Shown: positions 1-64,000 of the stretch, one piece after another
How the letters are laid out: every line of letters begins with the position of its first letter
Numbering within the stretch: the stretch's first letter is position 1
Assembly (NCBI GenBank): GCA_046563655.1
Contig: CM102285.1
Location: 12,834,001 to 12,898,000, forward strand
Length of the DNA: 64,000 bases
Direction of reading: 5' to 3'
Source: Yuukianura sp. NJ FZ-2021
Taxonomy: Eukaryota
Position numbers and translations under genes: made by a program
Notes under the pieces: model-generated
The model's input: only the letters and a program-made list of their open reading frames with translations
Databases searched by the model: none
What the model was told of the DNA's origin: nothing

Positions 1-1510
1 TGATAAAGTATTGATCGTGTAGTCGTTTATTTACTGTTAAGTTTAGCCTTAGTTTTATTACATTTAAAACTTTTGTTCGTTGTTCATTAATTTAGAGCTA
101 TAATAGTTATTATAATTAGTAAAGTTCAAGCTTATATTTAGTCTAAGTTATACATAAAACATTTTGAATTCGTAGAATTGCCAAACTACAAAAATACGAA
201 TCCCCATTGGCATTTTCCACTTTTGTAGTTTAACTTTAACAGAGTAGCGCGAAATTCAATCTTTTGTTTTTGTCACTTTTTTTGCAAATTGCAATCTTTC
301 TTTTTTTGTTATTATCTAACATTAAAGTTAGGTATGTATGTTTAATTTAAATTATAATTACTAATTTTTCATTTTAATTTCAATGAAGTACTGAATGAAT
401 ACCTCCATTATGTTGTGCTTCACTTAAATCATGAAAGGACGAAACAACTTTTTGTGTTTTGCACTTTTATTTGATTCTGGTGGATGGTGGATGAAATTTT
501 TATGAGGAATTCGGAATTGCAAATCATTTTTTGAATGAATGAATGAAAACGAAGATGCAATTTTTTCAACAAAACATAAACAAGCAACTTCTTTTAAATT
601 ATCAAACTAAATAGATTTCACTATAGTACAAGTGCTTCCTAAAATCCGAAGTGATGATTGTTTTTTGGTCCTTGTCCTAGGTCATTAGGTGGATTTACGT
701 TTAATTGGTTTTGTAGATGTGCCATTCTTATCTCGGTAACGTCAATTGACAACTAGCTTCTCAGAATCTTATCTTTCGTCATCATCCCCCTTTCGCACTA
801 AATTTCAGCTGTTTTTCCTTATCCTTCGTGTTGTTCTTGTTCTTGGTGTTAATTTAACGTCCATATGTCATAAAGTGGGTTGGTTGAGTGGGGTTTCTTT
901 CCAAATCCAAATGCTATTTTAATTGGACAGGCAAAGGATAAGGAAGGAAAGGAATTAGAGTAGGGAATTGTCTATTCTCTATTGTCTTTCTTCTGTCTGT
1001 GACGTGACATAGTGGGCCAACAGGATCAAATTAATCAGTTGATTCCAATTTCTTGACACCCTCTTGCTGCTACAAGAGTGTGATACTAGTTTAGGGGTAA
1101 GAGTTTTACAAGTTTATCGCAAAAAACTAACGTAAGGTAGGCAAGAAATTGGTGCTGTGATGTACAAAAAACCCCTCGCCAAAAAGTAATTTATTGCACA
1201 ATAGAAAATATAATACGTAGCACTTTTCTTTGTTTGTTCAGGTCCGCCGAGCCGAGTTGGAACTTCAGCGTTTTACGTTTTCAACAGTTCCCAGCTGCTT
1301 GTTTTAATTGGCTACACGCGAAGTTGGTGACAGTTGAGCTGGACTCGCTGGATCTGACTAACTCCGATATTGGTCATCGCTTCCCCTGGTTAGACCCGGA
1401 TTCCCATCAAGGTATTTAAAAAGCACGATTTGCGATAGAACAAGGAAGAGAACACAACAACGTCAACTATTTACGTTTTGTACTGAATTTTCTTTTTGCA
1501 GTGTTCAAGA

Positions 1511-4500
1511 ATGTTTCTTTCTCAAGCATTCATTTGGCTATGTTTGTGCATACTGGTGCTCAATACAAAGGAAACAATATCATCACTGGCTAGGCGCCGA
1601 GCATCGGATGGCGCAGCACCGGGATCGGAATCTGTTATTGACGTGTTCATGCCCAAAGTGAAACCGCAGAAGGTGAATTACAACATCTGCTTTATGTCCT
1701 ATTTAACGTTAAAATGTTGCTTTTCGGACGATTCATATCTACTAAGTTCCCTAAATACTTGGCTTATTGTCAGGAAATGTTAGCTTTTCGTTGCCCTTGA
1801 GTTGACAGAAAGGCAAAAATGTTGTAACGACATTAAGAAAAGACATGCTTGCGGAATGTTTTGCTCTAATTACTTTTGGTAATGGATTTCAAACGAGGAC
1901 TATTCTGCAAAATATTGGGAAACCCGGCATTTTTTGGCTAAAGAATCACGGTTTTCGTAAACCAAAGGGAATAAAGCTTTGTGGTTTGACATGTTTTTAA
2001 AAACTGTTTGTCGTTGTATTTCAGGATGATGCGTACTTATGTACTTCCAAAAATGTCGCCTCCTTGGGTACGCAGTACATTCACAAGTTTGAGCCCAACG
2101 CTGAGGCATCGCGAGCACATCATATGCTGCTTTTTACTTGCGACACAGTAGAAAGTGAGCTGTTGCAGCAGGGCCACTGGTACAATGAATTCGAAATACT
2201 TGTGATTGAGCATAATATTGAGTTATTTGGATTTTTAACTGTTTGTTTACATCTTTGTCTTGAACAGGGATTGTGCACATCATTACAGTGCCTGTAGGAA
2301 CATGAGGATAATTTACGCTTGGGCCAAAAACGCACCGCCAACAATATTACCAAAGGTAACTTGAACCTTCATTCAGTCTGCCTTAGAAATTCATTCAGTC
2401 TGCCATTAACATTTTATTTGCAGGATGTAGGTTTCCGCATTGGCCCGGAGTCCAACATTTCATATTTAGTTCTTCAAGTTCACTATGCTCATCCAATTCC
2501 TGCTGATGAAACTGACGAAAGTGGTTTTAAGGTCGTCGTTTCCAATGAAGAGTGAGTCTCAAGAAATTCTTGTAAAAAAATCAATTTCCAACGATTTTTT
2601 CCAAATTGTTAAAAACCATTTTTCATTTCAGGCCGCAATATCTTGCCGGGATGATGTTACTTCTGCAGGGAGGACTGGAGATTCCAGGAAACACGGAAAG
2701 TAAGTGTGTAGTTGCAATAGCTAAAGCTTTTCGATGTTATTTCTTCCTAAATCTCAGTTTTTGATTGGTTGATTTTTAACTTTTGTTTGAATCCAGAAAC
2801 ACACGGGGATATGAACTGCGTGTTGCGATCTCCCGCGCCAATCGTTCCTTTTGCTTATCGTGTTCATACTCATCAATGGGGCGTCGTTGTGTCAGGCTAC
2901 CATGTGAAATTCGGAGATCTGGAATTTCACGAATTGGCTAAAGGAAATCCACAATGGCCACAAGCCTTCTATCCAATGAAGACCAAAACAGTGATAAATC
3001 CTAAAGACTTGGTCGCTGCCCGTTGCACTTTCAACACTACAGGACATGACCAAGAAACGTTCATAGGAATGACAGCCGGTGACGAAATGTGCAATCTGTA
3101 CATCATGTTTTACACTCAGTCGAGAGATCCCGATGACCATTTCATCCAATGTTTCAATGAACAGTACCAAGGCGTAAATCGGGCGTTGCCTCCTGACTCC
3201 GATGTTCCTTTGCCTAGAAACATTACGTTGGAAGAGCATGCAGCAGGGCACGCCCATCAAGGGAAACCGAGCAGTTCTGGTTCGTTTATTTCCTTGGTTC
3301 ATTGCAATCGATTTCTCTTTTTACTTGATTTTAACGAAACTTTTTTGTTGCTTTGCAGAAGAGCTCAAGAAGAAAAATCATGCAAAGAAACGACCAGGAT
3401 TTCAACCTTATGAATTGGAAGAACAAATTGCTTCAATTCCGCATCAGTTTGATAATCCACCACAACAATTCGCTGGCGATTACAACGGGTTAGCTGAAGG
3501 GGAGGACAGAATGGATCGTAAACTTCTAAGCACATCGGAATATCACGTAGTGGAAAATTGGCCTAAAGCGGAGGTTAAACTTGGACAAGCAACTGGAACG
3601 GATTTTGACTTGGCTGGAAATATTGTTGTTTTTCATCGCGCGGATCGTATTTGGGATTTTTCAACATTCGATGCTTGGAACAAGTATACAAATCGGAGAC
3701 TTGGACCTATTGCTACCGATACTGTTTATGTGATTCATCCCACTTCTGGAGAAATCTTACACCAATGGGGAAGAAACATGTAAGTTTGTTTATATTTTCA
3801 AGCTATAACGTGAACAAGTAGTTCATGATGGATCAATTACAGGTTTTACATGCCTCATGACATAACAATTGCTCCCAACGGTGATACATTTCTGACGGAT
3901 GTAGCGCTGCATCAAGTATTCAAGGTATAACTGATATTATGTTTGATTTTACTTAGAGTTGGTTCTCCAGTGCTAATGTTTGTGTGATTTTGAATTAGTT
4001 TAAACCTGGAGATTCCAAAGCATCATTAACATTAGGCGAAGCATTTCAACCTGGAAAAGACGACAACCACTTTTGCAAGCCCGCTGCAGTAGCAGTCATG
4101 AGCACCGGTGATTTCTTTGTTGCTGATGGCTACTGTAACTCAAGAATAGTCAAATTCGATAAACTTGGAAGAAAGATACTAGAATGGGGTAGACCATTCC
4201 AGCCAAGCATAGCTCAAAGGCTTATGATGACGGCTCCACCAGCGTATACTTTCAGCATCCCACATGCTCTTGCGTTAGCCGAGGATCAAGATTTGCTATG
4301 TGTTGCTGATCGTGAAAATGGAAGAATTCAGTGTTTCTCTGCATCTGAAGGAAGGTTTAATTTCATGGTTAGATCTGCAGCCTTCGGTGGCCGACTGTTC
4401 AGCGTCGCATATTCTTCCATGGGAGGTAAGTCCTTGTGCAGAATTTTTAAAAAATGCTGTAAAGTTAGTTGAAAGTTCAAATCTGTTGAAATTTTCACAG

Positions 4501-5184
4501 GAGGAACTCTGTTTGCTGTGAACGGAGAACAAGGTTCAGCCAAAGTCCAGGGATTTGTCATTCCACTTTCCACAAAGCGGGTAACAAGCGTCTTTAGTCC
4601 AAACAACAAAGGATTTGGTCAACCTCATGACGTTGCAGTGAGCAAGAACGGATCGCAAGTAATCGTTGTTGAAATCAGCACCCCATATAAAGTATGGAAG
4701 TTCGAACGAAATGCTGATGCTCGAGTTAACAAAGCACAGAATCCCATATCTCTTCCAATTACTTCTGGAATGTCAGCTGGGAAGACTCCGGTAAGTGACA
4801 AAGGCACTCAAATTAAAAAGGAAGCAAGTGATACTCAAATGGACGTTGGAGATGAAGCCTTCGGGAGTTCTGTTATAATCATGGCCTTTCTGACCATCCC
4901 ACTCTTGTTCTTGATTGGGGTTGGAGCCTTACTCAGACTGAGAACGAGTGGTAAGTAAATTATTACCGCAATTCAATTCATTTTGCTTAAATTTTGGAAT
5001 TTATGAATTGCTGCTTACAGTTTGCTGCAGAAAACGAAAGGAAACGAAGAGTTTTGCTGAGTTCTTCCCGCCGAGTGCCGGTTTTGAAAAGTTAAGAATG
5101 GACGAAGAAAGTGAAAGTGAAAACAGTGACACGGAAGTAGAAGAGTTCACTAAACCTGGATTTCGGAAATCGTTGAGGACTTAA
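1511..5184 (+). CDS. PAM: Bifunctional peptidyl-glycine alpha-amidating monooxygenase (signal peptide-PHM-linker-PAL-TM-cytosolic tail)
   Basis: Phase-consistent GT-AG exons: 1511-1672, 2025-2179, 2268-2355, 2424-2551, 2632-2699, 2797-3279, 3359-3779, 3843-3924, 3999-4425, 4501-4950, 5021-5184. PHM copper-ligand motifs AHHMLL, LQVHY, RVHTH, DEMCNLY. PAL motifs FHRAD, MPHD, ADGYCNSRI, PHALA, ADRENGRIQ, PHDVA. TM VIIMAFLTIPLLFLIGVGALL; acidic tail GFEKLRMDEESESENSDTE. Confidence 0.95.
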
Positions 5185-6217
5185 CAATTTTGGAAAGCAA
5201 GCAACATCCTTACCAAATGAGATTCAAAGACATCTTGCAAGCTCATCTGAGTCGGTTTCCCTTCGACTAAAAGTCAAAGGTAAACTTCGACATTGTTTTA
5301 CATGCACCAAAGAGTTTTTAATAGTAAGTTATTGTCAGAATCTCTAAAAACTTTTCACGCCTAAGTTTTCTTGCGCTTTAAAAATTGACTTGGACAGATT
5401 ATTTTGACGCTTTAACAATTCTAAATCACTAAAAATTCGAAATTTTAGTTGCTATTTTTCATGAACTGTAACCATATTCCAAATTGTGCAATGTGGAATC
5501 ATTTTGCAAGTATTAACTTTGTGGTTGGTAATTTGCTAAGATACTGGATGGATATTTTGGATCTGTTGAATAGATCAGATATAAATTTGAGAGTTAAATG
5601 GTTTATGTAAGGCGTTAAAATGTGATGATCTTTGTCAACTTACGGAACACATCTTGAGATAATAATTTAGAGTGAAAAGTTTTAACCTAATGTTTTGTTT
5701 TTCGAAATTTTATTTCAAAATCTCATTTTGTCAATGAAGTTCGAAATAATTGAGGAAGTTGTTCAATTTGGTGCTCCCCTGCCCTTAGCATAGGCTCTGA
5801 TTTCGTGTTATTTCAAACCAAAGATTTTTTTTCGGCTAATTTAGCATCTATTTAGCACGCCTAATGTTCACTTGTTGTGGAATTTTTAATTGATTTAGTT
5901 AGCTTATTCTTCTAAAGATTGGAAACAACTTGCAAATATTTTAATCAGAACTTTCTAATATCCGCAATTATTGTTAGGTTTGAAGTAAAAATTATTTTAA
6001 AAGTGAAAGAATTTTGAAAAGATTTCGAAAACAATTATGAAATTGAAATAAATAATTTGTATAATAAAATAGTCGATTTTTCATAATTTGTTTCATAATA
6101 ATCCGGAATTTTAAAATCTGAAATTATATTTACTTCTCGTCAGATGAATCACATTGAAAAGGTCAAATGAGGTCATTAGGAATGGTAAGATTGAACTTAT
6201 TGGTACAACGATGTTTC

Positions 6218-9200
6218 TTAGAATAATCCAGCAGCTTTCTTTAGGTTTTGCTGCTTCCAGGCTGCTAGGCCATCGAATGCTTTGTGGTCCATCTTAAACA
6301 CTTTTCGAAAATCATCTTCGTTCAGGTACAACTGAAAACGAAGATTTTGAAATCAGAATTTTAAAAAAAAACAACAACAATATTTTTTGAAATTTCAGGA
6401 TTTTACCTCCTTGCGTGATGGATCGACATCTTTTGGCAGTTTATCGGCTTCCTTTGCCGAAAGCACATCATATGGATACTTCTTGCATGCTGCAAAGTCA
6501 ACTCCTCCGTTCCTCTGAGATGCTTCGACATCAGCCAGTACTAGTCTGGGCTGTTCCGCTTGCATTGTGGCCTTCAATTCGGCAAAGGTTTTGTTTTCCT
6601 AAAAATGTCAAATAGTTTTTTGCTAAATTTCGAAATTTTGAAAATGCTTACATTCCAGAGTGCTGTGTCCCAAACGCCAAAGAATCCAGTGAACGTCGGT
6701 GGTTCGTAGCCCTGCTTCACTATCAAAATTGGAGCATCGTGGTCACGCACTGCTGGATCCGTTTTTAGATACTTCTGGGCCAATTCTACCGTCTTTTGCT
6801 GTTCCGTCTTGTTCGAGTGTGCTCCGAACCAAAGGAAAATGGTGTGTCCAACATCCAGCAACATGACATCATCTTCGACCAAATCCGTCTGGGTAAAGTT
6901 AATCACTTCTTCAGCTATACGAAATAAATTCAAAATTTTGAATTTAACAAAATATTTTTGAAAATTTTAGATCACAAGTATTGGAATTTACCTCGGAGGT
7001 TTCCAGTTGCATTTGAACACTGAAACAACCTCGGCGGAGCGTCGTGGTCCTCTACGGCAAGCCGCTTGTCTGAAGCATACTCCTCTTTTCCACCAATGGC
7101 ACTCCAGAAATCTTCTTTCTCTTGACCTTCATACACTGTGGACACATCAGCACGGTCTTTACAAGCAATCATTCGTCCAATTTCTCTTTCGTCGCCAGTA
7201 CATCCCTTGCCACACCATAGGAAAGAAGTCGATTCTCCAACAAGGACGAAAACGTCATTGGAATTGAGTGATGCAGCACGAAGCGTAACTTGAATTGCTC
7301 GACTCTCGTGGGCAGCACTTCCGCGAATTTGAAGAAGAAACGGTTTCACGGGTTCGTAGTTGCAGTCGTCAGCATCTCCCAAGTATACGGTCATGCTGCC
7401 TCCAAACATGGCGACAAAGTGTGGTGGCTCTTTTCCTTGCGTAACTCGGATTTGAATGGCTCGTCCTCCGACGGCATCGTCCAGCTCAACGGCAAACAGC
7501 GCCGCGGTGCCTTGATCCTCTGCTGTGGCTTTCAATCCCTGGAAAAAAACACGAATTCAGGGTAAGCAAATTTAGCAACGAAAAGTTCGTTATGACATTT
7601 CATGGAGGAATCTCTGATGTACTTACCAGCCAATAGTAAACCAGAATGTGTTCAGTAGCTCCAGTACTGGTGTACTTGACAATGTAACAGTCATGTTCGA
7701 AGAAGCTACCAAAGTAAGTTGGTTTGACAGGAATCAACTTGTGGTTGTGAACTTTAAAAACTTCTTTCTTTCCAGAAGCATCGTCCAGCATTTGAACCTT
7801 GGCAGCTAACTTCGGTTGTTCATGGAGACTCGAAGCGTCGAAACTGGTTTGAACAGTATGGGCAATTCCTTTTCCTGCACTAGACATTTGACGTCCAAAT
7901 CCAACCGACTGGTCCTTGACTTTCCAGCGACAAAACAATGATCGGAACTCTTCCGGTTCACCACCATCGATAACGCGTGACACTCGAGTGGTCTCCGGGT
8001 ATCCTTTTTTCTTAATAAATCCTTGGGCGTTTCGCATAGCCTCAATTCTCTCTTTGTTGCTAGCCTTCTTCCCAATCCAAACCCAAATGCCATGGCTCCC
8101 GTTGTCAACAATGAAGGAATCCTGCAAATCAGAAGCAAGTCAAGGTCAAGGGTAGGGTTGTTCAAGTTCCGTTCGGTTCCGTTTCTACGAGGAACGGTAG
8201 CGGCACTGGAACCGAGTTATTGAAAATGGAACGGAACTAGTTTAAAAATTGGGAAACAGAAACGAAACAAACGGCACCGAAACGGAACGGTACGGAACTG
8301 GGACCGAAATATATGCATAAGCTGAGTATGTATTATTCTGCATTTTTGATTCATATTCTATGAAAAGTTGACTCGAAACACTATTTTTTGAAATTTTGAG
8401 GAACTTTTCGTTTCCAGCTTTATTTTGAGGCAGAAACTGCTCCACCACACCATTGAACTGGAAACGAAACGGAAACGGAACTTTTATTTCGTTTTCAAAA
8501 TATGTGGAAACGGCTGCGGAACTGGTTTCGTTTCGTTTCAGGACCGGAACTTGCATATCCTTAGTCAAGGGGTCAACGGAATGCAACATGAGTGTGATTT
8601 TCAACTTACCCCAGAAGTGAGGTCAGCTTGGAACAATGGACCAGTTTTGACTTCCGTGACACGCAGAGTCCCTTCGTCGTCAGTACACCGATAGAGCTTG
8701 ATTTCGTAAGTGACCTGGTTGTCAGCTTTGGCGTCGTCAGTTGCAGGCTTAAGTAACTTTTGTTTGTCTTTCAGTGGCAAGTACGAATTGAACAACTTCT
8801 CTTCAGCTTCGTTCAACTTTTCTTCTTGGCCATCTTCCACGAAAATGATTGGTTGCAGTCCACCCATTTCGGCTTTGAATTGTTGTGCCACCTAAGGTAA
8901 ATTCCAATTTAACTTAAACCGTATCGCCATAAGACTTGACTAATTTGATCATAAATTGGAACCTTTGCAGCTTGGAGTCTCTCAAGGTGATTGGACGTTT
9001 GACCTTCCCAGATGAAAATGGCATCTTTCGTTTGGAGAACAAAAACGTCGCCGCTGTTCATGGCACTCCAGGAGATCTTCTGCGCTTGCGTGATCACAGG
9101 ACGCCGCTTGCCTTTGACTGAGAACAGTTTTGGTTGAATTGTGTTCGTAACATGATGAAATCCACTGTCCACACCACCTTGCAGGATTCTAAACAACAAA

Positions 9201-10821
9201 CAATTAATTCCATTTGAAGGTTTAGCCTGATTCCGGATGTCCGCAAACCCAGCGAACCTTGACGCTGTAACGAGCCTTGACTCACCTAAAGCCATTGGGA
9301 AAGTAAGACCGAAACCGCTGTGACTCAGAACCTTCTGTTTCACGATGCTGAATTGGAGCTCCACCCAGGAAGTCATCTGGAGTAGGAAAACGTATTTCAA
9401 TTAACAATTTTTCACACATTTTAATTCAAAATTTTGAAATTGCCAAGATTTCAAAAAATTTTCTGTTTTAGCAAATGCAATTATACCGAGCTCAACAGTT
9501 TTGTAGGCAGCCACACCAGCCTCATCTGTCGAACCACTTTGTCCTAGCCAGAAATGAATGTGCTGTTCCAAGCTGCGTGCTTCCTTCACCTATTCAATGG
9601 TAATTAAGCACCAGAGTTACTTAAGACACTAATTTGCACCCATTAGCCTTACAGGTTCATTAAAATTTCATTTTCATATGCAGGAAAACCAGAAAAATCT
9701 TAGTTTTAGTCACCACTATCCTCGTTGGAGAAAAAATGGAAAATGGGCATTGCGGATAGCTAAGTTCTTGAAACAATGGATTTGATTTTTATGATTTTTC
9801 ATCAAAATTTAGGTAGCCTGACTGATTGGATGAAATCAACACTCCATCGTATTCAGTATGGAGTTGCTGTGTGCTGATGGAATTGACTTGTTCAAGAGGG
9901 CCAACTAATCAGCACTTTTGTTCCAGTTGCAAATGAAGGTAGGTGATAATAAGTTTTCAGAATTAATCAGATTAATCAAGGACCTCGAGATGACAATTGC
10001 TTACTTTGAGATTGAGTCCACCGGCTTGGCCAGGTTCTGTAGCACTGTACACAATGTAGGCATCGCCATTGTAGAAACTGCCGTATTGGTCTCTCGGCAA
10101 AGGCACTAGTTGCAGCTTCTATTTTCGAGAAAGAGGCACAAAATTAATGAATATTAACTATACAATTTACTAATTCATAATTAATTTGAGTGGTTCGCTT
10201 AAATTCTGAATTTAAAAGTCGAGTTTTAATTCACGAATTTTGGAATTTCTGAATTCTCAGAAGCTCGAACAATTTTTTTTATTTTTGCAAATTGCATTCA
10301 CTCTGCAATCAGATTTTCACTAAATCCGCAATTTCATTGGAATTGGAAAGCTGAGAAAACATTGCAATTTTTGCAATTGGAAAGCTTTGTACCATCTGCT
10401 AACAAAATTATCTGTTCTAGATTTCCCAAATACACTACACTTTAATTACAATGCATGAAAATTGCATCTCGTTCTACTTCTAAACTCAAACCACTTTCTT
10501 TGTCAATTCAATTTAAAAAGTTAATCCATTAATCTGGTTTTCACTCGTGACTTTACAAGTTTTAACTTTCGGTAATCAAAGGTTATTGTTTCCAACGGCT
10601 TAATTTATGACACAGCGTAAAAACCTGAAATTACTCGGCAAATTACTCACTTTCCAAAAATTTTACAAATTAGATTCGAAATTATAGCAGATTTTAACTA
10701 AAAGATTGCACCGGTTTATGAATTTGTAAATTTTGAACGAACTTACTTCGATTCTCCAGATGAGAAAAGTTGTAGATCCTCTCGGGATTTGCTTAAAAAC
10801 TGGATCAACGGAGCCTGTCAT
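6218..10821 (-). CDS. Villin/advillin-like (quail-like) actin-binding protein: gelsolin repeats plus C-terminal headpiece
   Basis: Multi-exon model starting MTGSVDPVFKQIPRGSTTFLIWRIE (10747-10821), then KLQLVPLPRDQYGSFYNGDAYIVY (10005-10118), HIHFWLGQSGSTDEAGVAAYKTVEL, QHRETEGSES, MNSGDVFVL, RVTQGKEPPHF, LNSNDVFVL, PRLFQCSNATG, DLVEDDVMLLD, VKQGYEPPTFTGFFGVWD. Ends in headpiece LYLNEDDFRKVFKM..LAAWKQQNLKKAAGLF* (stop 6218-6220). Confidence 0.93.
8153..8563. mobile_element. Non-autonomous hAT-like MITE inside a villin intron
   Basis: Identical 8-bp direct repeats GTCAAGGG at 8145-8152 and 8564-8571 (target-site duplication). Imperfect terminal inverted repeats TAGGGTTGTTCAAGTTCCGTTC / revcomp TAAGGATATGCAAGTTCCGGTC. 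Many internal GGAAC/GAAAC subterminal repeats in both orientations; no transposase. Confidence 0.85.
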
Positions 10822-13345
10822 TGTTCTGAAATTTGAAAACCAGAGAAAATTAGTTGGTGAGCTTCACTTAACTTCATTTTGTAACTGGAATTTGAAATTT
10901 TTGAAAGTGAAAGTGTAGATGTACTTTTCGCTGGAGAAAGCGTCGTTGTCTCCCAATTGAAGCTCAGATGGCAACTGCCACTGCGGCCTCACCCTGACAC
11001 TCTCTCACTCTCGAGTTTAAGCCGACTTATCTAAATTTCTGTTGTTCAGTCTAACGATTATCGCTAGACAACGCATCCTACACTTGATGCTTGTGTCCAG
11101 TGCTATCCACACTGGCACTAATACTCGCAAATCCTCAGTCAAATTTTATTTTTTCATTTACTCTTTTTGGACATTAGTCAATAAAACAACGACATGAAAG
11201 AGTTTGCCAATTTCCTGCAAAGTTTGATTGGATTTTGTATACAAAAACCGATGAAATTTCAATTTTTCTACTTCCACCACATAGAGAAAAGTACTGGAAA
11301 AAAGTATTCAGGCGATTTCAAGAGCTGCTAATAATGCATTGCTCCTCGATGGTCAAAATTTTGTACCATACCATAACCATTTTGAACCGGCATTTTTTCA
11401 AAAATTTTTGATTTCGTTTGAGACATAGATCAGAATTTAGGCTAGGTTTGTGCTAAGTCATCAAATGCCCTTTTTGAACTTATTATTTAGTTGAATTTCA
11501 TGCAAACCTGACGCAATTTTTACTTAATCGGCACATTGGAATAGAAATTGTTTAAAACACTGCGTTTACCTAAATGCATTAAATTTTGATTAAAATTAAG
11601 TGAAATATTTAATTAAGTTGAACTTACCGAAGAGTGTTGGAGTAGTAGTTCATCCCATTGATAATCATTTTTGTTTGTTAAGCGTGGTACAGTTGACGTC
11701 TCACATTATCACAATTTCATAACACTTCAAACGCAGTATTCCGCATTTCTTTTGCAGTAGCTCAATATTTTACCATAATGGCACACTTTTTACGAACATG
11801 TTTTCCTTTTTTGGAAATCGATGCCGCAAAATTTCAATTGATTCTGCAGTGGTGGTCGAATTTTCCAAATTCGATACGGTTTTCCACAATTTTCCCAAAC
11901 ACGGTTTTGCAAAGAGAATCAATTTCCTAAAATTAAATTTCTAAAAATTAATTTCGCATGCTTCGTTTTGTAGAAAATTTTCACTTGTTTTCTAAAGCTG
12001 GACTGCTTCTTGACTGTGACTTTGTGAGCAAGAAACAAGATCAGTGCACTTGCATTACTGATGACTTCTTTTGCTTTTGACTTGACAGCTAAACGCACGT
12101 CACTTGAGAGTACAAGCGTGGAGTTAAATATTAATTTCAAGTTTTAAAACTTCAACTGAATTGTGCAGAAATGTGAAAACCTCTTTTGAAAAATAAGAGA
12201 AGATGCTGCGAAGATGAGATTCAATTTTGAAAGAATCACGATTCTCACGATTGAGGAAACAATTTGCAGATGACAAAATAGTTTTAAGTTGAAGGAACAT
12301 AAAAGTTAGGAGGGAAACTTTAGGAAGAAGAATGACAGACAGTTTTGTGCTAAAAGTGTGTATGCATGTCCCCCTCTTTCCTGTAAGTATTAAGCCATGA
12401 AAGTAATAATACGTACATACACACATGGGAACAGACAGTACACGGGTGCAACAGGTTGGAAAATAGTATGTAGTAAAAACTTTTGTAAATTTTGAGGTAG
12501 AAAAAAAAGTAACTTTAAAAAGTAAGTGGGGGACCCACTTTTGAAAGACGCAGAGATCAAAATGAGGTTTAGACGTTAGGGTACTATATTCGGGGTATGG
12601 AAAAACCCTAATGTTAAAATGCTGGTGTAGGGGAGGACGCTCGTGGGAACAATGGAAGACAGATGAAACAGACACAAGTTCCTACGGCCAATGACAAAAA
12701 TCCGTTACTAACATCCTTTAATTAATTCTTAATTTTTACTTCATTTGCAAATTTTCTCACCAATTGGACATGAGAACTCGAAACCTAAGGCAACTAACCT
12801 AATCCGTGCAATTTTGATGTTAAAGCTCAAGCGTAGCATAACAAATTAACACTCTAGCCTAAAGACTTCCTTTTGCGCTAAACTGGATCACCACATTTTA
12901 GAATTGTTTTACGTTCGAAATTTTTTTCGAATCGAATTTTCCAATTTTCGAATTTCGAATCAAATTTGCGAATCTAATCCGTCGTTCACAATCCATTTCT
13001 CATCTTTGTTTTCTCCATCCGTAAGCTTATGTAAGTTTAATTTTATAGCGGGGGAGGAGTCGAATAAAAATTTAATGGTCAATAGAAGTACTTGCTTCTA
13101 TGAAATTGAAACATAAATTGTTTAGTTGACATTTTCGTAATATTAATGTCCATTTTTAGTGTTTTCTGGAACAATGGACATTGACTTTTATGAATTACAC
13201 GAATCATATTAATTATGTTTAAAAATTCATTGTGTTCAGTAACTGTTAAACTTTTGGAGAAAGTAGTGGCATAAACCTAACGTGTCTTGATTTAAGGGAT
13301 ACCTAATGTGGATTCGTATTGTTCAAAATTTATGACAAATTGAGT

Positions 13346-15417
13346 ATGATTTTCAGTACACTTCTGACTGTTAGCCAAGTGATCTTCATCAGTTCAGTTG
13401 GAGTGACAGTGACACAAGGAAACGTAGACTGGACAGCACAAATTTGTCTCGGAGGTAACCGTTACAACATCTCCAGATCCCAATGCTGTCAAGATCAATC
13501 TTCCGTTGGGATTTGGTTTGTTGATGCATTTAAAATTGATCGAGCTTGTTTCAGTCCTGGAGTGTAATTCAAAATTCAAAATTTTAAAACTTAGGATTAA
13601 AAAAAACGCGAAAAAAAATTGCACCGCGGTGATTTCTCAACTTGAATTTGTGTTTAGATGGGCAGTATACAAGGCATGGTGTCAAGAACCGAGGATTTGG
13701 ATAACCGGAACTACTTCCAAGGCACCGGGATGCATGGAGCGGAGTATACTGGAGAAAGTACTTTGCATTCGTATCTAACTTTACTAAAATAACAACGCAA
13801 ATAACGAAAACATTTAGTTTAGGTGCTTTTAAAGCTTACCAAAGTTTTAATTTTGAACAAAATTTGAAACCTAGGTCATTGGAGTTGTTTTTCTTGGAAC
13901 AGAATCCAGTGGCATCGTCGTTTCCAGCACAAAGCAGCGCCTGTTCCTCCAATTGTCTGAGACTGGAACGCTTCCAGCGGTGACCCTGCTTGATCCAGAA
14001 CTGAGCGTCCTATCATGGGGCACCAAAATTCCGTACACTTTAGAACAACAATACGAAAACGAAACTGACGAAACTTGTCTAAGCAGCGGAGGAAGCTCGT
14101 TTTCTAAACAGTACAAATTGAAAGTTCGATCTGGACAGAAGATGTCGCTTTCTCTACGTTCAAACTGTTCTAAAAGTTTGGACAAAACGAAAAGACCAGT
14201 AGGAGGCACTCCATGCAAGATGCTAAAAGCAACTACCCATTTAAATCCGAAACAACCTACACTCAATTGCAGTGACCTCGGGTCATCCAAGCGCTCGTCC
14301 AAGGTCAACAGCAAGTATGACACTGTCCGAACTATAGATATGATTCTCCGAGATGTGAACCAGCAATCGGCAAGATTAGCACTGAAATTTCATGCTTATA
14401 GTTTCAAAAATCTTGTTCTACCGGATCAAAGTTTAGAACAACTGAAACTGTTAGAAATTTCAAAAACCGTGTTTGAACAAATCTGTCCGGACGCAATCGT
14501 TCCACAATTTTTTGTAGAAGCGATGTCAGTTCTTAGCAAATTTCTAATTGCTGAATCAATCAAGATTTTCCCAAGACCGGCCATGGACGTTCAAACTTTT
14601 AAAAGAATTGAAAATGTTGTTCAAAAATGCATGACTTTGACAAAGCCATTTGAATTTGAAGGTGAAGAACCTTGCTCTAACGTAAGTACTAACCTCATAT
14701 AACCTAAAACTGAACAAAAAAAGGTGCCAGTAGTAATTTGAACAAATTTTAAAAATTTAGAACAGTGAAATCACTTTGAAAGTGAAATTTCTCAACGGAA
14801 CTGACGGATTGGCCCCGCGTGACCTTCCGGATGACATTAGAAACAACATTGACATTTATGACCTTGTGGTTGAATTTACTTGGAAATTGTTTCTGTTTGC
14901 GCACTACACATGCGCTGCTCATTTCAGCGAATATCCATCAGACTTAAGCGCGTTCTACGCTGCTTGGCATGATTTGGTCACTCGTGACCTTCGGGAACGC
15001 TGGTGAGTCTTTTTTCTCAAAAATGTCAAATACAGTTTGAATTTTTGACAAAAAATAACATTTTTAGGTCAAATCCTGGAAAATCTTTCGAAATGCTGAA
15101 ACTGATTTTCCAAAGCATTGATTTGAGCCGTGCTGTACAAAATTTGGATCATTGCGTTTCTGCTGCTCATTCTCAGTCCGTGTACTTCGGATGGCTCAAA
15201 AGACCTTTCCAGGTCAAAGGTCACAGGTCAGATTTTCTAAATTTTCAAAATGCTTGTAAGAATTGTGTTTTGAATTACATGTGTTTTCATCAGGGAAATT
15301 CGGACGAAAGATTTGATTTGGGATGACAATGCCTATTGCATGGACGATTACTCATTTCCTGCGATTCGATTAGGTTATCAAATTGAAGCATGCGGTGTAG
15401 CCTGGCAGGCAGATTAA
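13346..15417 (+). CDS. Uncharacterised multi-exon protein, Cys-containing N-terminus; both ends uncertain
   Basis: Phase-consistent exons approx. 13346-13563, 13658-13757, 13875-14681, 14761-15002, 15068-~15226, 15294-15417. The last donor is ambiguous and an alternative stop lies at 15326. No family recognised. Confidence 0.55.
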
Positions 15418-15983
15418 GAAGGTCAAAGGTCGTCTGGCCACCGATGCTACTTCAAATTGCAACTATGCTAGTACTTCAAATTGCACCTTTACTTTAAAGC
15501 TAGATTCACATCGGAAAATTTTTTGCCTCAAAATTGCAACGTTTAACACATTTTCACACTTAACTTTACTGTATGTAGCTTATGTAGTTGGTGCTATACA
15601 GAAGCTTGATCACACACAAGATCACGTCGGGTGACCTTGCTACATCTTTGTGCAACAAGTCATGCTATATAATGTCTATGTCTGACTATGTAATTACCAA
15701 AGTCATGAAAAAAATGTACTAAAAGTACACACTTACTTTAGGTTAGGATTAGGATTTTAGAGCTATTGTTCCTATACGGACCTACTTATGTACATAAACA
15801 CAGTTCTATTTTGTCTTGTTTTTCCTGTTATATGCTCTCTGTACTGAAGGATCTTGTTATCCTGAAAGATATGCGCCAGTATTCAACAGTTTGGTTTTTG
15901 GAATCTCCAAAAACACAAAACAATTTTCAAAATTTGTGTGCAATTTTCAAAAATTAGTGATTCTGCTTCTGTTTTAGTTTAAA

Positions 15984-16883
15984 ATGGACCGTACAAATTT
16001 TCTAGTTGTGATTTTCTGTAATTCTAGTTTAGTCATTTTATTTTTGGTACTTGGGCATGGACTGAGCAGTGAACATGGAAATTCTGAATCACAACAGCTT
16101 GTAAAACAGACCGCAGAGGAGACTGAACATTTTAAATATTTGAATTCGCTTGTAGTCAAACCAGACACGATTGAAGATTGGGAGAAAAGACGCAAGGAAT
16201 TAATAGAGTCACGACAGCGACATGTTATGGGAGACAGCTATAATTCGAGAAAGCTAGAAGTACTGGAGAATCAAAGAAAACATAATAGCAGCAGCAGGTA
16301 CAAAAATTCTTCAAATTTTCAAAGATTTTTCAAAAAAAAAATTGATTTTTGGTTAATTTTTGATTTTGCAGAGGCTGGACCTCATCAGATACAGCTATCG
16401 TCGTCGGAATTTTTGCTTTCTGTTTTGGTGTTGCGTTAATACGATACTGCTGCTGCGCTGACAAGTCCAGGGCGACACGAACCGTTCAAAATCGTAAGCT
16501 TAGACTTTCACTTTGATCAAAATCAAATGCTCAACTTTCTCCTGAGTAAATTGACCTAAGAATATTTTCTTTTAATTTTTAGCGACGTTTATCTTCGCCG
16601 GAGTTGGTGAGTGATTGGGAATTTCACAAATTCAAAAATTTTAATACAAATTTTCTGCAATTGCAACTGATTCTAATGTAACTTTTTAGGAACTCGGGAT
16701 GCTGTGCAACATCATGAAATTGCGTCAATGCTTGCTTCAACTCGCAGATCATCGTTATCAGTAGCCGCAGCAGTTCCACCTCCACGGTACTGCGAGAGGG
16801 AAGAAGATCCACCACCGGATTACTACACCGCAATAGCAACAAATGCCCTTCTAAGTCCAAATGCTCAATCCATTAATCGATGA
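15984..16883 (+). CDS. Single-pass membrane protein with juxtamembrane CCC and two PPxY motifs
   Basis: Exons 15984-16297, 16372-16493, 16583-16606, 16690-16883 join in frame: hydrophobic signal-like N-terminus, TM AIVVGIFAFCFGVALI, RYCCC, tail PPPRY..PPPDYY. Confidence 0.75.
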
Positions 16884-17209
16884 AAACTCGAGTATCCTTC
16901 GGACCAAGATCTGTGATTTAATTCAAAGTTTGACCAAAGCCAACACTGGAATGAAGTGCCAATACCCGAATCCGGGCATTCCGACCAATCCTGTCACTTC
17001 CAGGAGCTTCTTCCTTGCTACGCTTGACATTCTACGTTAAAGGAGCCTTTCCATTACTGGACATATTTTTCAATGTTGTTTTACAAATGTTATTCTTCTA
17101 CCGGGTTAGTTTTAGCTTGTACATGTTTAGTCATTTTTATTTCATAAATTTAAGACTCAGCAGCAGAACATTTTGTCGAGTGTTCAAAATTTTGTAAGTA
17201 AAAACGCGA

Positions 17210-18267
17210 TCAATATTTTTCAACAACACAAAGTCCTTCAGCAAATCTCCGATTTCCGGGAATGCAGACTTGCTGAGCCGGTTGACTCAGAGGGGCACAG
17301 AGACTATGTGACCTGCATTTGGGAATTGGATCTTCTGGAGTATGAAATAGACGTTCATCGTCCAACTCACAGTAACCTTGACTTGTAGCTTCATAACAAA
17401 GTCCATCATCTAAATCCTTAAAATAGAATTTGGGTTGGCCGTAAGGAAGCGATTTAGGACAATCGTTGACTTCACAAGTTGGATTCAGAGTGTCATTGAA
17501 CACAAACCATTCGCCTTGTTCACAAGGTCCCTGAAATATTTTTGAAAATTCAAAATTTTGGAAATCAGTCAAATCGTTTTTTGAATTTTACCTGTGACCA
17601 AGCCCAGAAGCACTGATTGTATTTGGCAGAGTAGATCAGAGGCCGTGAACACTGATGATAGTCACAGTCGCACTTTCCTTCAGTGGAATTTTCTTCTGGA
17701 ACTGCAAAAAATCGCATGTTTTCTCCACATGGTTCAGTACTGCCAATTGCATAATATTTCTGGGTCACGGGGTCAAATCTTTCTAGGAAAAGGTCATGCT
17801 TCTGCTCAGTTTGTGATACAGTAACGTTGCAACTTGCTTCTTTTCCAGCATTTTTTTCACGTTCTGTCACCTTATCCTCACGAACTGTAATTTGAAATTC
17901 ACGTTCACGTAGTTTTTCTTCGCGTAGAGTCAAATTCACTTCGCGATCGCGAAACGTAGATTCGCGCTCGCGAAACGCTTCTTCCCTTTTGAGCAAATTT
18001 TGTTCTCGAGAAGTGACGCTGTTGTCAACATCGTCACCCTCTGGTACCTCTTGTGGTTGCGGTGTAGTAGTAGTAGTAGTGCTGGAAAAAATTTGAAAGA
18101 AAAAACTTCAAAATTTTGAAAAGAAAATTTGAATTTTTTTTGAATTTCTAGGAAACTGCAAGAGGAAAGCAGCGCGATTACCTTCTCCTTCTTAGCTTCG
18201 GACGTTCATCTGCAGATACAGAAAGAGTTGAGATTACTAAAACACAAATCAGTAATTTTGAATTCAT
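17210..18267 (-). CDS. Secreted Cys-rich DUF4789-like protein with charged coiled-coil segment
   Basis: Signal peptide MNSKLLICVLVISTLSVSA, then an R/E-rich heptad region. Cys motifs PCGENM, GKCDCD, QCFWAWSQGPCEQGEW, CYEATSQGYC, VCIPGNRR..GLC are typical of arthropod DUF4789 proteins. Three coding exons. Confidence 0.75.
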
Positions 18268-18787
18268 TTTTGGATTTTGAATTTGAAAATATGAGTCTTG
18301 GTGTGATCTATGGTAGTCGAATGGACGCTTGAAGCTAAAAGGCGTCTGAAAGGTTAAGATGTACAAAAAGTGAAAGAGAAATTTTGTAAGTTGTAATAAT
18401 AAATCAAGTGGACTTTGGAATTGGGGTCATAACAAGGAATCCCTTACACACAATTTTCACTTTCATTTTCTTTGAGCCAATGGAGGATGTAAGAAGTTAA
18501 CACTTCAGTGACGATGGGAAGGGAGTAGTTAATTAATTAACCATAATTAAAAATTCTACTGCATTTGTTAATTTAATGTTTTTAATCAACAACTGATTTT
18601 TATTTGTAAAAACAGCATCGTTTCACTTCCTTCTGATTTCGCTTTCTGTTTTCAGTAAATCATAAACTTAACTTAATTTACGTGCATTCAACACGTTTAT
18701 TTCTCTAAAAATTGTCAAAAGTACTCACCCAAGCATTGGAGGGCGTAAATCCTGAATGAATCCGGAAATTGTTTGTGCTGCTTTTTG

Positions 18788-18801
18788 GTATCCATGGTGA
18801 A
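18788..18801. promoter_or_regulatory. Candidate RFX X-box upstream of RPGRIP1L
   Basis: GTATCCATGGTGAA, an imperfect match to the GTNNCC-AT-RGNAAC X-box, about 190 bp upstream of the ATG of a ciliary transition-zone gene. Confidence 0.4.
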
Positions 18802-18986
18802 AGCAAAAGTTAGGCCAAACTTGTAACAGCAAATTCTCCATCACCTCCCAATTTTACTTTCCACATTTGAACGAGTATGCAATATGAAAAGTGAATCATC
18901 GTGCCCTATATTTCAGTGTGTCAAAACAGTTACATTTTTGTGTTTGTATTTCCGTGAGTTAGTTTAATTTTCTAAAATTTACGAAC

Positions 18987-21900
18987 ATGATGACCGAAGA
19001 CTTAAATGATAACTTTCCAGTTAGGGAAAATGGTAATGTCTGTAGATTCACTGTCTCTTTGGCTCTGAACATTTTTGTTTTTATAAAATTTCTGTAATTT
19101 CCAGGAAGAAATCCAGTTATAACACGAGATGTGAATGAAGATCGTTTTCTGAGAGTATCCGAAGAGAATGTGACATTGAAGAAGCATCTAAGAAAACAGG
19201 AGGACCGTATACGTCAATTAGCCACAAAATTAGTTCGTGTCATAGGTGAAAAGTCGAAAAGATCCGAACGTGATGACATTCTCATAGGAGATCAAAAGAG
19301 TCGAATTGAAGAATTGGAAGCACAAGTTAGCAATTTGAAAGGCAAATTGTCTGTGGCCAGGCAACAACTTGGATCATGCACGAAACTTGTTCCAGGAGCT
19401 CCGAAACCTGGAAGACCAAAGTAAGATAATCAGAATCTGGAAAATCACGTTTGTTCAAACAGCACATTTTGTTCAAACAGCATATTTTGTTCAAATGGAA
19501 CTTTTTTGTTTAGATCTTCCCGAAGTGTCACTGGAACGCCTACGGTAGTTCCAGACGAAGTTACCCGATTGCTGATTGATGCCAAAGGAGAAAATCATTT
19601 GCTAAGAGATCAAGTGAAGCATCTTCAAGAGCGATGGAACAAAACCAATCAGGAACTGATGGTTCTTAAGGAGCAGCTTGAGCAAAAAGATGTAAAACGA
19701 AAATATTTTAGTCAAGAATGTTTTGGATCTTGAAATTTTGAAAATTTTGGTTTTGACAGGTTGAGCACCAGGATGAGCTGGCAGCGATTCAAAGTCAAGG
19801 TCAACTAGAAAGTGACCTCAAACAGAAGAAGTTGGCAGACAACATTCAATTTATTCGGCTCCAGCGAGAGTCGAAACGAACTGCCAGTTGGCTAGCAACG
19901 TACGAAGCACAATGCAGAACGCTCGAGGCTAGTTTGAATTCGGCTAAAGAAAATATTGGACAGCTTGAGTTGCAATTAGCCACTGCGCAAGAGGACCTGC
20001 GCAGTGAGCAGTCAAAATGTCTGACACTTTTGAAGCAAAATGAAGAGATTGGGTCAATGGTGCAGCAGTTGAAGGAAGCCAATGCACAAATTGATGCTCT
20101 CAAGGTACGCCTTACAAAAAAGTTTTTGAAAATCTTGCCAAAAAATTTTTGACTTAATTTTCAGTTTTTGTCGTTTCTTCGCAGGATGAAAACACAATTT
20201 TGAAGGAAGCCAATGAAAGTTTTCTGGCGAAATCACTTGAAAATTGCGAAAGAACGCAAGCGATTGACAAAAAAGAAAGTGAACTGAATTCTCGAATTGA
20301 CCAATTGGAAACGACGGTGAAAAATGAACAAAAAGCCAAATCCGATTTGATTTCAGCTCTGACACAAGAGAAAGCCAAATCGTTGTCACTTGACCAAGCG
20401 TTACAAATGTTAGACAAAAAGTGTGTTACACTTTCATCGCAGTTGACGTCAACGACTGAAGAGTTGTCCAGGATAAAAGAGTACGCCGAAAGTTCTCCGC
20501 GGGAAATTGTCGTAGAAAAAGAGTTTGTAACGAAACCTTGCGAAAGTTGCCCGGTAAAGGATTCGGAGCTGACTGAATTGAAAGAACGAGTGACACAAAT
20601 GAAAACAGAAGTGTCAAAACTTAAAGAACTGCTTAAAACACAAGTTGGAATTAACAAAGAGTACCAAGAAGAGGTAACTTCTGTTTTCTAAAAAATGAAA
20701 ACACTGAATTCTGAAAATTTTGAAAAACTTATTTCGAATTTTGAAATATGCAGATTGACGCACTTACGACACAAATGGCTGCCTCTGAAGCACTTCATGA
20801 AAAAGAAAGGCGGGAGCTCATGTTTGTCTTCAGTGACAAAGCGAACAAAATGGCCGAATTAGAACAAAGTTTAGAAACGCTACGCAACAGAATTCCGTCA
20901 ATTTTGACGGGTGACACACCACATTCTACGTCAAAACCTACAGTTGCGCCTGACAATACGTCAAATCCACCACCTCCAATTGAACATGCGCCAAATCTGT
21001 CACCTCCAACTGCAGATTCGTCAAATCCTTTAGCTCCTCTCGTCGATTACGAAAGTTCAAAAGATCTTGAAATTCAGGACGAAATGGATGAAAGTAAACA
21101 AGGATTTGTCGAAGAAGAAGTCGTAGATGAAATCCCAGAAGATTTAGACTCGGTTGACGCTTTTCAAAAAATGGAAATCTTGAATCCTGATGAGGACGCT
21201 GATGCGCCAAAATTGAAAATTGAAATTCAACAATTCGTTCCTGTCGATAAAGAAATTCTGCCGCGCCTGTTTGTGACCTGGGAACACGAGTCTCTGCCAC
21301 GACAGTATTCGCCAATCGTCTCCGACGGAAATTTCAACTCCAAATCTGTTCATCTGATTAGTGATTCTTTTAGATCGGTAAATACAAAATTTCCTAAATC
21401 TGAAAATTTCTGAAATAGTATTTTTAAAATTTTGTATTTTTATAGACTTCACTGGACGTTCACTTGCATCAAGCCATTGGAGAATCAGATTCTCGTGTTA
21501 TCGGATTTGGCATAATGAATCCCGGACTGATCCAGTTTACCGGAATAAGAAACATCGACAACGAATCAGAGGAAATCGGAACACTTTTCTACAGTTATGT
21601 GTTTCAAAATTTTGAAGAACAAGATCTGATCGATATCCCGCCACCACAATTTGTCCCACCACCACCACCACCGGTTCCAATTCCCAGAAAATTTAAAACG
21701 ACAGGGGCTAAAGTTGCTGGAACTGGAATTGGACAGCCAGTTTTAGAGCCACAAAAAGTTTCTGAACCCGAGAAAACAGTAACTGCACAGATACACACTC
21801 TTCCAGAAGTGCAAGAATCCAGTTCTGAATCACTGGATCGAAACCTTGGCAAGAGAAAATCAATTTTACGACGTGAACCGACACGAGAATTTGCAAAATC

Positions 21901-22840
21901 CGGAAAACGAAGAGTTCGAGTCAGTGACAAAATTGAAGAAAGAAAATTCGATTCCGATTCGGAATGTCAGATAAGTATGGAATCCGAAGCAGGTCAAGTT
22001 TCTGACGACAATTCTTTTAGCATTGGACAAGTTTTGACCAAAAAGTCTAGCGGTTTACCAGAACCGTTATTCAGTATCGGTCAAGTTCCGGAACCGCCGA
22101 AGCGAACCGTACCGACTCCGGAACTGCAGCAACAAGATTCCGAAGTTTCTTTGAAAAGACGTTCCAGAAGAATGTCGAAACAGACAGCTACGGAAGAATC
22201 GGACGAAGTATCTTCAAGCCTCTCCGTTGGAAGTGAAGGCGAAACGAGTCGAAATATTTCCGATATCGAAACGATTTCTGAAGAACCGTACGGAGATTGT
22301 GACATGACAATTGAAATCATATATGCAAAATTTACATCTCACACGAGACTGCTGAGTGACCCTCAGGTCAAAAAGTTTTTTGTAGAGTACCAACTTCTAA
22401 ACTACTCCGCTGAAGACCTTGAAACTGAAACGTGTCCAACACCGCCACTTGGACGCAAAGCAAATTTTAACTTCAAAAAAACGTTTTTGATTGAAACGAA
22501 GGAGAGGAGATCACTTCTGAGAGAAATGATTTCAAGTAACAAAAAATTGCAGTTTACTTTAGTCACTGAACCAAGTGACAATGACACAATTGACTGTGAA
22601 GATATTGGGTAAGCTTCAATCAATTTCAGTTTGACCTTGAGGTCAAGATTGTGTTAAAAGTTACCATTTTTGAATTTTTGCTTTTACAGTTTTGCCTACG
22701 TGTCTCTGACGGACATTTTGAATTCTGGAAACGACATTTCAAGAAAGGAAATTCCAATTTTTAATTCTGAAAACTTGAATAATGAGATTGGAGTCTTGTG
22801 TGTTTCAGTTTTGGCATTTAAAGTTCTAAACACTTTGTGA
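18987..22840 (+). CDS. RPGRIP1L: RPGRIP1L / protein fantom (MKS5) homologue, ciliary transition-zone scaffold
   Basis: N-terminal FPVREN and EDRFLRVSEENVTLKKHLRKQEDRIRQLATKLVR match the family N-terminal coiled coil, as does DNIQFIRLQRE. Long coiled coils follow. C-terminal RPGR-interacting C2 domain: VKKFFVEYQLLNY..DLETE..NFNFKKTF..LQFTLVTEP..CEDIGFAYVSLTDIL..IGVLCVSV. About nine GT-AG exons. Confidence 0.88.
19449..19496. repeat. Short intronic tandem repeat (TTTGTTCAAACAGCAYAT-like unit, about 2.5 copies)
   Basis: tttgttcaaacagcacattttgttcaaacagcatattttgttcaaa read directly in an RPGRIP1L intron. Confidence 0.7.
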
Positions 22841-23246
22841 ATAAATTTAAGGTTTGCTAAATTTGAAAATTGAAGAAATTTCGAAATTGTGTAGAAATGA
22901 CGTTGATTTTGATTTTGAGGTGCGATGTGTTTGAAATTCATTGCGGTGATTTTCGAAAATGTGTCAATGTTTCACATTTCACTCTTTCGCAATATTTTTT
23001 ATGTGCAGATTGTTTGAATTGCTTTGCATACGAATTGTTTATCTTCCGATTTGAGTGTTTGTGTTATGATGAAAATTGGATTCTAATTTGCCCATTTTGG
23101 CGAAAGTTGTTGAAGAATTGTGAATTCTATTATGTACCAAGGTTCAACGGAAATTAACCATCAGAATTTTCAAGTTGGTTTGTTCGCTTCAAAAAAATTG
23201 CAAGTTTTTGATAATTTTGTTCAACAAAAGTTTGCAAAAGTTGAAA

Positions 23247-23723
23247 ATGTTCACTGGAATTCCTGAATTTGAAGATGAAGACGTTTACTACGACGATAAT
23301 ACACATGAACCACATCTCACATGGATTCTGTAAGTTGAAATTGAACTTGAATTTGAACTTGAACTAGTTTTACAAAATTTTCATAATAATTTTATTCTTC
23401 ATTTTTTTTCTAGAACTGTTGGCTTATACACGACAATTGCAATTTTAATTTTCGTTGCAATATTTCTCGCCTGTATCTGTTTTCCGCTTTGCAGTTCGCA
23501 GGAACGACGAAACCAGCTTTCACTTCGATCCAACTTTAATTACAGTACCGCAGAGCTTAAACTTGATTTACATTTTTTTGATAAATTTCAAAAATGAAAA
23601 TTTTGAAGTTTATTTCGAAATTTTCTAGATTTTCAATCTCCAGCCTATTTTCCCGGGCTAAGGCCTAATGGAGAATGTGCAAATGCCCAATGCACGGCAT
23701 CACTGCTTCAGAACAAACCATAA
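23247..23723 (+). CDS. Small (about 100 aa) single-pass membrane protein absent from the ORF track
   Basis: Three exons (about 23247-23329, 23414-23544, 23629/23644-23723) join in frame: MFTGIPEFEDEDVYYDDNTHEPHLTWILTVGLYTTIAILIFVAIFLACICFPLCSSQERRNQL...YFPGLRPNGECANAQCTASLLQNKP*. Confidence 0.6.
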
Positions 23724-23934
23724 CTTCGAAAGTACTTTACCGATGTAAGTAAGCTAAACTAATGTTACGGAAACGGAAACATTTCCTTTAGATTTCTAAA
23801 CAAGCCTATTTGAACAAATTTTTAGAAAATTCCTTATCCCAAGTCAGGATCAGGATAAGAATTGCGGATCAGGGACCACGAAATACTAATTTCTGGCGAA
23901 ACCTTGACTAATGTTATTTTCGCTTTTTAGAACA

Positions 23935-24427
23935 ATGGAGATTAAACTGTTGATGCTGAATTGGACAATTTTGATAGCGCTGTTGATCTCTTTTGGATTT
24001 GGAGCAGAGATGAAAGACTGGGATCAACTTACAGATCGCTTGGCTGTAGATGACACTGCAGGTAACATAACACTGGAAAAATTTATGTTGCGCATGCGTT
24101 GTGACTCAGTTTTTGTTAGGCTATGCCTGCGTGACCCTTGACCCCTGCAAATGTCGGTCTCAGACTAGGAAATGGGAAGAGTGGAAGGCGGCTATTAAGC
24201 CAGGACGTCGTGAAAAGTGTTACTTGAGTGACTACAGTGACTGTCGTGTTGTGCCCTACACTGAAGACAAATACTTACCTGAATGGTGCATCAGCGGTGT
24301 ATGTCGCCTGCCCCCGTCAGAGTCACGCAGACTAAATCCAATTTGTTGGCCATCGGAAGCCTTTAGGCTCCGCATGTCAAGTCTACTCGTCCTCACAGTC
24401 CAAGTTTTTAGATTGTTATTACCGTGA
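23935..24427 (+). CDS. Small secreted 8-Cys protein, possibly GPI-anchored
   Basis: Exons 23935-24061 and 24120-24427 in phase. Signal peptide MEIKLLMLNWTILIALLISFGFGA, eight Cys, hydrophobic C-terminus SSLLVLTVQVFRLLLP. AATAAA near 24546. Confidence 0.7.
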
Positions 24428-24879
24428 TCTGTGAGAAAAGTTCTCATGCAGTGACTTCAGTAATTTTTGATTCTGCGTAAGGATTGATGCTAAAGTGGAT
24501 CAAGGCAACATGGATGTAAGAAGCATAATTACTTTTTGTACTGCCAATAAATTTGTACCAAAACCCGTCAGAGTTCTTATAAATTCAAGGAATCTTGTAT
24601 CATAATATCAAAGCATCTTGCATTTCTGTGCCCTCAGGCTGTAAATTAAAGATCAGGACAAAGACCTCTCCAATTTCATCTTCACCGCAGTAAAGTAAAT
24701 ACAAACTTCTTAGTTCTTACTGCGAACAAGTGTGTATAGCGACGCAGTGTTGGTACACATTTAGACTTTCAATTGAGAATTGCGTAAAATCAATCAGTTT
24801 GTACTGTAAAGTTAGGTCTGAAATTACCGTCAATTTGATTTGTGTTTAGGATTTTGGAAAGCTCCGGTTTGATTTTAAA

Positions 24880-26408
24880 ATGTGCAGGGCTAGTTTGCTC
24901 TACAAGAAATTTGTGCTGTTTTGTCTTCTTTTTCGTGAACTTTGTTCCTATATTTGGTCAAAGTTGCGGTACAAAGGGCGTCTGAAGGCAGAAGAGGAGC
25001 GGAATGTCACTGGTGCTGTGGTGATCGTCACTGGTGCAAATAGTGGAATTGGGAAGGCTGCTGCCTACGAATTCGCAAGTAGAGGAGCTCATGTCATAAT
25101 GGCTTGCCGGTGAGAGAATTTGCAATTATTTTTGCCGACAGGTTTTAGCAAATAGTTTCCCAGGTTACCTCAAATAGGTGTTCGAGATTTTTGCAAAAAT
25201 CTCTTGATTGATTGATGAAAAAATAAATAAAAATTTCTTGAGATTTTCAAAATTCGTAGGAATTTGGCGGAAGGAAACAAAGCAGTTGTGGAACACATGA
25301 AGAGGGCTACAGAAGAAGGCATCAAGTTTACTTTAGATTTGGTAATACTTTGGATTTTGATTTTACATGATGAAATGGTTGAATTTTTTTTAAAAACTTT
25401 TAGTTTCATTTGGATTTAACTATGGTTCTTATTAGAAACTTTTGCATTTGGACTTGATGGATTTCTCGTCAGTGAGAAAGTTTTGTTCGGAAGTGAAAGC
25501 AACCTACGCTAAAGTTGACATTTTGGTTAACAATGCTGGAATTTTTGACACAAGTGGAGTATTAAAGCGAACGAAAATCGGAGTAGAGGAGCACATATTG
25601 GTCAACTACTTGTCGCAATTCTTACTTACGCAATTGCTCATGGATGTTCTAAAACCTACAGATCAAAATCCAACTCCTAGTCGGTAAAATTTGCACAATT
25701 TGGACATGAAAGTTCAAATTCAAAATTTCAGTTTTTGAATTTAACCTGGTTTTAGCATTATTGACGTTTCCTCTTCACTTCAGTGGTTTGGAATGATGGC
25801 TGATGAAAACAATTTGATGCTGGAAGAAGCTCCAGTAACTACTGGAATTTGCAATGCTCTGCCCTACGGCATGTCCAAATTTTACATTTCGCTGTTTTCC
25901 AAAGAAATGAGTCGAAGAGTCGATGAGAAACAGGCACTGTTCTATTCAATGTGGTAAGGAAAATATTTGTCGGTCATTTCGGTTGTCGCCTGTTTTGGTT
26001 TCGACTAAATTGCTTCATTTTTTTGAAATTTTGATTCCAGTCCGGGATACGTCGACACTGGAATGTTTCGTTCCTTCAGTTGGTGCCTAAAACTCAGTGC
26101 GGATATTGTCATTGCCTTAGTTGGTGTTTCCCCTTCAGCTGTAAGTAAAGTTGTGTTTTTGATTTTGGTTTTTGAAATTTCGAAAATTCAACTTTTTTTA
26201 AATTTTAAAACAGGGATGCGACACCATTCTGTACTTGGCCTTGTCCAAAGTTCCTCCACCAAACGGGTTGTTCTACAGGTTTGATCGTCTACATTCTCGA
26301 ATTGAGCGGAATTTGGAACAAAATCAAAAATTTGGAACGTTGCTGTGGAACAGAAGTGCAACGTTGGTGGGACTTGGCCATGAGCAGATTCCTAGCCCAA
26401 GGCATTAA
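24880..26408 (+). CDS. Short-chain dehydrogenase/reductase, RDH11/12/13/14-like (SDR1)
   Basis: TGANSGIG, MACRN, LDLMDFSSVRKF, ILVNNAG, catalytic YGMSK, CPGYVDT, GCDTILYLA. Six coding exons; N-terminal membrane anchor. Confidence 0.92.
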
Positions 26409-26736
26409 CATTTTTCAAAAATGCTAAAAAATTATCCCAAAGTCCTTTAAAGTTCCGTTAATTAAGAAAGGAATGAAAGGAATAAGAAAATTAGTTTTTG
26501 TGTGAAATTTCATCTAGGCAAAAATCGTGAGAAATTTCGCATGCTTTTTGCGAAGTTCCTCTGACTTGAGGGTGACTACAATGACATGGGAAGTGAAATT
26601 TCTTTTATACTTTCCATTTCCTGTGTTAGTTTAACACATTCAGCATAAGTTATACACTAACCGGTCTTCACTGTATCAAAGTTGGCACATTGGAGTGATT
26701 TTATAGTGTTGTTGAACAGTAGGATCACTTTTTAAA

Positions 26737-28123
26737 ATGGATATTAAAAGACAACCACCATTTTGGATTGTTTTGATTCTACTGCTGAGGTACATTTTCA
26801 AGCGATTTCAGCGTCTTATCGCTGGTCCTCCGAGGTTTGACGAAATAGATGCGCATGGGAAAGTTGTTGTCATCACCGGGGCAAATTCAGGACTTGGAAA
26901 AATCACTGCCAGTGAAATGGCACGGAGAGGCGCTACTGTAATTTTAGGTAAGTTTCGGAATTTTTGGAGACGTTTCATAGGATTTGACTTTTTTTAAAAT
27001 TTTGGAATTTAGCTTGTAGGAATTTGGATCTTGGAAGAAAAGCTGCTGACGAAATCAAAAGTTCAACTGGAAACCAAAAAGTGGTGAGGCATTTGCAGAT
27101 TTTTCGAAATGCTTTTGAAAATTTAGAAATTTTGGTGTTTGACTTTGCCTTTTTTGGTTTTAGAATGTAATGGAATTGGATTTATTGAAGTTTCTGTCAA
27201 TTAGAAAATTTTGTTCAGAAATTGATAAAAAATTTCCGAAAATTGACATTTTGATCAACAACGCTGGAATTTTCGACACACATGAAACAATTGAGCACAC
27301 GGAATCTGGATTTGAAAAACATTTTGCAGTGAACCACTTAGGACATTTTCTGCTTACAAATCTTTTGCTGCCAAATCTGAAAAGAGCTACTCATAGTCGG
27401 TAAAGTTGCTTCATATAACTCCAAAACCAACAATATTGAAACTTTTGAAAGCTGGAAATTTCAAATTTCAAAATTTCAAAAAATTTCAAGTGTCGTGACA
27501 ATTGGATCTACTGCGGACTTCATTGAAGAACTTCGATTGGATGATCTCAACTTCCGCAGTCAAAATGGAAGATCTGGTTATGGGTATTTAATGGGAAGGA
27601 TTTTTGGAAAAGCTTACGCTGCTTCAAAATTTGCAAATGGACTATTTTCAGCTGAATTGGGAAAACGCCTGAAGGGTTCTGGAGTGAATACTTATGTTCT
27701 CTGTCCAGTAAGTCAAATTTTTAAATTCTAAAATCGATTTGATAAAAATTTCAAAAATCCGAATTACTTCTAGGGTATGGTAGAAGGAACAGAGTTGTTC
27801 AAATATGAATCGGTTGTGGACAAGGTCATTTGCACTATAGTTTTGAAACTCGTTGGAATCAGTGCCACAGAGGTGAAAGCTTTCACTTTCAGAAATTTTC
27901 AAAATTCAAAGTTCACCATTCATGACCTTGATCTTGAAATTTTGACTTCCAGGGAGTTGAAACTATTCTTTACTGTGCACTTTCCAAAAAATGTGAAGAT
28001 GAAACTGGACTTTACTACCAATTTTGTCAATTGCATCCGTATGAAAATTATAGAATTGGAAAAAATCGAGATTTAGCTAAAAAGTTGTGGGAGGAAAGTG
28101 AAAGATTGGTTGAATTGAAATAA
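26737..28123 (+). CDS. Short-chain dehydrogenase/reductase, RDH11/12/13/14-like (SDR2), tandem paralogue
   Basis: [48 protein letters not shown], catalytic [22 protein letters not shown]. Six coding exons. Confidence 0.92.
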
Positions 28124-28176
28124 ATATTTCAAAATTTTGAAAAATTTTGTTCAGATTTCGTTTTCTTTCGGTTTCC

Positions 28177-28190
28177 ACTGCCATAGCAAC
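28177..28190. promoter_or_regulatory. Candidate RFX X-box upstream of the J-domain gene
   Basis: ACTGCCATAGCAAC (perfect 3' half-site) about 220 bp upstream of ATG 28411. Conserved in the duplicate at 35394-35407. Confidence 0.5.
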
Positions 28191-28410
28191 TCCCAGTAGC
28201 ACTGGAATTTAGAGTTTAGAAACAATTTGAAACTGGAAACACAGACGAACAACGTTGCTGCTTTCCAGCGTAAGCGTAGCAGGCGTGTTTAAAATTTGCC
28301 AGTGTGTCTGTCCTCAATCCAAGCAACACGCTCGCTCTGGCCTTTTGACCTCTACACTCTGACGCCTCGGTGACCTCTACGCTTCCTTTTGAAAAGCCGT
28401 TCACTTCACG

Positions 28411-29422
28411 ATGTATACTGCGGCTGACTTGAACCCTCCGAGATGTTACTACAAGGTCCTCAACGTTGAACCCAATGCAACCAAAGAACAAATTAGCAAA
28501 GCGTACAAAAAGCTCGCCAAGTTGTACCACCCAGACAAAAACAAATTCGAGGGTGCCACATCAAAATTCCAGGAACTGGAAAAAGCGTACCGATTGTTGA
28601 CATCGGAATCGGCCAGACGAGCTTACGACGCGGCGAGAACTGGCCGAATTCTCAATCAGTCTCAGAATCAGTCCACTACGACTAGAACGACTACTACGGT
28701 TAGAACTACGACAACATTTTCGTTTGCAAGTGCCGATGGAACTCAATACACGTACGCCAATCATTCTTACCTATTGAAGTTTTACTTGGTTGTATCAAAT
28801 TATAAATTATGAACATTTTAATTACAGATCTTATACCTTTACTTCAACTGGGCCAAATACTTTCACTTATTCTTTCGGAAATGGAGGCACAACATTTACA
28901 AGCAACGGATACACTTACTACTCTGGAAATGGAGATGCGTCAACCAACAATTACGTCAAAGTCACATCACCCACTGGCGGAAAGTTCACAACGTCGCAAG
29001 ATGGCCGATCATTTACGACATCAGAAAGTGGCCACACGTACATCCTGGAAGGCCCACAAGGAACCTTCGGCTGGTCACCTACTTTTACATGCTCTGGAGA
29101 TCGAGTGAAAATCATTGAACGCGGAACAAATTGGACTGTCAATACAACTGGAAACGATGTACATGTCACTGCAACAGGAGCTGGAACGAAAGTGACGGCG
29201 TCAGGCGACAACGTCTTCTGCAAAGCCTCTGGAGCCGGAGTACACTTTCGGTCGACAGGAAATAAAACCAAATGCGCAGCATCTGGAGCTGGCGTCACCT
29301 TTGTCGCAACCGGAAAACAGCCCCACTGTGACGCTTCTGGCGCCGGGGTCACTTTCAAAGCTGCTGATGATTCAGCCACATACACTGATACAGGAGTCGG
29401 GTTCAAATTTGTCCACAACTAA
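28411..29422 (+). CDS. J-domain (DnaJ/Hsp40 class C) protein fused to Thr-rich region and nonapeptide repeats
   Basis: Exons 28411-28751 and 28828-29422 join in frame (TQYT-SYTF). J domain YYKVLNV..ISKAYKKLAKLYHPDK..FQELEKAYRLL..RRAYD. C-terminal 9-aa repeats such as GTKVTASGD/NVFCKASGA/GVHFRSTGN. Confidence 0.85.
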
Positions 29423-29645
29423 CCCGAATCTAAACGAAAAGTCAAACTCTCAAAGCTCACAAAGAAAAAAATTTCCAAAGTTTCAAAATTTCTAAAAACG
29501 ACCAATTTTTGGTTTAAATGTTGTGACAACCTGTTTCTTGATTGAGTAAATTATTGACATTTGCATGTAAATAACTTTCCAAATAATTTCTTACTTGTGC
29601 TTTCTTTGCATTTTTGTCTTTCAAAATCAAAACCGAACTTGTTTA

Positions 29646-31758
29646 ATGACCATGAGCGGTAGCAGCACCAATCGAACCAGTGACGCAACTCTGAAATTGA
29701 AATCTCCAAGAGTGACAATGCCGCCACCACCGCCATCCAAAGCGTCCGTGATTTCAGAATCTTACTTAAAAGACTCCAGCCTCAGTCGTCGAATTGTCCA
29801 CCAAGCTTGGGAAATTGACCCATTCGTGTATCGACTCGGAGAACCTGGTCGCGGAGGAATTCCATCCAGCGTCTGTGGCAGTATTCTGCAAAGCGTTTGT
29901 GAAGAAAGAGGCTGGAAACCGTTTGGACCAGAGGAGGAACGACTGCTGAATGGCAATTTGCTTGGGTGGAATATTTGGTGGAAAACGATTTTTTCAGCGG
30001 CTCCTCAACGGTCGTTGTACTCTTGGCAGTTTGTCAACTACATTCCACGGGCGATTGGATTCTGCAACAAGGAATATTTGGCTCGTTACATGAATTTTAT
30101 GCATGAAACGTATGGATCCATTTGCGACTTTTGTCCAACGACGTATGTCCTTCCAGAAGATTTTTGGAAACTGGATGCCGAACATGCTCGGAGGTAAGAA
30201 ATTTCGCCGCCGAAACTTCCAACATCTTTGCGCAACAAAAGTTCACGATATTCATCTGAATGAGCAAGTAATTTTAGCTTTTTTGGTTTTTCAGGTCACA
30301 ATTGAGTCATGCCCGAGCTCTTATGTGGGAAGAACGAGCAAGAAACTTGATTCCGATTCAGCCTGGCGTCCAGGAACTTGAATGCAAGCAGTTGGACAAA
30401 ACGTGCGTCCAGAAAAACTTCCAGCCCATTTGGATTCAGAAACCAATCGGGAAAAGTCAAGGCAAAGGCATTGTAATTATAAATGACACGACGACCTTGA
30501 CAACCTGTGAGACCAATTCAGTTGTCCAGGAATACATTGCCCGACCTCTACTCATCGCCGGACACAAGTTTGACCTCAGACTGTACGTCGTCATTCCGTC
30601 CACCATGCCACTGACAATCTACCTCTACAATGAAGGCCTAACGCGATTCGCTGTTGAAAAATACGACATCCGGAATCTGGCCAGCAACTTTTCTCATTTG
30701 ACCAACGCAACGCTGAACAAAACAAGTCCAGAGTATTCGCGAGACAAGGACTGTCTGGGTGTCGGTTGCAAATGGACTTTGGGACGCCTGAGGCAACACC
30801 TTAGAAGCCAAGATCGTCCTGACTGGTTCATGTGGCAGAGGATCGTGTCCATCGTAGTTCTAACTTTGGTTGGCGAATTTACAAAAACTGGAACTCTGCC
30901 GCACTGCAGAAACTGTTTTGAGTTTCTTGGTTACGACATTTTGCTGGACGATGACCTTCGACCTTGGCTTCTCGAAGTGAATCACTCTCCAGGACTGAAT
31001 GCTGACTGTCAAGTGGATCGGGACGTCAAGAGTCCATTGTTGCATGACTTGTTCAATCTCCTTGGACTTCCAAACCAAGGCAATTTCGAAACAATTTCAA
31101 AATAATACACAAATTTCAAAATTAGTTTGAGATTTTGAAATACTTTTGATTTCCAGGGCCTAGGAAGATAAAAAATGGCGGATTTTCTCTGAATAACTTT
31201 CTGCGCATTACAGGTCAACTCCGCCCGGCAACCGTCGCTTCAACGGAACTCAGAAACCTTACAGCCGAAATGACCAAGAAATTGCAACGGGAGGAAAAAA
31301 TTAAACTGGAACGCCAAGTTGCTAAACAGAGCATGCGCAATCGTCTGATGGAGTTGACTGCAATTTATTCTCAGGATTTGACCCCATTGAGTATGAAGAC
31401 TTCACAGAAACAGAAACAGAAAAAACCGAATTCCGGGCCGCCGAAGGCAGAAGAAGATGAGTCTGTTTCATCCAAGAGTAAACGAGGAATCAAACTACGA
31501 GACTGGATTCATCCGATTAAAAAGTGTGGTGGTTGGGTCCGGATCTTTCCGTTTGATTCGCTAAGTCATGAACAGAGTCGTGGGAAAATTGCACTGGATA
31601 CCAAACTGCTGGTGAATCACATTTACTGCAATTTGAAAAAAGCAAGAGAAATTACTTTGAATCATCCGGAACAAACTGATGAAGCGTTTGCTGCTGCCAT
31701 CAAAGACGCTAACAAACTGACGTCTGAAATTTGGATTCCTCCGTATCCTCAAAATTGA
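29646..31758 (+). CDS. TTLL2: Tubulin tyrosine ligase-like protein, TTLL2-like polyglutamylase
   Basis: Exons 29646-30193, 30295-31079, 31157-31758. Motifs WNIWWKT, WIQKP..SQGKGI, VVQEYIARPLLI..KFDLRLYV, EGLTRFAVEKYD, HLTNATLNK, GCKWTL, NCFEFLGYDILLDDDLRPWLLEVNHSP. The GCKWTL/NCFE context best fits TTLL2. Confidence 0.85.
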
Positions 31759-32828
31759 ACTGAAAACAATATATTTTGACTAAAAAATATTTTGTAATGA
31801 TATAATTATACCAAAATTAATTAACAATTAAATGCAAATCAAAAGGAGAAAGTTCCAGTCTTCATGCAATTCGTTCAAAATTTTTGACAATCTCAAAAAC
31901 CGTTAAACTTTTAACCAAAATTCACAACAAAATAAAACCCGACAGACTTTTAGGTTTGTTTTTTTCGACACTTTAATTAGTTTGCTTCAAAATTTTAGGA
32001 ATAAAATAATAAAAACTTGATTTTTTAGAAATAATTTTCTTTCTTGCGGCAAATTTTGACATTTTGAATCAAAAACTTAAAACGTACACCCAGAATATAC
32101 ATTTTTTGTTATTATTGTTCAAAATTTATTTCAAAACATGCTTAGAGCTTTTTCCTTCAGATATTACAATCCTGTAATATTAGTTCGCCTGTTTTTTTTT
32201 CGTTTTTGTAAAAATAACATAATTATGATGACGCAAACTGCTTTCTCTTTTCTCTTTGTTTTTACAGAATAATTGGCAGTCTTCATTTCAAAAAGTAAAA
32301 AAAAAGTACATGATGAAAGTCAAATTATTCCAAAATTGCAATTTCTATTTTTTGACCAACGGAAAACGAAATTGCAAAAATTATAATGATCAGAGAAACG
32401 AGGCTTAAAAAGAAAGTGAAAAAATAGAAAAAATTGGTTTGATTGAACAAGTACGAGACGCGTGTGCTTGTAAACGTGCTTGTCTTTGTACATTTTCGTA
32501 ATTTTTGCCATTTTCAGAACAACAAGAAATAAAGGAAGTCCTTTTTTCGTTTTTGGTTTTCTAATGGTTTGGTTTTTAGCCATTTTGGTGTCATCATCCC
32601 ATTAGATTTTCCGGCTCAAAGGAGAAAGTGCTGTGGAGGGAAAGGAGGTAGGGGAAATCTCCATTAAATTAATGAAGGGAGGGTTCCACAAAAGCACCGC
32701 CACCGTCGTCTTCTCAGGTAGCTTTGACTTCACCGCTCCTACTGATGCTGCTGCTTGATGCTGTCAAATTCCCAGGACGGTTTTGTTGTCATGACAACCG
32801 CCCAACCTCAATTTCCCCTTGATCCACA

Positions 32829-33984
32829 ATGTTTACAAAGGAATCACTACGGAGGAGGTCTGTCTGCTCACTTCAAAACTTCCTCCATTGTTCACCTTTC
32901 ACAGAATCGGCTGCATCCCGAAAATCATTTCACGTGAAAGTCGCTTTCCACGAAAAAGCTGAAACCCTGGCAGCAGCACCTACGCTAGATTTGGAAGCAG
33001 ATTCATTTGAAAATTTTCTTGCAATGATCCAAAGTCAGGCCTCAACTGATACAATTATGAACGAAGATGATCCTCCTGCTGACACACCACGCAACTCTGG
33101 ACCTTTGGAGCTCCAATTGGATGACCTCTGTGACAACATCTCCAGACTCCAGCAACTCTTACGCCCGAGACAGCCATCCGCTCCAGCAAGTTTGGCTGGA
33201 CAAAGAGCCACTGGCGTGGGAGGTTTCTAAAACACATAATTTTGAATTTATAACCAAAAACATTGAAATTTTGAAAATTACAATGCAAAATGCCTGATTT
33301 CTTCAGATTTTGAACCACAACCTATATTTCATGATATGACTGACATTAACGAAGAAGTGAATGACCTCAGTGACCTGCAACAACAGCAGGTCGACACTTC
33401 CACGCAGACGCAAACGGTTCCGTTTCGGCTCGAGGCTGCTCCGATTCGTGTTCCGAACCGTGCCGTTCATAATCCAAGACCAAGACACAAGTTGGTTACA
33501 ACGAAGCCAGTACTCTATTACTCCATTGTGACTTTCTTTAGTAAGTATTTTCAATTTTTGAAAAATTTGAAAGTTTTGAGTTGAATTTATCCTTTTTTTG
33601 AAATTTTCAGCCATTGTCCGCATTTTGATCTTTGCGACGTGCTTCTTGACGTGCGTGTCAATCCTCACTGCAATGTGGTGGGACCAAGACTTTGTGGACC
33701 CTTACCTTGACGAGTACTTTGGAGGAACAGTTCTGGAGGGACCCTTGATCTCTATTCGCAACAATTGGCAAATCCCGCTCCAAAATGAACTCCAGTGCCT
33801 CTGTCCCCACTTTCCAATTTTCCTGTCACCGCGTCGTCGCTTCTGGGACGTCATTCACTCCTTCTTCTACCGAACCAAAATTACGAACTACTGCATCCCT
33901 GAAAAAACGATTTACGGGAGACTTTGTGGCTACGTCTGGAATCTCTGGAGCAAACCGGCTCCACCTTGGAGTCCATGGGTTTAA
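32829..33984 (+). CDS. Uncharacterised membrane protein with disordered N-terminus, TQT motif and single TM
   Basis: Exons about 32829-33222, 33307-33540, 33612-33984 join in phase. DTSTQTQT motif; TM IVRILIFATCFLTCVSILTAMWW; Cys/Trp-containing C-terminus ending PPWSPWV*. Confidence 0.65.
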
Positions 33985-34967
33985 CAACACGATACATCAA
34001 TTGATTCAATTCCTAAATTGCTTAATATTTTAAACTCCGTAAAAAGCTTTAAAACTGTAAGATTTTCTTATATTTGAACCCTTGCGCAAGTAAGATTTTG
34101 TCCAAATTCTTGAGATTTTGGAATGTTGTCGCTCGTCTTTCATTTAGAAGTAATTTATCCAAAGCGTTGAAGTTCTTATCGTTAATCTTCTATCTTCGAC
34201 GACTCGTATCCTTCATCTACTTTTTCTATTTCAAACACAAGCGTAATGTGTTGTCATCTTTTCAAAACAGTTTTTACAAAAACGAGTGCGGACGAACGAG
34301 AGATCTTGGTTCTAAAGATGAATTGTTTCAGTTGAAAGACAAAGACGGGCTTCTTCCGAAGAAAAATAAACTGGCAGTTTCTCAAAAAAAAAAATCAAAT
34401 CCTCTCACAATAGCAGAAAGAGGTCAAAGGTCATCTTCCAAAACAAAGGATATGACTAATCCGCTATGATTCTCAGCCAGGTCAATGCTTTTGGAAAAGT
34501 GCTCAGCGCTTTTCAGTACTTTTTCCAAAAGTGTAGTTGTGCCTTTCAGCTATACTTTTAGAAAAGTACTCGGTTTGAACAAAATTGTAAAACAAGCGGA
34601 AGCATTCCTTTTGTTTAACTTTGAAAGTGAAAGTAAAGTGCAGCAAAGTTGAAAATCAATTAGGAGCAACCAACTCAAAGCCTTGTTTCGCGTCTATTGA
34701 CTTTTCCTGCTTCCAAAAATGTTTTGGTGAAGACAAAAGGACGCTGGAAACAATCGCTTCAAAAGACATTCTAGATATAAAAAAAAATGTAATTTTCGAG
34801 GTGTATTTTATATTCTCCTCCCGCTTTTCTAATAACAACAAGGATTGTGCTCAGCTTCAGCTTATTTCAAAAGTGAAACAAGGAAGGACGTAACACAAAA
34901 TGCGAAAAACCAAATTCCTTCCCAGCAGAGCATGCATGAGCAGTTCAAAATTCTGCAGTTCCCTTTC

Positions 34968-35560
34968 TCCAGTACGTGAAATTTAAAAATTTTGAAATCG
35001 ATTTTTGAATAATTTTGAAAAATACGGAAATGCTTCTGAGGTATGGTAGAAGGAACAGAGTTGTTCAAATATGACTCGCTTGTAGACCAAGGCATTTGCA
35101 ATAAAATTTTGAAAATGGTGCGAATGAGTCGAAAATAACTTTTAAACATTTAAAAAAATTTCAGGGTCAACCATTCGTGAGCTTGACCTTTTGACCTCAA
35201 AGATGTTGAAACTATCCTATACTCTTTCTAAAAAATGTAGATGACCAAATTTGTTAATTGAAAATCATAGATTTTGAAAAAATCGAGATTTAGCTAAAAA
35301 GTTGTGGGAAGAAAGTAAGAAATTGATTGAATTAAAATAAATATTTCAAAATTTGGAAAAATTGGATACAAATTTCATTTCATGTCGGTTTCTGCTGCCA
35401 TAGCAACTCCCAGTACCACTGGTATTTAAAGTTTAGAAACAATTTGACTTGCAATTTTCAAAATGGAACCACAAACGAAGGTTACTCTCGATCTCGGCCG
35501 AAGCAGTTGCATTTGAAATTGCTGTCAGTTTTCTGTGAACTCCAACCGTTGACCTCTTCC
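34968..35560 (+). pseudogene. Decayed duplicate of SDR2 3' exons plus the downstream DnaJ promoter region
   Basis: Aligns by eye to about 27704-28360 (GGTATGGTAGAAGGAACAGAGTTGTTCAAATATGA; AATCGAGATTTAGCTAAAAAGTTGTGGGA; CTGCCATAGCAACTCCCAGTA; GTTTAGAAACAATTTGA). In-frame TAA near 35135 and deletions in the last exon. Confidence 0.85.
35394..35407. promoter_or_regulatory. Candidate RFX X-box (duplicated copy)
   Basis: GCTGCCATAGCAAC, about 190 bp upstream of ATG 35596. Confidence 0.5.
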
Positions 35561-35595
35561 AACTCAAACGCTTGGACTGGCTGAACTCGATTCTA

Positions 35596-37064
35596 ATGGA
35601 CAAGATGAACTCTCAACCAAATGTTGCCCTTGGACGCGGACCAACATGGAACTGTGACATGTGTCGGTAGGTTCGCTTTCCTTCTCGCGTTCAAAATCCA
35701 AAATTTTCATTCTACGAAACTAATTACTAAACTGTTTTTTAGGCTATTGAAAAGTGGTGCCTTTCTTCCCGGGCCGGCAATGCCCCTGGAACATCGCATT
35801 CAAAATGTTTGTCCTGTTTGTCAGGTAAGGTTTTGGGGTCATTGACCTTTTGATGTTCTTAAAAAAATTTGTACTAACTTTGTTTTTGTCGTTTTTTTTT
35901 TTGCAGCGAGGTAACCAACGGAAAGTTCTATTCTACTTATTACTGAACATACAAATATTTTGAATAACTAAAATTTTAACAACGAATGAAACAATTTTTT
36001 TAGACTGGTCACGTTACCAGGGTCCTACGCCGCAAACTCCACTTCAAACCACCATTGCAGTTGAAAATTCGGCTCCAACGGAACAAGCAGGGTTCAATAA
36101 ACGGCAGATTCCAGCAGTGGAACAACGTGGCACAGGTACCAGCGGAGTTTCAGCAGTACCACGCACTGGGCCCACCCCTGCTCCAGCAACATCGCTGTTC
36201 CAACGTGAGTGATTTTGTTTTCATGTTTTGTCCTAGTCATCAACTCTACACAATTTGTTTAACTGACGCACTCTCTAATAGTTAATGTTCGGAAAAATGC
36301 AAAACAAGTAGCGAATCTTAAGCGTTTGACATGCGATTGTTCACAAAAAGCAAAACGGAGATCAAATACTGAACTTTCCCCAATTTCTAATTGGACTTTC
36401 ACTTCAGCTACTAAGCTAAAGATGGTAGAGTTAGTGCTTTCGTCGTCACTGTAATCCCAAAAAAAAAACATTTTCGAAATTCAAACTTTTTCAAAATTAG
36501 TCCCTTATACTGCGTATTTGAGACTCGACGTCGGATTTCCAAAGTTAGTACTTTTCAAATCATGAAAACGATTGCTCAATCACGGCAAATCAGCCGGCCG
36601 CATCAAAAGATTTTGCGTCGAGAACTGCGTCAAAGAATTTGACACTAGTGAGAAATCGAACAAGTTTTGGAAAGTCTGGATTCCAGTTTTCAACACTTAA
36701 ATTTCACACTTATTCCAAGGTACTCTCCTTTAATTTCAATATCTTCAGAAGTAGCATACCTAAGCAAGTTTCAATTCATTCAAAAGTAAATGTTAGAACA
36801 GAAAGCGTTAAATTTTGAAATTCAGAGTGCGTCAGTTCAAAAAATTGCAATGGATTGTGCATGTACTAATATAAACTGTTATTCTGCTTTCTTGTAGAAT
36901 TTCCGATAGAAGACTTTGGACAACCGGTTGCAGTACTGGAAGCGGCCAGAATCTACATTTACGATCCTCGGTTCATCGCCCAATTCTTTCCGATGCAAAA
37001 CCAAATGTCCAATGGAGGTCCGCCTCCGCCACCCAGTACGGGCGAACAACGTCCACCGGCTTAA
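35596..37064 (+). CDS. Small putative zinc-binding (CxxC..CxxC) protein with Pro/Thr-rich tail; model needs a 4-nt microexon
   Basis: Exons 35596-35666, 35743-35824, 35907-35910, 36004-36204, 36898-37064 give MDKMNSQPNVALGRGPTWNCDMCRLLK...VCPVCQRDWSRYQGPTPQ...QFPIEDFGQ...GPPPPPSTGEQRPPA*. All junctions are GT-AG with polypyrimidine tracts. Confidence 0.55.
36290..36650 (-). repeat. Inverted diverged copy of 53400-53750 (eya intron 1/exon 2 boundary region)
   Basis: Reverse complement AGTTCTCGACGCAAAATCTTTTGATGCGGCCGGCTGATTTGCCGTGATTGAGCAAT matches 53413 onward. The conceptual translations [28 protein letters not shown] and [28 protein letters not shown] are near-identical. Confidence 0.85.
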
Positions 37065-40009
37065 AGCCAACGTTCAGAACAAGAAGAAGCCAAAAGCAAC
37101 AACATCAACTCCGCAAATCATCAAACGACAATCAAAACGTAATTTTGTTTGAGAAAATTTCTTGTAATGTCAAAAATGTTTGAGAAGAAAGAAGGACGCT
37201 AGTAAGAATTCTGTGAAAATGACGAACACATTGTACAGAAATACAATTTTAAGCATTCGAGCTGTTATGCTCCCGTCTTTCTAAAAACAAGTATTGTGTT
37301 CAGTTTTATTTCAAAAGTTGTTAGAAGTGAAAGAAGGAAGCGCGAGGAGCAGAAAAAATGCGAACAACTAAAATTGTTTCCCAGCGGAACAAGACCGAAC
37401 TTCGGTATAAGGCTTGGATGTTTGTCTCTGGAAATTAAATCATGTAATTCGATCATCCGAAGCTTTTTGGGGGAAGAGAAGTCCATTGTCACTTGAATTC
37501 CTTCTTATCCTCACCTTATTCCATCAAGTCCTGGAGGATTGGGAGTTGTCTAAGGGCTCCTAGGAGGGGACTTATAGAACATGAAAGCGTTTTTACTCAA
37601 TTTACTCAATCCTCAAAGTACATAAGCGTCTTTTTCCCATTCATCCCACGCCTTTTTCAAATAAAACTTCCTTTCTCCATTGTCGAAGTTCCGTCGGAGA
37701 GAACAGAATAGAAGTTTCTGCACAAAGAACTTTGAAGAGATGAGGATCGATAGGCAAGACGTCCTTCCAAGACGGCTGCCTCTACGAGCAGACATTCTAA
37801 AGAAAAACCTTGGAAAGAAGATCAAAAGCCTAACAAAGTCTAATGAGATCTTTAGAACTAGAGCCTAACGTCCCATAGGCTTTAGAAGTTCCCTGAACGC
37901 TAAGCAAATTCTAGTTGCATTCTTAGAAAAATCACAAAAATCGAATTCTAATTTGGAAAGCGGAATTGGTTTTTAGCACCTTTTTAGAAATGAAAATGAA
38001 GCCAAATTTTCCGGAGTTTCGAAAATTTCAAATGCTTCCGTTATGGATGCATCCTCATTAAATAATTGTTCCAGTTCTGTGAATCTGGAGAAACGATGTG
38101 TGCACTGTGTCATTACATGGCTTCGGACTGATTAAGTTTCTCCTTTTTTAAAAAAAAGCTCACCGTGTTCTACTTTTTTAGAAAAGTTGTTTGAAGGTTC
38201 AAAGGGGGGTGAGAAAATAAGGGTATTTGGGTTTTGACGAGTCAAACAAGCTTAAGGGAGAAAGAAGAAGCTTCAAAAACGCTGTTTCGCTTCAAAAAAT
38301 TTGAAAATGAAGCCAACCGATTCCTAATTCTGTTTGACATGGCTCCAAAATTCTAAACAAAATAACACAGCTAGACTTTTATTACTCTCGTTCTTCTTTA
38401 TACATCTCCAACTTCAGTTTTAAAAGTTCGAAAAACGAAAAATCAAATTGGGCAGAGGCAGAAATTTTCAAAAATTGACTTTCCGAAATTCGTCAATTCT
38501 ACAATCGAACAACTTTGGCGCCATTAATATTATTCACGACTCAAGAAATTCGTTCGCGATTTCACCCAGATCCACTTTCTCCTTCAGAAAATTGAAACTT
38601 CGCGATTTTTGTTCTACAAAACCAGAATTTTTTGCTTTTCCCGACATTTTTTCGAACAATTTATGGATTTAGGCATGCGCTTCTTGTATTAAAAAGCTAA
38701 ATTGATTATATTGTAGTATTCAGATGTGCATGAGATTGAAGAAAGTGTTGAATTTCGGGGATGCTGCCAGTAGTAAAGTATTGGATGCTTCTGAAATGCA
38801 TCTTCTAAAGTTCCGTAACCCGACCATTTGGACTCAAATGTCCTTTATGACAAGGACCTTTACCGTGTGTGGCACGCTACAACTAGTCATCTTCAATGTC
38901 ACATTCAAACAGGACTCGTGAGCAGTGCTTCAACTTTACTAACTGGAAAGCTATAGCAAAAGGCGGAAGCGGTAGAATTCAATACTAGAAATTATCTGAT
39001 ACAGAAGAAGAGCACTTGTTAGGTTAGGTTGTTGTTGCAGTAATTCTAGAATCACGGATTTCTGTTACACTTGATCTTATGTAATGGATTCCTTAGTCTC
39101 CCGCTTTATAGGCCAAATCTCTCAAATTCAAAGTCAAAATTTGAACTTTCTCTTTCTTCCAATTTCCAATTTGCAAAACTTTGAAGCATTTCAAAACATT
39201 TTGCTATGTGCTTTCCGTTTGAGCTTGAATTTTAAAAAAAGAAAAAAACAAGAGCAGAAAATTGTTTCTATCGACGTACCTAACTTTCATGTGTGACGAA
39301 AGTAGGCGGAATTTTTAATTTTTTGACAAGAGTTGTGGTGTGTTTAATTTGAAATTTTTGACATTTGACGGGTGAAGTCCTTGCTTAGTTTAATTTCAAA
39401 TGTGAGCAGCAGGAATGATGCATTGTTTCGAAATTAGATCGGGGGGTTGGTTTGGAACATTTCGTTTTTGGTAACCTGAGCTTTTACCTGAACACAAGGA
39501 ATGGAAGGAAAACGTAGGAAAGTTTTTCTGGGCTGCAGCCAACTGTAACGTAGGTTTTGTGTCTGTGCTAGATTGGAATGAACAGGAGAGACGCAGAAGA
39601 AGGGAAAAGTTCATAGTAGAAGATTCAGACACAGATCATCTACGGATCAGCACAACAATTCTAGGAAAGCAACTACCCTCAGCTACTCGTCACACATCAT
39701 CACAAAGCACCCACAGTCCACCACTCTACCTTCACCAACCAACATTCGTCACCCTCAAGTTATTCGATTTTTGAAATAATTAACATTTCCAATTAATTGT
39801 TTCCAAAAACGACAAAAATCAAGGTGAACTTTCTCTCCACTTTCTCCAAATCGTCAATCTTCCGAATCCTCCATTCTGCAGTGTTTTCAAATTCTGGATT
39901 TTAGAAACTGGTGAAAGCAAACTTTGGTTAAATTTTTCGAACTTGAGCTTGTAAAAAAACCATTTTTGAAAATCACAAGAATTCTGAAATTTTCGTTTAC
40001 AATCTAAAG

Positions 40010-43000
40010 ATGCTCTACCATGTTTCATACACACAACCTCATCTACACCACCACCAGCAGGTAAGAAAAAACTTCAGAATTATTAAAGTTTTCAGCATTT
40101 CAGTTGTTCGAAATTTCGAATTTTCAAAAAAATCGCTTTTAATTAGGTTTATGATTTGGTTAGGGTAGTGTTTGTAATTCAAGGTTTATTCCAGCTCATG
40201 CACCACGCCCACTTCCCTCCTCCTCCTCCTCTGCCTTTGATTTCGTAATTTATAAATCTGCCTTTCTCCGTGTCAAGTTTTACAGATTTATGATTCTCGT
40301 TCATTTGTAGTTTCAAAAGCGCGTCAAGAGATGAAAATCTTGAAATGAATAATGAGCAATCATGTCCCAGTAATAACTGGAAATCAAAATTCTAAAGTAG
40401 TGTGTCCATGACTAATAATAGGCAACATCATCCTCCTCGAGCACCCCTCCGCATAAATTTTAATCAGACACCAAATTCCTTGCTATTGTTTCACGCAATT
40501 CTGGACCTACATTTAAAAAAACCAACACTCAAATCCTTGATTTTTAGAGCATAAGAACATATGAAGTGGAGGGGGTGTTATTTTTAAAAATCTGTGGATG
40601 AGCTGTGATTAAGTCATCATAAGCCACCAAAATTCGGGTAGTTTAAAAAAAGTTGAAAAGCGTGCTTCCAGCTGCTGCTGGGTCCATAAAACTAAATTAG
40701 AATTTATTTGATCCTGTTCATCCCTCTCCCAGTTGTCGAATTGGAGATGATCTTTCCAAATTGTCATTCATTTGGGAAGATGAACATGTTTGGAGAACTA
40801 TTATTCTTGTTGAGTCCCTCTTACTTTTGATTCTGTTTATTTGTTCATCTTTGAGACGGAAAATTTTAAGTGTTTCGGTCCAAAGTAAACTTTGAAAGAG
40901 ATTTTCATTCACCCAAACCATCATCATGTCAATCCCGAAACATCCTTGGAACCTACGTCTTCTGTCCGTCTGGATCCATCCTCCTTCATCCGCTCCGCTG
41001 CTTTCTTTCTTGTCATTTTCTTTCAAACGTCAAAATTTACCTTAAAATTTCGTAATAAGAAAATTTCGCAACGATATATTTTCACAATGGTAGATGTCGG
41101 AATCCGAACCGGAGAGCGATTGATTATTATGCAACAGGATTTGAAAATTTTGAAATTGAATTTCTCTGATTTTTAGAGCTGCTTACTTTGTATGTGGGTA
41201 GAAGTAGTCATACATTTTCTAGAGAAAATCATTTGAACAATTTCGAAATAGATGTTTTTCGACTAGAATCAAAACAATTATTTTGAGAATAATGATCTCT
41301 TAGTACAGAAAACGTGAGCCCAAGAATAACCACTTCCGTTTCAAAACAGCAAATATCATTAGAAAGCACAGAAAAGAAAGAAAAAAGTGAAAGTAAGTAC
41401 ATTTTCCAGGAAGAAAACTATTTTGCGAAACAAAACGAAATTGCTCCAAAGTCCAATTTTCTTTGGTCTCTCAGTGGATCGAGTGCCGCGTATTTATTAA
41501 TAATTTGGATGATTATTTACAATTCTTGCAAGTAATTTGATTTTTTTGGGCTAAAATTGTAAGCAGTAAAAGTTCCAAAAAGAAAATCTTTTTTTAGATT
41601 AAATGCCAACCAAAACTAAATCGGAAAATCCCATCGTTAAAAATCACGCCTCAGCTAGAACTTTTGTCAGCCGGCGTCGGAATGACTTCATTTTTTTCAA
41701 AATCTTTTTTTTTTTCAAAATTTTGACGAAATTAGGACAGACAAAAATTAAACATGAATTTCTCCTTCCTGCTGCGCGCTTGTCCGTTTCAAACTTTTTC
41801 TGGATGTTCTAGAACGTTTTTGAGAGACAGTACAGAGGGGGAAAATGACAGACAAGCAGGATTCAACACACCTGGAAACTCCGAAAATCTTTGAATTACA
41901 GAATTCACAGGAACACAAACCCGAATTTGAATTCTTTTCATTTAAAAAGGGCCTGAGAGAGTTCAAACTCTTTTTAAAACAGTATTTAAAAAATCAAAAC
42001 CAGAAAAGATTTAAAACAAAATGAACTCTGAACTTTTCTTCCTCAGTTTCCGTCAAAGATTGTCTTACTATAAAAATTCTTTCGGTTCATCACTGACAGT
42101 TCCCCGTTTCTTATTTTTTGAAAAAGTGCAATCTCTTGATTTTTTTGAAATTCCTAAAGAGCAGTTCTAGAAGAATTGAGAAAATGAAAAGGAAATTGAT
42201 GAAGGCGGATTCAGTTTCAGTAGTTTTTCAGTTTCAGTCGTTTTTGTGTATCCATAAATCTGGATGTTTAAGAATGTTGTGAGAGTTATCATCAGGGTTG
42301 TGCTTGACTGAAAAACGGAAATGTTTTATGAAGTGTTTTTTAGCTCTTTTGAACACTTACTGCTCATTATGTGCTTAAAAGTATAAGTAATGGTTGGGGG
42401 TGAAAGTCAATGAAGACGAAGAAGCTGTTTTAGAAAATGGTTTGTTCTAAACAGAGGGGAAGACAGCATTCCATTCCACAAATGTTGACGATGGATTCAT
42501 CAATCCTAAATTCAAAAGTTTAAAAAAATGTACAATTTGAGATTGAGACATCAATTTTTCTTGTTTGACTTTGCAAAAGGAAGCCACGACTTTTCTGTTT
42601 AGAATTGAAATCGTCCTTTTGATTTCAAAATCAAACCACAAAGATCTTCTTTTGCAATCAGAAATTTTTGAAAAGCAAGGGTTAAGGGCCCACGACACTT
42701 TCGGTTTAGTAAGTTGAAGGGCCACCTGGAAGGGGGTCCTTATTGTACATCTAGAAACTACAAGTATCCAATTTCACTTGTGTAATTTTTGGCAATTGAT
42801 GTTCTCTAGAGAGGTCAAATGATTTCCAATAACTTTCGATTGAATGAATCTGATTCCCTTGGAGGATCCAAGTTCATCTTCCTATTGTTATTTTCTATTC
42901 AATTCCAAAAGGACAAATCCAGTTCCACTTTCCCAAAAATAAATCATCCCTTCTCTATCCTATTTTATTGAAAAAGTTCCAACTTTCGGATCTAAATTTA

Positions 43001-46000
43001 TTGTCTTCTCAAAACCGAAAAAGAGAGGAAAGGGTTGAGAAAAAGTGAAGAAGCTCCTTAATCAAAATCCGAAAAAGGATTTCAAAAAGATAATCGAAAA
43101 ATCTTCTTTTCAATTTTTCAGTCCTTTTGAATCTTCTTTTTGAATCTTTCCAAAATTTAACCCATTCCCACGCTCATGTCAAAAGGATTCTTCAATTTTT
43201 CTGGAAAAACCCGAAAAACCTCAAAAAGATCATCCAACTATCCAACAATTCTTTTTGAGGAAGAATTTTGAAAAGTGTATCAAAAATTTTGAACCCAATT
43301 TTGTTTTTAATTTACATTGTTGCAGCTTCTCTGCTTCCGCAATAGTTAGAAGCTAAATACAGGAGCTTATGCCGGTTTTTGTTGACGTTTGGCCAGTACA
43401 TTCATAGCTTCGTAGTGTAGAATATACGTTTCAGCGGAATTCTCGCCTACAATTTTTGGGTGATAAGTTTTTGTTTCTGTCTCTCTGAAGTAATTACGAT
43501 ACATCGTGTGTAACTCTTCGCATTTATTTTCCGGTAGAAGTTTTGCCAATGGATTAAGTGAAAATGCAAAATCTGTAAATTAGTTACAAGCAATTTGCGT
43601 TAACTTGTTTAACAAAGTATGTTTTCCAGTAACTACACTTTATATTTCAAATGCCAACCTACCTGACCATTGGTCCACGTCTTGGAATGCATGAGTGCGT
43701 TCCTCTTTGCTGAAACTTTGAATAGTAAATCCAGCATTCTTGAAAGCATTTTCAACAATCCGTTCTTCGTTTTCGTACGTTAGACCCCATTCCGGCAAAA
43801 CCAAATGCTCCTGTAACGCAGAAAATACAATAAAAATATGGCATAAAATTGTAGGCGAAATTTTAATGTATTTCAAATAAAATTAAGTATTAAATATGAA
43901 GTTAGTAAATTTTTGCTTACTTTCGCTATTGCGCCCCAGCGTTCATGAGACTGAAGTTTCTTAAACAAACCAAAAACTGGAGTATGGACCACAAAAAGCA
44001 TGAATATTTCTCCATCATCCGGAAGTAGGTCATGTAATGCCTTCAACTCATTTCTGGAATTTGAAATTGCTTATTAAATTGTTAGCTTATTAAAAGTTAG
44101 GTTTTTCGAAATTATTTTATACTTGTAGTCATCCACCAGATGAAGCGTGTAAAGTGACAAGATGATGTCAAACTTGAGACCACGAACTGGGGATTCAGTA
44201 GAAGTGATCTCTCCGGAAACATATTTGATTCGGTCATGTGGGTATTTCTCGCGTGCAAATTCGGTCATAGAAGAAGAATTGTCGAGCGCAACAATCTTAG
44301 AGTTCCATTTCTCGGCCAATGGAAGTATGAAATCAAATGCAGTCGAACCACAACCACAACCATGATCCAAAATCAAACTGTTTTCTTTCCAGGTTAATTT
44401 CTTTTCCAACATTGGGAAAACTTCAGGGTAATGAGCTTCGCAAACTCCGCGTGTTGAGTTGTACAGTTCTGCACAACGTTTTTTATCCAGAATGCTCTGG
44501 AAAAAGGAATTTCTGATTAACAACTGGGGACGAAAGATGTATGAATTTTGTCCAATTGTTAAATTTTCAATCCCAAATTCTTTAACTTGACAAACTTCTA
44601 AACTTACCGCAACAGTATTCATGTTTTACTCCAGAACAGCAAAAATAGTTTTGATTCTATTGTTTTTCAGAGTAAATACAGTAAGTTCAGGTCCAAGGTT
44701 TCCAAATAATAATATAAAGACTAACAGCCAGGAACGGGTGACTTTGCAGGGACGTCTGAGAAGATTCAGCAAATTGTGGCAGAAATACACAAAGTCCCAA
44801 GGCCAAGCAATCTGATTTTTTCCTCACAGCTCGCCAATTGGTGTTATCCAGAATTCATAAACTTTTCTGTAATTATGCAATGTCCATAACCTAAGATAAT
44901 ATACCCCTACAGTACATCTAACAAGTTAAACAAGTTAAACATTGGGAAACACGAAGGTTTCTTTATTTAAATTCACATAGCCTGCGTAGATAATTACAAT
45001 TTGATAGCAAAATCAAAAGTTTAAACATCGAAAAAAAAATGTAATTAATAATTAGACACGAATTTTAAGTGCAAATCCGGTTATCTCAATTTCCCTTTCA
45101 ACGTTTTGTCGATGCATATCTTCAAAAATTCAACAAATTGTGAGTTTTTTTTTGTAGTTTTAATAGCTAGTGGTCACTGCATGATTCGTTTTTGTCCTTG
45201 CAAAATACTAACCGCACCATATTCCAAATCAGCCAACCCAATATCGCGAAAACTCCGAAAATCCGCGAATCCAAGAGAACTCGGGAATAAAAAAAATCAT
45301 TAGGGAAAGCGTCAAATCCTCTCCGGGGAATGCCAACACATCAAGCGGAGTTCGTTTTTTTTTTCGAAAAAGACAAAAACGCCGAAATTTTGTTGTTTCA
45401 GAATTGTATAAGGTTGCGGGTACTTGTTTAGGTGGATTAGCGGCGGGAGCGCAGAAGTGGTTGCGTGGTCCGCCCAGTTGGATCGTAGCGTAGGCGATCG
45501 ATGAAAGCAGGCTGCTGAGAGATGAAGTCTGGACGGGAATAAATGGGCGTTAGTGTGAAAAGTGTATTCTGATGGGATGATGATGGTTACGCTAGGGTTA
45601 CCCCTACTCTGAATGGGATATGATGATGATGATGGTTACTCTAGGGTTACCCGAAGAGGCAGATCATTAATCCTGGTCCTTAGGCCTCTGAGATGGTGGT
45701 CGTAAATTTCATGGCACCTTCCTCTCCCGTTCCTTTTGGAATTGTCAACTACTACCAAAAAGAACAGTTTTAACATTCCAGGGACATGTAACAGGAAGAT
45801 CAAGAATCTTGAGGAACGTATAGCAAAGTTCCAACATTTTAGTTGAAGCTTAACGTATGATCATCCACCCCAAGTCATAATGGTGACAGTTCCTGCACGG
45901 ACGGAGTCACTGGAAACCAGTCCATTAGCATCTCATATTAATTATTGTCCACCCGGGACTTTGGTCACCACCACAATCTACCCTACGCATCTCCCTTCCA

Positions 46001-49000
46001 TTTTTTAAATAATCCAAGCTTCATCTCCATGCACTGAGCCATGTCCAAGATACGCTACAAAAAAATTACCCCAAAAACTTGGCCACCCACCCCCTTCATC
46101 ATTCACTTAATTCGAAAGTTTGCATCTGGCCACTTTTGGACAATTGAATTCAATCAAAAAACTTCCAAAAATGGCTAAAAATTCTCCGTAACTGCAAAAT
46201 TCAAATGAAAAGTTTCAAAATTTCAAAAACCGATTGGATTATGATCTCAAGTTTTCGTTTAATTTAATTTTTTATGCTCTAAAAAGTTTTTGAAAATCCT
46301 GTTTTATGAAATTTTTCTACTCTTGTTTGAAGATCTTCCGAAAAATCGAGTGTAAAGTTGTATCAACACGAACTTTAAGTTTAAACTACAAGAAAGGTGT
46401 GAAATGGAGTCATAACAATTGTAATTGTTAGACTTTTAAGGGCTAGCGGACCCTTCAAAGTCTCTCTTTGAAGCTTTTGTTGAAACGTAAGGTCCTGGAG
46501 TGTTGTCCGCTAACATCAAGGGCCCCCTCCCCCATTGTTATTCTGCCTAATGATTGTTATGATTTCAAAGGAGTGGAGACTCCTGTCACCGTAAATCTAA
46601 GTACATTCAAACCAGCGGGAGGTCACGCCAGCATTCAAGCCTTCTTCCAATTGTCACCATTACCAAATATTCTAGACGAAGAATTACGTTAGCGTTAGGC
46701 TGAAGTTGACAATTCATTTGTCACTTTCAGTATAAAAATTCCGGACATGGAGGTTTCAAATCTTTCCCAAATTCTGTTTTCTATTCTAAAAATTTTGAAA
46801 TCTGAAAATCTGAGGTGCACTTAAATCCTCTTCACACCTCCATAATCACACCCCTCTTGGACCATATTTATGTTCAGAGTGAACCTAGTTCAGATTCATA
46901 GTGATTAGGAAAATGAGTTCATAAATTGTGGACATTCGAGATTTGAACACAAGTTTTGGCTTGTGTACAAATAGTGACCATGACCCGTCACCTTCATACA
47001 GAACTTTGTATCCTCCCCTCCTTAACTTTTGACTAAATCTGAACCTATGTGAGACATTATTTTACCTCAAGTCAAGATTAATTCACTTGACCATCTTCCA
47101 TTTTAAGAGTAAGAAGAAGAGTCTCAACCTGATTTTCAAGTTTTCAGATTTTTATCATATTTTTCTAAAACAAACACACAAAGTCCTGATCTCCAAAGAG
47201 GACTTGTGTTTTGATGGTTTCAAAATGCGTCTCTTCCCTTGCTTGTTCAAAGTGAAGAACGAGTTTAGATGAGCATCATTACAAATTTGCTTGAGTCAGA
47301 TGCAGAGGGGAGAATCTTGTTTGAAAATTACTTTAGAGGAATATTTTTTTCTCAACAATCCAAGTGACAAATTTCTGTTAAACTTTGAAAAGAAAAACAA
47401 ACAGCACACCGAATCCTCAAAAGAGACCGAAACAACTTTTGCAATTTAATTCTCTCGCCACTTGTTCTCGCTTCATTCAAAATGCTAAACAGTTTTGTTA
47501 ATTTCCACAAGATTTTCATTCAAAACAAAACCACAAAAGACTATTTTTTGTGAGTTGCCTAATATTTTTGCCCTCCTGACAGTTTTTAGCGAAATTTTAT
47601 TAAACACTTCTGTCTTTTTGTAAGTTTTAGGACAAAGTGTTAGAATTTATTTCATAATTTTATCAAATTAGGCTCTTTTTTGTTCTAAGCCCAAGCCTAA
47701 TTGCATTAGGCGTTGAGTGGTTTGAGGATTATGCGGAATTTTTAGTGTTCTCGTCATCATAACCTCGTGGTTTGGCTTACGATAAGCCCAAATGGAGGTC
47801 ACATGTTAATCTAAAAAAGTCCAAAACCTTGAGTTGTGTTGGTATACTCATAGCATAACAAATTGGCAAATTCTTATAGTTATCACAACTTTTTGCAACA
47901 CTTAGTATGTGCAAAAATATTTTCCCACAGTTTGCAAATCCGTTCTTCCTTTCCTGTTCTAAATTCCACATTTCTATTTCAAAATAGTTTAGCACTTTTA
48001 TATTTTTTGAACTTTTGTGATAAACTGGAGGGCGTCAACTGAATAATTGATCCCCTTTGAATTTGTGCTAAAAGTTGGTGAGCTAAAAGAAACAAAAAAT
48101 GAAAAATTTCACAATTTTTGTTTTCAAGTTGAAAAGTTTTTGCAGAAAAGTGGATTTCTAGAAAAGTGGAAAGCGTAGCACCTGTGGACACTTTAAATAT
48201 TAAATGAATCGAGCTTCATCGATTAGCTTGTCAACTTTTCCAGGATTTTGACAGGTTCCAAATCACTTTATTTTGAAATCCACAGAAACAAACAGTTAGT
48301 TGACTAAAAACTGAAGTTGAAGAGCAAAGCTCCTCTGATAACAGGAGTAAATTGGACTTTAAGTGGAAATCGTCAGTTACTAACGATTCACAATTTAGCT
48401 GTGAGTCGTGCGATACACTGAGTCATCAACTTCGCGTCAAACTTTACTCCTTCCGTGTCCAAGTCCATGTGATAACTCCACAGATTGCTATTTACACGTC
48501 AGTTTCACATCCTTTATAACATATTTCATAAGAAGGACTGTGCCAAAAGAGTCCAAAAAGTTCTGGAGTGATCAAGTATCAACACCTTTTGTTTAATTCA
48601 ATTGACAATACAATACAATACAATGTTGTCTTTTCTGGGAAAACTGGTTGACCCAACAAATCAATACACTTCATACTCCCATTTAGTATTTTCACAGTGT
48701 CTCGTGTGGGTCATCACACTCGTCGTGGGAAATGTCACGACAATGGCATTTGCTTTTCAGGGATTGGTCGTTGGAGGCGTTTTTCTCAATGTCTTTGACC
48801 CATCTTCAATCACAGCGTCCTGGATACTAACTTTCTTCTGGATTTGGTCACTCGTGGAAGTTCTGTTTTACTTTTACTGTGTTCTGCTCAAGAAAAAGCT
48901 GGAGACGCCCATGACCTTGCCAAATTTGACCCTGGAACAGAAAATATATTTTCTGGAAAAAGTTCTAGAACAAGCTGAAAATCCATCGGCAGCGCTCATA

Positions 49001-52000
49001 CGCTGGTTTTATTTGACTTCAACAGAAGACTATGGTGTAGAAAGCTTAACAACGTGGATAAGCTGGGCATTTTTTGGAAAGTTGGAATGTGACCTCTCTG
49101 AAGACGAACACCAAGAGCTTGAAACGCTTGTGCGAAAAATTGTTCAAAAATGTCCAGAAATTGGAAATCCATCGCGAACAAATCCGAAGGAGTTCATGCG
49201 GCTTCATCTTGACGAAGTTGCTGTTCAACACAAGCCATTTGTGGCATACGCGGTAAGTTTAAGCCTAGAATTCAATTTTCAAAATTCTGAAAAAATTCGA
49301 AATTTCAATTTTGATAAATGTCGAAAATCCTTTTTAGGTCATTTCGGGCATGCAAGGTCTTGGATATATGTTTCTGTCATACCTTGGATTTGAACATCAC
49401 AAATTTTCTGGACAAGAGACAGCATTGTCTTACTGGACATACGACGGTACTTCAAAAACCGGCGGAAACCGAACTCAGCCGACAGATTCCGAATCGAATC
49501 GACCAATTTTCATCGTTCACGGAATCGGTATTGGGATTGCAATGTACTTCAAGTTGGTTCAAAGCGTCGTGAAGGCAAATCCAGACCGAAAAATTTTCCT
49601 TCTAGAACTTCCCCACATAAGTCTCAAAGTTCTCGACAGAATTCCAACGATTGAAGAAACGCTTGCAGCAGTTGACGAAATCTACGAACGTCATTCTATC
49701 CAAAATTGTTCTTACTTGGCACACTCTTATGGAACTATCGTCACAACATGGATTTTGAAAGAACGTCCAACGTTTGTATCCAAAATTACTTACGTAGATC
49801 CAGTTTGTTTTGCCCTCTGGGAACCAGACCTCATCTACAACTTTTTGTACCAAGCTCCACCAAGTCCAATTCATCGCCTTTGTCAATTCTTTCTTGCACA
49901 GGATCTCGTTGTAGCGTCGACTCTGTTTCGAAACTTCTCTTGGTTGGACAACATTTTATTTCCGGATGAAATTCCATGTCCTGCCAATGTATTCATCTCT
50001 AGTCATGACTTTATTATTGACCCACAAAGTAAATTTAGATACTTGGAACTACATAATAAACGGGTCGAAGGTCGACCGGACAAAGGTCAACCTGTGGGAG
50101 TCAAAGTCATGGAAGGACTGTCACATGGAAGCGTTCTCAGCTCGGCTGAACATATTGTACAAGTCATTAAGCATATTTAAATATAAGCACAGCGTTTTCT
50201 TTTAATAAATCTCTAACTTTTTGTGTTCCTTGAAATAAATCTTGCAATTTCACAGACTATGATCGCTTGAATAAAAAATTGGACTTTTGGAATAAAAAAT
50301 TTCAAGGCTTGAATGAAAAAAAAAGTGGACTTTTGGATTACAAATTTTCCATTCTCGAATTTTTTGTTGTTTTGCTTCCCTTTGAGGAAAGTGCTTGATT
50401 TTTTCCACTTTCTGAGTTGAAAGTTAAATTTTGAGAGAAACTGAAACGAAAAGAGCTAAAAGTTGGAAACTTTGAGAGTGTTTTGTTATATTTTTGACTG
50501 AAACTTGTTTTGATGCGTCCTGAGTGGTTTGTCTTTTAGTTTTGATGATTTGTAAATGTTTGAATTCGTTGTGAAGTGATCTGTGGTGGGTTTTGAGATG
50601 ATTGGGATAATGGGAATTGGGGAGGAAGTGTTTGGTGGGTCTGGATTCGGTGGGGCCTCACTTGACTTGACATGACCGGATGCTTTTTCCCCCTTTATTC
50701 TTTTTCCCTCGTAATTACATTTGTCGAAGCCTAATGGACTCTCGCCTTGAACAAATAGACTTTACTTCCAAACCACCAATTCGGGACTTTCCTTTACTAC
50801 CAAAGTGGACCAAATTGATTCTGTTCCTACTGGAAAGCTCCATCCATCGACCCCCTGTCATCCCATCCTCCTCCATTAAAAGCTGTTCCTTTTCATCAAA
50901 ATGGAAGAAAAACAAAAGAAAAATAACCACTCAAAACACTCTGGTTTAGCGCTTGCAACTTCAAAATGTTAAAAGAAAATCAGGCAAAATTTGAAATAAA
51001 AATTCTAAAATGACGTCAAATTGAAGAAATTCCAGAATCTGCCCTCCAAAATTTCCAAATTTTGAAAATCCCAAACCAAATTACTCATTACTTTCTCTTA
51101 GCGGCATTTCATTTTTTCCATTTTAAATTTCGGAGTGTCACTTTGGGTAATTCTGGAGGGTAATCGTGTGTTTTCAGAACTATAAAAAGTTGAAAGTGGT
51201 AATTTTTTGAAATTTTGTTTTTATTTTACGTGTGATGGAGTGTTTTTGTGTTTTTTGGAGGGCAGTGCATTGGTAAACTGACACTTTTTAATAAGCAGAC
51301 TTTGAAAGATATGCAGTGTTAGGTTGGATACGTCCTACCTCTGGTTCACAGTCGTATCAAGTGCTATCGTCAGTTTCAGTTTTCAAAACTATGGCGGCTG
51401 TGTGGTAGGTGATTCGATCGATCCGTCAAGTATTTCCAAAAACTCAAATGAAACTTCTCACTTTCCACTTCTGCTCAAATTCATGCCGACAACAACCTGT
51501 TTCAATGAGCACATTCTAAAAATGGAAAAAACGAACTACGTTTTCTAAAGAAAAAAAAGCATGTTTCTGTTTTTGGAATTTTGTTGGTTTCAAAAGTTTG
51601 ATCAGCGATCTCCCATGCAGAAGAAGTTATGTTGAAACACGCAAAATTTGGAGAAATGATTCACCTAATTTTATATTTTCATGTCATGTGACATATCCTT
51701 TGATCTTTGTCTCTTGTACGACTTATGAAGATGCTAAAGACAAGATGATGCTGATGCTCTCGTTTCTCACACCGTTTTTATCATGTCATCGTTTTTTCAT
51801 GTTTTTATTCTTGTTTTTTTCTTTGTCTTTTGAGATCTTGTGACAAGGCCACAGAGCCAGACATCCTCCTTGTCATTTCCACTTGGACCAGGATTGAATA
51901 AAGACCTAAAGTTACAACATTTTGTGGTTTCCGTCAAGTCCAGAGTTGGTGGGCGTAGAGAGAGGTCAAAGTTCGTGTGATTTTATGGACCGATGGAATT

Positions 52001-55000
52001 TTGAAGTGAACAACAGAAGGGTGTGTGTGAGTCTTTGACATCTTTCTGGGTCTGTGAACGAAACGACGCATCGCATCTCCGCTTCTACCCGACTCACTCC
52101 AGACCCCTTTGTTCAAGGGCTGTTCACAGCATCTCCACTACGAACAAAATATCAATCTCATCTTCCACCACCACTGTAAACAGTAGGCTTCTTCGTGTGA
52201 ACTGGGACACAAGGCCTCTTGTTTCAAAATTTTTAAAAGTTGAAAAAATTCAAGGACTAAATTACACCGAACTCGAAAAAATTTGGGCCACCACATATTG
52301 ATTCAAATCACGAAAGTGAAAGCAAACTTTCACTTCTGAAACTTCTTCTTCGACAGCTTCTTAATTTAAAAAGTTTAAAATACAGTTCAGTGTTTCTCAA
52401 AAAGTTGACACTAAGAATGTGAAAGTTTTTTGAAAAATTTTGGGAAGTTCAACCAAGAATTTTACCATTCTTCATGAAATATGTAAGTTTTTGCACCCAA
52501 GAGTTTGAAAGCCTTTTAAGAATACTTCAAAAAATGAATTAGAATATGTGTGCAGATGATCAGATATTCTTTTGTCATTAGTTCGTTTTTAAAAGTAGGA
52601 GCAATATCTTTGCATTTTGAAAACTTAAAAACTTTAAAAAGGAAGTAATTGAAAAAAATTCAGTTTTTAATATGCAATTCACAAGATTTTGAGAAAATCT
52701 TGAACTTTTAAAGTTTGTAAACACAAAATGTTTTGCTGACGCCAGTTTTTTTTTAGTTTCTCAGAATGCTTTCTCAAGAAGTCAACTGTTTGACCCATTT
52801 ATAAAATTTAACGCTTTCTGTTTTCAACTTTTAGTTTTGAATGAATTGAAACTTGCTTGGCCACGCTACTTTAGAAGATAAAATTTTGAAGTTAAAGCGG
52901 TACCTTGGAATTAGTGTGAAATTTAAGTGTTGAAAGCAGCGATTAGAATCTTAGAGCGCCAGACTTTCCAAATCCTGCACTGTCAAAGCTATGTCCGTTT
53001 TCTCAGAAGTGTCATTGTTCCTCTTCCAGCCCCAAAGTAATTAACACTTAGGATAATACTCAAAGTGTCAATTTGATAATCACGCCACAATTCATAACAT
53101 GAATGTCCATTTCTTAAGTAAAAGGCTGCTGGCTATGCATTGTCCTGTTCTGTGACGTGACTAACTCACAATTGTTTGTCTAGAACACGATGCTCTACAT
53201 TTTGACACTTTTGATTAGTCTGGACTTGGACAAGAAAGTAGTCTGTAGGAGAGAGAAGCATTTTTTCAATAACTTTTTTTTCAGAGTTGTTGGTGTCAGA
53301 TTTAGAACTTTAATTGCAACTGCATTGCAGACTACTGCAGTTGTGTTAGACTTATGACTCATCGCGACTGCTTAAGTTCAAATCAATCGGCAAATCAACT
53401 TTCTAGTGACCTAGTTCTTCCCGACGCAGACAGTTTTGATGCGTCTGCTGATGTTGCAGTGATTGAGCAATTGTGAGAAGTAGTAATTTTGAAAATTTGA
53501 GGCCGAGTATAATATAGTGAGAGCAGAATTTCAATTGTCCTAATTTTGGATAAAAAAAAGTAGTGAAAATTTTGAAAATGTTTTTTGGAGATTGCATCAA
53601 TGACGAAGAAAGCACAAACTCTACCATCTCCAGCTTAGTAGCTGAAGTGAAAGTCAAATTGGAATTTGAGGAAAGTTCTGTGTTTGATTTAGATTTTTCT
53701 TTTTGTGAACAATCACAGGTCAAACGCTTTCGTCCTGACTCACATCTTAGCAATAGTGGAGCCCATGACTGCCCTGAACCTTTGTAAGTAACTTTTTATG
53801 AATTTTCGAAACAATTTTTTCAAATTTTGTAATCTAACGTCCATAAAGTCAAACAAAAAATTTGTGCGAGCAACACAATCCTAAATGTGATTCTCTTAGC
53901 TCAGCATAAGCCATACTCCATACTTCAGCTCGTTGAAAGAAAGTTTCAGCAAAAAGAAAATAGAATTTTTCATGTTTTTTTCGCTTTCGAGTTTGCAATT
54001 TCATTATGCTGCTAAAAGCGGGCAATTCAATGTTATCATTTGGATATTTTGCAACTGTCTGCTCGTGTTTAGTTAAAAGTTTAATGCTCTCCGTTCCCAG
54101 GCCCTGAGAGTAATTTCTACTAAACAGAGACATAACATAACAATTCCGTTTTAGAGTAGGGTGTCAAAGGTCAATGTTTTCTTTTTCCAGTTGACTACCA
54201 AAGTGTCAACTTCCCAAAGTCTTCAGTTGTCATCAATCCATAATGTTATGAGCTAAGTTCATAACACTATGGTTACAGAGTCATTAAATGCAACTTTGGA
54301 ATTGGTGGGGCCTGGAAATGGTTTTCAGGTGGCAGTTGGTGGGGCTGAAGCAGAAGAGGGGTTAAGTGCCTCTTGTGTTATTAATAACCATTATTCCAAT
54401 TGCCCAAAACCCATGACACAATGTCAACAGAACTCCAAGTTGGACCACTTTTTGTTCTTTTTCAGAACACTTCCAACATAGTTTGTGTAGAAATGGATGT
54501 AAAGTTCTTTAGAGCTTTTTAAAAAGACGAAGTGGGCAAAGGAGCTCTCTTTGTTGTCACTTTTTCTTGGGATCCATATGGACTCCATATGGGCTTCCTC
54601 TGGATCCTACTGATTCTTAAGTCTTAAGAGTTCAGATGCTGTTTTCATCGCTTCAAAGAAAGGTTTTTGGCCCCAGAAGTACAAACAAGAAAAGTAGTTG
54701 GAGAGATTGACCTCACATGAAATGTCTCCCAGTTAGAATCTTAAAAGTTCCCTCCTGCCTTAAAATGTTCAAGTCACCATCATCGTAAGTCCCCACTTCT
54801 GGAAGTTCTAGGAACAGAGGCAAGGGTTCAGGGGGGCCCTTGGACATGTCGTCGGAGACACTCTTCAGTGCATGCAAGGGACAACCACTGCCCGAGTCAC
54901 TTTTAGAGTCCACATGTGGCAATGATTCAGCCAAGAGTCCAACCCCTAAGCTTTTTGTTCCAAACCTGGCGTTTGAGCTGGAGTTTTTTTCACAATGTAA

Positions 55001-58000
55001 ACAGAATGAGCAAGAAAAATGTCTTTCTGAGCTAAAAATTGGAAATTTTAGGTTTTGAACACAATTTTTAAGGCAAATCTTTCATAAAATCATAAAACTT
55101 AATCTTTTTTTTAGTTTTTGAAATAATTTTCAAAATTTTGAATTGCAGAGTGAATGTGGGTGAGCCGGTGAGTCCTCCTGGGTCAACTCTGAGTTCCCCT
55201 GCAGAGACTGATGTTAGTCCGCACTGGAGTCACTCGAGCAACATGGGACTCAGCTCAGAAATTCCTAGCACAAACGGTACGGAAGTCAGAAAGTGAAATT
55301 TTGGTGGTTATTTTCAAAATTTCATAAAATTGAATTCAAAATTTTGGTTTTAAGGTGATTTGAGTGTAAAAGATGAGGTGAAGCCCTCATCTTCTTCTGA
55401 AAATCACCACGGGGAGTCTCCTTTCTCCAATTCAGATTCCGTGGGATCATTTTCTGACAAACCATCGGAATTCACTGCAGCCGCTTACCAGCAGCTCTAC
55501 CAAAGGTAAACTACTAAAACTTTAAAAGTTATACATTCAAAGCAAATTAAAATAATATTACTACATTAAATGTAACAACTTTGTCAAGAAATTCGTTCTA
55601 AGTGCATCATTTATGATAACAAATGACAAATGGCTTAGTGTTTACTTAACTTCCGTAATCTGATTCCAGAAATCGATTTTTAGAAAACTAATGTCTAAAG
55701 TCCAGGAAGATCCTACATGTGAGGAAGCAAATATGGAGGATTATTAGCATTATGAAATTTAAGACTCGTCAAATTAAATTATATAACACGAAAACGCTGA
55801 AATTTGTTTAAAAAAATTAACTTACAAGTGTGTTTTTTTTTTCAAAATGCGAACAGTTTTCAAAGCTTTTACGCACGCGACATTCTTCGGCGTTTCAGTA
55901 ATTAAATCTGCTTCTCCCGGTATAGAATTTCACAAGGTCAAAGAAAACGTATCCGAATTCAGAACTTTCTCGCAGGTTGAACAAACTACCGTCTCAAATT
56001 AAATCCAAAGGTCACACACATAACATTCCATTTCATATTGTTCATTCACGTTTTGCAATATTAACAACAATTTCTCAAATTCAATATTTTTTGGTCAATT
56101 TTGAACTAAAGTTGTCAAAAATTCTGTTCATTTCAAAAAGATGAATGAGTAGCTTGTCCAAACTGAGTCAATTCTTTGAGATTTTTAAGATTAGTTCAAG
56201 AAGCTTAACATCTTAGCAACTCCGTCGGGAACCTTCCTTTTCTTTTGACATTTTGTTCTGAACAAACACACAGCACCCATGTCATGTCAGTTTTAGAGTT
56301 TTCAAAATCTGCATCACCCATCTCTCTCCTTGAAAAATTGAAAAACTCCCATCTCCCATAAGAAATTCAACAAAAATCTTTTTTGAATACCAAAATTTTG
56401 AAAAAGGTAGAGGGATTTTGGGATGCTCCAGAAAAGACTGTGAGGGGATGCAGCATCCCTCAAAAAATGAATAGAGCGTAAAAGACTCTCAAAAATTGTA
56501 TGGTAACAACGCATGTAATTTGATCGGATCCAATGGATAATGGACTTTTGTAGTTTTTCAGAAAAAAAGAAAGGGAGCGATGGCAGGGACACGTTATTAT
56601 TATTAGGGCCCTTGGAAAAGGTAATACACTTCAAAAAAGAGAGGGACTTTCTCTGGGCCCTTCAGTTTTTCCAAAAAGCCCCTTCATGATACAGACAGAC
56701 AGTTATTGCCATGGAAATCCTGTCTTCATTCACACGTCATCTGAAGGGCCCCCTTGTACTGAGGGCCTGATTCAAAATAGTGCTGCTGGTAGTTAGAGAA
56801 CCGCGGACTTTAAAGTTTTTGAAATTTTGAAAGTGATTTATGATGACATGAAGCTCTGTTAGTTTGAGGCGGACGCTGGAAATGAAGCGATAACCTTCCA
56901 GTAGATAGGCAGTGCGGGAAATGATCTTTCGAAAAAGACCGCCGTGGAATAATAAATGATCAGTTTATGAATGAAGAAGTGTATAACAAAGGGCCCACCC
57001 TCCCTTAGCTTAGGGTAGGCTGTGAGCCCTTGATGAGCCTCCAATTTATATTTATGAACTCCCTGCACCCTCCCTACCTCTCTTTCATTTTTTTTTTTGA
57101 ATTTCGAGATCACGAAATTTTGAAAAGTTCAGATGATCTGATTGATTGGAGATTGTGTGTGAGAAGTGGTGAAAGTCGTATGATAAGAATCCAGAACACA
57201 ACTTCCCCAAACTGTGCCATTTCAAAACTGACTTTCACTTACGGATCAAGTCAAATTCTCTAAAAAATTTGAACGACGTGAAATCACTGCTAGAGTCAAA
57301 ATTGAGTAAGTTTTGAAATTTTTAAAAGCTAAAATTTTCTAAATTTGATTTTCAGTGGAATGGGTGGGTACAATGGTGGTTCGTACCTTCAGAGTTCGTC
57401 GTTCTACAACGGGGGTCAAGCGTACCATGCCAGTAGCGCTGCAGCCGCCGCCGCTGCTCTTTCACAGTCATACCCCGGTGAGTAGCCCTTTTATTTTTAT
57501 GTCAACACTCCTGACCTCCCGTCGACAGGCCCTTCAAGGGCCCTCTTTCGCTTTACAACAATGGACCAGGAGGGCTTTTCATTCTGTTTTTACAACAATC
57601 GAGTCCCAGGCTCAACCAAAGCAAAATGGAAGGATTTAGAACTAAGCATCAAAATTCATCTTCCTCCTAAAAACCTATCCAGAATCAAAAAAGCTTTAAA
57701 ACTTCAATTGGCTTCTAACAAAATTGTTGAAATTCTTAAAATTCGTCTTAGGTGGAAGAGGTCAGTGCAAAGGCGGGTCGAATCCCTCCTACTTGTACGG
57801 TGGCTCTCCCTTCCCGAATGCTAGTTCCGGTGGGTCCTACCACGGAAGTGGTGGATCCAGCTACTCCAATTACCACCACCAAATCCCACCGACCTACCAC
57901 CACCATCCACCCGACTACGGTTCATATGCCTCCACGTTTCAGTCAGCCTCCACTGCCTCTGCGGCTCCAGCCTCCGTCTACTACGGACATCCAGGAACCA

Positions 58001-61000
58001 CTGCTACGCCCTCCTACTACTACAACGGCTCCTCCCCCACCTCGGTCTCCGCTTCAGCAGCCGCTGTAGCTCCATATCCCATCACTACCAACACAACCAT
58101 TCCAGGTTACCAAAAAATAACATGTAAAGTTAGTACAAAGTTATAAGAAAAACATAAAGTTTGAAAAAAAAGTTGGGCTTTGAATTCCTGAAAAGCGGGC
58201 TTTCACCTGCCACTTTCTCCTGTCATGATTTTTTGTAAAGTTTGGCCTGAGGCGTTCTCTTTTTCAATTTTGGAATTTTAATAAGATGCTTTTTTTCAAT
58301 TTGTGTTTTTAGACAACGTAGGATTCCTTCCGGGCGAACCGAGCTCTCCTTCTCCAACCATTAGAGAAACCAAACCCAAACGAGGTATGGGAAAACTTTC
58401 TCTCTTTTCTTCTCCAGGGGGAAAATCCAATTAAATTTCGGTTTTTTGTTTGAAACTTTTTTTTTGAAAACTCTCCCGGTTTCTTTTGTGTGTTGGTTTA
58501 GCGAGAAGCGGCGGACGAGGACGAAGGCCCAATCCATCTCCAGATCCTGAACATAATTTGGAAAGAGTGTTTGTGTGGGATTTGGATGAAACTATTATTC
58601 TGTTCCATAGTTTACTTAATGGAGCCTACGGGGAAATGTTTGACAAAGTAAATCCGCTATTCAAAATTTAGCATGTCCAAAATGTGTCTAAACTTCAAAA
58701 TTCAGAACTTTCACTTTTACTTTCTCTTTGATTTAGTCTCTCCAGGACATCGAGCTAGGAATCCAACTGGCAAACTCTCTTGAGCAATTTATTTATCAGT
58801 TGGCAGAGCGTCATTTTTTCTTCAATGATCTCGAGGTAACTTTTTTTTATGAAATCCCATCAAAAATTGTATATTGTATAATAATTCATTTCATATAATA
58901 ATCTGTGAAACTACGGTTCGCCTTTGGCATACCGTGCTTCAGCCCCAACTTTCAATGCACACTCTATCCACAAAAAACGAAAGCTTTTGAGGAATTCTTC
59001 CCTTTTCTCACAAAAATTCAGTTACCAACACAAGGATGGAGCATGGAAATACTTTAATTATATTTAAATTCAACAATAACAGTTAATTAATTAAACTTAA
59101 AATTGAAATTAAACACAAATTTTGAGTTAAATATCGAAATTTGAATGTTCCCGTAACATAAAACTTATGAAACTTATAATACCTGTACAGTTTGTATAAT
59201 TCTAAATCCCTCATTTCCCGAATTTTTTTCATTGACGTTTGCAATAACGCTGCTTGGATTTTTTTGTGTTTCAAATTAACAGTTCAAAGTACCAGAAGTT
59301 TAAAAAATCCTTCATTACGCTAACAGTATTCAATTAACACTAAAACTAAAACTAATAAATATAGAATAATTTTAATTTTATGTATTATTATATTCATTAT
59401 ATATTTCTTCAATGATGCAAGTTTGTTGTTGTTTTTAGGACTGCGATCAAGTTCACATAGATGACGCATCTTCAGATGACAATGGTCAAGATCTAAGGTG
59501 AGGAAAATCGTTTGAAACTAAACCAAAAATGAAAGTAAGAATTTCAAAATTTTCAATTTTTGCTACTTTTTATTTAGTACGTACGATTTCCTGACGGACA
59601 GTTTCAAGTCAACTACTGCCGGTGGAATGGCTCTCAACGGAGGTCCAGTTCGTGGTGGGGTTGATTGGATGCGGAAGTTGGCATTTCGATATAGAAAAAT
59701 CAAAGAGGTTTACACACTGTATCGACATGATGTTAGAGGTAATACTTTACAAAAATATATTGCTTATTCAATGTAATTGCACTTAAACTGCTTCATTATC
59801 CAATTGAATTTTGGCTTTTAAAAACTTCCTGAACCATTTAAAGTCTTTTTGCGTGATCAAATTTCTAATGGGATAATTCCTATTTCATCTCTTGGCTTCA
59901 TGCATGATTCTTATTGTTACACTTCCGACTCCTTTTAAGTAACAACTACTACGGAAATCACCACTTGTCCAAATTGTTCAATTTTCGTGTCCATTGTGCA
60001 CAAGTCCATGACTGACCTGTCGACACACTGCAATGTGGGCCATATTTGGACTTTGACAGAACAATTAATCGTGGGCAAGTGTGACTGACTCTGACGAATT
60101 CAATGTCATTTTAATCAAAGTTCGTCGATTCAACCATTTAGAATCGGAAATTCGTCAATTCACAATGAGAATTGCATTTTCAATGTCAGAATTCCAAAAT
60201 CCGGGTTTCGTTAAACTTCACAATCCTGAATGCATCAATTGAACTGTGAAAAAAATAAAAAAAAATTGACAATTTCATAATTTCAAATTAAAATTATGAC
60301 AATGAGTAAAATTTCAAAATTTTCTAAATGAACTTCATAGGGCCAACTTCAAAGAATGCTTCGTTCAAACTAGAGTTGAGTTAGAAAACTATTAAAGCAT
60401 TAGTTTCATAAAGTTCAGACGCTGTTTGACACGTTGGCTTTTTTTTTCTTCATTTTTTAAAATTTCAGATTTGTGAAAATTTAATTCCAATTTTATTTTC
60501 AATTTGCAATTTTTCCTTATGAATTTTGGATTTTGGCGTCCCATGCCACGAGAACAAATTTTGCTAAAACTAATTGAGTTTTCACCAATTAATTAATAAT
60601 TTCCATTGTGTAATTATACTTTCTAGCGTAGAACTTCCCTGTAAATTCTCACACTACGGTACTATAAGTGTGAAGTTGTAGCTAATTAGTCAAGGAAAGG
60701 TGAGATATTCCAAAAACTACGCTTATTCCCACCAAAACGTATTATGTTTTGTATGTAATACGAGTACTAAGGAAAGATCATTGTTTTTCCAAATTCATTT
60801 GCGGAAATGTTCTTAATGGTACGATATGCTTCACCAACTTTGTCCTTATGTTCAGCAATAAAATTTTTCACAGAGTTTATAATTACACTGAACAAAAAAC
60901 GCTAACAGCTTCCTCATTTTTCCTCAAAAGCTTGTGAAAAAATTACGCTTTTTATATAAAAATTCAGTTTTACATAATCCTATTCTTTTACATTTAGGTT

Positions 61001-62423
61001 TGATGAGTCCTGTACAAAGAGAATCGTGGTTATCCCTGCGACGAGAAATTGAGAATATGACAGACAATTGGTTGACATCAATGATCAGATGCCTGTCACT
61101 TGTCAATTCCAGGTGAGATCATAACGCTTTTCCTGTTTCGATTAACAAAAAATTGCAATTACTTGTAGCACTCTAAACGTGTGACATGATCCGATTAATC
61201 ATATTTTCGATCCTGTTTTGCCAGGATATAGGCGGAATAACGTAGGTTATGTCTTGTTGCCTACAGAGGTGTGAATATTGGCACTTTAGCATAAGTTTTT
61301 ACATAAGGGTTGCTCTACTTCCTGAATGGAATTGTTATACATAAGTTACTGCTTTTCACACTCTGAGCATAATGGTACTACTTGAGGAGTTGCTTTTGTA
61401 GCACTACTGCTAAGGTGTGTGTGGGAACAAAGTGAAATTGAAATGGGAGGCTGCCAGTGCTTGATCTAATAAAAGGAGAAACTTTATTTTTTACTTGCAA
61501 AAATCCACGCAATCATTCCCATTACCAGTCTGCAAGATCGCTCACTTCCTCAAAACAACAATAGGAAATGACACTTTTCCAACAAAATTTAGTCTGCGCA
61601 TGCCAATTCTCTGAAATCATTACCCATAATTCCCCAAATGTTAGGTTAGGTTATGGTTCTAGTCTGAGTCATAAGGTCAGAGGTCAAGTAAAAGTAAAAC
61701 TATTGTAGAGGTCAAAGGTCAAGTAAAATTTTGATTTCAATTTCAGGCCGAATTGTGTCAACGTCCTTGTGACACAGACGCAACTTGTTCCAGCCCTTGC
61801 CAAGTTACTGCTCCATGAGCTAGGTCCAATGTTCCCTATTGAAAATGTATACTCTGCTACTAAAACTGGTAAAAAAATTTCACAATTTCCAAAAATTCTT
61901 AGAAAAAAAAACAAAATTTCCAAATTTTTGAATTTTTGAAATTAGGTAAGGAAAACTGCTTCGAAAGAATCGTAACTCGCTTTGGTCGTCGCTGCACTTA
62001 TGTCGTGATTGGCGACGGGGAAGATGAAGACAGAGCAGCCAAACAGGTTACTACCTTAACAATTACACTAATTGAATAGTTAATTGTAAATTCAACTAAT
62101 TGTAACGACAATGGGTCACTCCCAACTCTCACTTGCCTGAAAGGTCAAAGGTCAAACGTTAACTTGAGATTTGCAGCGCTTAACTTCTATGCAATAATAA
62201 TAATAACAACGACTCAGACTTTTTTTTGAACTGAACAGCTCAAATTTTCGTTTCTTTGGGTATTAATTTGGAAGCTTAGCTTTCAATTACGAATTACAAT
62301 AAGTTAATTACAACTTATTTTAACTGTGATTTAATTATCTAGATGAACTTTCCATTCTGGAGAATCGGATGTCACAAGGACATACTCTCACTTTACAACG
62401 TAATGGAGATGGGCTACCTCTGA
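40010..62423 (+). CDS. eya: Eyes absent (EYA) transcriptional co-activator / HAD phosphatase
   Basis: Phase-consistent exons: 40010-40060 ([17 protein letters not shown], less certain), 53719-53783 (VKRFRPD), 55149-55276, 55355-55505, 57356-57477, 57752-58105, 58313-58384, 58502-58647 ([13 protein letters not shown]), 58746-58835 (HFFFNDLE), 59439-59497 ([18 protein letters not shown]), 59578-59738 ([14 protein letters not shown]), 60998-61112, 61747-61868, 61946-62046 (YVVIGDG), 62343-62423 ([12 protein letters not shown]). Confidence 0.95.
43367..44622 (-). CDS. SAM-dependent methyltransferase, juvenile hormone acid O-methyltransferase (JHAMT)-like
   Basis: Five coding exons in phase: MNTVA | [56 protein letters not shown] | [16 protein letters not shown] | ..FKNAGF.. 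| [17 protein letters not shown]. Confidence 0.8.
48623..50180 (+). CDS. Membrane-anchored alpha/beta-hydrolase fold protein of a family typical of fungi/protists
   Basis: Exons 48623-49252 and 49338-50180 in frame. N-terminal TM segments; [26 protein letters not shown] (oxyanion), AHSYGT (nucleophile), [33 protein letters not shown] near 50204. Confidence 0.85.
53400..53750 (+). repeat. Second copy of the 36290-36650 repeat; contains the eya exon 2 acceptor
   Basis: Direct homology by eye to the reverse complement of 36290-36650. Confidence 0.85.
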
Positions 62424-64000
62424 ACAGTCTTCATCGCAGAAACTTCACCAACGAAAACGATTTTGTGATCGACAGGATTCCAGCAAATTCTGTTCCATTT
62501 TAAAACTATCAACCTCCTCTGTTTAGGTTAGGAGTAACCATCATCAACAGTAACCATCGACGTAACCACCCCAAAAATTACGTAACCATCCCTTTTGTTT
62601 CTGCAACACTTTGATTCTTATTCAGCAGAAGTGTGACATTTGACACACGTCGACGTTGCGCCAACTGACCTCACCCAAAAGTGACAGTCAATCCATATAA
62701 ATTCTTTGACACCTCAAAGTAGGACATAGCACAACCGCAAAAACACGCCAAAATCACCAAAATTAAAATAATTATTATTCTAATTCCATCATCATTCGTG
62801 AGATTACATTTTTAGATGCTGTTTTCAGTGCAATAGTGACCTGTAAATTAACTTTGCCCCCTAACAACATCACTTCAATCAAAAAAACAGTGACCCCATT
62901 CCAAAATTCAAGGATTGAGATGACCTTTGACCTAGTTTCTTCCTCTTTCATCAAAAACTAGACGTATGTCGCTAAGACTAAAGTTGAGCTATTTAACCAA
63001 TTGTTAGGTTATGATTAAGTTTAATTTTAATCGTAATATTTCTGCTAAATTCTCTGAAATCAGTTTTCAGCGTACTACTACTTCCAGATTTTAATTAAAA
63101 ATCAAAAGTTAGTTACCTTTACTTTAATTATTTGAGTTACAAATGTTATTTAAGCAGAAAATTACAAGTTTTTACTATGAAGTTACGGTTTAGACAAAAT
63201 TAAAATTCCAAAAAAATATTTAGAACAAACAAGAAAAGTAAGCAGAATTTATCAGAATTCTAAATTTTTTTCCTTGTTGATGTTGATTTTTCTTCAATTC
63301 ATTTCATTTTTTTCTTCATTCGTCACAATTTAGTTCTCATGAGTGAATATTTCTTGCGTCAGATTTTTCTTTAAAGACTCCAAGTATTGAATTTTTGTCT
63401 AGAACAAGATTTTCTATTTCCTGCACCAACACTTCATCTTTGCTCTACGTCACTTCGTAAGTCAAGTGCATCCACAAATCCAATCATGCACGTCAGTACA
63501 CTTCCACTTTGGTGTAAAAATGATGACATAAAATTTGGACCAATCAAAATTCAAAATTTTGATTATTGCGAAACAAGGTGTGAATCAATTGTTACACTAT
63601 GGTAGTTATACTTTCACTCTTCATCGCCTTTGTGCCTCCATTGTCTTAATGGAAGAAGATTTATGAATTGTATCAAAAAGTGAACGACCTCTGACCGCAA
63701 TAGTTCTTCCCATCTCAATCTCTGTCTGCCAATATTATGCTGTGCGCGTAACGTCCTTGCAGATTTCCAATTCTCACAATTGCAATATTACAAAAAATCC
63801 TCAATAATTTTTTCAAACATAACCCCTCACAGCATCATTTTACATCTCTTCTTTTTTTTTGCATAAAACTTGAGAAAGTTTGTGATGCATATGGGTATGA
63901 TCTTTTGCAAAAAGAAAATCATGTACAGAATACGTAATCCATTTTGGGGCAATAAAAAATCAGGAAAACTAAGTTGACAACGAGAGACTTGACCTCCACT

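What the first reader, a model, noticed from the sequence alone, without database searches (positions are those of the whole stretch)
28411..29422. Unusual fusion: Hsp70-recruiting J domain + Thr-rich beta region + nonapeptide beta-roll-like solenoid
Seen: intact HPD J domain with no signal peptide, then TTTRTTTTVRTTTTF and YTFTST/TFTYSF strands, then about 12 nine-residue units (SPTFTCSGD RVKIIERGT NWTVNTTGN DVHVTATGA GTKVTASGD NVFCKASGA GVHFRSTGN KTKCAASGA GVTFVATGK QPHCDASGA GVTFKAADD SATYTDTGV). The units have an 18-residue super-period with stacked Cys and Phe. Known: 2x9-residue coils form parallel beta-rolls (RTX-type geometry), and flat Thr-rich solenoids occur in ice-binding proteins, adhesins and amyloid-like modules. 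I know no animal DNAJ with this layout. Inference: a new co-chaperone that templates or targets beta-rich assemblies or ice, possibly made by exon shuffling (the intron separates the two parts) with a microbial-type repeat.
Basis: partly seen in the sequence, partly recalled or inferred. Interest (0 to 1): 0.8.

Follow-up and report, generated by a model that had tools for sequence, protein, structure and literature searches.

The report
J-domain chaperone with beta-roll tail
This is a real two-exon animal gene for an Hsp70 co-chaperone whose tail is predicted to fold as a rigid stack of nine-residue beta repeats, a very rare layout whose cellular target is unknown.

Summary
Exon 1 (28411-28751) encodes an intact HPD J domain (Pfam DnaJ, 1.5e-23). 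A 76-nt GT-AG intron joins it in frame to exon 2 (28828-29422). Exon 2 encodes a Thr/Ser/Gly/Phe-rich low-complexity stretch, then 12 nonapeptide units plus a seven-residue end with an 18-residue super-period (lag-18 z = 10.2).

The fusion is not a splicing guess. A metagenome contig from another animal carries the same architecture as one uninterrupted ORF. Its J domain is 57% identical and its tail 30%.

AlphaFold2 models of both proteins give a confident two-sheet beta-solenoid (pLDDT 75-94). They superpose on RTX beta-rolls and the CAP C-terminal beta-helix (Z 10-12). The RTX calcium motif GGxGxD is absent.

The closest sequence and predicted-structure look-alikes are the nonapeptide repeats of E. 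coli YdhT and phage DUF7666 proteins. Unrelated periodic proteins score similarly, so homology is unproven.

Only one relative appeared among 1.84 billion representative proteins.

- Ice binding: no conserved Thr ladder.
- Exon shuffling: the relative has no intron.

Best reading: a lineage-restricted class-C-type J protein whose beta-roll is the targeting or client-binding module. It is a new variant of a known kind, of moderate interest.

The parts
28411..28751 (+). Exon 1: start codon, J domain and Gln/Thr-rich start of the linker (113 codons plus 2 bases)
   Evidence: Translation. The in-frame join to exon 2 was computed.
28447..28629 (+). J domain (residues 13-73) with the HPD motif
   Evidence: Pfam PF00226, 83.1 bits, E 1.5e-23. 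57% identical to the J domain of P0005. Matches 51 solved J-domain sequences at E <= 1e-5.
28752..28827 (+). Phase-2 GT..AG intron, 76 nt
   Evidence: Sequence printed. It is absent from the homologous gene in L001, which is one ORF. An alternative in-frame donor at 28779 was seen by eye and not resolved.
28828..29422 (+). Exon 2, including the TAA stop at 29420-29422
   Evidence: The C-terminus aligns to within 2 residues of the end of P0005.
28645..29074 (+). Low-complexity linker of about 118 residues, interrupted by the intron. Composition: T 26%, S 13%, G 13%, F 8%, N 7%, Y 7%
   Evidence: Composition. pLDDT is below 50 for most of it in the window model and about 30 in the P0005 model. 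The shared motif SPTGG[KE]F appears.
29075..29419 (+). Twelve nonapeptide units plus a terminal 7-residue strand. This is the predicted two-sheet beta-roll with 18 residues per turn
   Evidence: Autocorrelation and unit list. Column counts. AF2 pLDDT 74-93 with a 4-6-residue strand in each nine-residue unit. Structural matches.

Best explanation
This is a genuine protein-coding gene of an invertebrate-type animal genome, encoding a 311-residue cytosolic J-domain co-chaperone of the class-C kind. The N-terminal J domain (HPD intact) would dock on Hsp70 and trigger its ATPase; that step is inferred from the family. A linker of about 118 residues, rich in Thr/Ser/Gly/Phe/Asn/Tyr and predicted disordered, tethers it to a C-terminal domain of about 115 residues. 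That domain is built of 12 nonapeptides, [GN]-V-x-[FVC]-x-[AS]-[ST]-G-x, and is predicted to form six turns of a calcium-independent two-sheet beta-roll. The inferred core is a Phe/Cys/Val ladder at position 4 and Ala/Ser at position 6. As the only folded non-J domain, the beta-roll is most likely the module that gives the protein its specificity, by binding a particular partner or site so that Hsp70 is recruited there. The partner is unknown.
For: - J domain: Pfam DnaJ 83.1 bits with HPD.
- Gene model: the GT..AG intron keeps the frame.
- Conservation: the same architecture occurs in a second animal contig, L001, as one uninterrupted ORF at 1277-2149. Its J domain is 57% identical (E 2e-24) and its tail 30% identical (E 8e-18), with the same C-terminal end.
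- L001 is animal genomic DNA. It carries an inward-rectifier K channel split between two adjacent reading frames, read as an intron.
- The window's neighbours are animal genes: a peptidylglycine monooxygenase domain, NHL repeats, gelsolin, an RPGRIP1-type C-terminal domain and TTL. Contamination is therefore unlikely.
- Fold, window model: exon-2 residues 100-197 have pLDDT 74-93 from a single sequence.
- Fold, P0005 model: pLDDT 75-94 for residues 180-280, a J domain of helices, and a linker at pLDDT about 30.
- Structural matches of the window model: CyaA RTX 7usl_C Z 11.8; CAP C-terminal domain 1k4z Z 10.3, rmsd 2.5 over 97 residues; RTX-like 9cse_A Z 9.1, rmsd 1.9 over 87.
- Structural matches of the P0005 model: CAP1 1k8f Z 12.4, rmsd 2.5 over 115; 7usl_C Z 11.7.
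- What the two species share in the tail is mostly Gly8, the position-4 aromatic and Val2 (invariant list). That is the pattern of a structural scaffold.
Against: - No expression or splice evidence could be obtained.
- Both structure models rest on 1-3 sequences.
- Z values of 10-12 for repeat folds show shared geometry only. Foldseek found no PDB match at E <= 0.001.
- Nothing identifies a partner.
- The presumed outward positions 3 and 5 of the units differ between the two species, so no conserved binding face is visible.
- The in/out assignment of side chains is inferred from strand alternation, not read from coordinates.
Confidence: 0.6

Rival explanations
1. DNAJB6/DNAJB8-like anti-aggregation chaperone. 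The Thr/Ser-rich linker itself binds beta-rich or amyloid-prone clients through its hydroxyl groups. The beta-roll serves mainly for self-association or as a cap on growing beta-sheet edges.
For: The linker is 26% Thr and 13% Ser, with Gly/Phe/Asn/Tyr. It is conserved in kind, though not in sequence, in P0005. The solenoid ends at the very C-terminus with no visible cap. CsgA curli fibrils appear among the structural matches (8enq_A, Z 11.1). The role of the DNAJB6 S/T region is recalled knowledge, not tested here.
Against: The CsgA match has an rmsd of 8.6 Å. The J domain shows no special affinity to DNAJB6/8 among solved J domains: DNAJA1 is best at 5e-15, against DNAJB8 at 5e-11 and DNAJB6 at 1e-9. 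No DnaJ C-terminal domain or other class-B feature matched in Pfam at E <= 1.
Confidence: 0.2
2. Ice-binding or antifreeze protein. The flat solenoid face would adsorb to ice.
For: Beta-solenoid ice-binding proteins are among the structural matches. MpAFP 3p4g scores Z 8.2 for the window model and Z 11.8 for P0005. The Lolium ice-binding protein 3ult scores Z 6.2 and 8.6. An ice-nucleation repeat cluster scored 0.77 in the Atlas, which that tool's own note rates as a lead only (under 0.9).
Against: Positions 3 and 5 of the units are Thr in only 5 of 12 and 4 of 12 units in the window, and 3 of 13 each in P0005. They are not conserved between the two species. There is no signal peptide. A J domain implies work alongside cytosolic Hsp70. 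The structural matches are generic to solenoids.
Confidence: 0.03
3. The gene model is wrong or the gene is dead. On this reading, exon 1 is a short J-only gene ending at the stop at 28810-28812, and exon 2 is an unrelated or decaying ORF.
For: The donor GTACGC is not a strong consensus. A second in-frame donor exists at 28779, seen by eye. There is no RNA evidence.
Against: P0005 holds both halves in one ORF, collinear with the window's exons and ending at the same place. Both exons are open and full length, with HPD intact.
Confidence: 0.07

Closest known systems
Class C J-domain proteins (Hsp40 co-chaperones with a J domain plus a lineage-specific targeting domain; classification recalled)
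   Same: A canonical N-terminal J domain with HPD, followed by a flexible linker and one unrelated folded domain.
   Different: The partner domain is a nonapeptide beta-roll. I found this next to a J domain in only 1 of 18 hits from 1.84 billion representatives, and in none of the 6 other proteins returned by a J-domain-led search.
E. coli YdhT (NCBIfam PRK09946) and the repeat region of phage and bacterial DUF7666 proteins
   Same: - Nine-residue units with a hydrophobic residue, then small-[ST]-G, in the same register.
- Gapless 113-residue BLASTP alignment to YdhT at 25% identity, E 9e-7.
- YdhT profile E 1e-8 for exon 2 and 6.5e-5 for P0005.
- 12 of the 18 library hits are of this type.
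- Predicted phage structures superpose at rmsd 1.3-1.8 Å over 83-89 columns, at Foldseek probability 1.00 but E 0.12-0.40.
   Different: - 35 bits against a family cut-off of 300.
- No DUF7666 N-terminal domain.
- No conserved C-terminal cap of the GEN-IKA-WY-L-GEF type, judged by eye.
- The core residue is aromatic or Cys rather than Leu/Ile.
- An unrelated periodic kinase-repeat protein, P0019, also reaches 9.3e-5 on the YdhT profile. Common descent is therefore not shown.
RTX calcium-binding beta-roll (adenylate cyclase toxin RTX blocks, AlgE6 R-module, LipA)
   Same: Two-sheet roll of 2 x 9 residues per turn. Matches: Z 9.1-11.8, and rmsd 1.9-2.6 Å over 85-95 residues for 9cse_A, 2ml1, 9p6c_A and 7rah_E.
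   Different: No GGxGxD motif (0 matches in either protein). No Pfam HemolysinCabind hit at E <= 1. The protein is cytosolic rather than secreted, and 4-14% identical.
CAP/Srv2 C-terminal (CARP) beta-helix, also found in TBCC and RP2
   Same: A eukaryotic cytosolic right-handed beta-helix of similar size. Matches: 1k4z Z 10.3, rmsd 2.5 over 97; 1k8f Z 12.4, rmsd 2.5 over 115 for P0005.
   Different: 2-5% identity. No Pfam match to any CAP or TBCC family at E <= 1. No evidence of actin or tubulin binding.

Membership tests
J-domain protein (Pfam PF00226 DnaJ) | Profile match above the gathering score | tested here: met
   83.1 bits against a cut-off of 27.8, residues 13-73 covering profile positions 2-63 of 63.
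J-domain protein (Pfam PF00226 DnaJ) | His-Pro-Asp motif in the loop between helices II and III | tested here: met
   LYHPDKNKF. The same string occurs in P0005.
J-domain protein (Pfam PF00226 DnaJ) | HPD-dependent stimulation of Hsp70 ATPase | not testable with these tools
   Needs a biochemical assay.
Class A/B Hsp40 (DnaJ/Sis1 type) | Cys-rich zinc finger and/or DnaJ C-terminal beta-sandwich domains | tested here: not met
   No such Pfam family at E <= 1 in either exon. The Gly/Phe-containing linker resembles a G/F region by composition only.
RTX beta-roll (Pfam HemolysinCabind) | GGxGxDxUx nonapeptide with calcium-binding Asp | tested here: not met
   0 matches to GG.G.D in exon 2 and in P0005. 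No Pfam hit at E <= 1.
RTX beta-roll (Pfam HemolysinCabind) | Two-sheet roll, 18 residues per turn | tested here: met
   Predicted model only. Z 9.1-11.8 to RTX chains, with rmsd down to 1.9 Å over 87 residues.
YdhT (NCBIfam PRK09946) / DUF7666 repeat proteins | Whole-protein score at the curated cut-off (300 bits) | tested here: not met
   35.1 bits for exon 2 and 22.6 bits for P0005. True members score 87-152 bits even as fragments.
YdhT (NCBIfam PRK09946) / DUF7666 repeat proteins | N-terminal DUF7666 domain and conserved C-terminal cap after the repeats | tested here: not met
   No DUF7666 hit at E <= 1. The protein ends within the repeats.
YdhT (NCBIfam PRK09946) / DUF7666 repeat proteins | Homologous nonapeptide repeat | tested here: inconclusive
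   For: E 3e-10 to 8e-4 to 12 such proteins, and reversed or shuffled queries score about 0 bits. Against: 5 unrelated periodic proteins also hit at 3.8e-26 to 5e-4, and 1 of those 5 reaches 9.3e-5 on the YdhT profile.
DUF3060 (PF11259) | Pfam profile match | tested here: not met
   No hit at E <= 1 for exon 2 or at E <= 0.01 for P0005. There are only Atlas leads at 0.75-0.76, which that tool rates as leads only, being under 0.9.
Beta-solenoid ice-binding proteins | Regular, conserved outward-facing Thr (TxT-type) array on one flat face | tested here: not met
   Thr in 5 of 12 units at position 3 and 4 of 12 at position 5 in the window, and 3 of 13 each in P0005. Which positions face outward is inferred from strand alternation.
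CAP C-terminal / CARP beta-helix | Sequence-profile membership | tested here: not met
   No Pfam hit at E <= 1, and 2-5% identity in the structural alignments. The fold resemblance itself is present, at Z 10.1-12.4.

The most novel reading that the evidence does not exclude
An animal lineage captured a bacterial or phage YdhT/DUF7666-type nonapeptide beta-roll by horizontal transfer and fused it to a J domain. The result would be a co-chaperone that brings Hsp70 to a beta-rich or filamentous target, or that itself stacks end to end through its uncapped solenoid. That would be a domain and a mode of client recognition not known in any described J protein.
Probability: 0.12. Interest if true: 0.7.

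Novelty: new variant of a known kind. Interest (0 to 1): 0.4.

Why it matters
J-domain proteins decide where and on what Hsp70 acts, and each new targeting domain points to a new client or site. A calcium-independent beta-roll in a cytosolic animal protein is unusual. Here it is conserved in two species yet almost absent from sequence databases. Its nearest look-alikes are uncharacterised bacterial and phage repeats (YdhT, DUF7666 proteins). Learning what the animal domain binds could therefore also shed light on those families. Because the family is so narrow, any biological lesson is likely to be lineage-specific.

Tried and rejected
- Word-indexed search of 5.8 billion proteins. Exon 2 gave no hit. 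The tail of P0005 found only itself. Whole P0005 found 6 further proteins that share only the J domain. I read 4 of those 6, and none has the repeats.
- The best library hit, P0003 (E 3.8e-26), is 13 tandem chitin-binding CBM_14 domains (Pfam count). The score is about 9 bits per copy summed over 12 matched stretches, and exon 2 has no CBM_14 hit. I rejected it as an artefact of repetition.
- Foldseek found no match at E <= 0.001 against the PDB or BFVD.
- A profile of the two tails against PDB sequences gave nothing better than E 0.31.
- Rfam found 0 families in the window.
- Paralogues: tblastn of both exons against the window found only themselves. The whole genome is not held, so the paralogue count is open.
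- Sequencing runs: no RNA holder was listed, so no reads could be laid.
- Homodimer prediction for exon-2 residues 83-197 returned no verdict (score 0.01). This is no evidence either way.
The source name and sample type of P0005 remain unknown to me.
- Literature: 'J-domain' + 'beta-solenoid' returned 3 papers, none about such a protein judging from listings and abstract starts. 'DUF3060'/'DUF7666' returned 1 unrelated paper. 'J-domain protein' + 'beta-helix' + 'C-terminal' returned 0. 'DnaJ' + 'beta-roll' returned 6, of which 5 were listed and all unrelated. 'J-domain' + 'antifreeze protein' + 'solenoid' returned 0. 'YdhT' returned 14, of which 10 were listed; none characterises the E. coli protein judging from listings. 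I saw only listings and abstract starts and read no paper.
- The phylum of the window could not be established. The neighbouring TTL-family gene has a TTTTCAG acceptor, which I recall as typical of nematodes. That is a lead only.

Full report
**What is there**

The window is animal DNA. Stop-to-stop ORFs around the finding match a peptidylglycine monooxygenase C-terminal domain, NHL repeats, gelsolin repeats, an RPGRIP1-type C-terminal domain, DUF4789 and a tubulin-tyrosine-ligase family gene that starts about 230 bp downstream on the same strand.

At 28411 an ATG opens a frame whose first 113 residues contain a complete J domain. It scores 83.1 bits on Pfam DnaJ against a cut-off of 27.8, covering profile positions 2-63 of 63. 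The motif LYHPDKNKF is present, and the N-terminus has no hydrophobic run.

The frame then runs through QSQNQSTTTRTTTTVRTTTTFSF. A GT at 28752 and an AG ending at 28827 delimit a 76-nt intron. Removing it gives a 936-nt reading frame of 311 codons ending in TAA at 29420-29422.

Exon 2 starts with a Thr/Ser/Gly/Phe/Asn/Tyr-rich stretch.

A second in-frame donor at 28779 would add nine linker residues. I saw it by eye and cannot decide between the two donors without RNA.

**Is the repeat more than chance?**

Identity autocorrelation of exon-2 residues 82-197 against 500 shuffles gives z = 4.3 at lag 9, 10.2 at lag 18, 6.7 at lag 27 and 8.1 at lag 36. The first 81 residues of exon 2 show no comparable period.

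The column profile is [GN]-V-x-[FVC]-x-[AS]-[ST]-G-x. Gly occupies position 8 in 11 of 12 units. Position 4 alternates Cys and Phe in units 6-11, which is the 18-residue super-period.

Tandem Repeats Finder finds nothing at the DNA level, so the units are ancient rather than a recent expansion.

**Are the two exons one protein?**

A full HMMER scan of 1.84 billion representative proteins with exon 2 gave 18 hits at E <= 0.001. One of them, P0005 (282 aa), is the only one with a DnaJ domain. Its J domain is 57% identical to exon 1 (E 2e-24). Its tail is 30% identical to exon 2 (E 8e-18). The shared features include an SPTGG[KE]F motif, eleven to thirteen units of the same nonapeptide, and the same C-terminal end.

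Its contig, L001 (5399 bp), encodes it as a single uninterrupted ORF at 1277-2149. The same contig carries an inward-rectifier K-channel gene split between two adjacent reading frames, which I read as an intron. It is therefore animal genomic DNA, not a transcript or a bacterium.

The architecture is thus conserved, and the intron in the window is lineage-specific. The intron also sits inside the low-complexity linker rather than at a domain border.

**Fold**

AlphaFold2 on exon 2 alone (one sequence) gives pLDDT 74-93 for residues 100-197, with a four- to six-residue strand in each nine-residue unit. The preceding 99 residues are mostly below 50.

A model of P0005 from a three-row alignment gives a helical J domain (pLDDT 66-85), a linker at pLDDT about 30 (residues 88-157) and a solenoid at pLDDT 75-94.

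Foldseek finds no PDB match at E <= 0.001. The all-against-representatives aligner does find matches.

For the window model:
- RTX blocks of adenylate cyclase toxin: 7usl_C Z 11.8; 9p6c_A Z 9.9, rmsd 2.6 over 95; 7rah_E Z 9.8, rmsd 2.5 over 95.
- An RTX-like domain: 9cse_A Z 9.1, rmsd 1.9 over 87.
- The CAP C-terminal beta-helix: 1k4z Z 10.3, rmsd 2.5 over 97.
- CsgA: Z 11.1, but with rmsd 8.6.

For P0005:
- 1k8f Z 12.4, rmsd 2.5 over 115.
- 3p4g Z 11.8.
- 7usl_C Z 11.7.

The tool warns that repeat folds can reach such Z values through shared geometry alone.

It is not an RTX repeat. GG.G.D occurs 0 times in either protein, and no HemolysinCabind hit appears at E <= 1.

From strand alternation I infer that positions 2, 4 and 6 point inward and positions 3 and 5 outward. 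I could not read coordinates to confirm this.

**Nearest look-alikes**

The 18 library hits break down as follows:
- 1 is P0005.
- 8 carry Pfam DUF7666 at E <= 0.01: P0004, 6, 7, 9, 13, 14, 15 and 20.
- 4 more show the same LA[AS]SGxxSx units by eye: P0010, 11, 12 and 16.
- 5 are unrelated periodic proteins: P0003 (CBM_14 array), P0008, P0017, P0018 and P0019.

NCBIfam adds E. coli YdhT. The profile hits exon-2 residues 85-178 at E 1e-8 and P0005 residues 180-274 at 6.5e-5, both on profile positions of about 113-210.

YdhT itself, translated from the K-12 record, aligns without gaps over 113 residues at 25% identity (E 9e-7). It shares units such as NVHIIASGE.

In BFVD, predicted phage proteins of this type superpose on the window model at rmsd 1.3-1.8 Å over 83-89 columns with probability 1.00, although their E-values are only 0.12-0.40.

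Against common descent:
- Reversed and shuffled queries score about 0 bits on these targets, but the targets were chosen by the real query, so this control is biased.
- The five unrelated periodic proteins reach E 3.8e-26 to 5e-4 in the same scan.
- One of those five (P0019) reaches 9.3e-5 on the YdhT profile, as good as P0005. True members score 1.7e-24 to 2.7e-44.
- The animal proteins also lack the DUF7666 head and the conserved cap that follows the bacterial repeats.

I therefore say the tail looks like, and probably folds like, the YdhT/DUF7666 repeat. It is not shown to be a member.

**Function**

The J domain implies HPD-dependent activation of an Hsp70. This is inferred from the family.

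There is no zinc finger or DnaJ C-terminal domain. By the usual classification (recalled), this makes it a class C protein, in which the non-J domain supplies specificity.

The beta-roll is the only other folded domain and is conserved as a scaffold. The residues invariant between the two species are mainly Gly8, the position-4 aromatic and Val2. I take it as the targeting or client-binding module (confidence 0.6 for the whole statement). The partner is unknown.

The main rival gives the client-binding role to the Thr/Ser-rich linker, by analogy with the S/T region of DNAJB6 (recalled), with the solenoid acting in self-association. Nothing here tests it.

Ice binding is unlikely. Thr occupies the presumed outward positions in only 5 and 4 of 12 units, those positions are not conserved in P0005, the protein has no signal peptide, and it carries a cytosolic co-chaperone domain.

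**Rarity and novelty**

- One relative was found among 1.84 billion representatives.
- The 5.8-billion word-indexed set holds none beyond P0005 itself.
- There is no paralogue in the window.
- No description turned up in the five searches, for which I saw only listings and abstract starts.

J proteins with idiosyncratic partner domains are a well-known kind. I rate this as a new variant of that kind rather than something categorically new.

**What remains open**

- Expression and the exact donor site.
- The phylum. A TTTTCAG acceptor in the neighbouring gene is a nematode-like lead from memory only.
- Paralogue number.
- Whether the roll is homologous to the bacterial repeats.
- The binding partner.

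Noticed in passing
window 29650-31758 (+): A tubulin-tyrosine-ligase family gene (Pfam TTL, 1.1e-63 for the exon at 30278-31102). Its likely ATG lies only about 230 bp after the J-protein stop, on the same strand. Its first intron has a GTAAGA donor and a TTTTCAG acceptor. The close spacing could mean co-transcription.
   Followed up: partly
P0004, P0006, P0011, P0013, P0020 and E. coli YdhT (L002:8751-9560, minus strand): The uncharacterised E. coli YdhT and the phage or bacterial DUF7666 proteins share the nonapeptide repeat. By eye, they also share a conserved C-terminal cap. YdhT profile E-values for these proteins run from 1.7e-24 to 2.7e-44. P0004 additionally has a Macro/DarG-like N-terminal domain (9.5e-20), which hints at a role in phage-host conflict.
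   Followed up: partly
L001 3905-4891 (+): The metagenome contig that carries the homologous J-protein also carries an inward-rectifier K-channel gene, split between two adjacent reading frames that I read as exons (IRK 1.3e-28, IRK_C 2.3e-29). No synteny with the window was seen.
   Followed up: partly
window 20154-20691, both strands: Frames of 177 aa are open on both strands over the same 530 bases. The plus frame reads as a coiled-coil segment upstream of the RPGRIP1-type C-terminal domain (21446-22612). The minus frame is probably just its mirror.
   Followed up: partly
window 2751-4958 (+) and 6574-9400 (-): A peptidylglycine monooxygenase C-terminal domain followed by NHL repeats, which is a PAM-like gene. 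A multi-exon gelsolin-repeat gene lies on the opposite strand.
   Followed up: no

Follow-up and report, generated by a model that had tools for sequence, protein, structure and literature searches.

The window (the whole 64-kb stretch of DNA analyzed here) carries on its forward strand a two-exon gene of 490 codons, located at positions 48623 to 50180, whose product is most likely a membrane-anchored serine hydrolase, the anchoring itself being a prediction. In the favored reading, which we assign a probability of approximately 0.8, this is a functional host gene descended from a fungal gene that was acquired from the Entomophthoromycotina lineage; we infer both the direction and the number of transfers. 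Fungus-to-arthropod transfer as such is well supported by the sequence data, based on the tree placement, the AU tests, the host-like base composition, the conserved intron, and the purifying selection, all of which agree with the horizontal acquisition proposed in the preliminary description of this locus.

The gene model was derived from the list of open reading frames (ORFs) and the raw sequence and is built on two stop-to-stop ORFs of the forward strand, 48572-49393 and 49338-50180. Exon 1 (48623..49252) begins with an ATG at 48623 and comprises 210 codons. It is followed by an 85-nt phase 0 intron of the spliceosomal type (49253..49337, GTAAGT..TTTTTAG, GC content of 23.5%) and by exon 2 (49338..50180), which consists of 280 codons and the TAA stop codon. 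The sequence AATAAA at 50204..50209, 24 nt 3' of the stop codon, is a likely polyadenylation signal. The gene boundaries given in the preliminary description agree exactly with this model, and all the motifs quoted there are found in the translations of the two exons. The single intron noted there is correct for this gene but not for its closest relative, referred to below as L003, which has a second intron.

Exon 1 encodes N-terminal hydrophobic helices at approximately residues 20 to 57 and 64 to 88 (19-residue Kyte-Doolittle windows reach at least 1.6 near residues 27 to 36, 49, and 72 to 81), followed by a conserved helical region, whereas exon 2 encodes a complete α/β-hydrolase domain. 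Such domains are recognized by a nucleophile elbow of the small-x-Ser-x-small type, followed by an acidic residue and a His in a conserved order. The same arrangement is seen here at the level of sequence, as distinct from three-dimensional geometry. The predicted nucleophile, Ser340 (49725..49727), lies in the elbow A-H-S-Y-G and is invariant in an alignment of 80 sequences, in which His129, Ser130, and Gly132 (exon 2 numbering) are the sole invariant columns. The presumed catalytic acid Asp434 (50007..50009, in SSHDFII) and the presumed catalytic base His473 (50124..50126, in GLSHGS) correspond to the nearly invariant columns Asp224 and His263 of that alignment, and Gly62, Gly64, and Gly66 of the HGIGIG motif are nearly invariant as well; in a smaller alignment of 20 sequences, the Ser, Asp, and His of the triad are all invariant. 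The His271-Gly272 pair of this motif (49518..49523) presumably forms the oxyanion-hole turn, a role that we assign from general knowledge of α/β-hydrolases.

The AlphaFold2 (AF2) model of exon 2 has a mean pLDDT of 94.9 and a pTM of 0.92, with alternating strands and helices, and a Foldseek search with this model returned probabilities of 1.00 to at least 500 α/β-hydrolases in the PDB. Judging from the model, the exon 2 product belongs to the α/β-hydrolase fold superfamily. Its sequence is divergent: the scores against the Pfam domains Abhydrolase_1 (18.0 bits versus a cutoff of 25.8) and Abhydrolase_6 (16.7 bits versus 26.3) are below the gathering thresholds, and precomputed PF00561 matches are present in some of the relatives. 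The two hydrophobic helices would keep the protein in the membrane, while Ser340, Asp434, and His473, together with the HG oxyanion turn, would break an ester bond.

An exhaustive phmmer search with exon 2 yielded 1,917 matches at E values of ≤1e-3. The best 150 of these were examined, and 24 of them carry organism names. Only two of the 24 are from animals, one from a springtail (Folsomia candida) and one from a sciarid fly (Pseudolycoriella hygida), and both fall in a single clade, referred to here as arthropod-type; other animals could sit among the remaining matches or within the 50%-identity clusters. In a look-up of 30 proteins by cluster, organism names were obtained for 19, none of them an animal; they include Entomophthora muscae, Massospora, Neoconidiobolus, Calcarisporiella, Meredithblackwellia, Spizellomyces, Physocladia, Aphanomyces, Mesostigma, and Cladocopium. 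As far as these sequences indicate, the family occurs widely among fungi, oomycetes, algae, and dinoflagellates. Within this sample, the distribution agrees with the earlier suggestion of a fungal/protist-type α/β-hydrolase that is foreign to typical animals.

Members of this family are annotated as "AB hydrolase-1 domain-containing protein" or "alpha/beta-hydrolase," without a family name, and are exemplified by proteins from Conidiobolus coronatus NRRL 28638, E. muscae, Thamnocephalis, Jimgerdemannia, and Aphanomyces invadans (H310_06076). They share with the protein described here the hydrophobic N terminus, the following helical region with the pattern WF..W[LI]xWAFF..MRLxLDP..KP, the motifs HGIGxG, LELPHIS, HSxG, DPVCF, and NFLY, and the conserved Ser, Asp, and His residues (E values from 1e-64 to 1e-30). 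The best matches of exon 2, well outside what chance would give, include F. candida LOC110857667 (E = 1.6e-79) and the α/β-hydrolase of C. coronatus (E = 2.4e-63, and 7.6e-64 in the phmmer search). The similarity extends into exon 1, which is 31% identical to the sciarid protein over its full 210 residues (E = 1e-38) and 29% identical over 156 residues to the Conidiobolus protein, in the N-terminal half of the latter (E = 1e-15). The protein is thus a full-length member of this eukaryotic transmembrane-anchored family, the N-terminal helical region included. It differs from the named fungal members, the closest of which are 35 to 45% identical to it, in being encoded in an animal genome by a gene with a short AT-rich intron of the animal type and a host-like composition. 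No characterized member of the family was found, so the family does not point to a known substrate.

In a FastTree phylogeny of 170 sequences, the arthropod-type clade comprises 23 rows (support of 100), and its union with the Entomophthoromycotina rows forms a 49-row set that is separated from the 121 others with support of 99. All 14 organism-named members of the 25-row neighbor clade are Entomophthoromycotina. The arthropod identity of 20 of the 23 rows is itself deduced; the DNA was read for three of these 20 (L001 to L003), revealing intron boundaries and, in L003, animal-type neighboring genes. The IQ-TREE analysis (54 rows, 442 columns, LG+C20+F+G4) recovered the arthropod-type clade with support of 100/100, its grouping with Entomophthorales, Neoconidiobolus, and Massospora with 96/91, and the addition of C. 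coronatus to this group with 100/99. This maximum-likelihood tree, which the preliminary description had called for, places the arthropod sequences with Entomophthoromycotina, against the species tree. Members of this subphylum are arthropod-pathogenic fungi. Since the nearest relatives beyond the small arthropod group are insect-killing fungi, the gene most likely originated in such a fungus.

Ancient vertical inheritance would require that a gene of the opisthokont ancestor was kept in fungi and a few arthropod lineages but disappeared from almost all other animals. The pan-eukaryotic range of the family (fungi, an oomycete, a streptophyte alga, and a dinoflagellate) and the depth of the arthropod-type clade (45 to 65% identity within it) are in line with this scenario, as is the presence of the gene, with a common intron site, in two distant hexapod groups. 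However, a tree that keeps the named fungi together, apart from the arthropod-type rows and three nonfungal ones, was rejected in the AU test (ΔlnL of 147, p-AU of 3.2e-31), whereas the control that groups fungi with arthropods against the three nonfungal rows was 27.6 lnL units worse than the best tree and was not rejected (p of 0.09); the groups for these tests were set after the first tree had been viewed. With the arthropod clade joining one fungal subphylum specifically and no animal among the 19 names from the cluster look-ups, vertical inheritance is very unlikely.

When all 17 Entomophthoromycotina-type rows are constrained to form one group, the tree is just 5.8 lnL units worse (p-AU of 0.235), so the arthropod clade may be a sister to this subphylum, and its apparent position inside it is not secure. 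The sister relation is symmetrical in itself and would also be consistent with transfer in the reverse direction, from an arthropod host to the entomophthoromycotine ancestor. Nevertheless, the joint clade sits within a family that otherwise consists of fungi, algae, and protists, so the arthropods would still need an outside source for the gene. In the best tree, C. coronatus branches outside the group of arthropods and other Entomophthoromycotina, and the fungi have many paralogs (at least 11 proteins in E. muscae). The reverse direction is therefore highly improbable, and fungus-to-arthropod transfer remains the preferred interpretation.

Within the window, the gene is flanked on either side by animal genes (PHM/PAL, gelsolin, TTLL, RPGRIP1-like, DnaJ, methyltransferase, and eya), in agreement with its reported embedding among such genes. 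Its placement inside eya, however, found no support. Recognizable eya exons were found only downstream, on the same strand: an exon at 58468-58671 matches human EYA2 (E = 5e-11), and further eya-like ORFs lie at 57700-61939, whereas no eya-like exon was seen upstream, at 34500-48600, among the ORFs of 70 or more residues. Besides, the gene has other neighbors in L003, a guanylate kinase and a choline-transporter-like gene, and the hydrolase alone is common to the two loci.

A further rival reading is that contaminant DNA, fungal or from another eukaryote, was misjoined to animal DNA during assembly, and no Logan contig among those examined reaches from the hydrolase gene to a flanking animal gene, so that their linkage rests on the assembly itself. 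On the other hand, short Logan contigs from four runs of two studies extend past both ends of the gene into the same immediate flanks, and the word depth over the gene, a weak measure, is within the range of the flanks. The coding sequence has a GC content of 0.421 and a GC3 of 0.396 (0.37 to 0.50 and 0.33 to 0.51, respectively, in the neighboring exons), and, as in the host, the intron and the flanks have a high AT content. Relatives are found on animal-type contigs elsewhere, including L003, a 3.5-Mb contig of Folsomia, and a 155.8-Mb contig of Pseudolycoriella, and the identity of 35 to 45% to any named fungal protein also speaks against a contaminant. Such an artifact is accordingly close to negligible in probability. 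L003 is 65.8% identical to the protein described here, with a pN of 0.22, a saturated pS of 0.73, and a dN/dS ratio of ∼0.10 over 477 codons; together with the host-like GC and GC3 values and the conserved canonical intron, this ratio is as expected of the resident host gene assumed in the preliminary description.

The arthropod-type clade consists of two sub-clades, springtail-type and sciarid-type, which share the N-terminal motif LGxL[VI][DE]PT. F. candida LOC110857667 (48 to 50% identity) and P. hygida Bhyg_05797 (41 to 48% identity), from different species and different loci, both belong to this clade; both are uncharacterized, and neither is mentioned in the literature searched. A hexapod host would be suggested by Folsomia as the nearest named relative of this gene and by the animal-type genes around it. 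The site of the intron, AY[A/V] / VISGM, is conserved as well. L003 has a 97-nt intron at the same place, and the site coincides with an ORF boundary in L001. In the sciarid-type genes, the intron site is as in the gene from the window: one protein (P0005) has there an in-frame insert of 21 residues that starts with Val and ends with Gln, and the N terminus of another (P0158) falls at this very point. In IQ-TREE, the sub-clades show reciprocal monophyly (95/90 and 100/99), which leaves neither of them nested within its counterpart.

The recipient would have been an ancestor of this animal, in the soil microarthropod lineage that includes F. candida, and the donor a fungus of the Entomophthoromycotina lineage. 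The whole gene would have been acquired, from the N-terminal membrane anchor through the helical region to the α/β-hydrolase domain. The transfer would be old, as indicated by the host base composition, the spliceosomal intron, the differing loci among relatives, and purifying selection since then. The sciarid sister clade with the same intron site implies either a single entry into arthropods with subsequent arthropod-to-arthropod spread or parallel uptake. In the latter case, two separate transfers, springtail-type and sciarid-type, would have come from closely related fungal donors that already had the intron. Springtails and sciarid larvae live with fungi and eat them, both are plausible hosts of such fungi, and the reciprocal monophyly is compatible with separate origins. 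Even so, none of the fungal sequences sampled separates the sub-clades, and their joint monophyly, the shared motif, and the same phase 0 intron site make two transfers unlikely, as do the P450 and terpene synthase genes reported to have moved between springtails or mites and sciarids (PMC12051294, PMC11665903). A single entry from an entomophthoralean fungus into a host, with the intron gained there and the gene then passed between the springtail-type lineage and sciarid gnats, in either direction, is a tentative proposal with somewhat less than an even chance. If true, it would provide a dated two-step chain, from pathogen to host to an unrelated arthropod, in which the intron marks the animal-to-animal passage, and would extend the gene flow that has been proposed for springtails or mites and Sciaridae to a case other than P450 and terpene synthases.

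Among lipid hydrolases that are anchored in the membrane by the N terminus, ABHD6 (PDB 7ots) and PlaF (PDB 6i8w) share with this hydrolase the α/β-hydrolase core with a cap, the Ser-Asp-His triad, and a membrane helix at the N terminus, which is predicted in the present protein. The two rank among the best Foldseek matches of the exon 2 model (E = 3e-12 to 7e-12), and PlaF is the first-ranked structural match of the full-length Folsomia model. However, the identity is only 12 to 14% with a TM score of ∼0.6, the N-terminal helical region of ∼200 residues has no counterpart in either protein, and only ∼310 columns of the full-length Folsomia model align with them (TMq of ≤0.38). A PDB search with the single sequence gave a best E value of 0.18, and ABHD6 was not among the profile hits. 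Assignment to the ABHD6/monoacylglycerol lipase family thus finds no basis at the sequence level; the similarity is one of fold, and the resemblance concerns the working principle, not family membership. By analogy with these distant fold neighbors, the substrate is probably a lipid of the monoacylglycerol or phospholipid type, which is a guess. An animal copy that is conserved and evolves under purifying selection offers a handy entry to the substrate of this large family of membrane-anchored serine hydrolases.

With Entomophthoromycotina as the nearest donor group, contact between host and pathogen is linked to the passage of a gene from the latter to the former, and the presence of the gene in sciarid gnats, with its intron at an identical position, fits the proposed transfers among soil arthropods and provides a testable marker. 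C. coronatus and a species of Neozygitaceae are reported to infect collembolans (PMC10386553). Fungi were assigned as the source of 32.8% of the 809 horizontally transferred genes of Folsomia (PMC5490193); with fungal genes of springtails already known in the hundreds, one more is unsurprising. For sciarids, Bradysia coprophila is reported to carry 28 P450 genes termed "alien," of which 17 are assigned to springtails, 10 to mites, and 1 to fungi (PMC12051294), and canonical terpene synthases are reported from Sciaridae, Collembola, and Acariformes, with the sciarid genes derived from mites (PMC11665903). The hydrolase represents the same kind of event in the same taxa but in a different gene family. 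Its likely donor lineage consists of arthropod pathogens, whereas the Folsomia paper puts the emphasis on fungi that serve as food, the mycorrhizal Rhizophagus among them (PMC5490193).

The hydrolase gene occupies two adjoining stop-to-stop ORFs on the forward strand (48572-49393 and 49338-50180), as delimited by the ORF scan and the raw sequence. Its first exon (48623-49252; 210 codons, with the ATG at 48623) and second exon (49338-50180; 280 codons plus TAA) are separated by an 85-nt phase 0 intron (49253-49337) that has the ends GTAAGT...TTTTTAG and a GC content of 23.5%; in the raw sequence, AATAAA follows on the same strand 24 nt past the stop codon. Translation of both exons yields a 490-aa product that contains all the motifs quoted in the preliminary description. 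The start codon is supported by homologous N termini in a sciarid protein (MVLRLLGTLIEPTDRY) and in that encoded by the metagenome locus L003, with whose starts the window protein was compared. Contigs of the public DNA runs X1, X2, and X4 carry an in-frame CTG insertion polymorphism at 49449 and several base differences at 49453-49494, all located in a variable loop of low conservation that precedes the HGIGIG motif.

According to Pfam, animal genes flank the hydrolase gene on both sides in the window. Those with several exons include a PHM/PAL-like gene (2751-4958, forward strand; Cu2_monoox_C and NHL domains), gelsolin (6574-9400, reverse strand), an RPGRIP1-like coiled-coil protein (19757-22612, forward strand), and a TTLL enzyme (29571-31758, forward strand). 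The GC content of the hydrolase coding sequence (0.421; GC3, 0.396) falls within the span of eight neighboring exons (0.37-0.50; GC3, 0.33-0.51). Two studies contributed the four public DNA runs in which this stretch is present, and short contigs from such runs span both the start and the end of the hydrolase gene into the same flanks; none of the contigs from the four runs reaches from the hydrolase to a neighboring gene. Word depth over the gene in these contigs, in itself a weak indicator, is in the range of the flanks. The nearest recognizable upstream neighbor, on the opposite strand, is a methyltransferase gene comprising three ORFs (43367-44625, including 44074-44625; Methyltransf_25, E 1.8e-10), which we presume may be similar to juvenile hormone acid methyltransferase. 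Farther upstream, a forward-strand segment (28393-29422) consists of a DnaJ-domain exon (Pfam E 2.4e-23), a Thr-rich stretch, and an ORF that encodes an unusual repeat protein with SGAGV[HT]F...TG...C units, such as ASGAGVHFRSTG, ASGAGVTFVATG, and ASGAGVTFKAAD. Two ORFs, 36259-36480 (reverse strand) and 53554-53787 (forward strand), encode very similar peptides about 17 kb apart with the hydrolase gene between them, and look like a dispersed, inverted repeat or a mobile-element fragment.

The preliminary description had placed the hydrolase gene inside eya. This placement is unsupported, as every recognizable eya exon lies downstream of the gene: a Ser/Pro-rich eya-like ORF at 55096-55296 and further eya-like ORFs at 57700-61939, a range that includes the exon at 58468-58671 with its match to human EYA2 (E 5e-11). 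Upstream, between 34500 and 48600, no eya-like exon was found among the ORFs of at least 70 aa, a size limit at which short 5' exons could be missed. Contig word depth in run X5 (organism B of the second study) jumps from 0-8 over 43500-53839 to 19-84 over 53840-57975, an interval that covers the first eya-like exons and the sequence just before them; this jump could reflect repeated sequence or conserved sequence from other contigs.

Searched exhaustively with phmmer, 1.84 billion representative sequences contained 1917 matches to exon 2 of the hydrolase at E<=1e-3, including 1206 that reached E<=1e-10 and 110 that reached E<=1e-30; the analysis covered the best 150 of the 1917. Organism names relied on 30 cluster look-ups, 19 of which gave an organism and 11 none. 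Among these 19 names, drawn from the best 150 of the 1917 matches, there were no animals; 12 belonged to Entomophthoromycotina, a group of arthropod-pathogenic fungi (Entomophthora muscae, Massospora cicadina, and Neoconidiobolus thromboides), and the remaining 7 were Calcarisporiella, Meredithblackwellia, Spizellomyces, Physocladia, Aphanomyces, Mesostigma, and Cladocopium. Word-indexed protein searches, with no more than 3, 8, and 20 matches, contributed five further names: Folsomia candida (48-50% identity to the window protein), the sciarid fly Pseudolycoriella hygida (41%), Conidiobolus coronatus (40%), Thamnocephalis, and Jimgerdemannia. Thus, 2 of the 24 organism-named relatives among the matches listed are animals. 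In the ESM Atlas, exon 2 retrieved only generic alpha/beta-hydrolase clusters, the nearest being from Mucoromycota, Ascomycota, Basidiomycota, and Chlorophyta; exon 1 had no usable match there.

In a FastTree phylogeny of 170 rows, 23 rows make up an arthropod-type clade (support 100) that includes the proteins of the window, F. candida, and P. hygida. Adjoining it is a clade of 25 rows, 14 of which bear organism names, all from Entomophthoromycotina; together with C. coronatus, the two clades form a set of 49 rows separated from the 121 others with support of 99. An IQ-TREE analysis under LG+C20+F+G4 used 54 of the 170 rows (window exon 2, 24 organism-named rows, and 29 unnamed representatives) and 442 columns. 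The arthropod-type clade was again recovered (100/100), with a springtail-type group of 8 rows, including the window protein and F. candida (95/90), and a sciarid-type group, also of 8 rows (100/99). It joined Entomophthorales, Neoconidiobolus, and Massospora at 96/91, and the larger group that also includes C. coronatus had support of 100/99. The suggestion of horizontal acquisition made in the preliminary description is supported.

The initial constraint for the AU test was uninformative, since in the unrooted tree a single branch already set the arthropod clade apart, and was replaced by a constraint involving the non-fungal rows, along with a control; group membership was defined once the FastTree result was known. 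Holding the 19 named fungi together, apart from the 16 arthropod-type rows and 3 named non-fungi, was 147 lnL units worse (p 3.2e-31). The control, which split the 3 non-fungi from a joint set of fungi and arthropods, was only 27.6 lnL units worse (p 0.09), indicating that the rejection stems from separating the arthropods from the entomophthoralean fungi. Keeping all 17 Entomophthoromycotina-type rows together cost only 5.8 lnL units (p 0.235), so that positions of the arthropod clade as sister to, or nested in, Entomophthoromycotina are indistinguishable. A fungus-to-arthropod transfer of the hydrolase gene is the probable explanation of these data (probability roughly 0.8).

The metagenome scan revealed four loci with relatives of the hydrolase. 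Three of them, L001, L002, and L003, come from a single data set and are of the springtail type, with 55%, 43%, and 65% identity to window exon 2, respectively; they could represent three species or paralogues. The closest relative is encoded on the 13,094-nt contig of L003, which carries protein row P0016; over 477 codons, the identity is 65.8%. The first intron of L003 (97 nt, phase 0) occupies exactly the intron site of the window gene (AYV|VISGM), and in L001, exon 2 starts with VISAMQ, immediately preceded by a stop codon (which in the window is TAG) that holds the intron acceptor AG. A second, phase 1 intron within the Tyr codon of KITYVDP in L003 coincides with an ORF break in L002; this KI[TS]Y|VDP intron is common to these two loci and absent from the window gene and L001. 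The fourth locus, L004 (31% identity), is a single uninterrupted ORF from a GC-rich organism and is uninformative on introns of the donor lineage. Comparison of the window gene with L003 gives a saturated pS of 0.73, a pN of 0.22, and a dN/dS of about 0.10. The L003 hydrolase has a guanylate kinase and a choline-transporter-like gene as neighbors, and none of the other L003 ORFs of at least 50 aa matches the window, so that conserved linkage to eya was rejected for this locus. Because of this divergence, the low dN/dS, the different neighbors, and the lack of other shared ORFs, the sequences indicate that the gene is old in this lineage, evolves under constraint, and has no fixed association with eya.

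An N-terminal LGxL[VI][DE]PT motif is common to the sciarid-type proteins and the window hydrolase. In P0005, one of the sciarid-type proteins, GYL and VISLMQ are separated by an in-frame insert of 21 aa that has V as its first and Q as its last residue and is missing from P0004 and P0006; P0158 starts with ...FFCFSQ|VISLIQ. Judging from these sequences, the P0005 insert is likely a retained intron and the P0158 start an intron tail, both at the site of the window intron.

Fungus-to-arthropod transfer is well known as a kind of event; the points of interest here are the pathogen-lineage donor, the intron common with sciarids, and the uncharacterized enzyme family. Collembolans are described as being infected by Entomophthoromycotina (PMC10386553). 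Sciaridae, Collembola, and mites are reported to have canonical terpene synthases in common, with transfer within the phylum (PMC11665903), and the 28 "alien" P450 genes of Bradysia coprophila are traced to springtails (17), mites (10), and fungi (1) (PMC12051294). For Folsomia, 809 HGT genes have been listed, 32.8% of them assigned to fungi (PMC5490193); the Folsomia orthologue may already be on that list, and the readable part of the supplement text does not contain "Conidiobolus," "Entomophthor," "alpha beta hydrolase," or "AB hydrolase." The literature searched did not mention the Folsomia gene LOC110857667 or the P. hygida gene Bhyg_05797, and a search on Entomophthorales, HGT, and insect genomes found no paper.

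Pfam reported only sub-threshold alpha/beta-hydrolase matches for exon 2 (Abhydrolase_1, 18.0 bits against a cutoff of 25.8) and no families for exon 1, and PDB sequence searches gave nothing beyond weak generic esterase or lipase matches. Exon 1 has hydrophobic 19-residue windows near residues 27-36, 49, and 72-81 and shows homology to the Conidiobolus protein over the N-terminal half of the latter (E 1e-15). Modeled at full length (pLDDT 85), the Folsomia orthologue has long helices at 49-67, 69-85, and 95-124 and then a helical region followed by the hydrolase core; for the part N-terminal to the core, the PDB yielded no structural match. Just three columns of the 80-sequence alignment are invariant, His129, Ser130, and Gly132 (exon 2 numbering), which form the nucleophile elbow, and Asp224 and His263 are nearly invariant; all are invariant in a 20-sequence alignment. 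The conserved triad is Ser340, Asp434, and His473 in full-length numbering. We read the protein as a serine hydrolase with a putative membrane anchor, for which a lipid ester has about an even chance of being the substrate. The AlphaFold2 model of exon 2, built from the 80-sequence alignment (pLDDT 94.9, pTM 0.92), has the canonical alpha/beta-hydrolase succession of strands and helices, and Foldseek matched it to at least 500 alpha/beta hydrolases in the PDB at a probability of 1.00. The top matches, a Bacillus subtilis hydrolase (2r11), the membrane phospholipase A PlaF (6i8w), and human ABHD6 (7ots), align with it at a TM score of about 0.6 and 12-13% identity.
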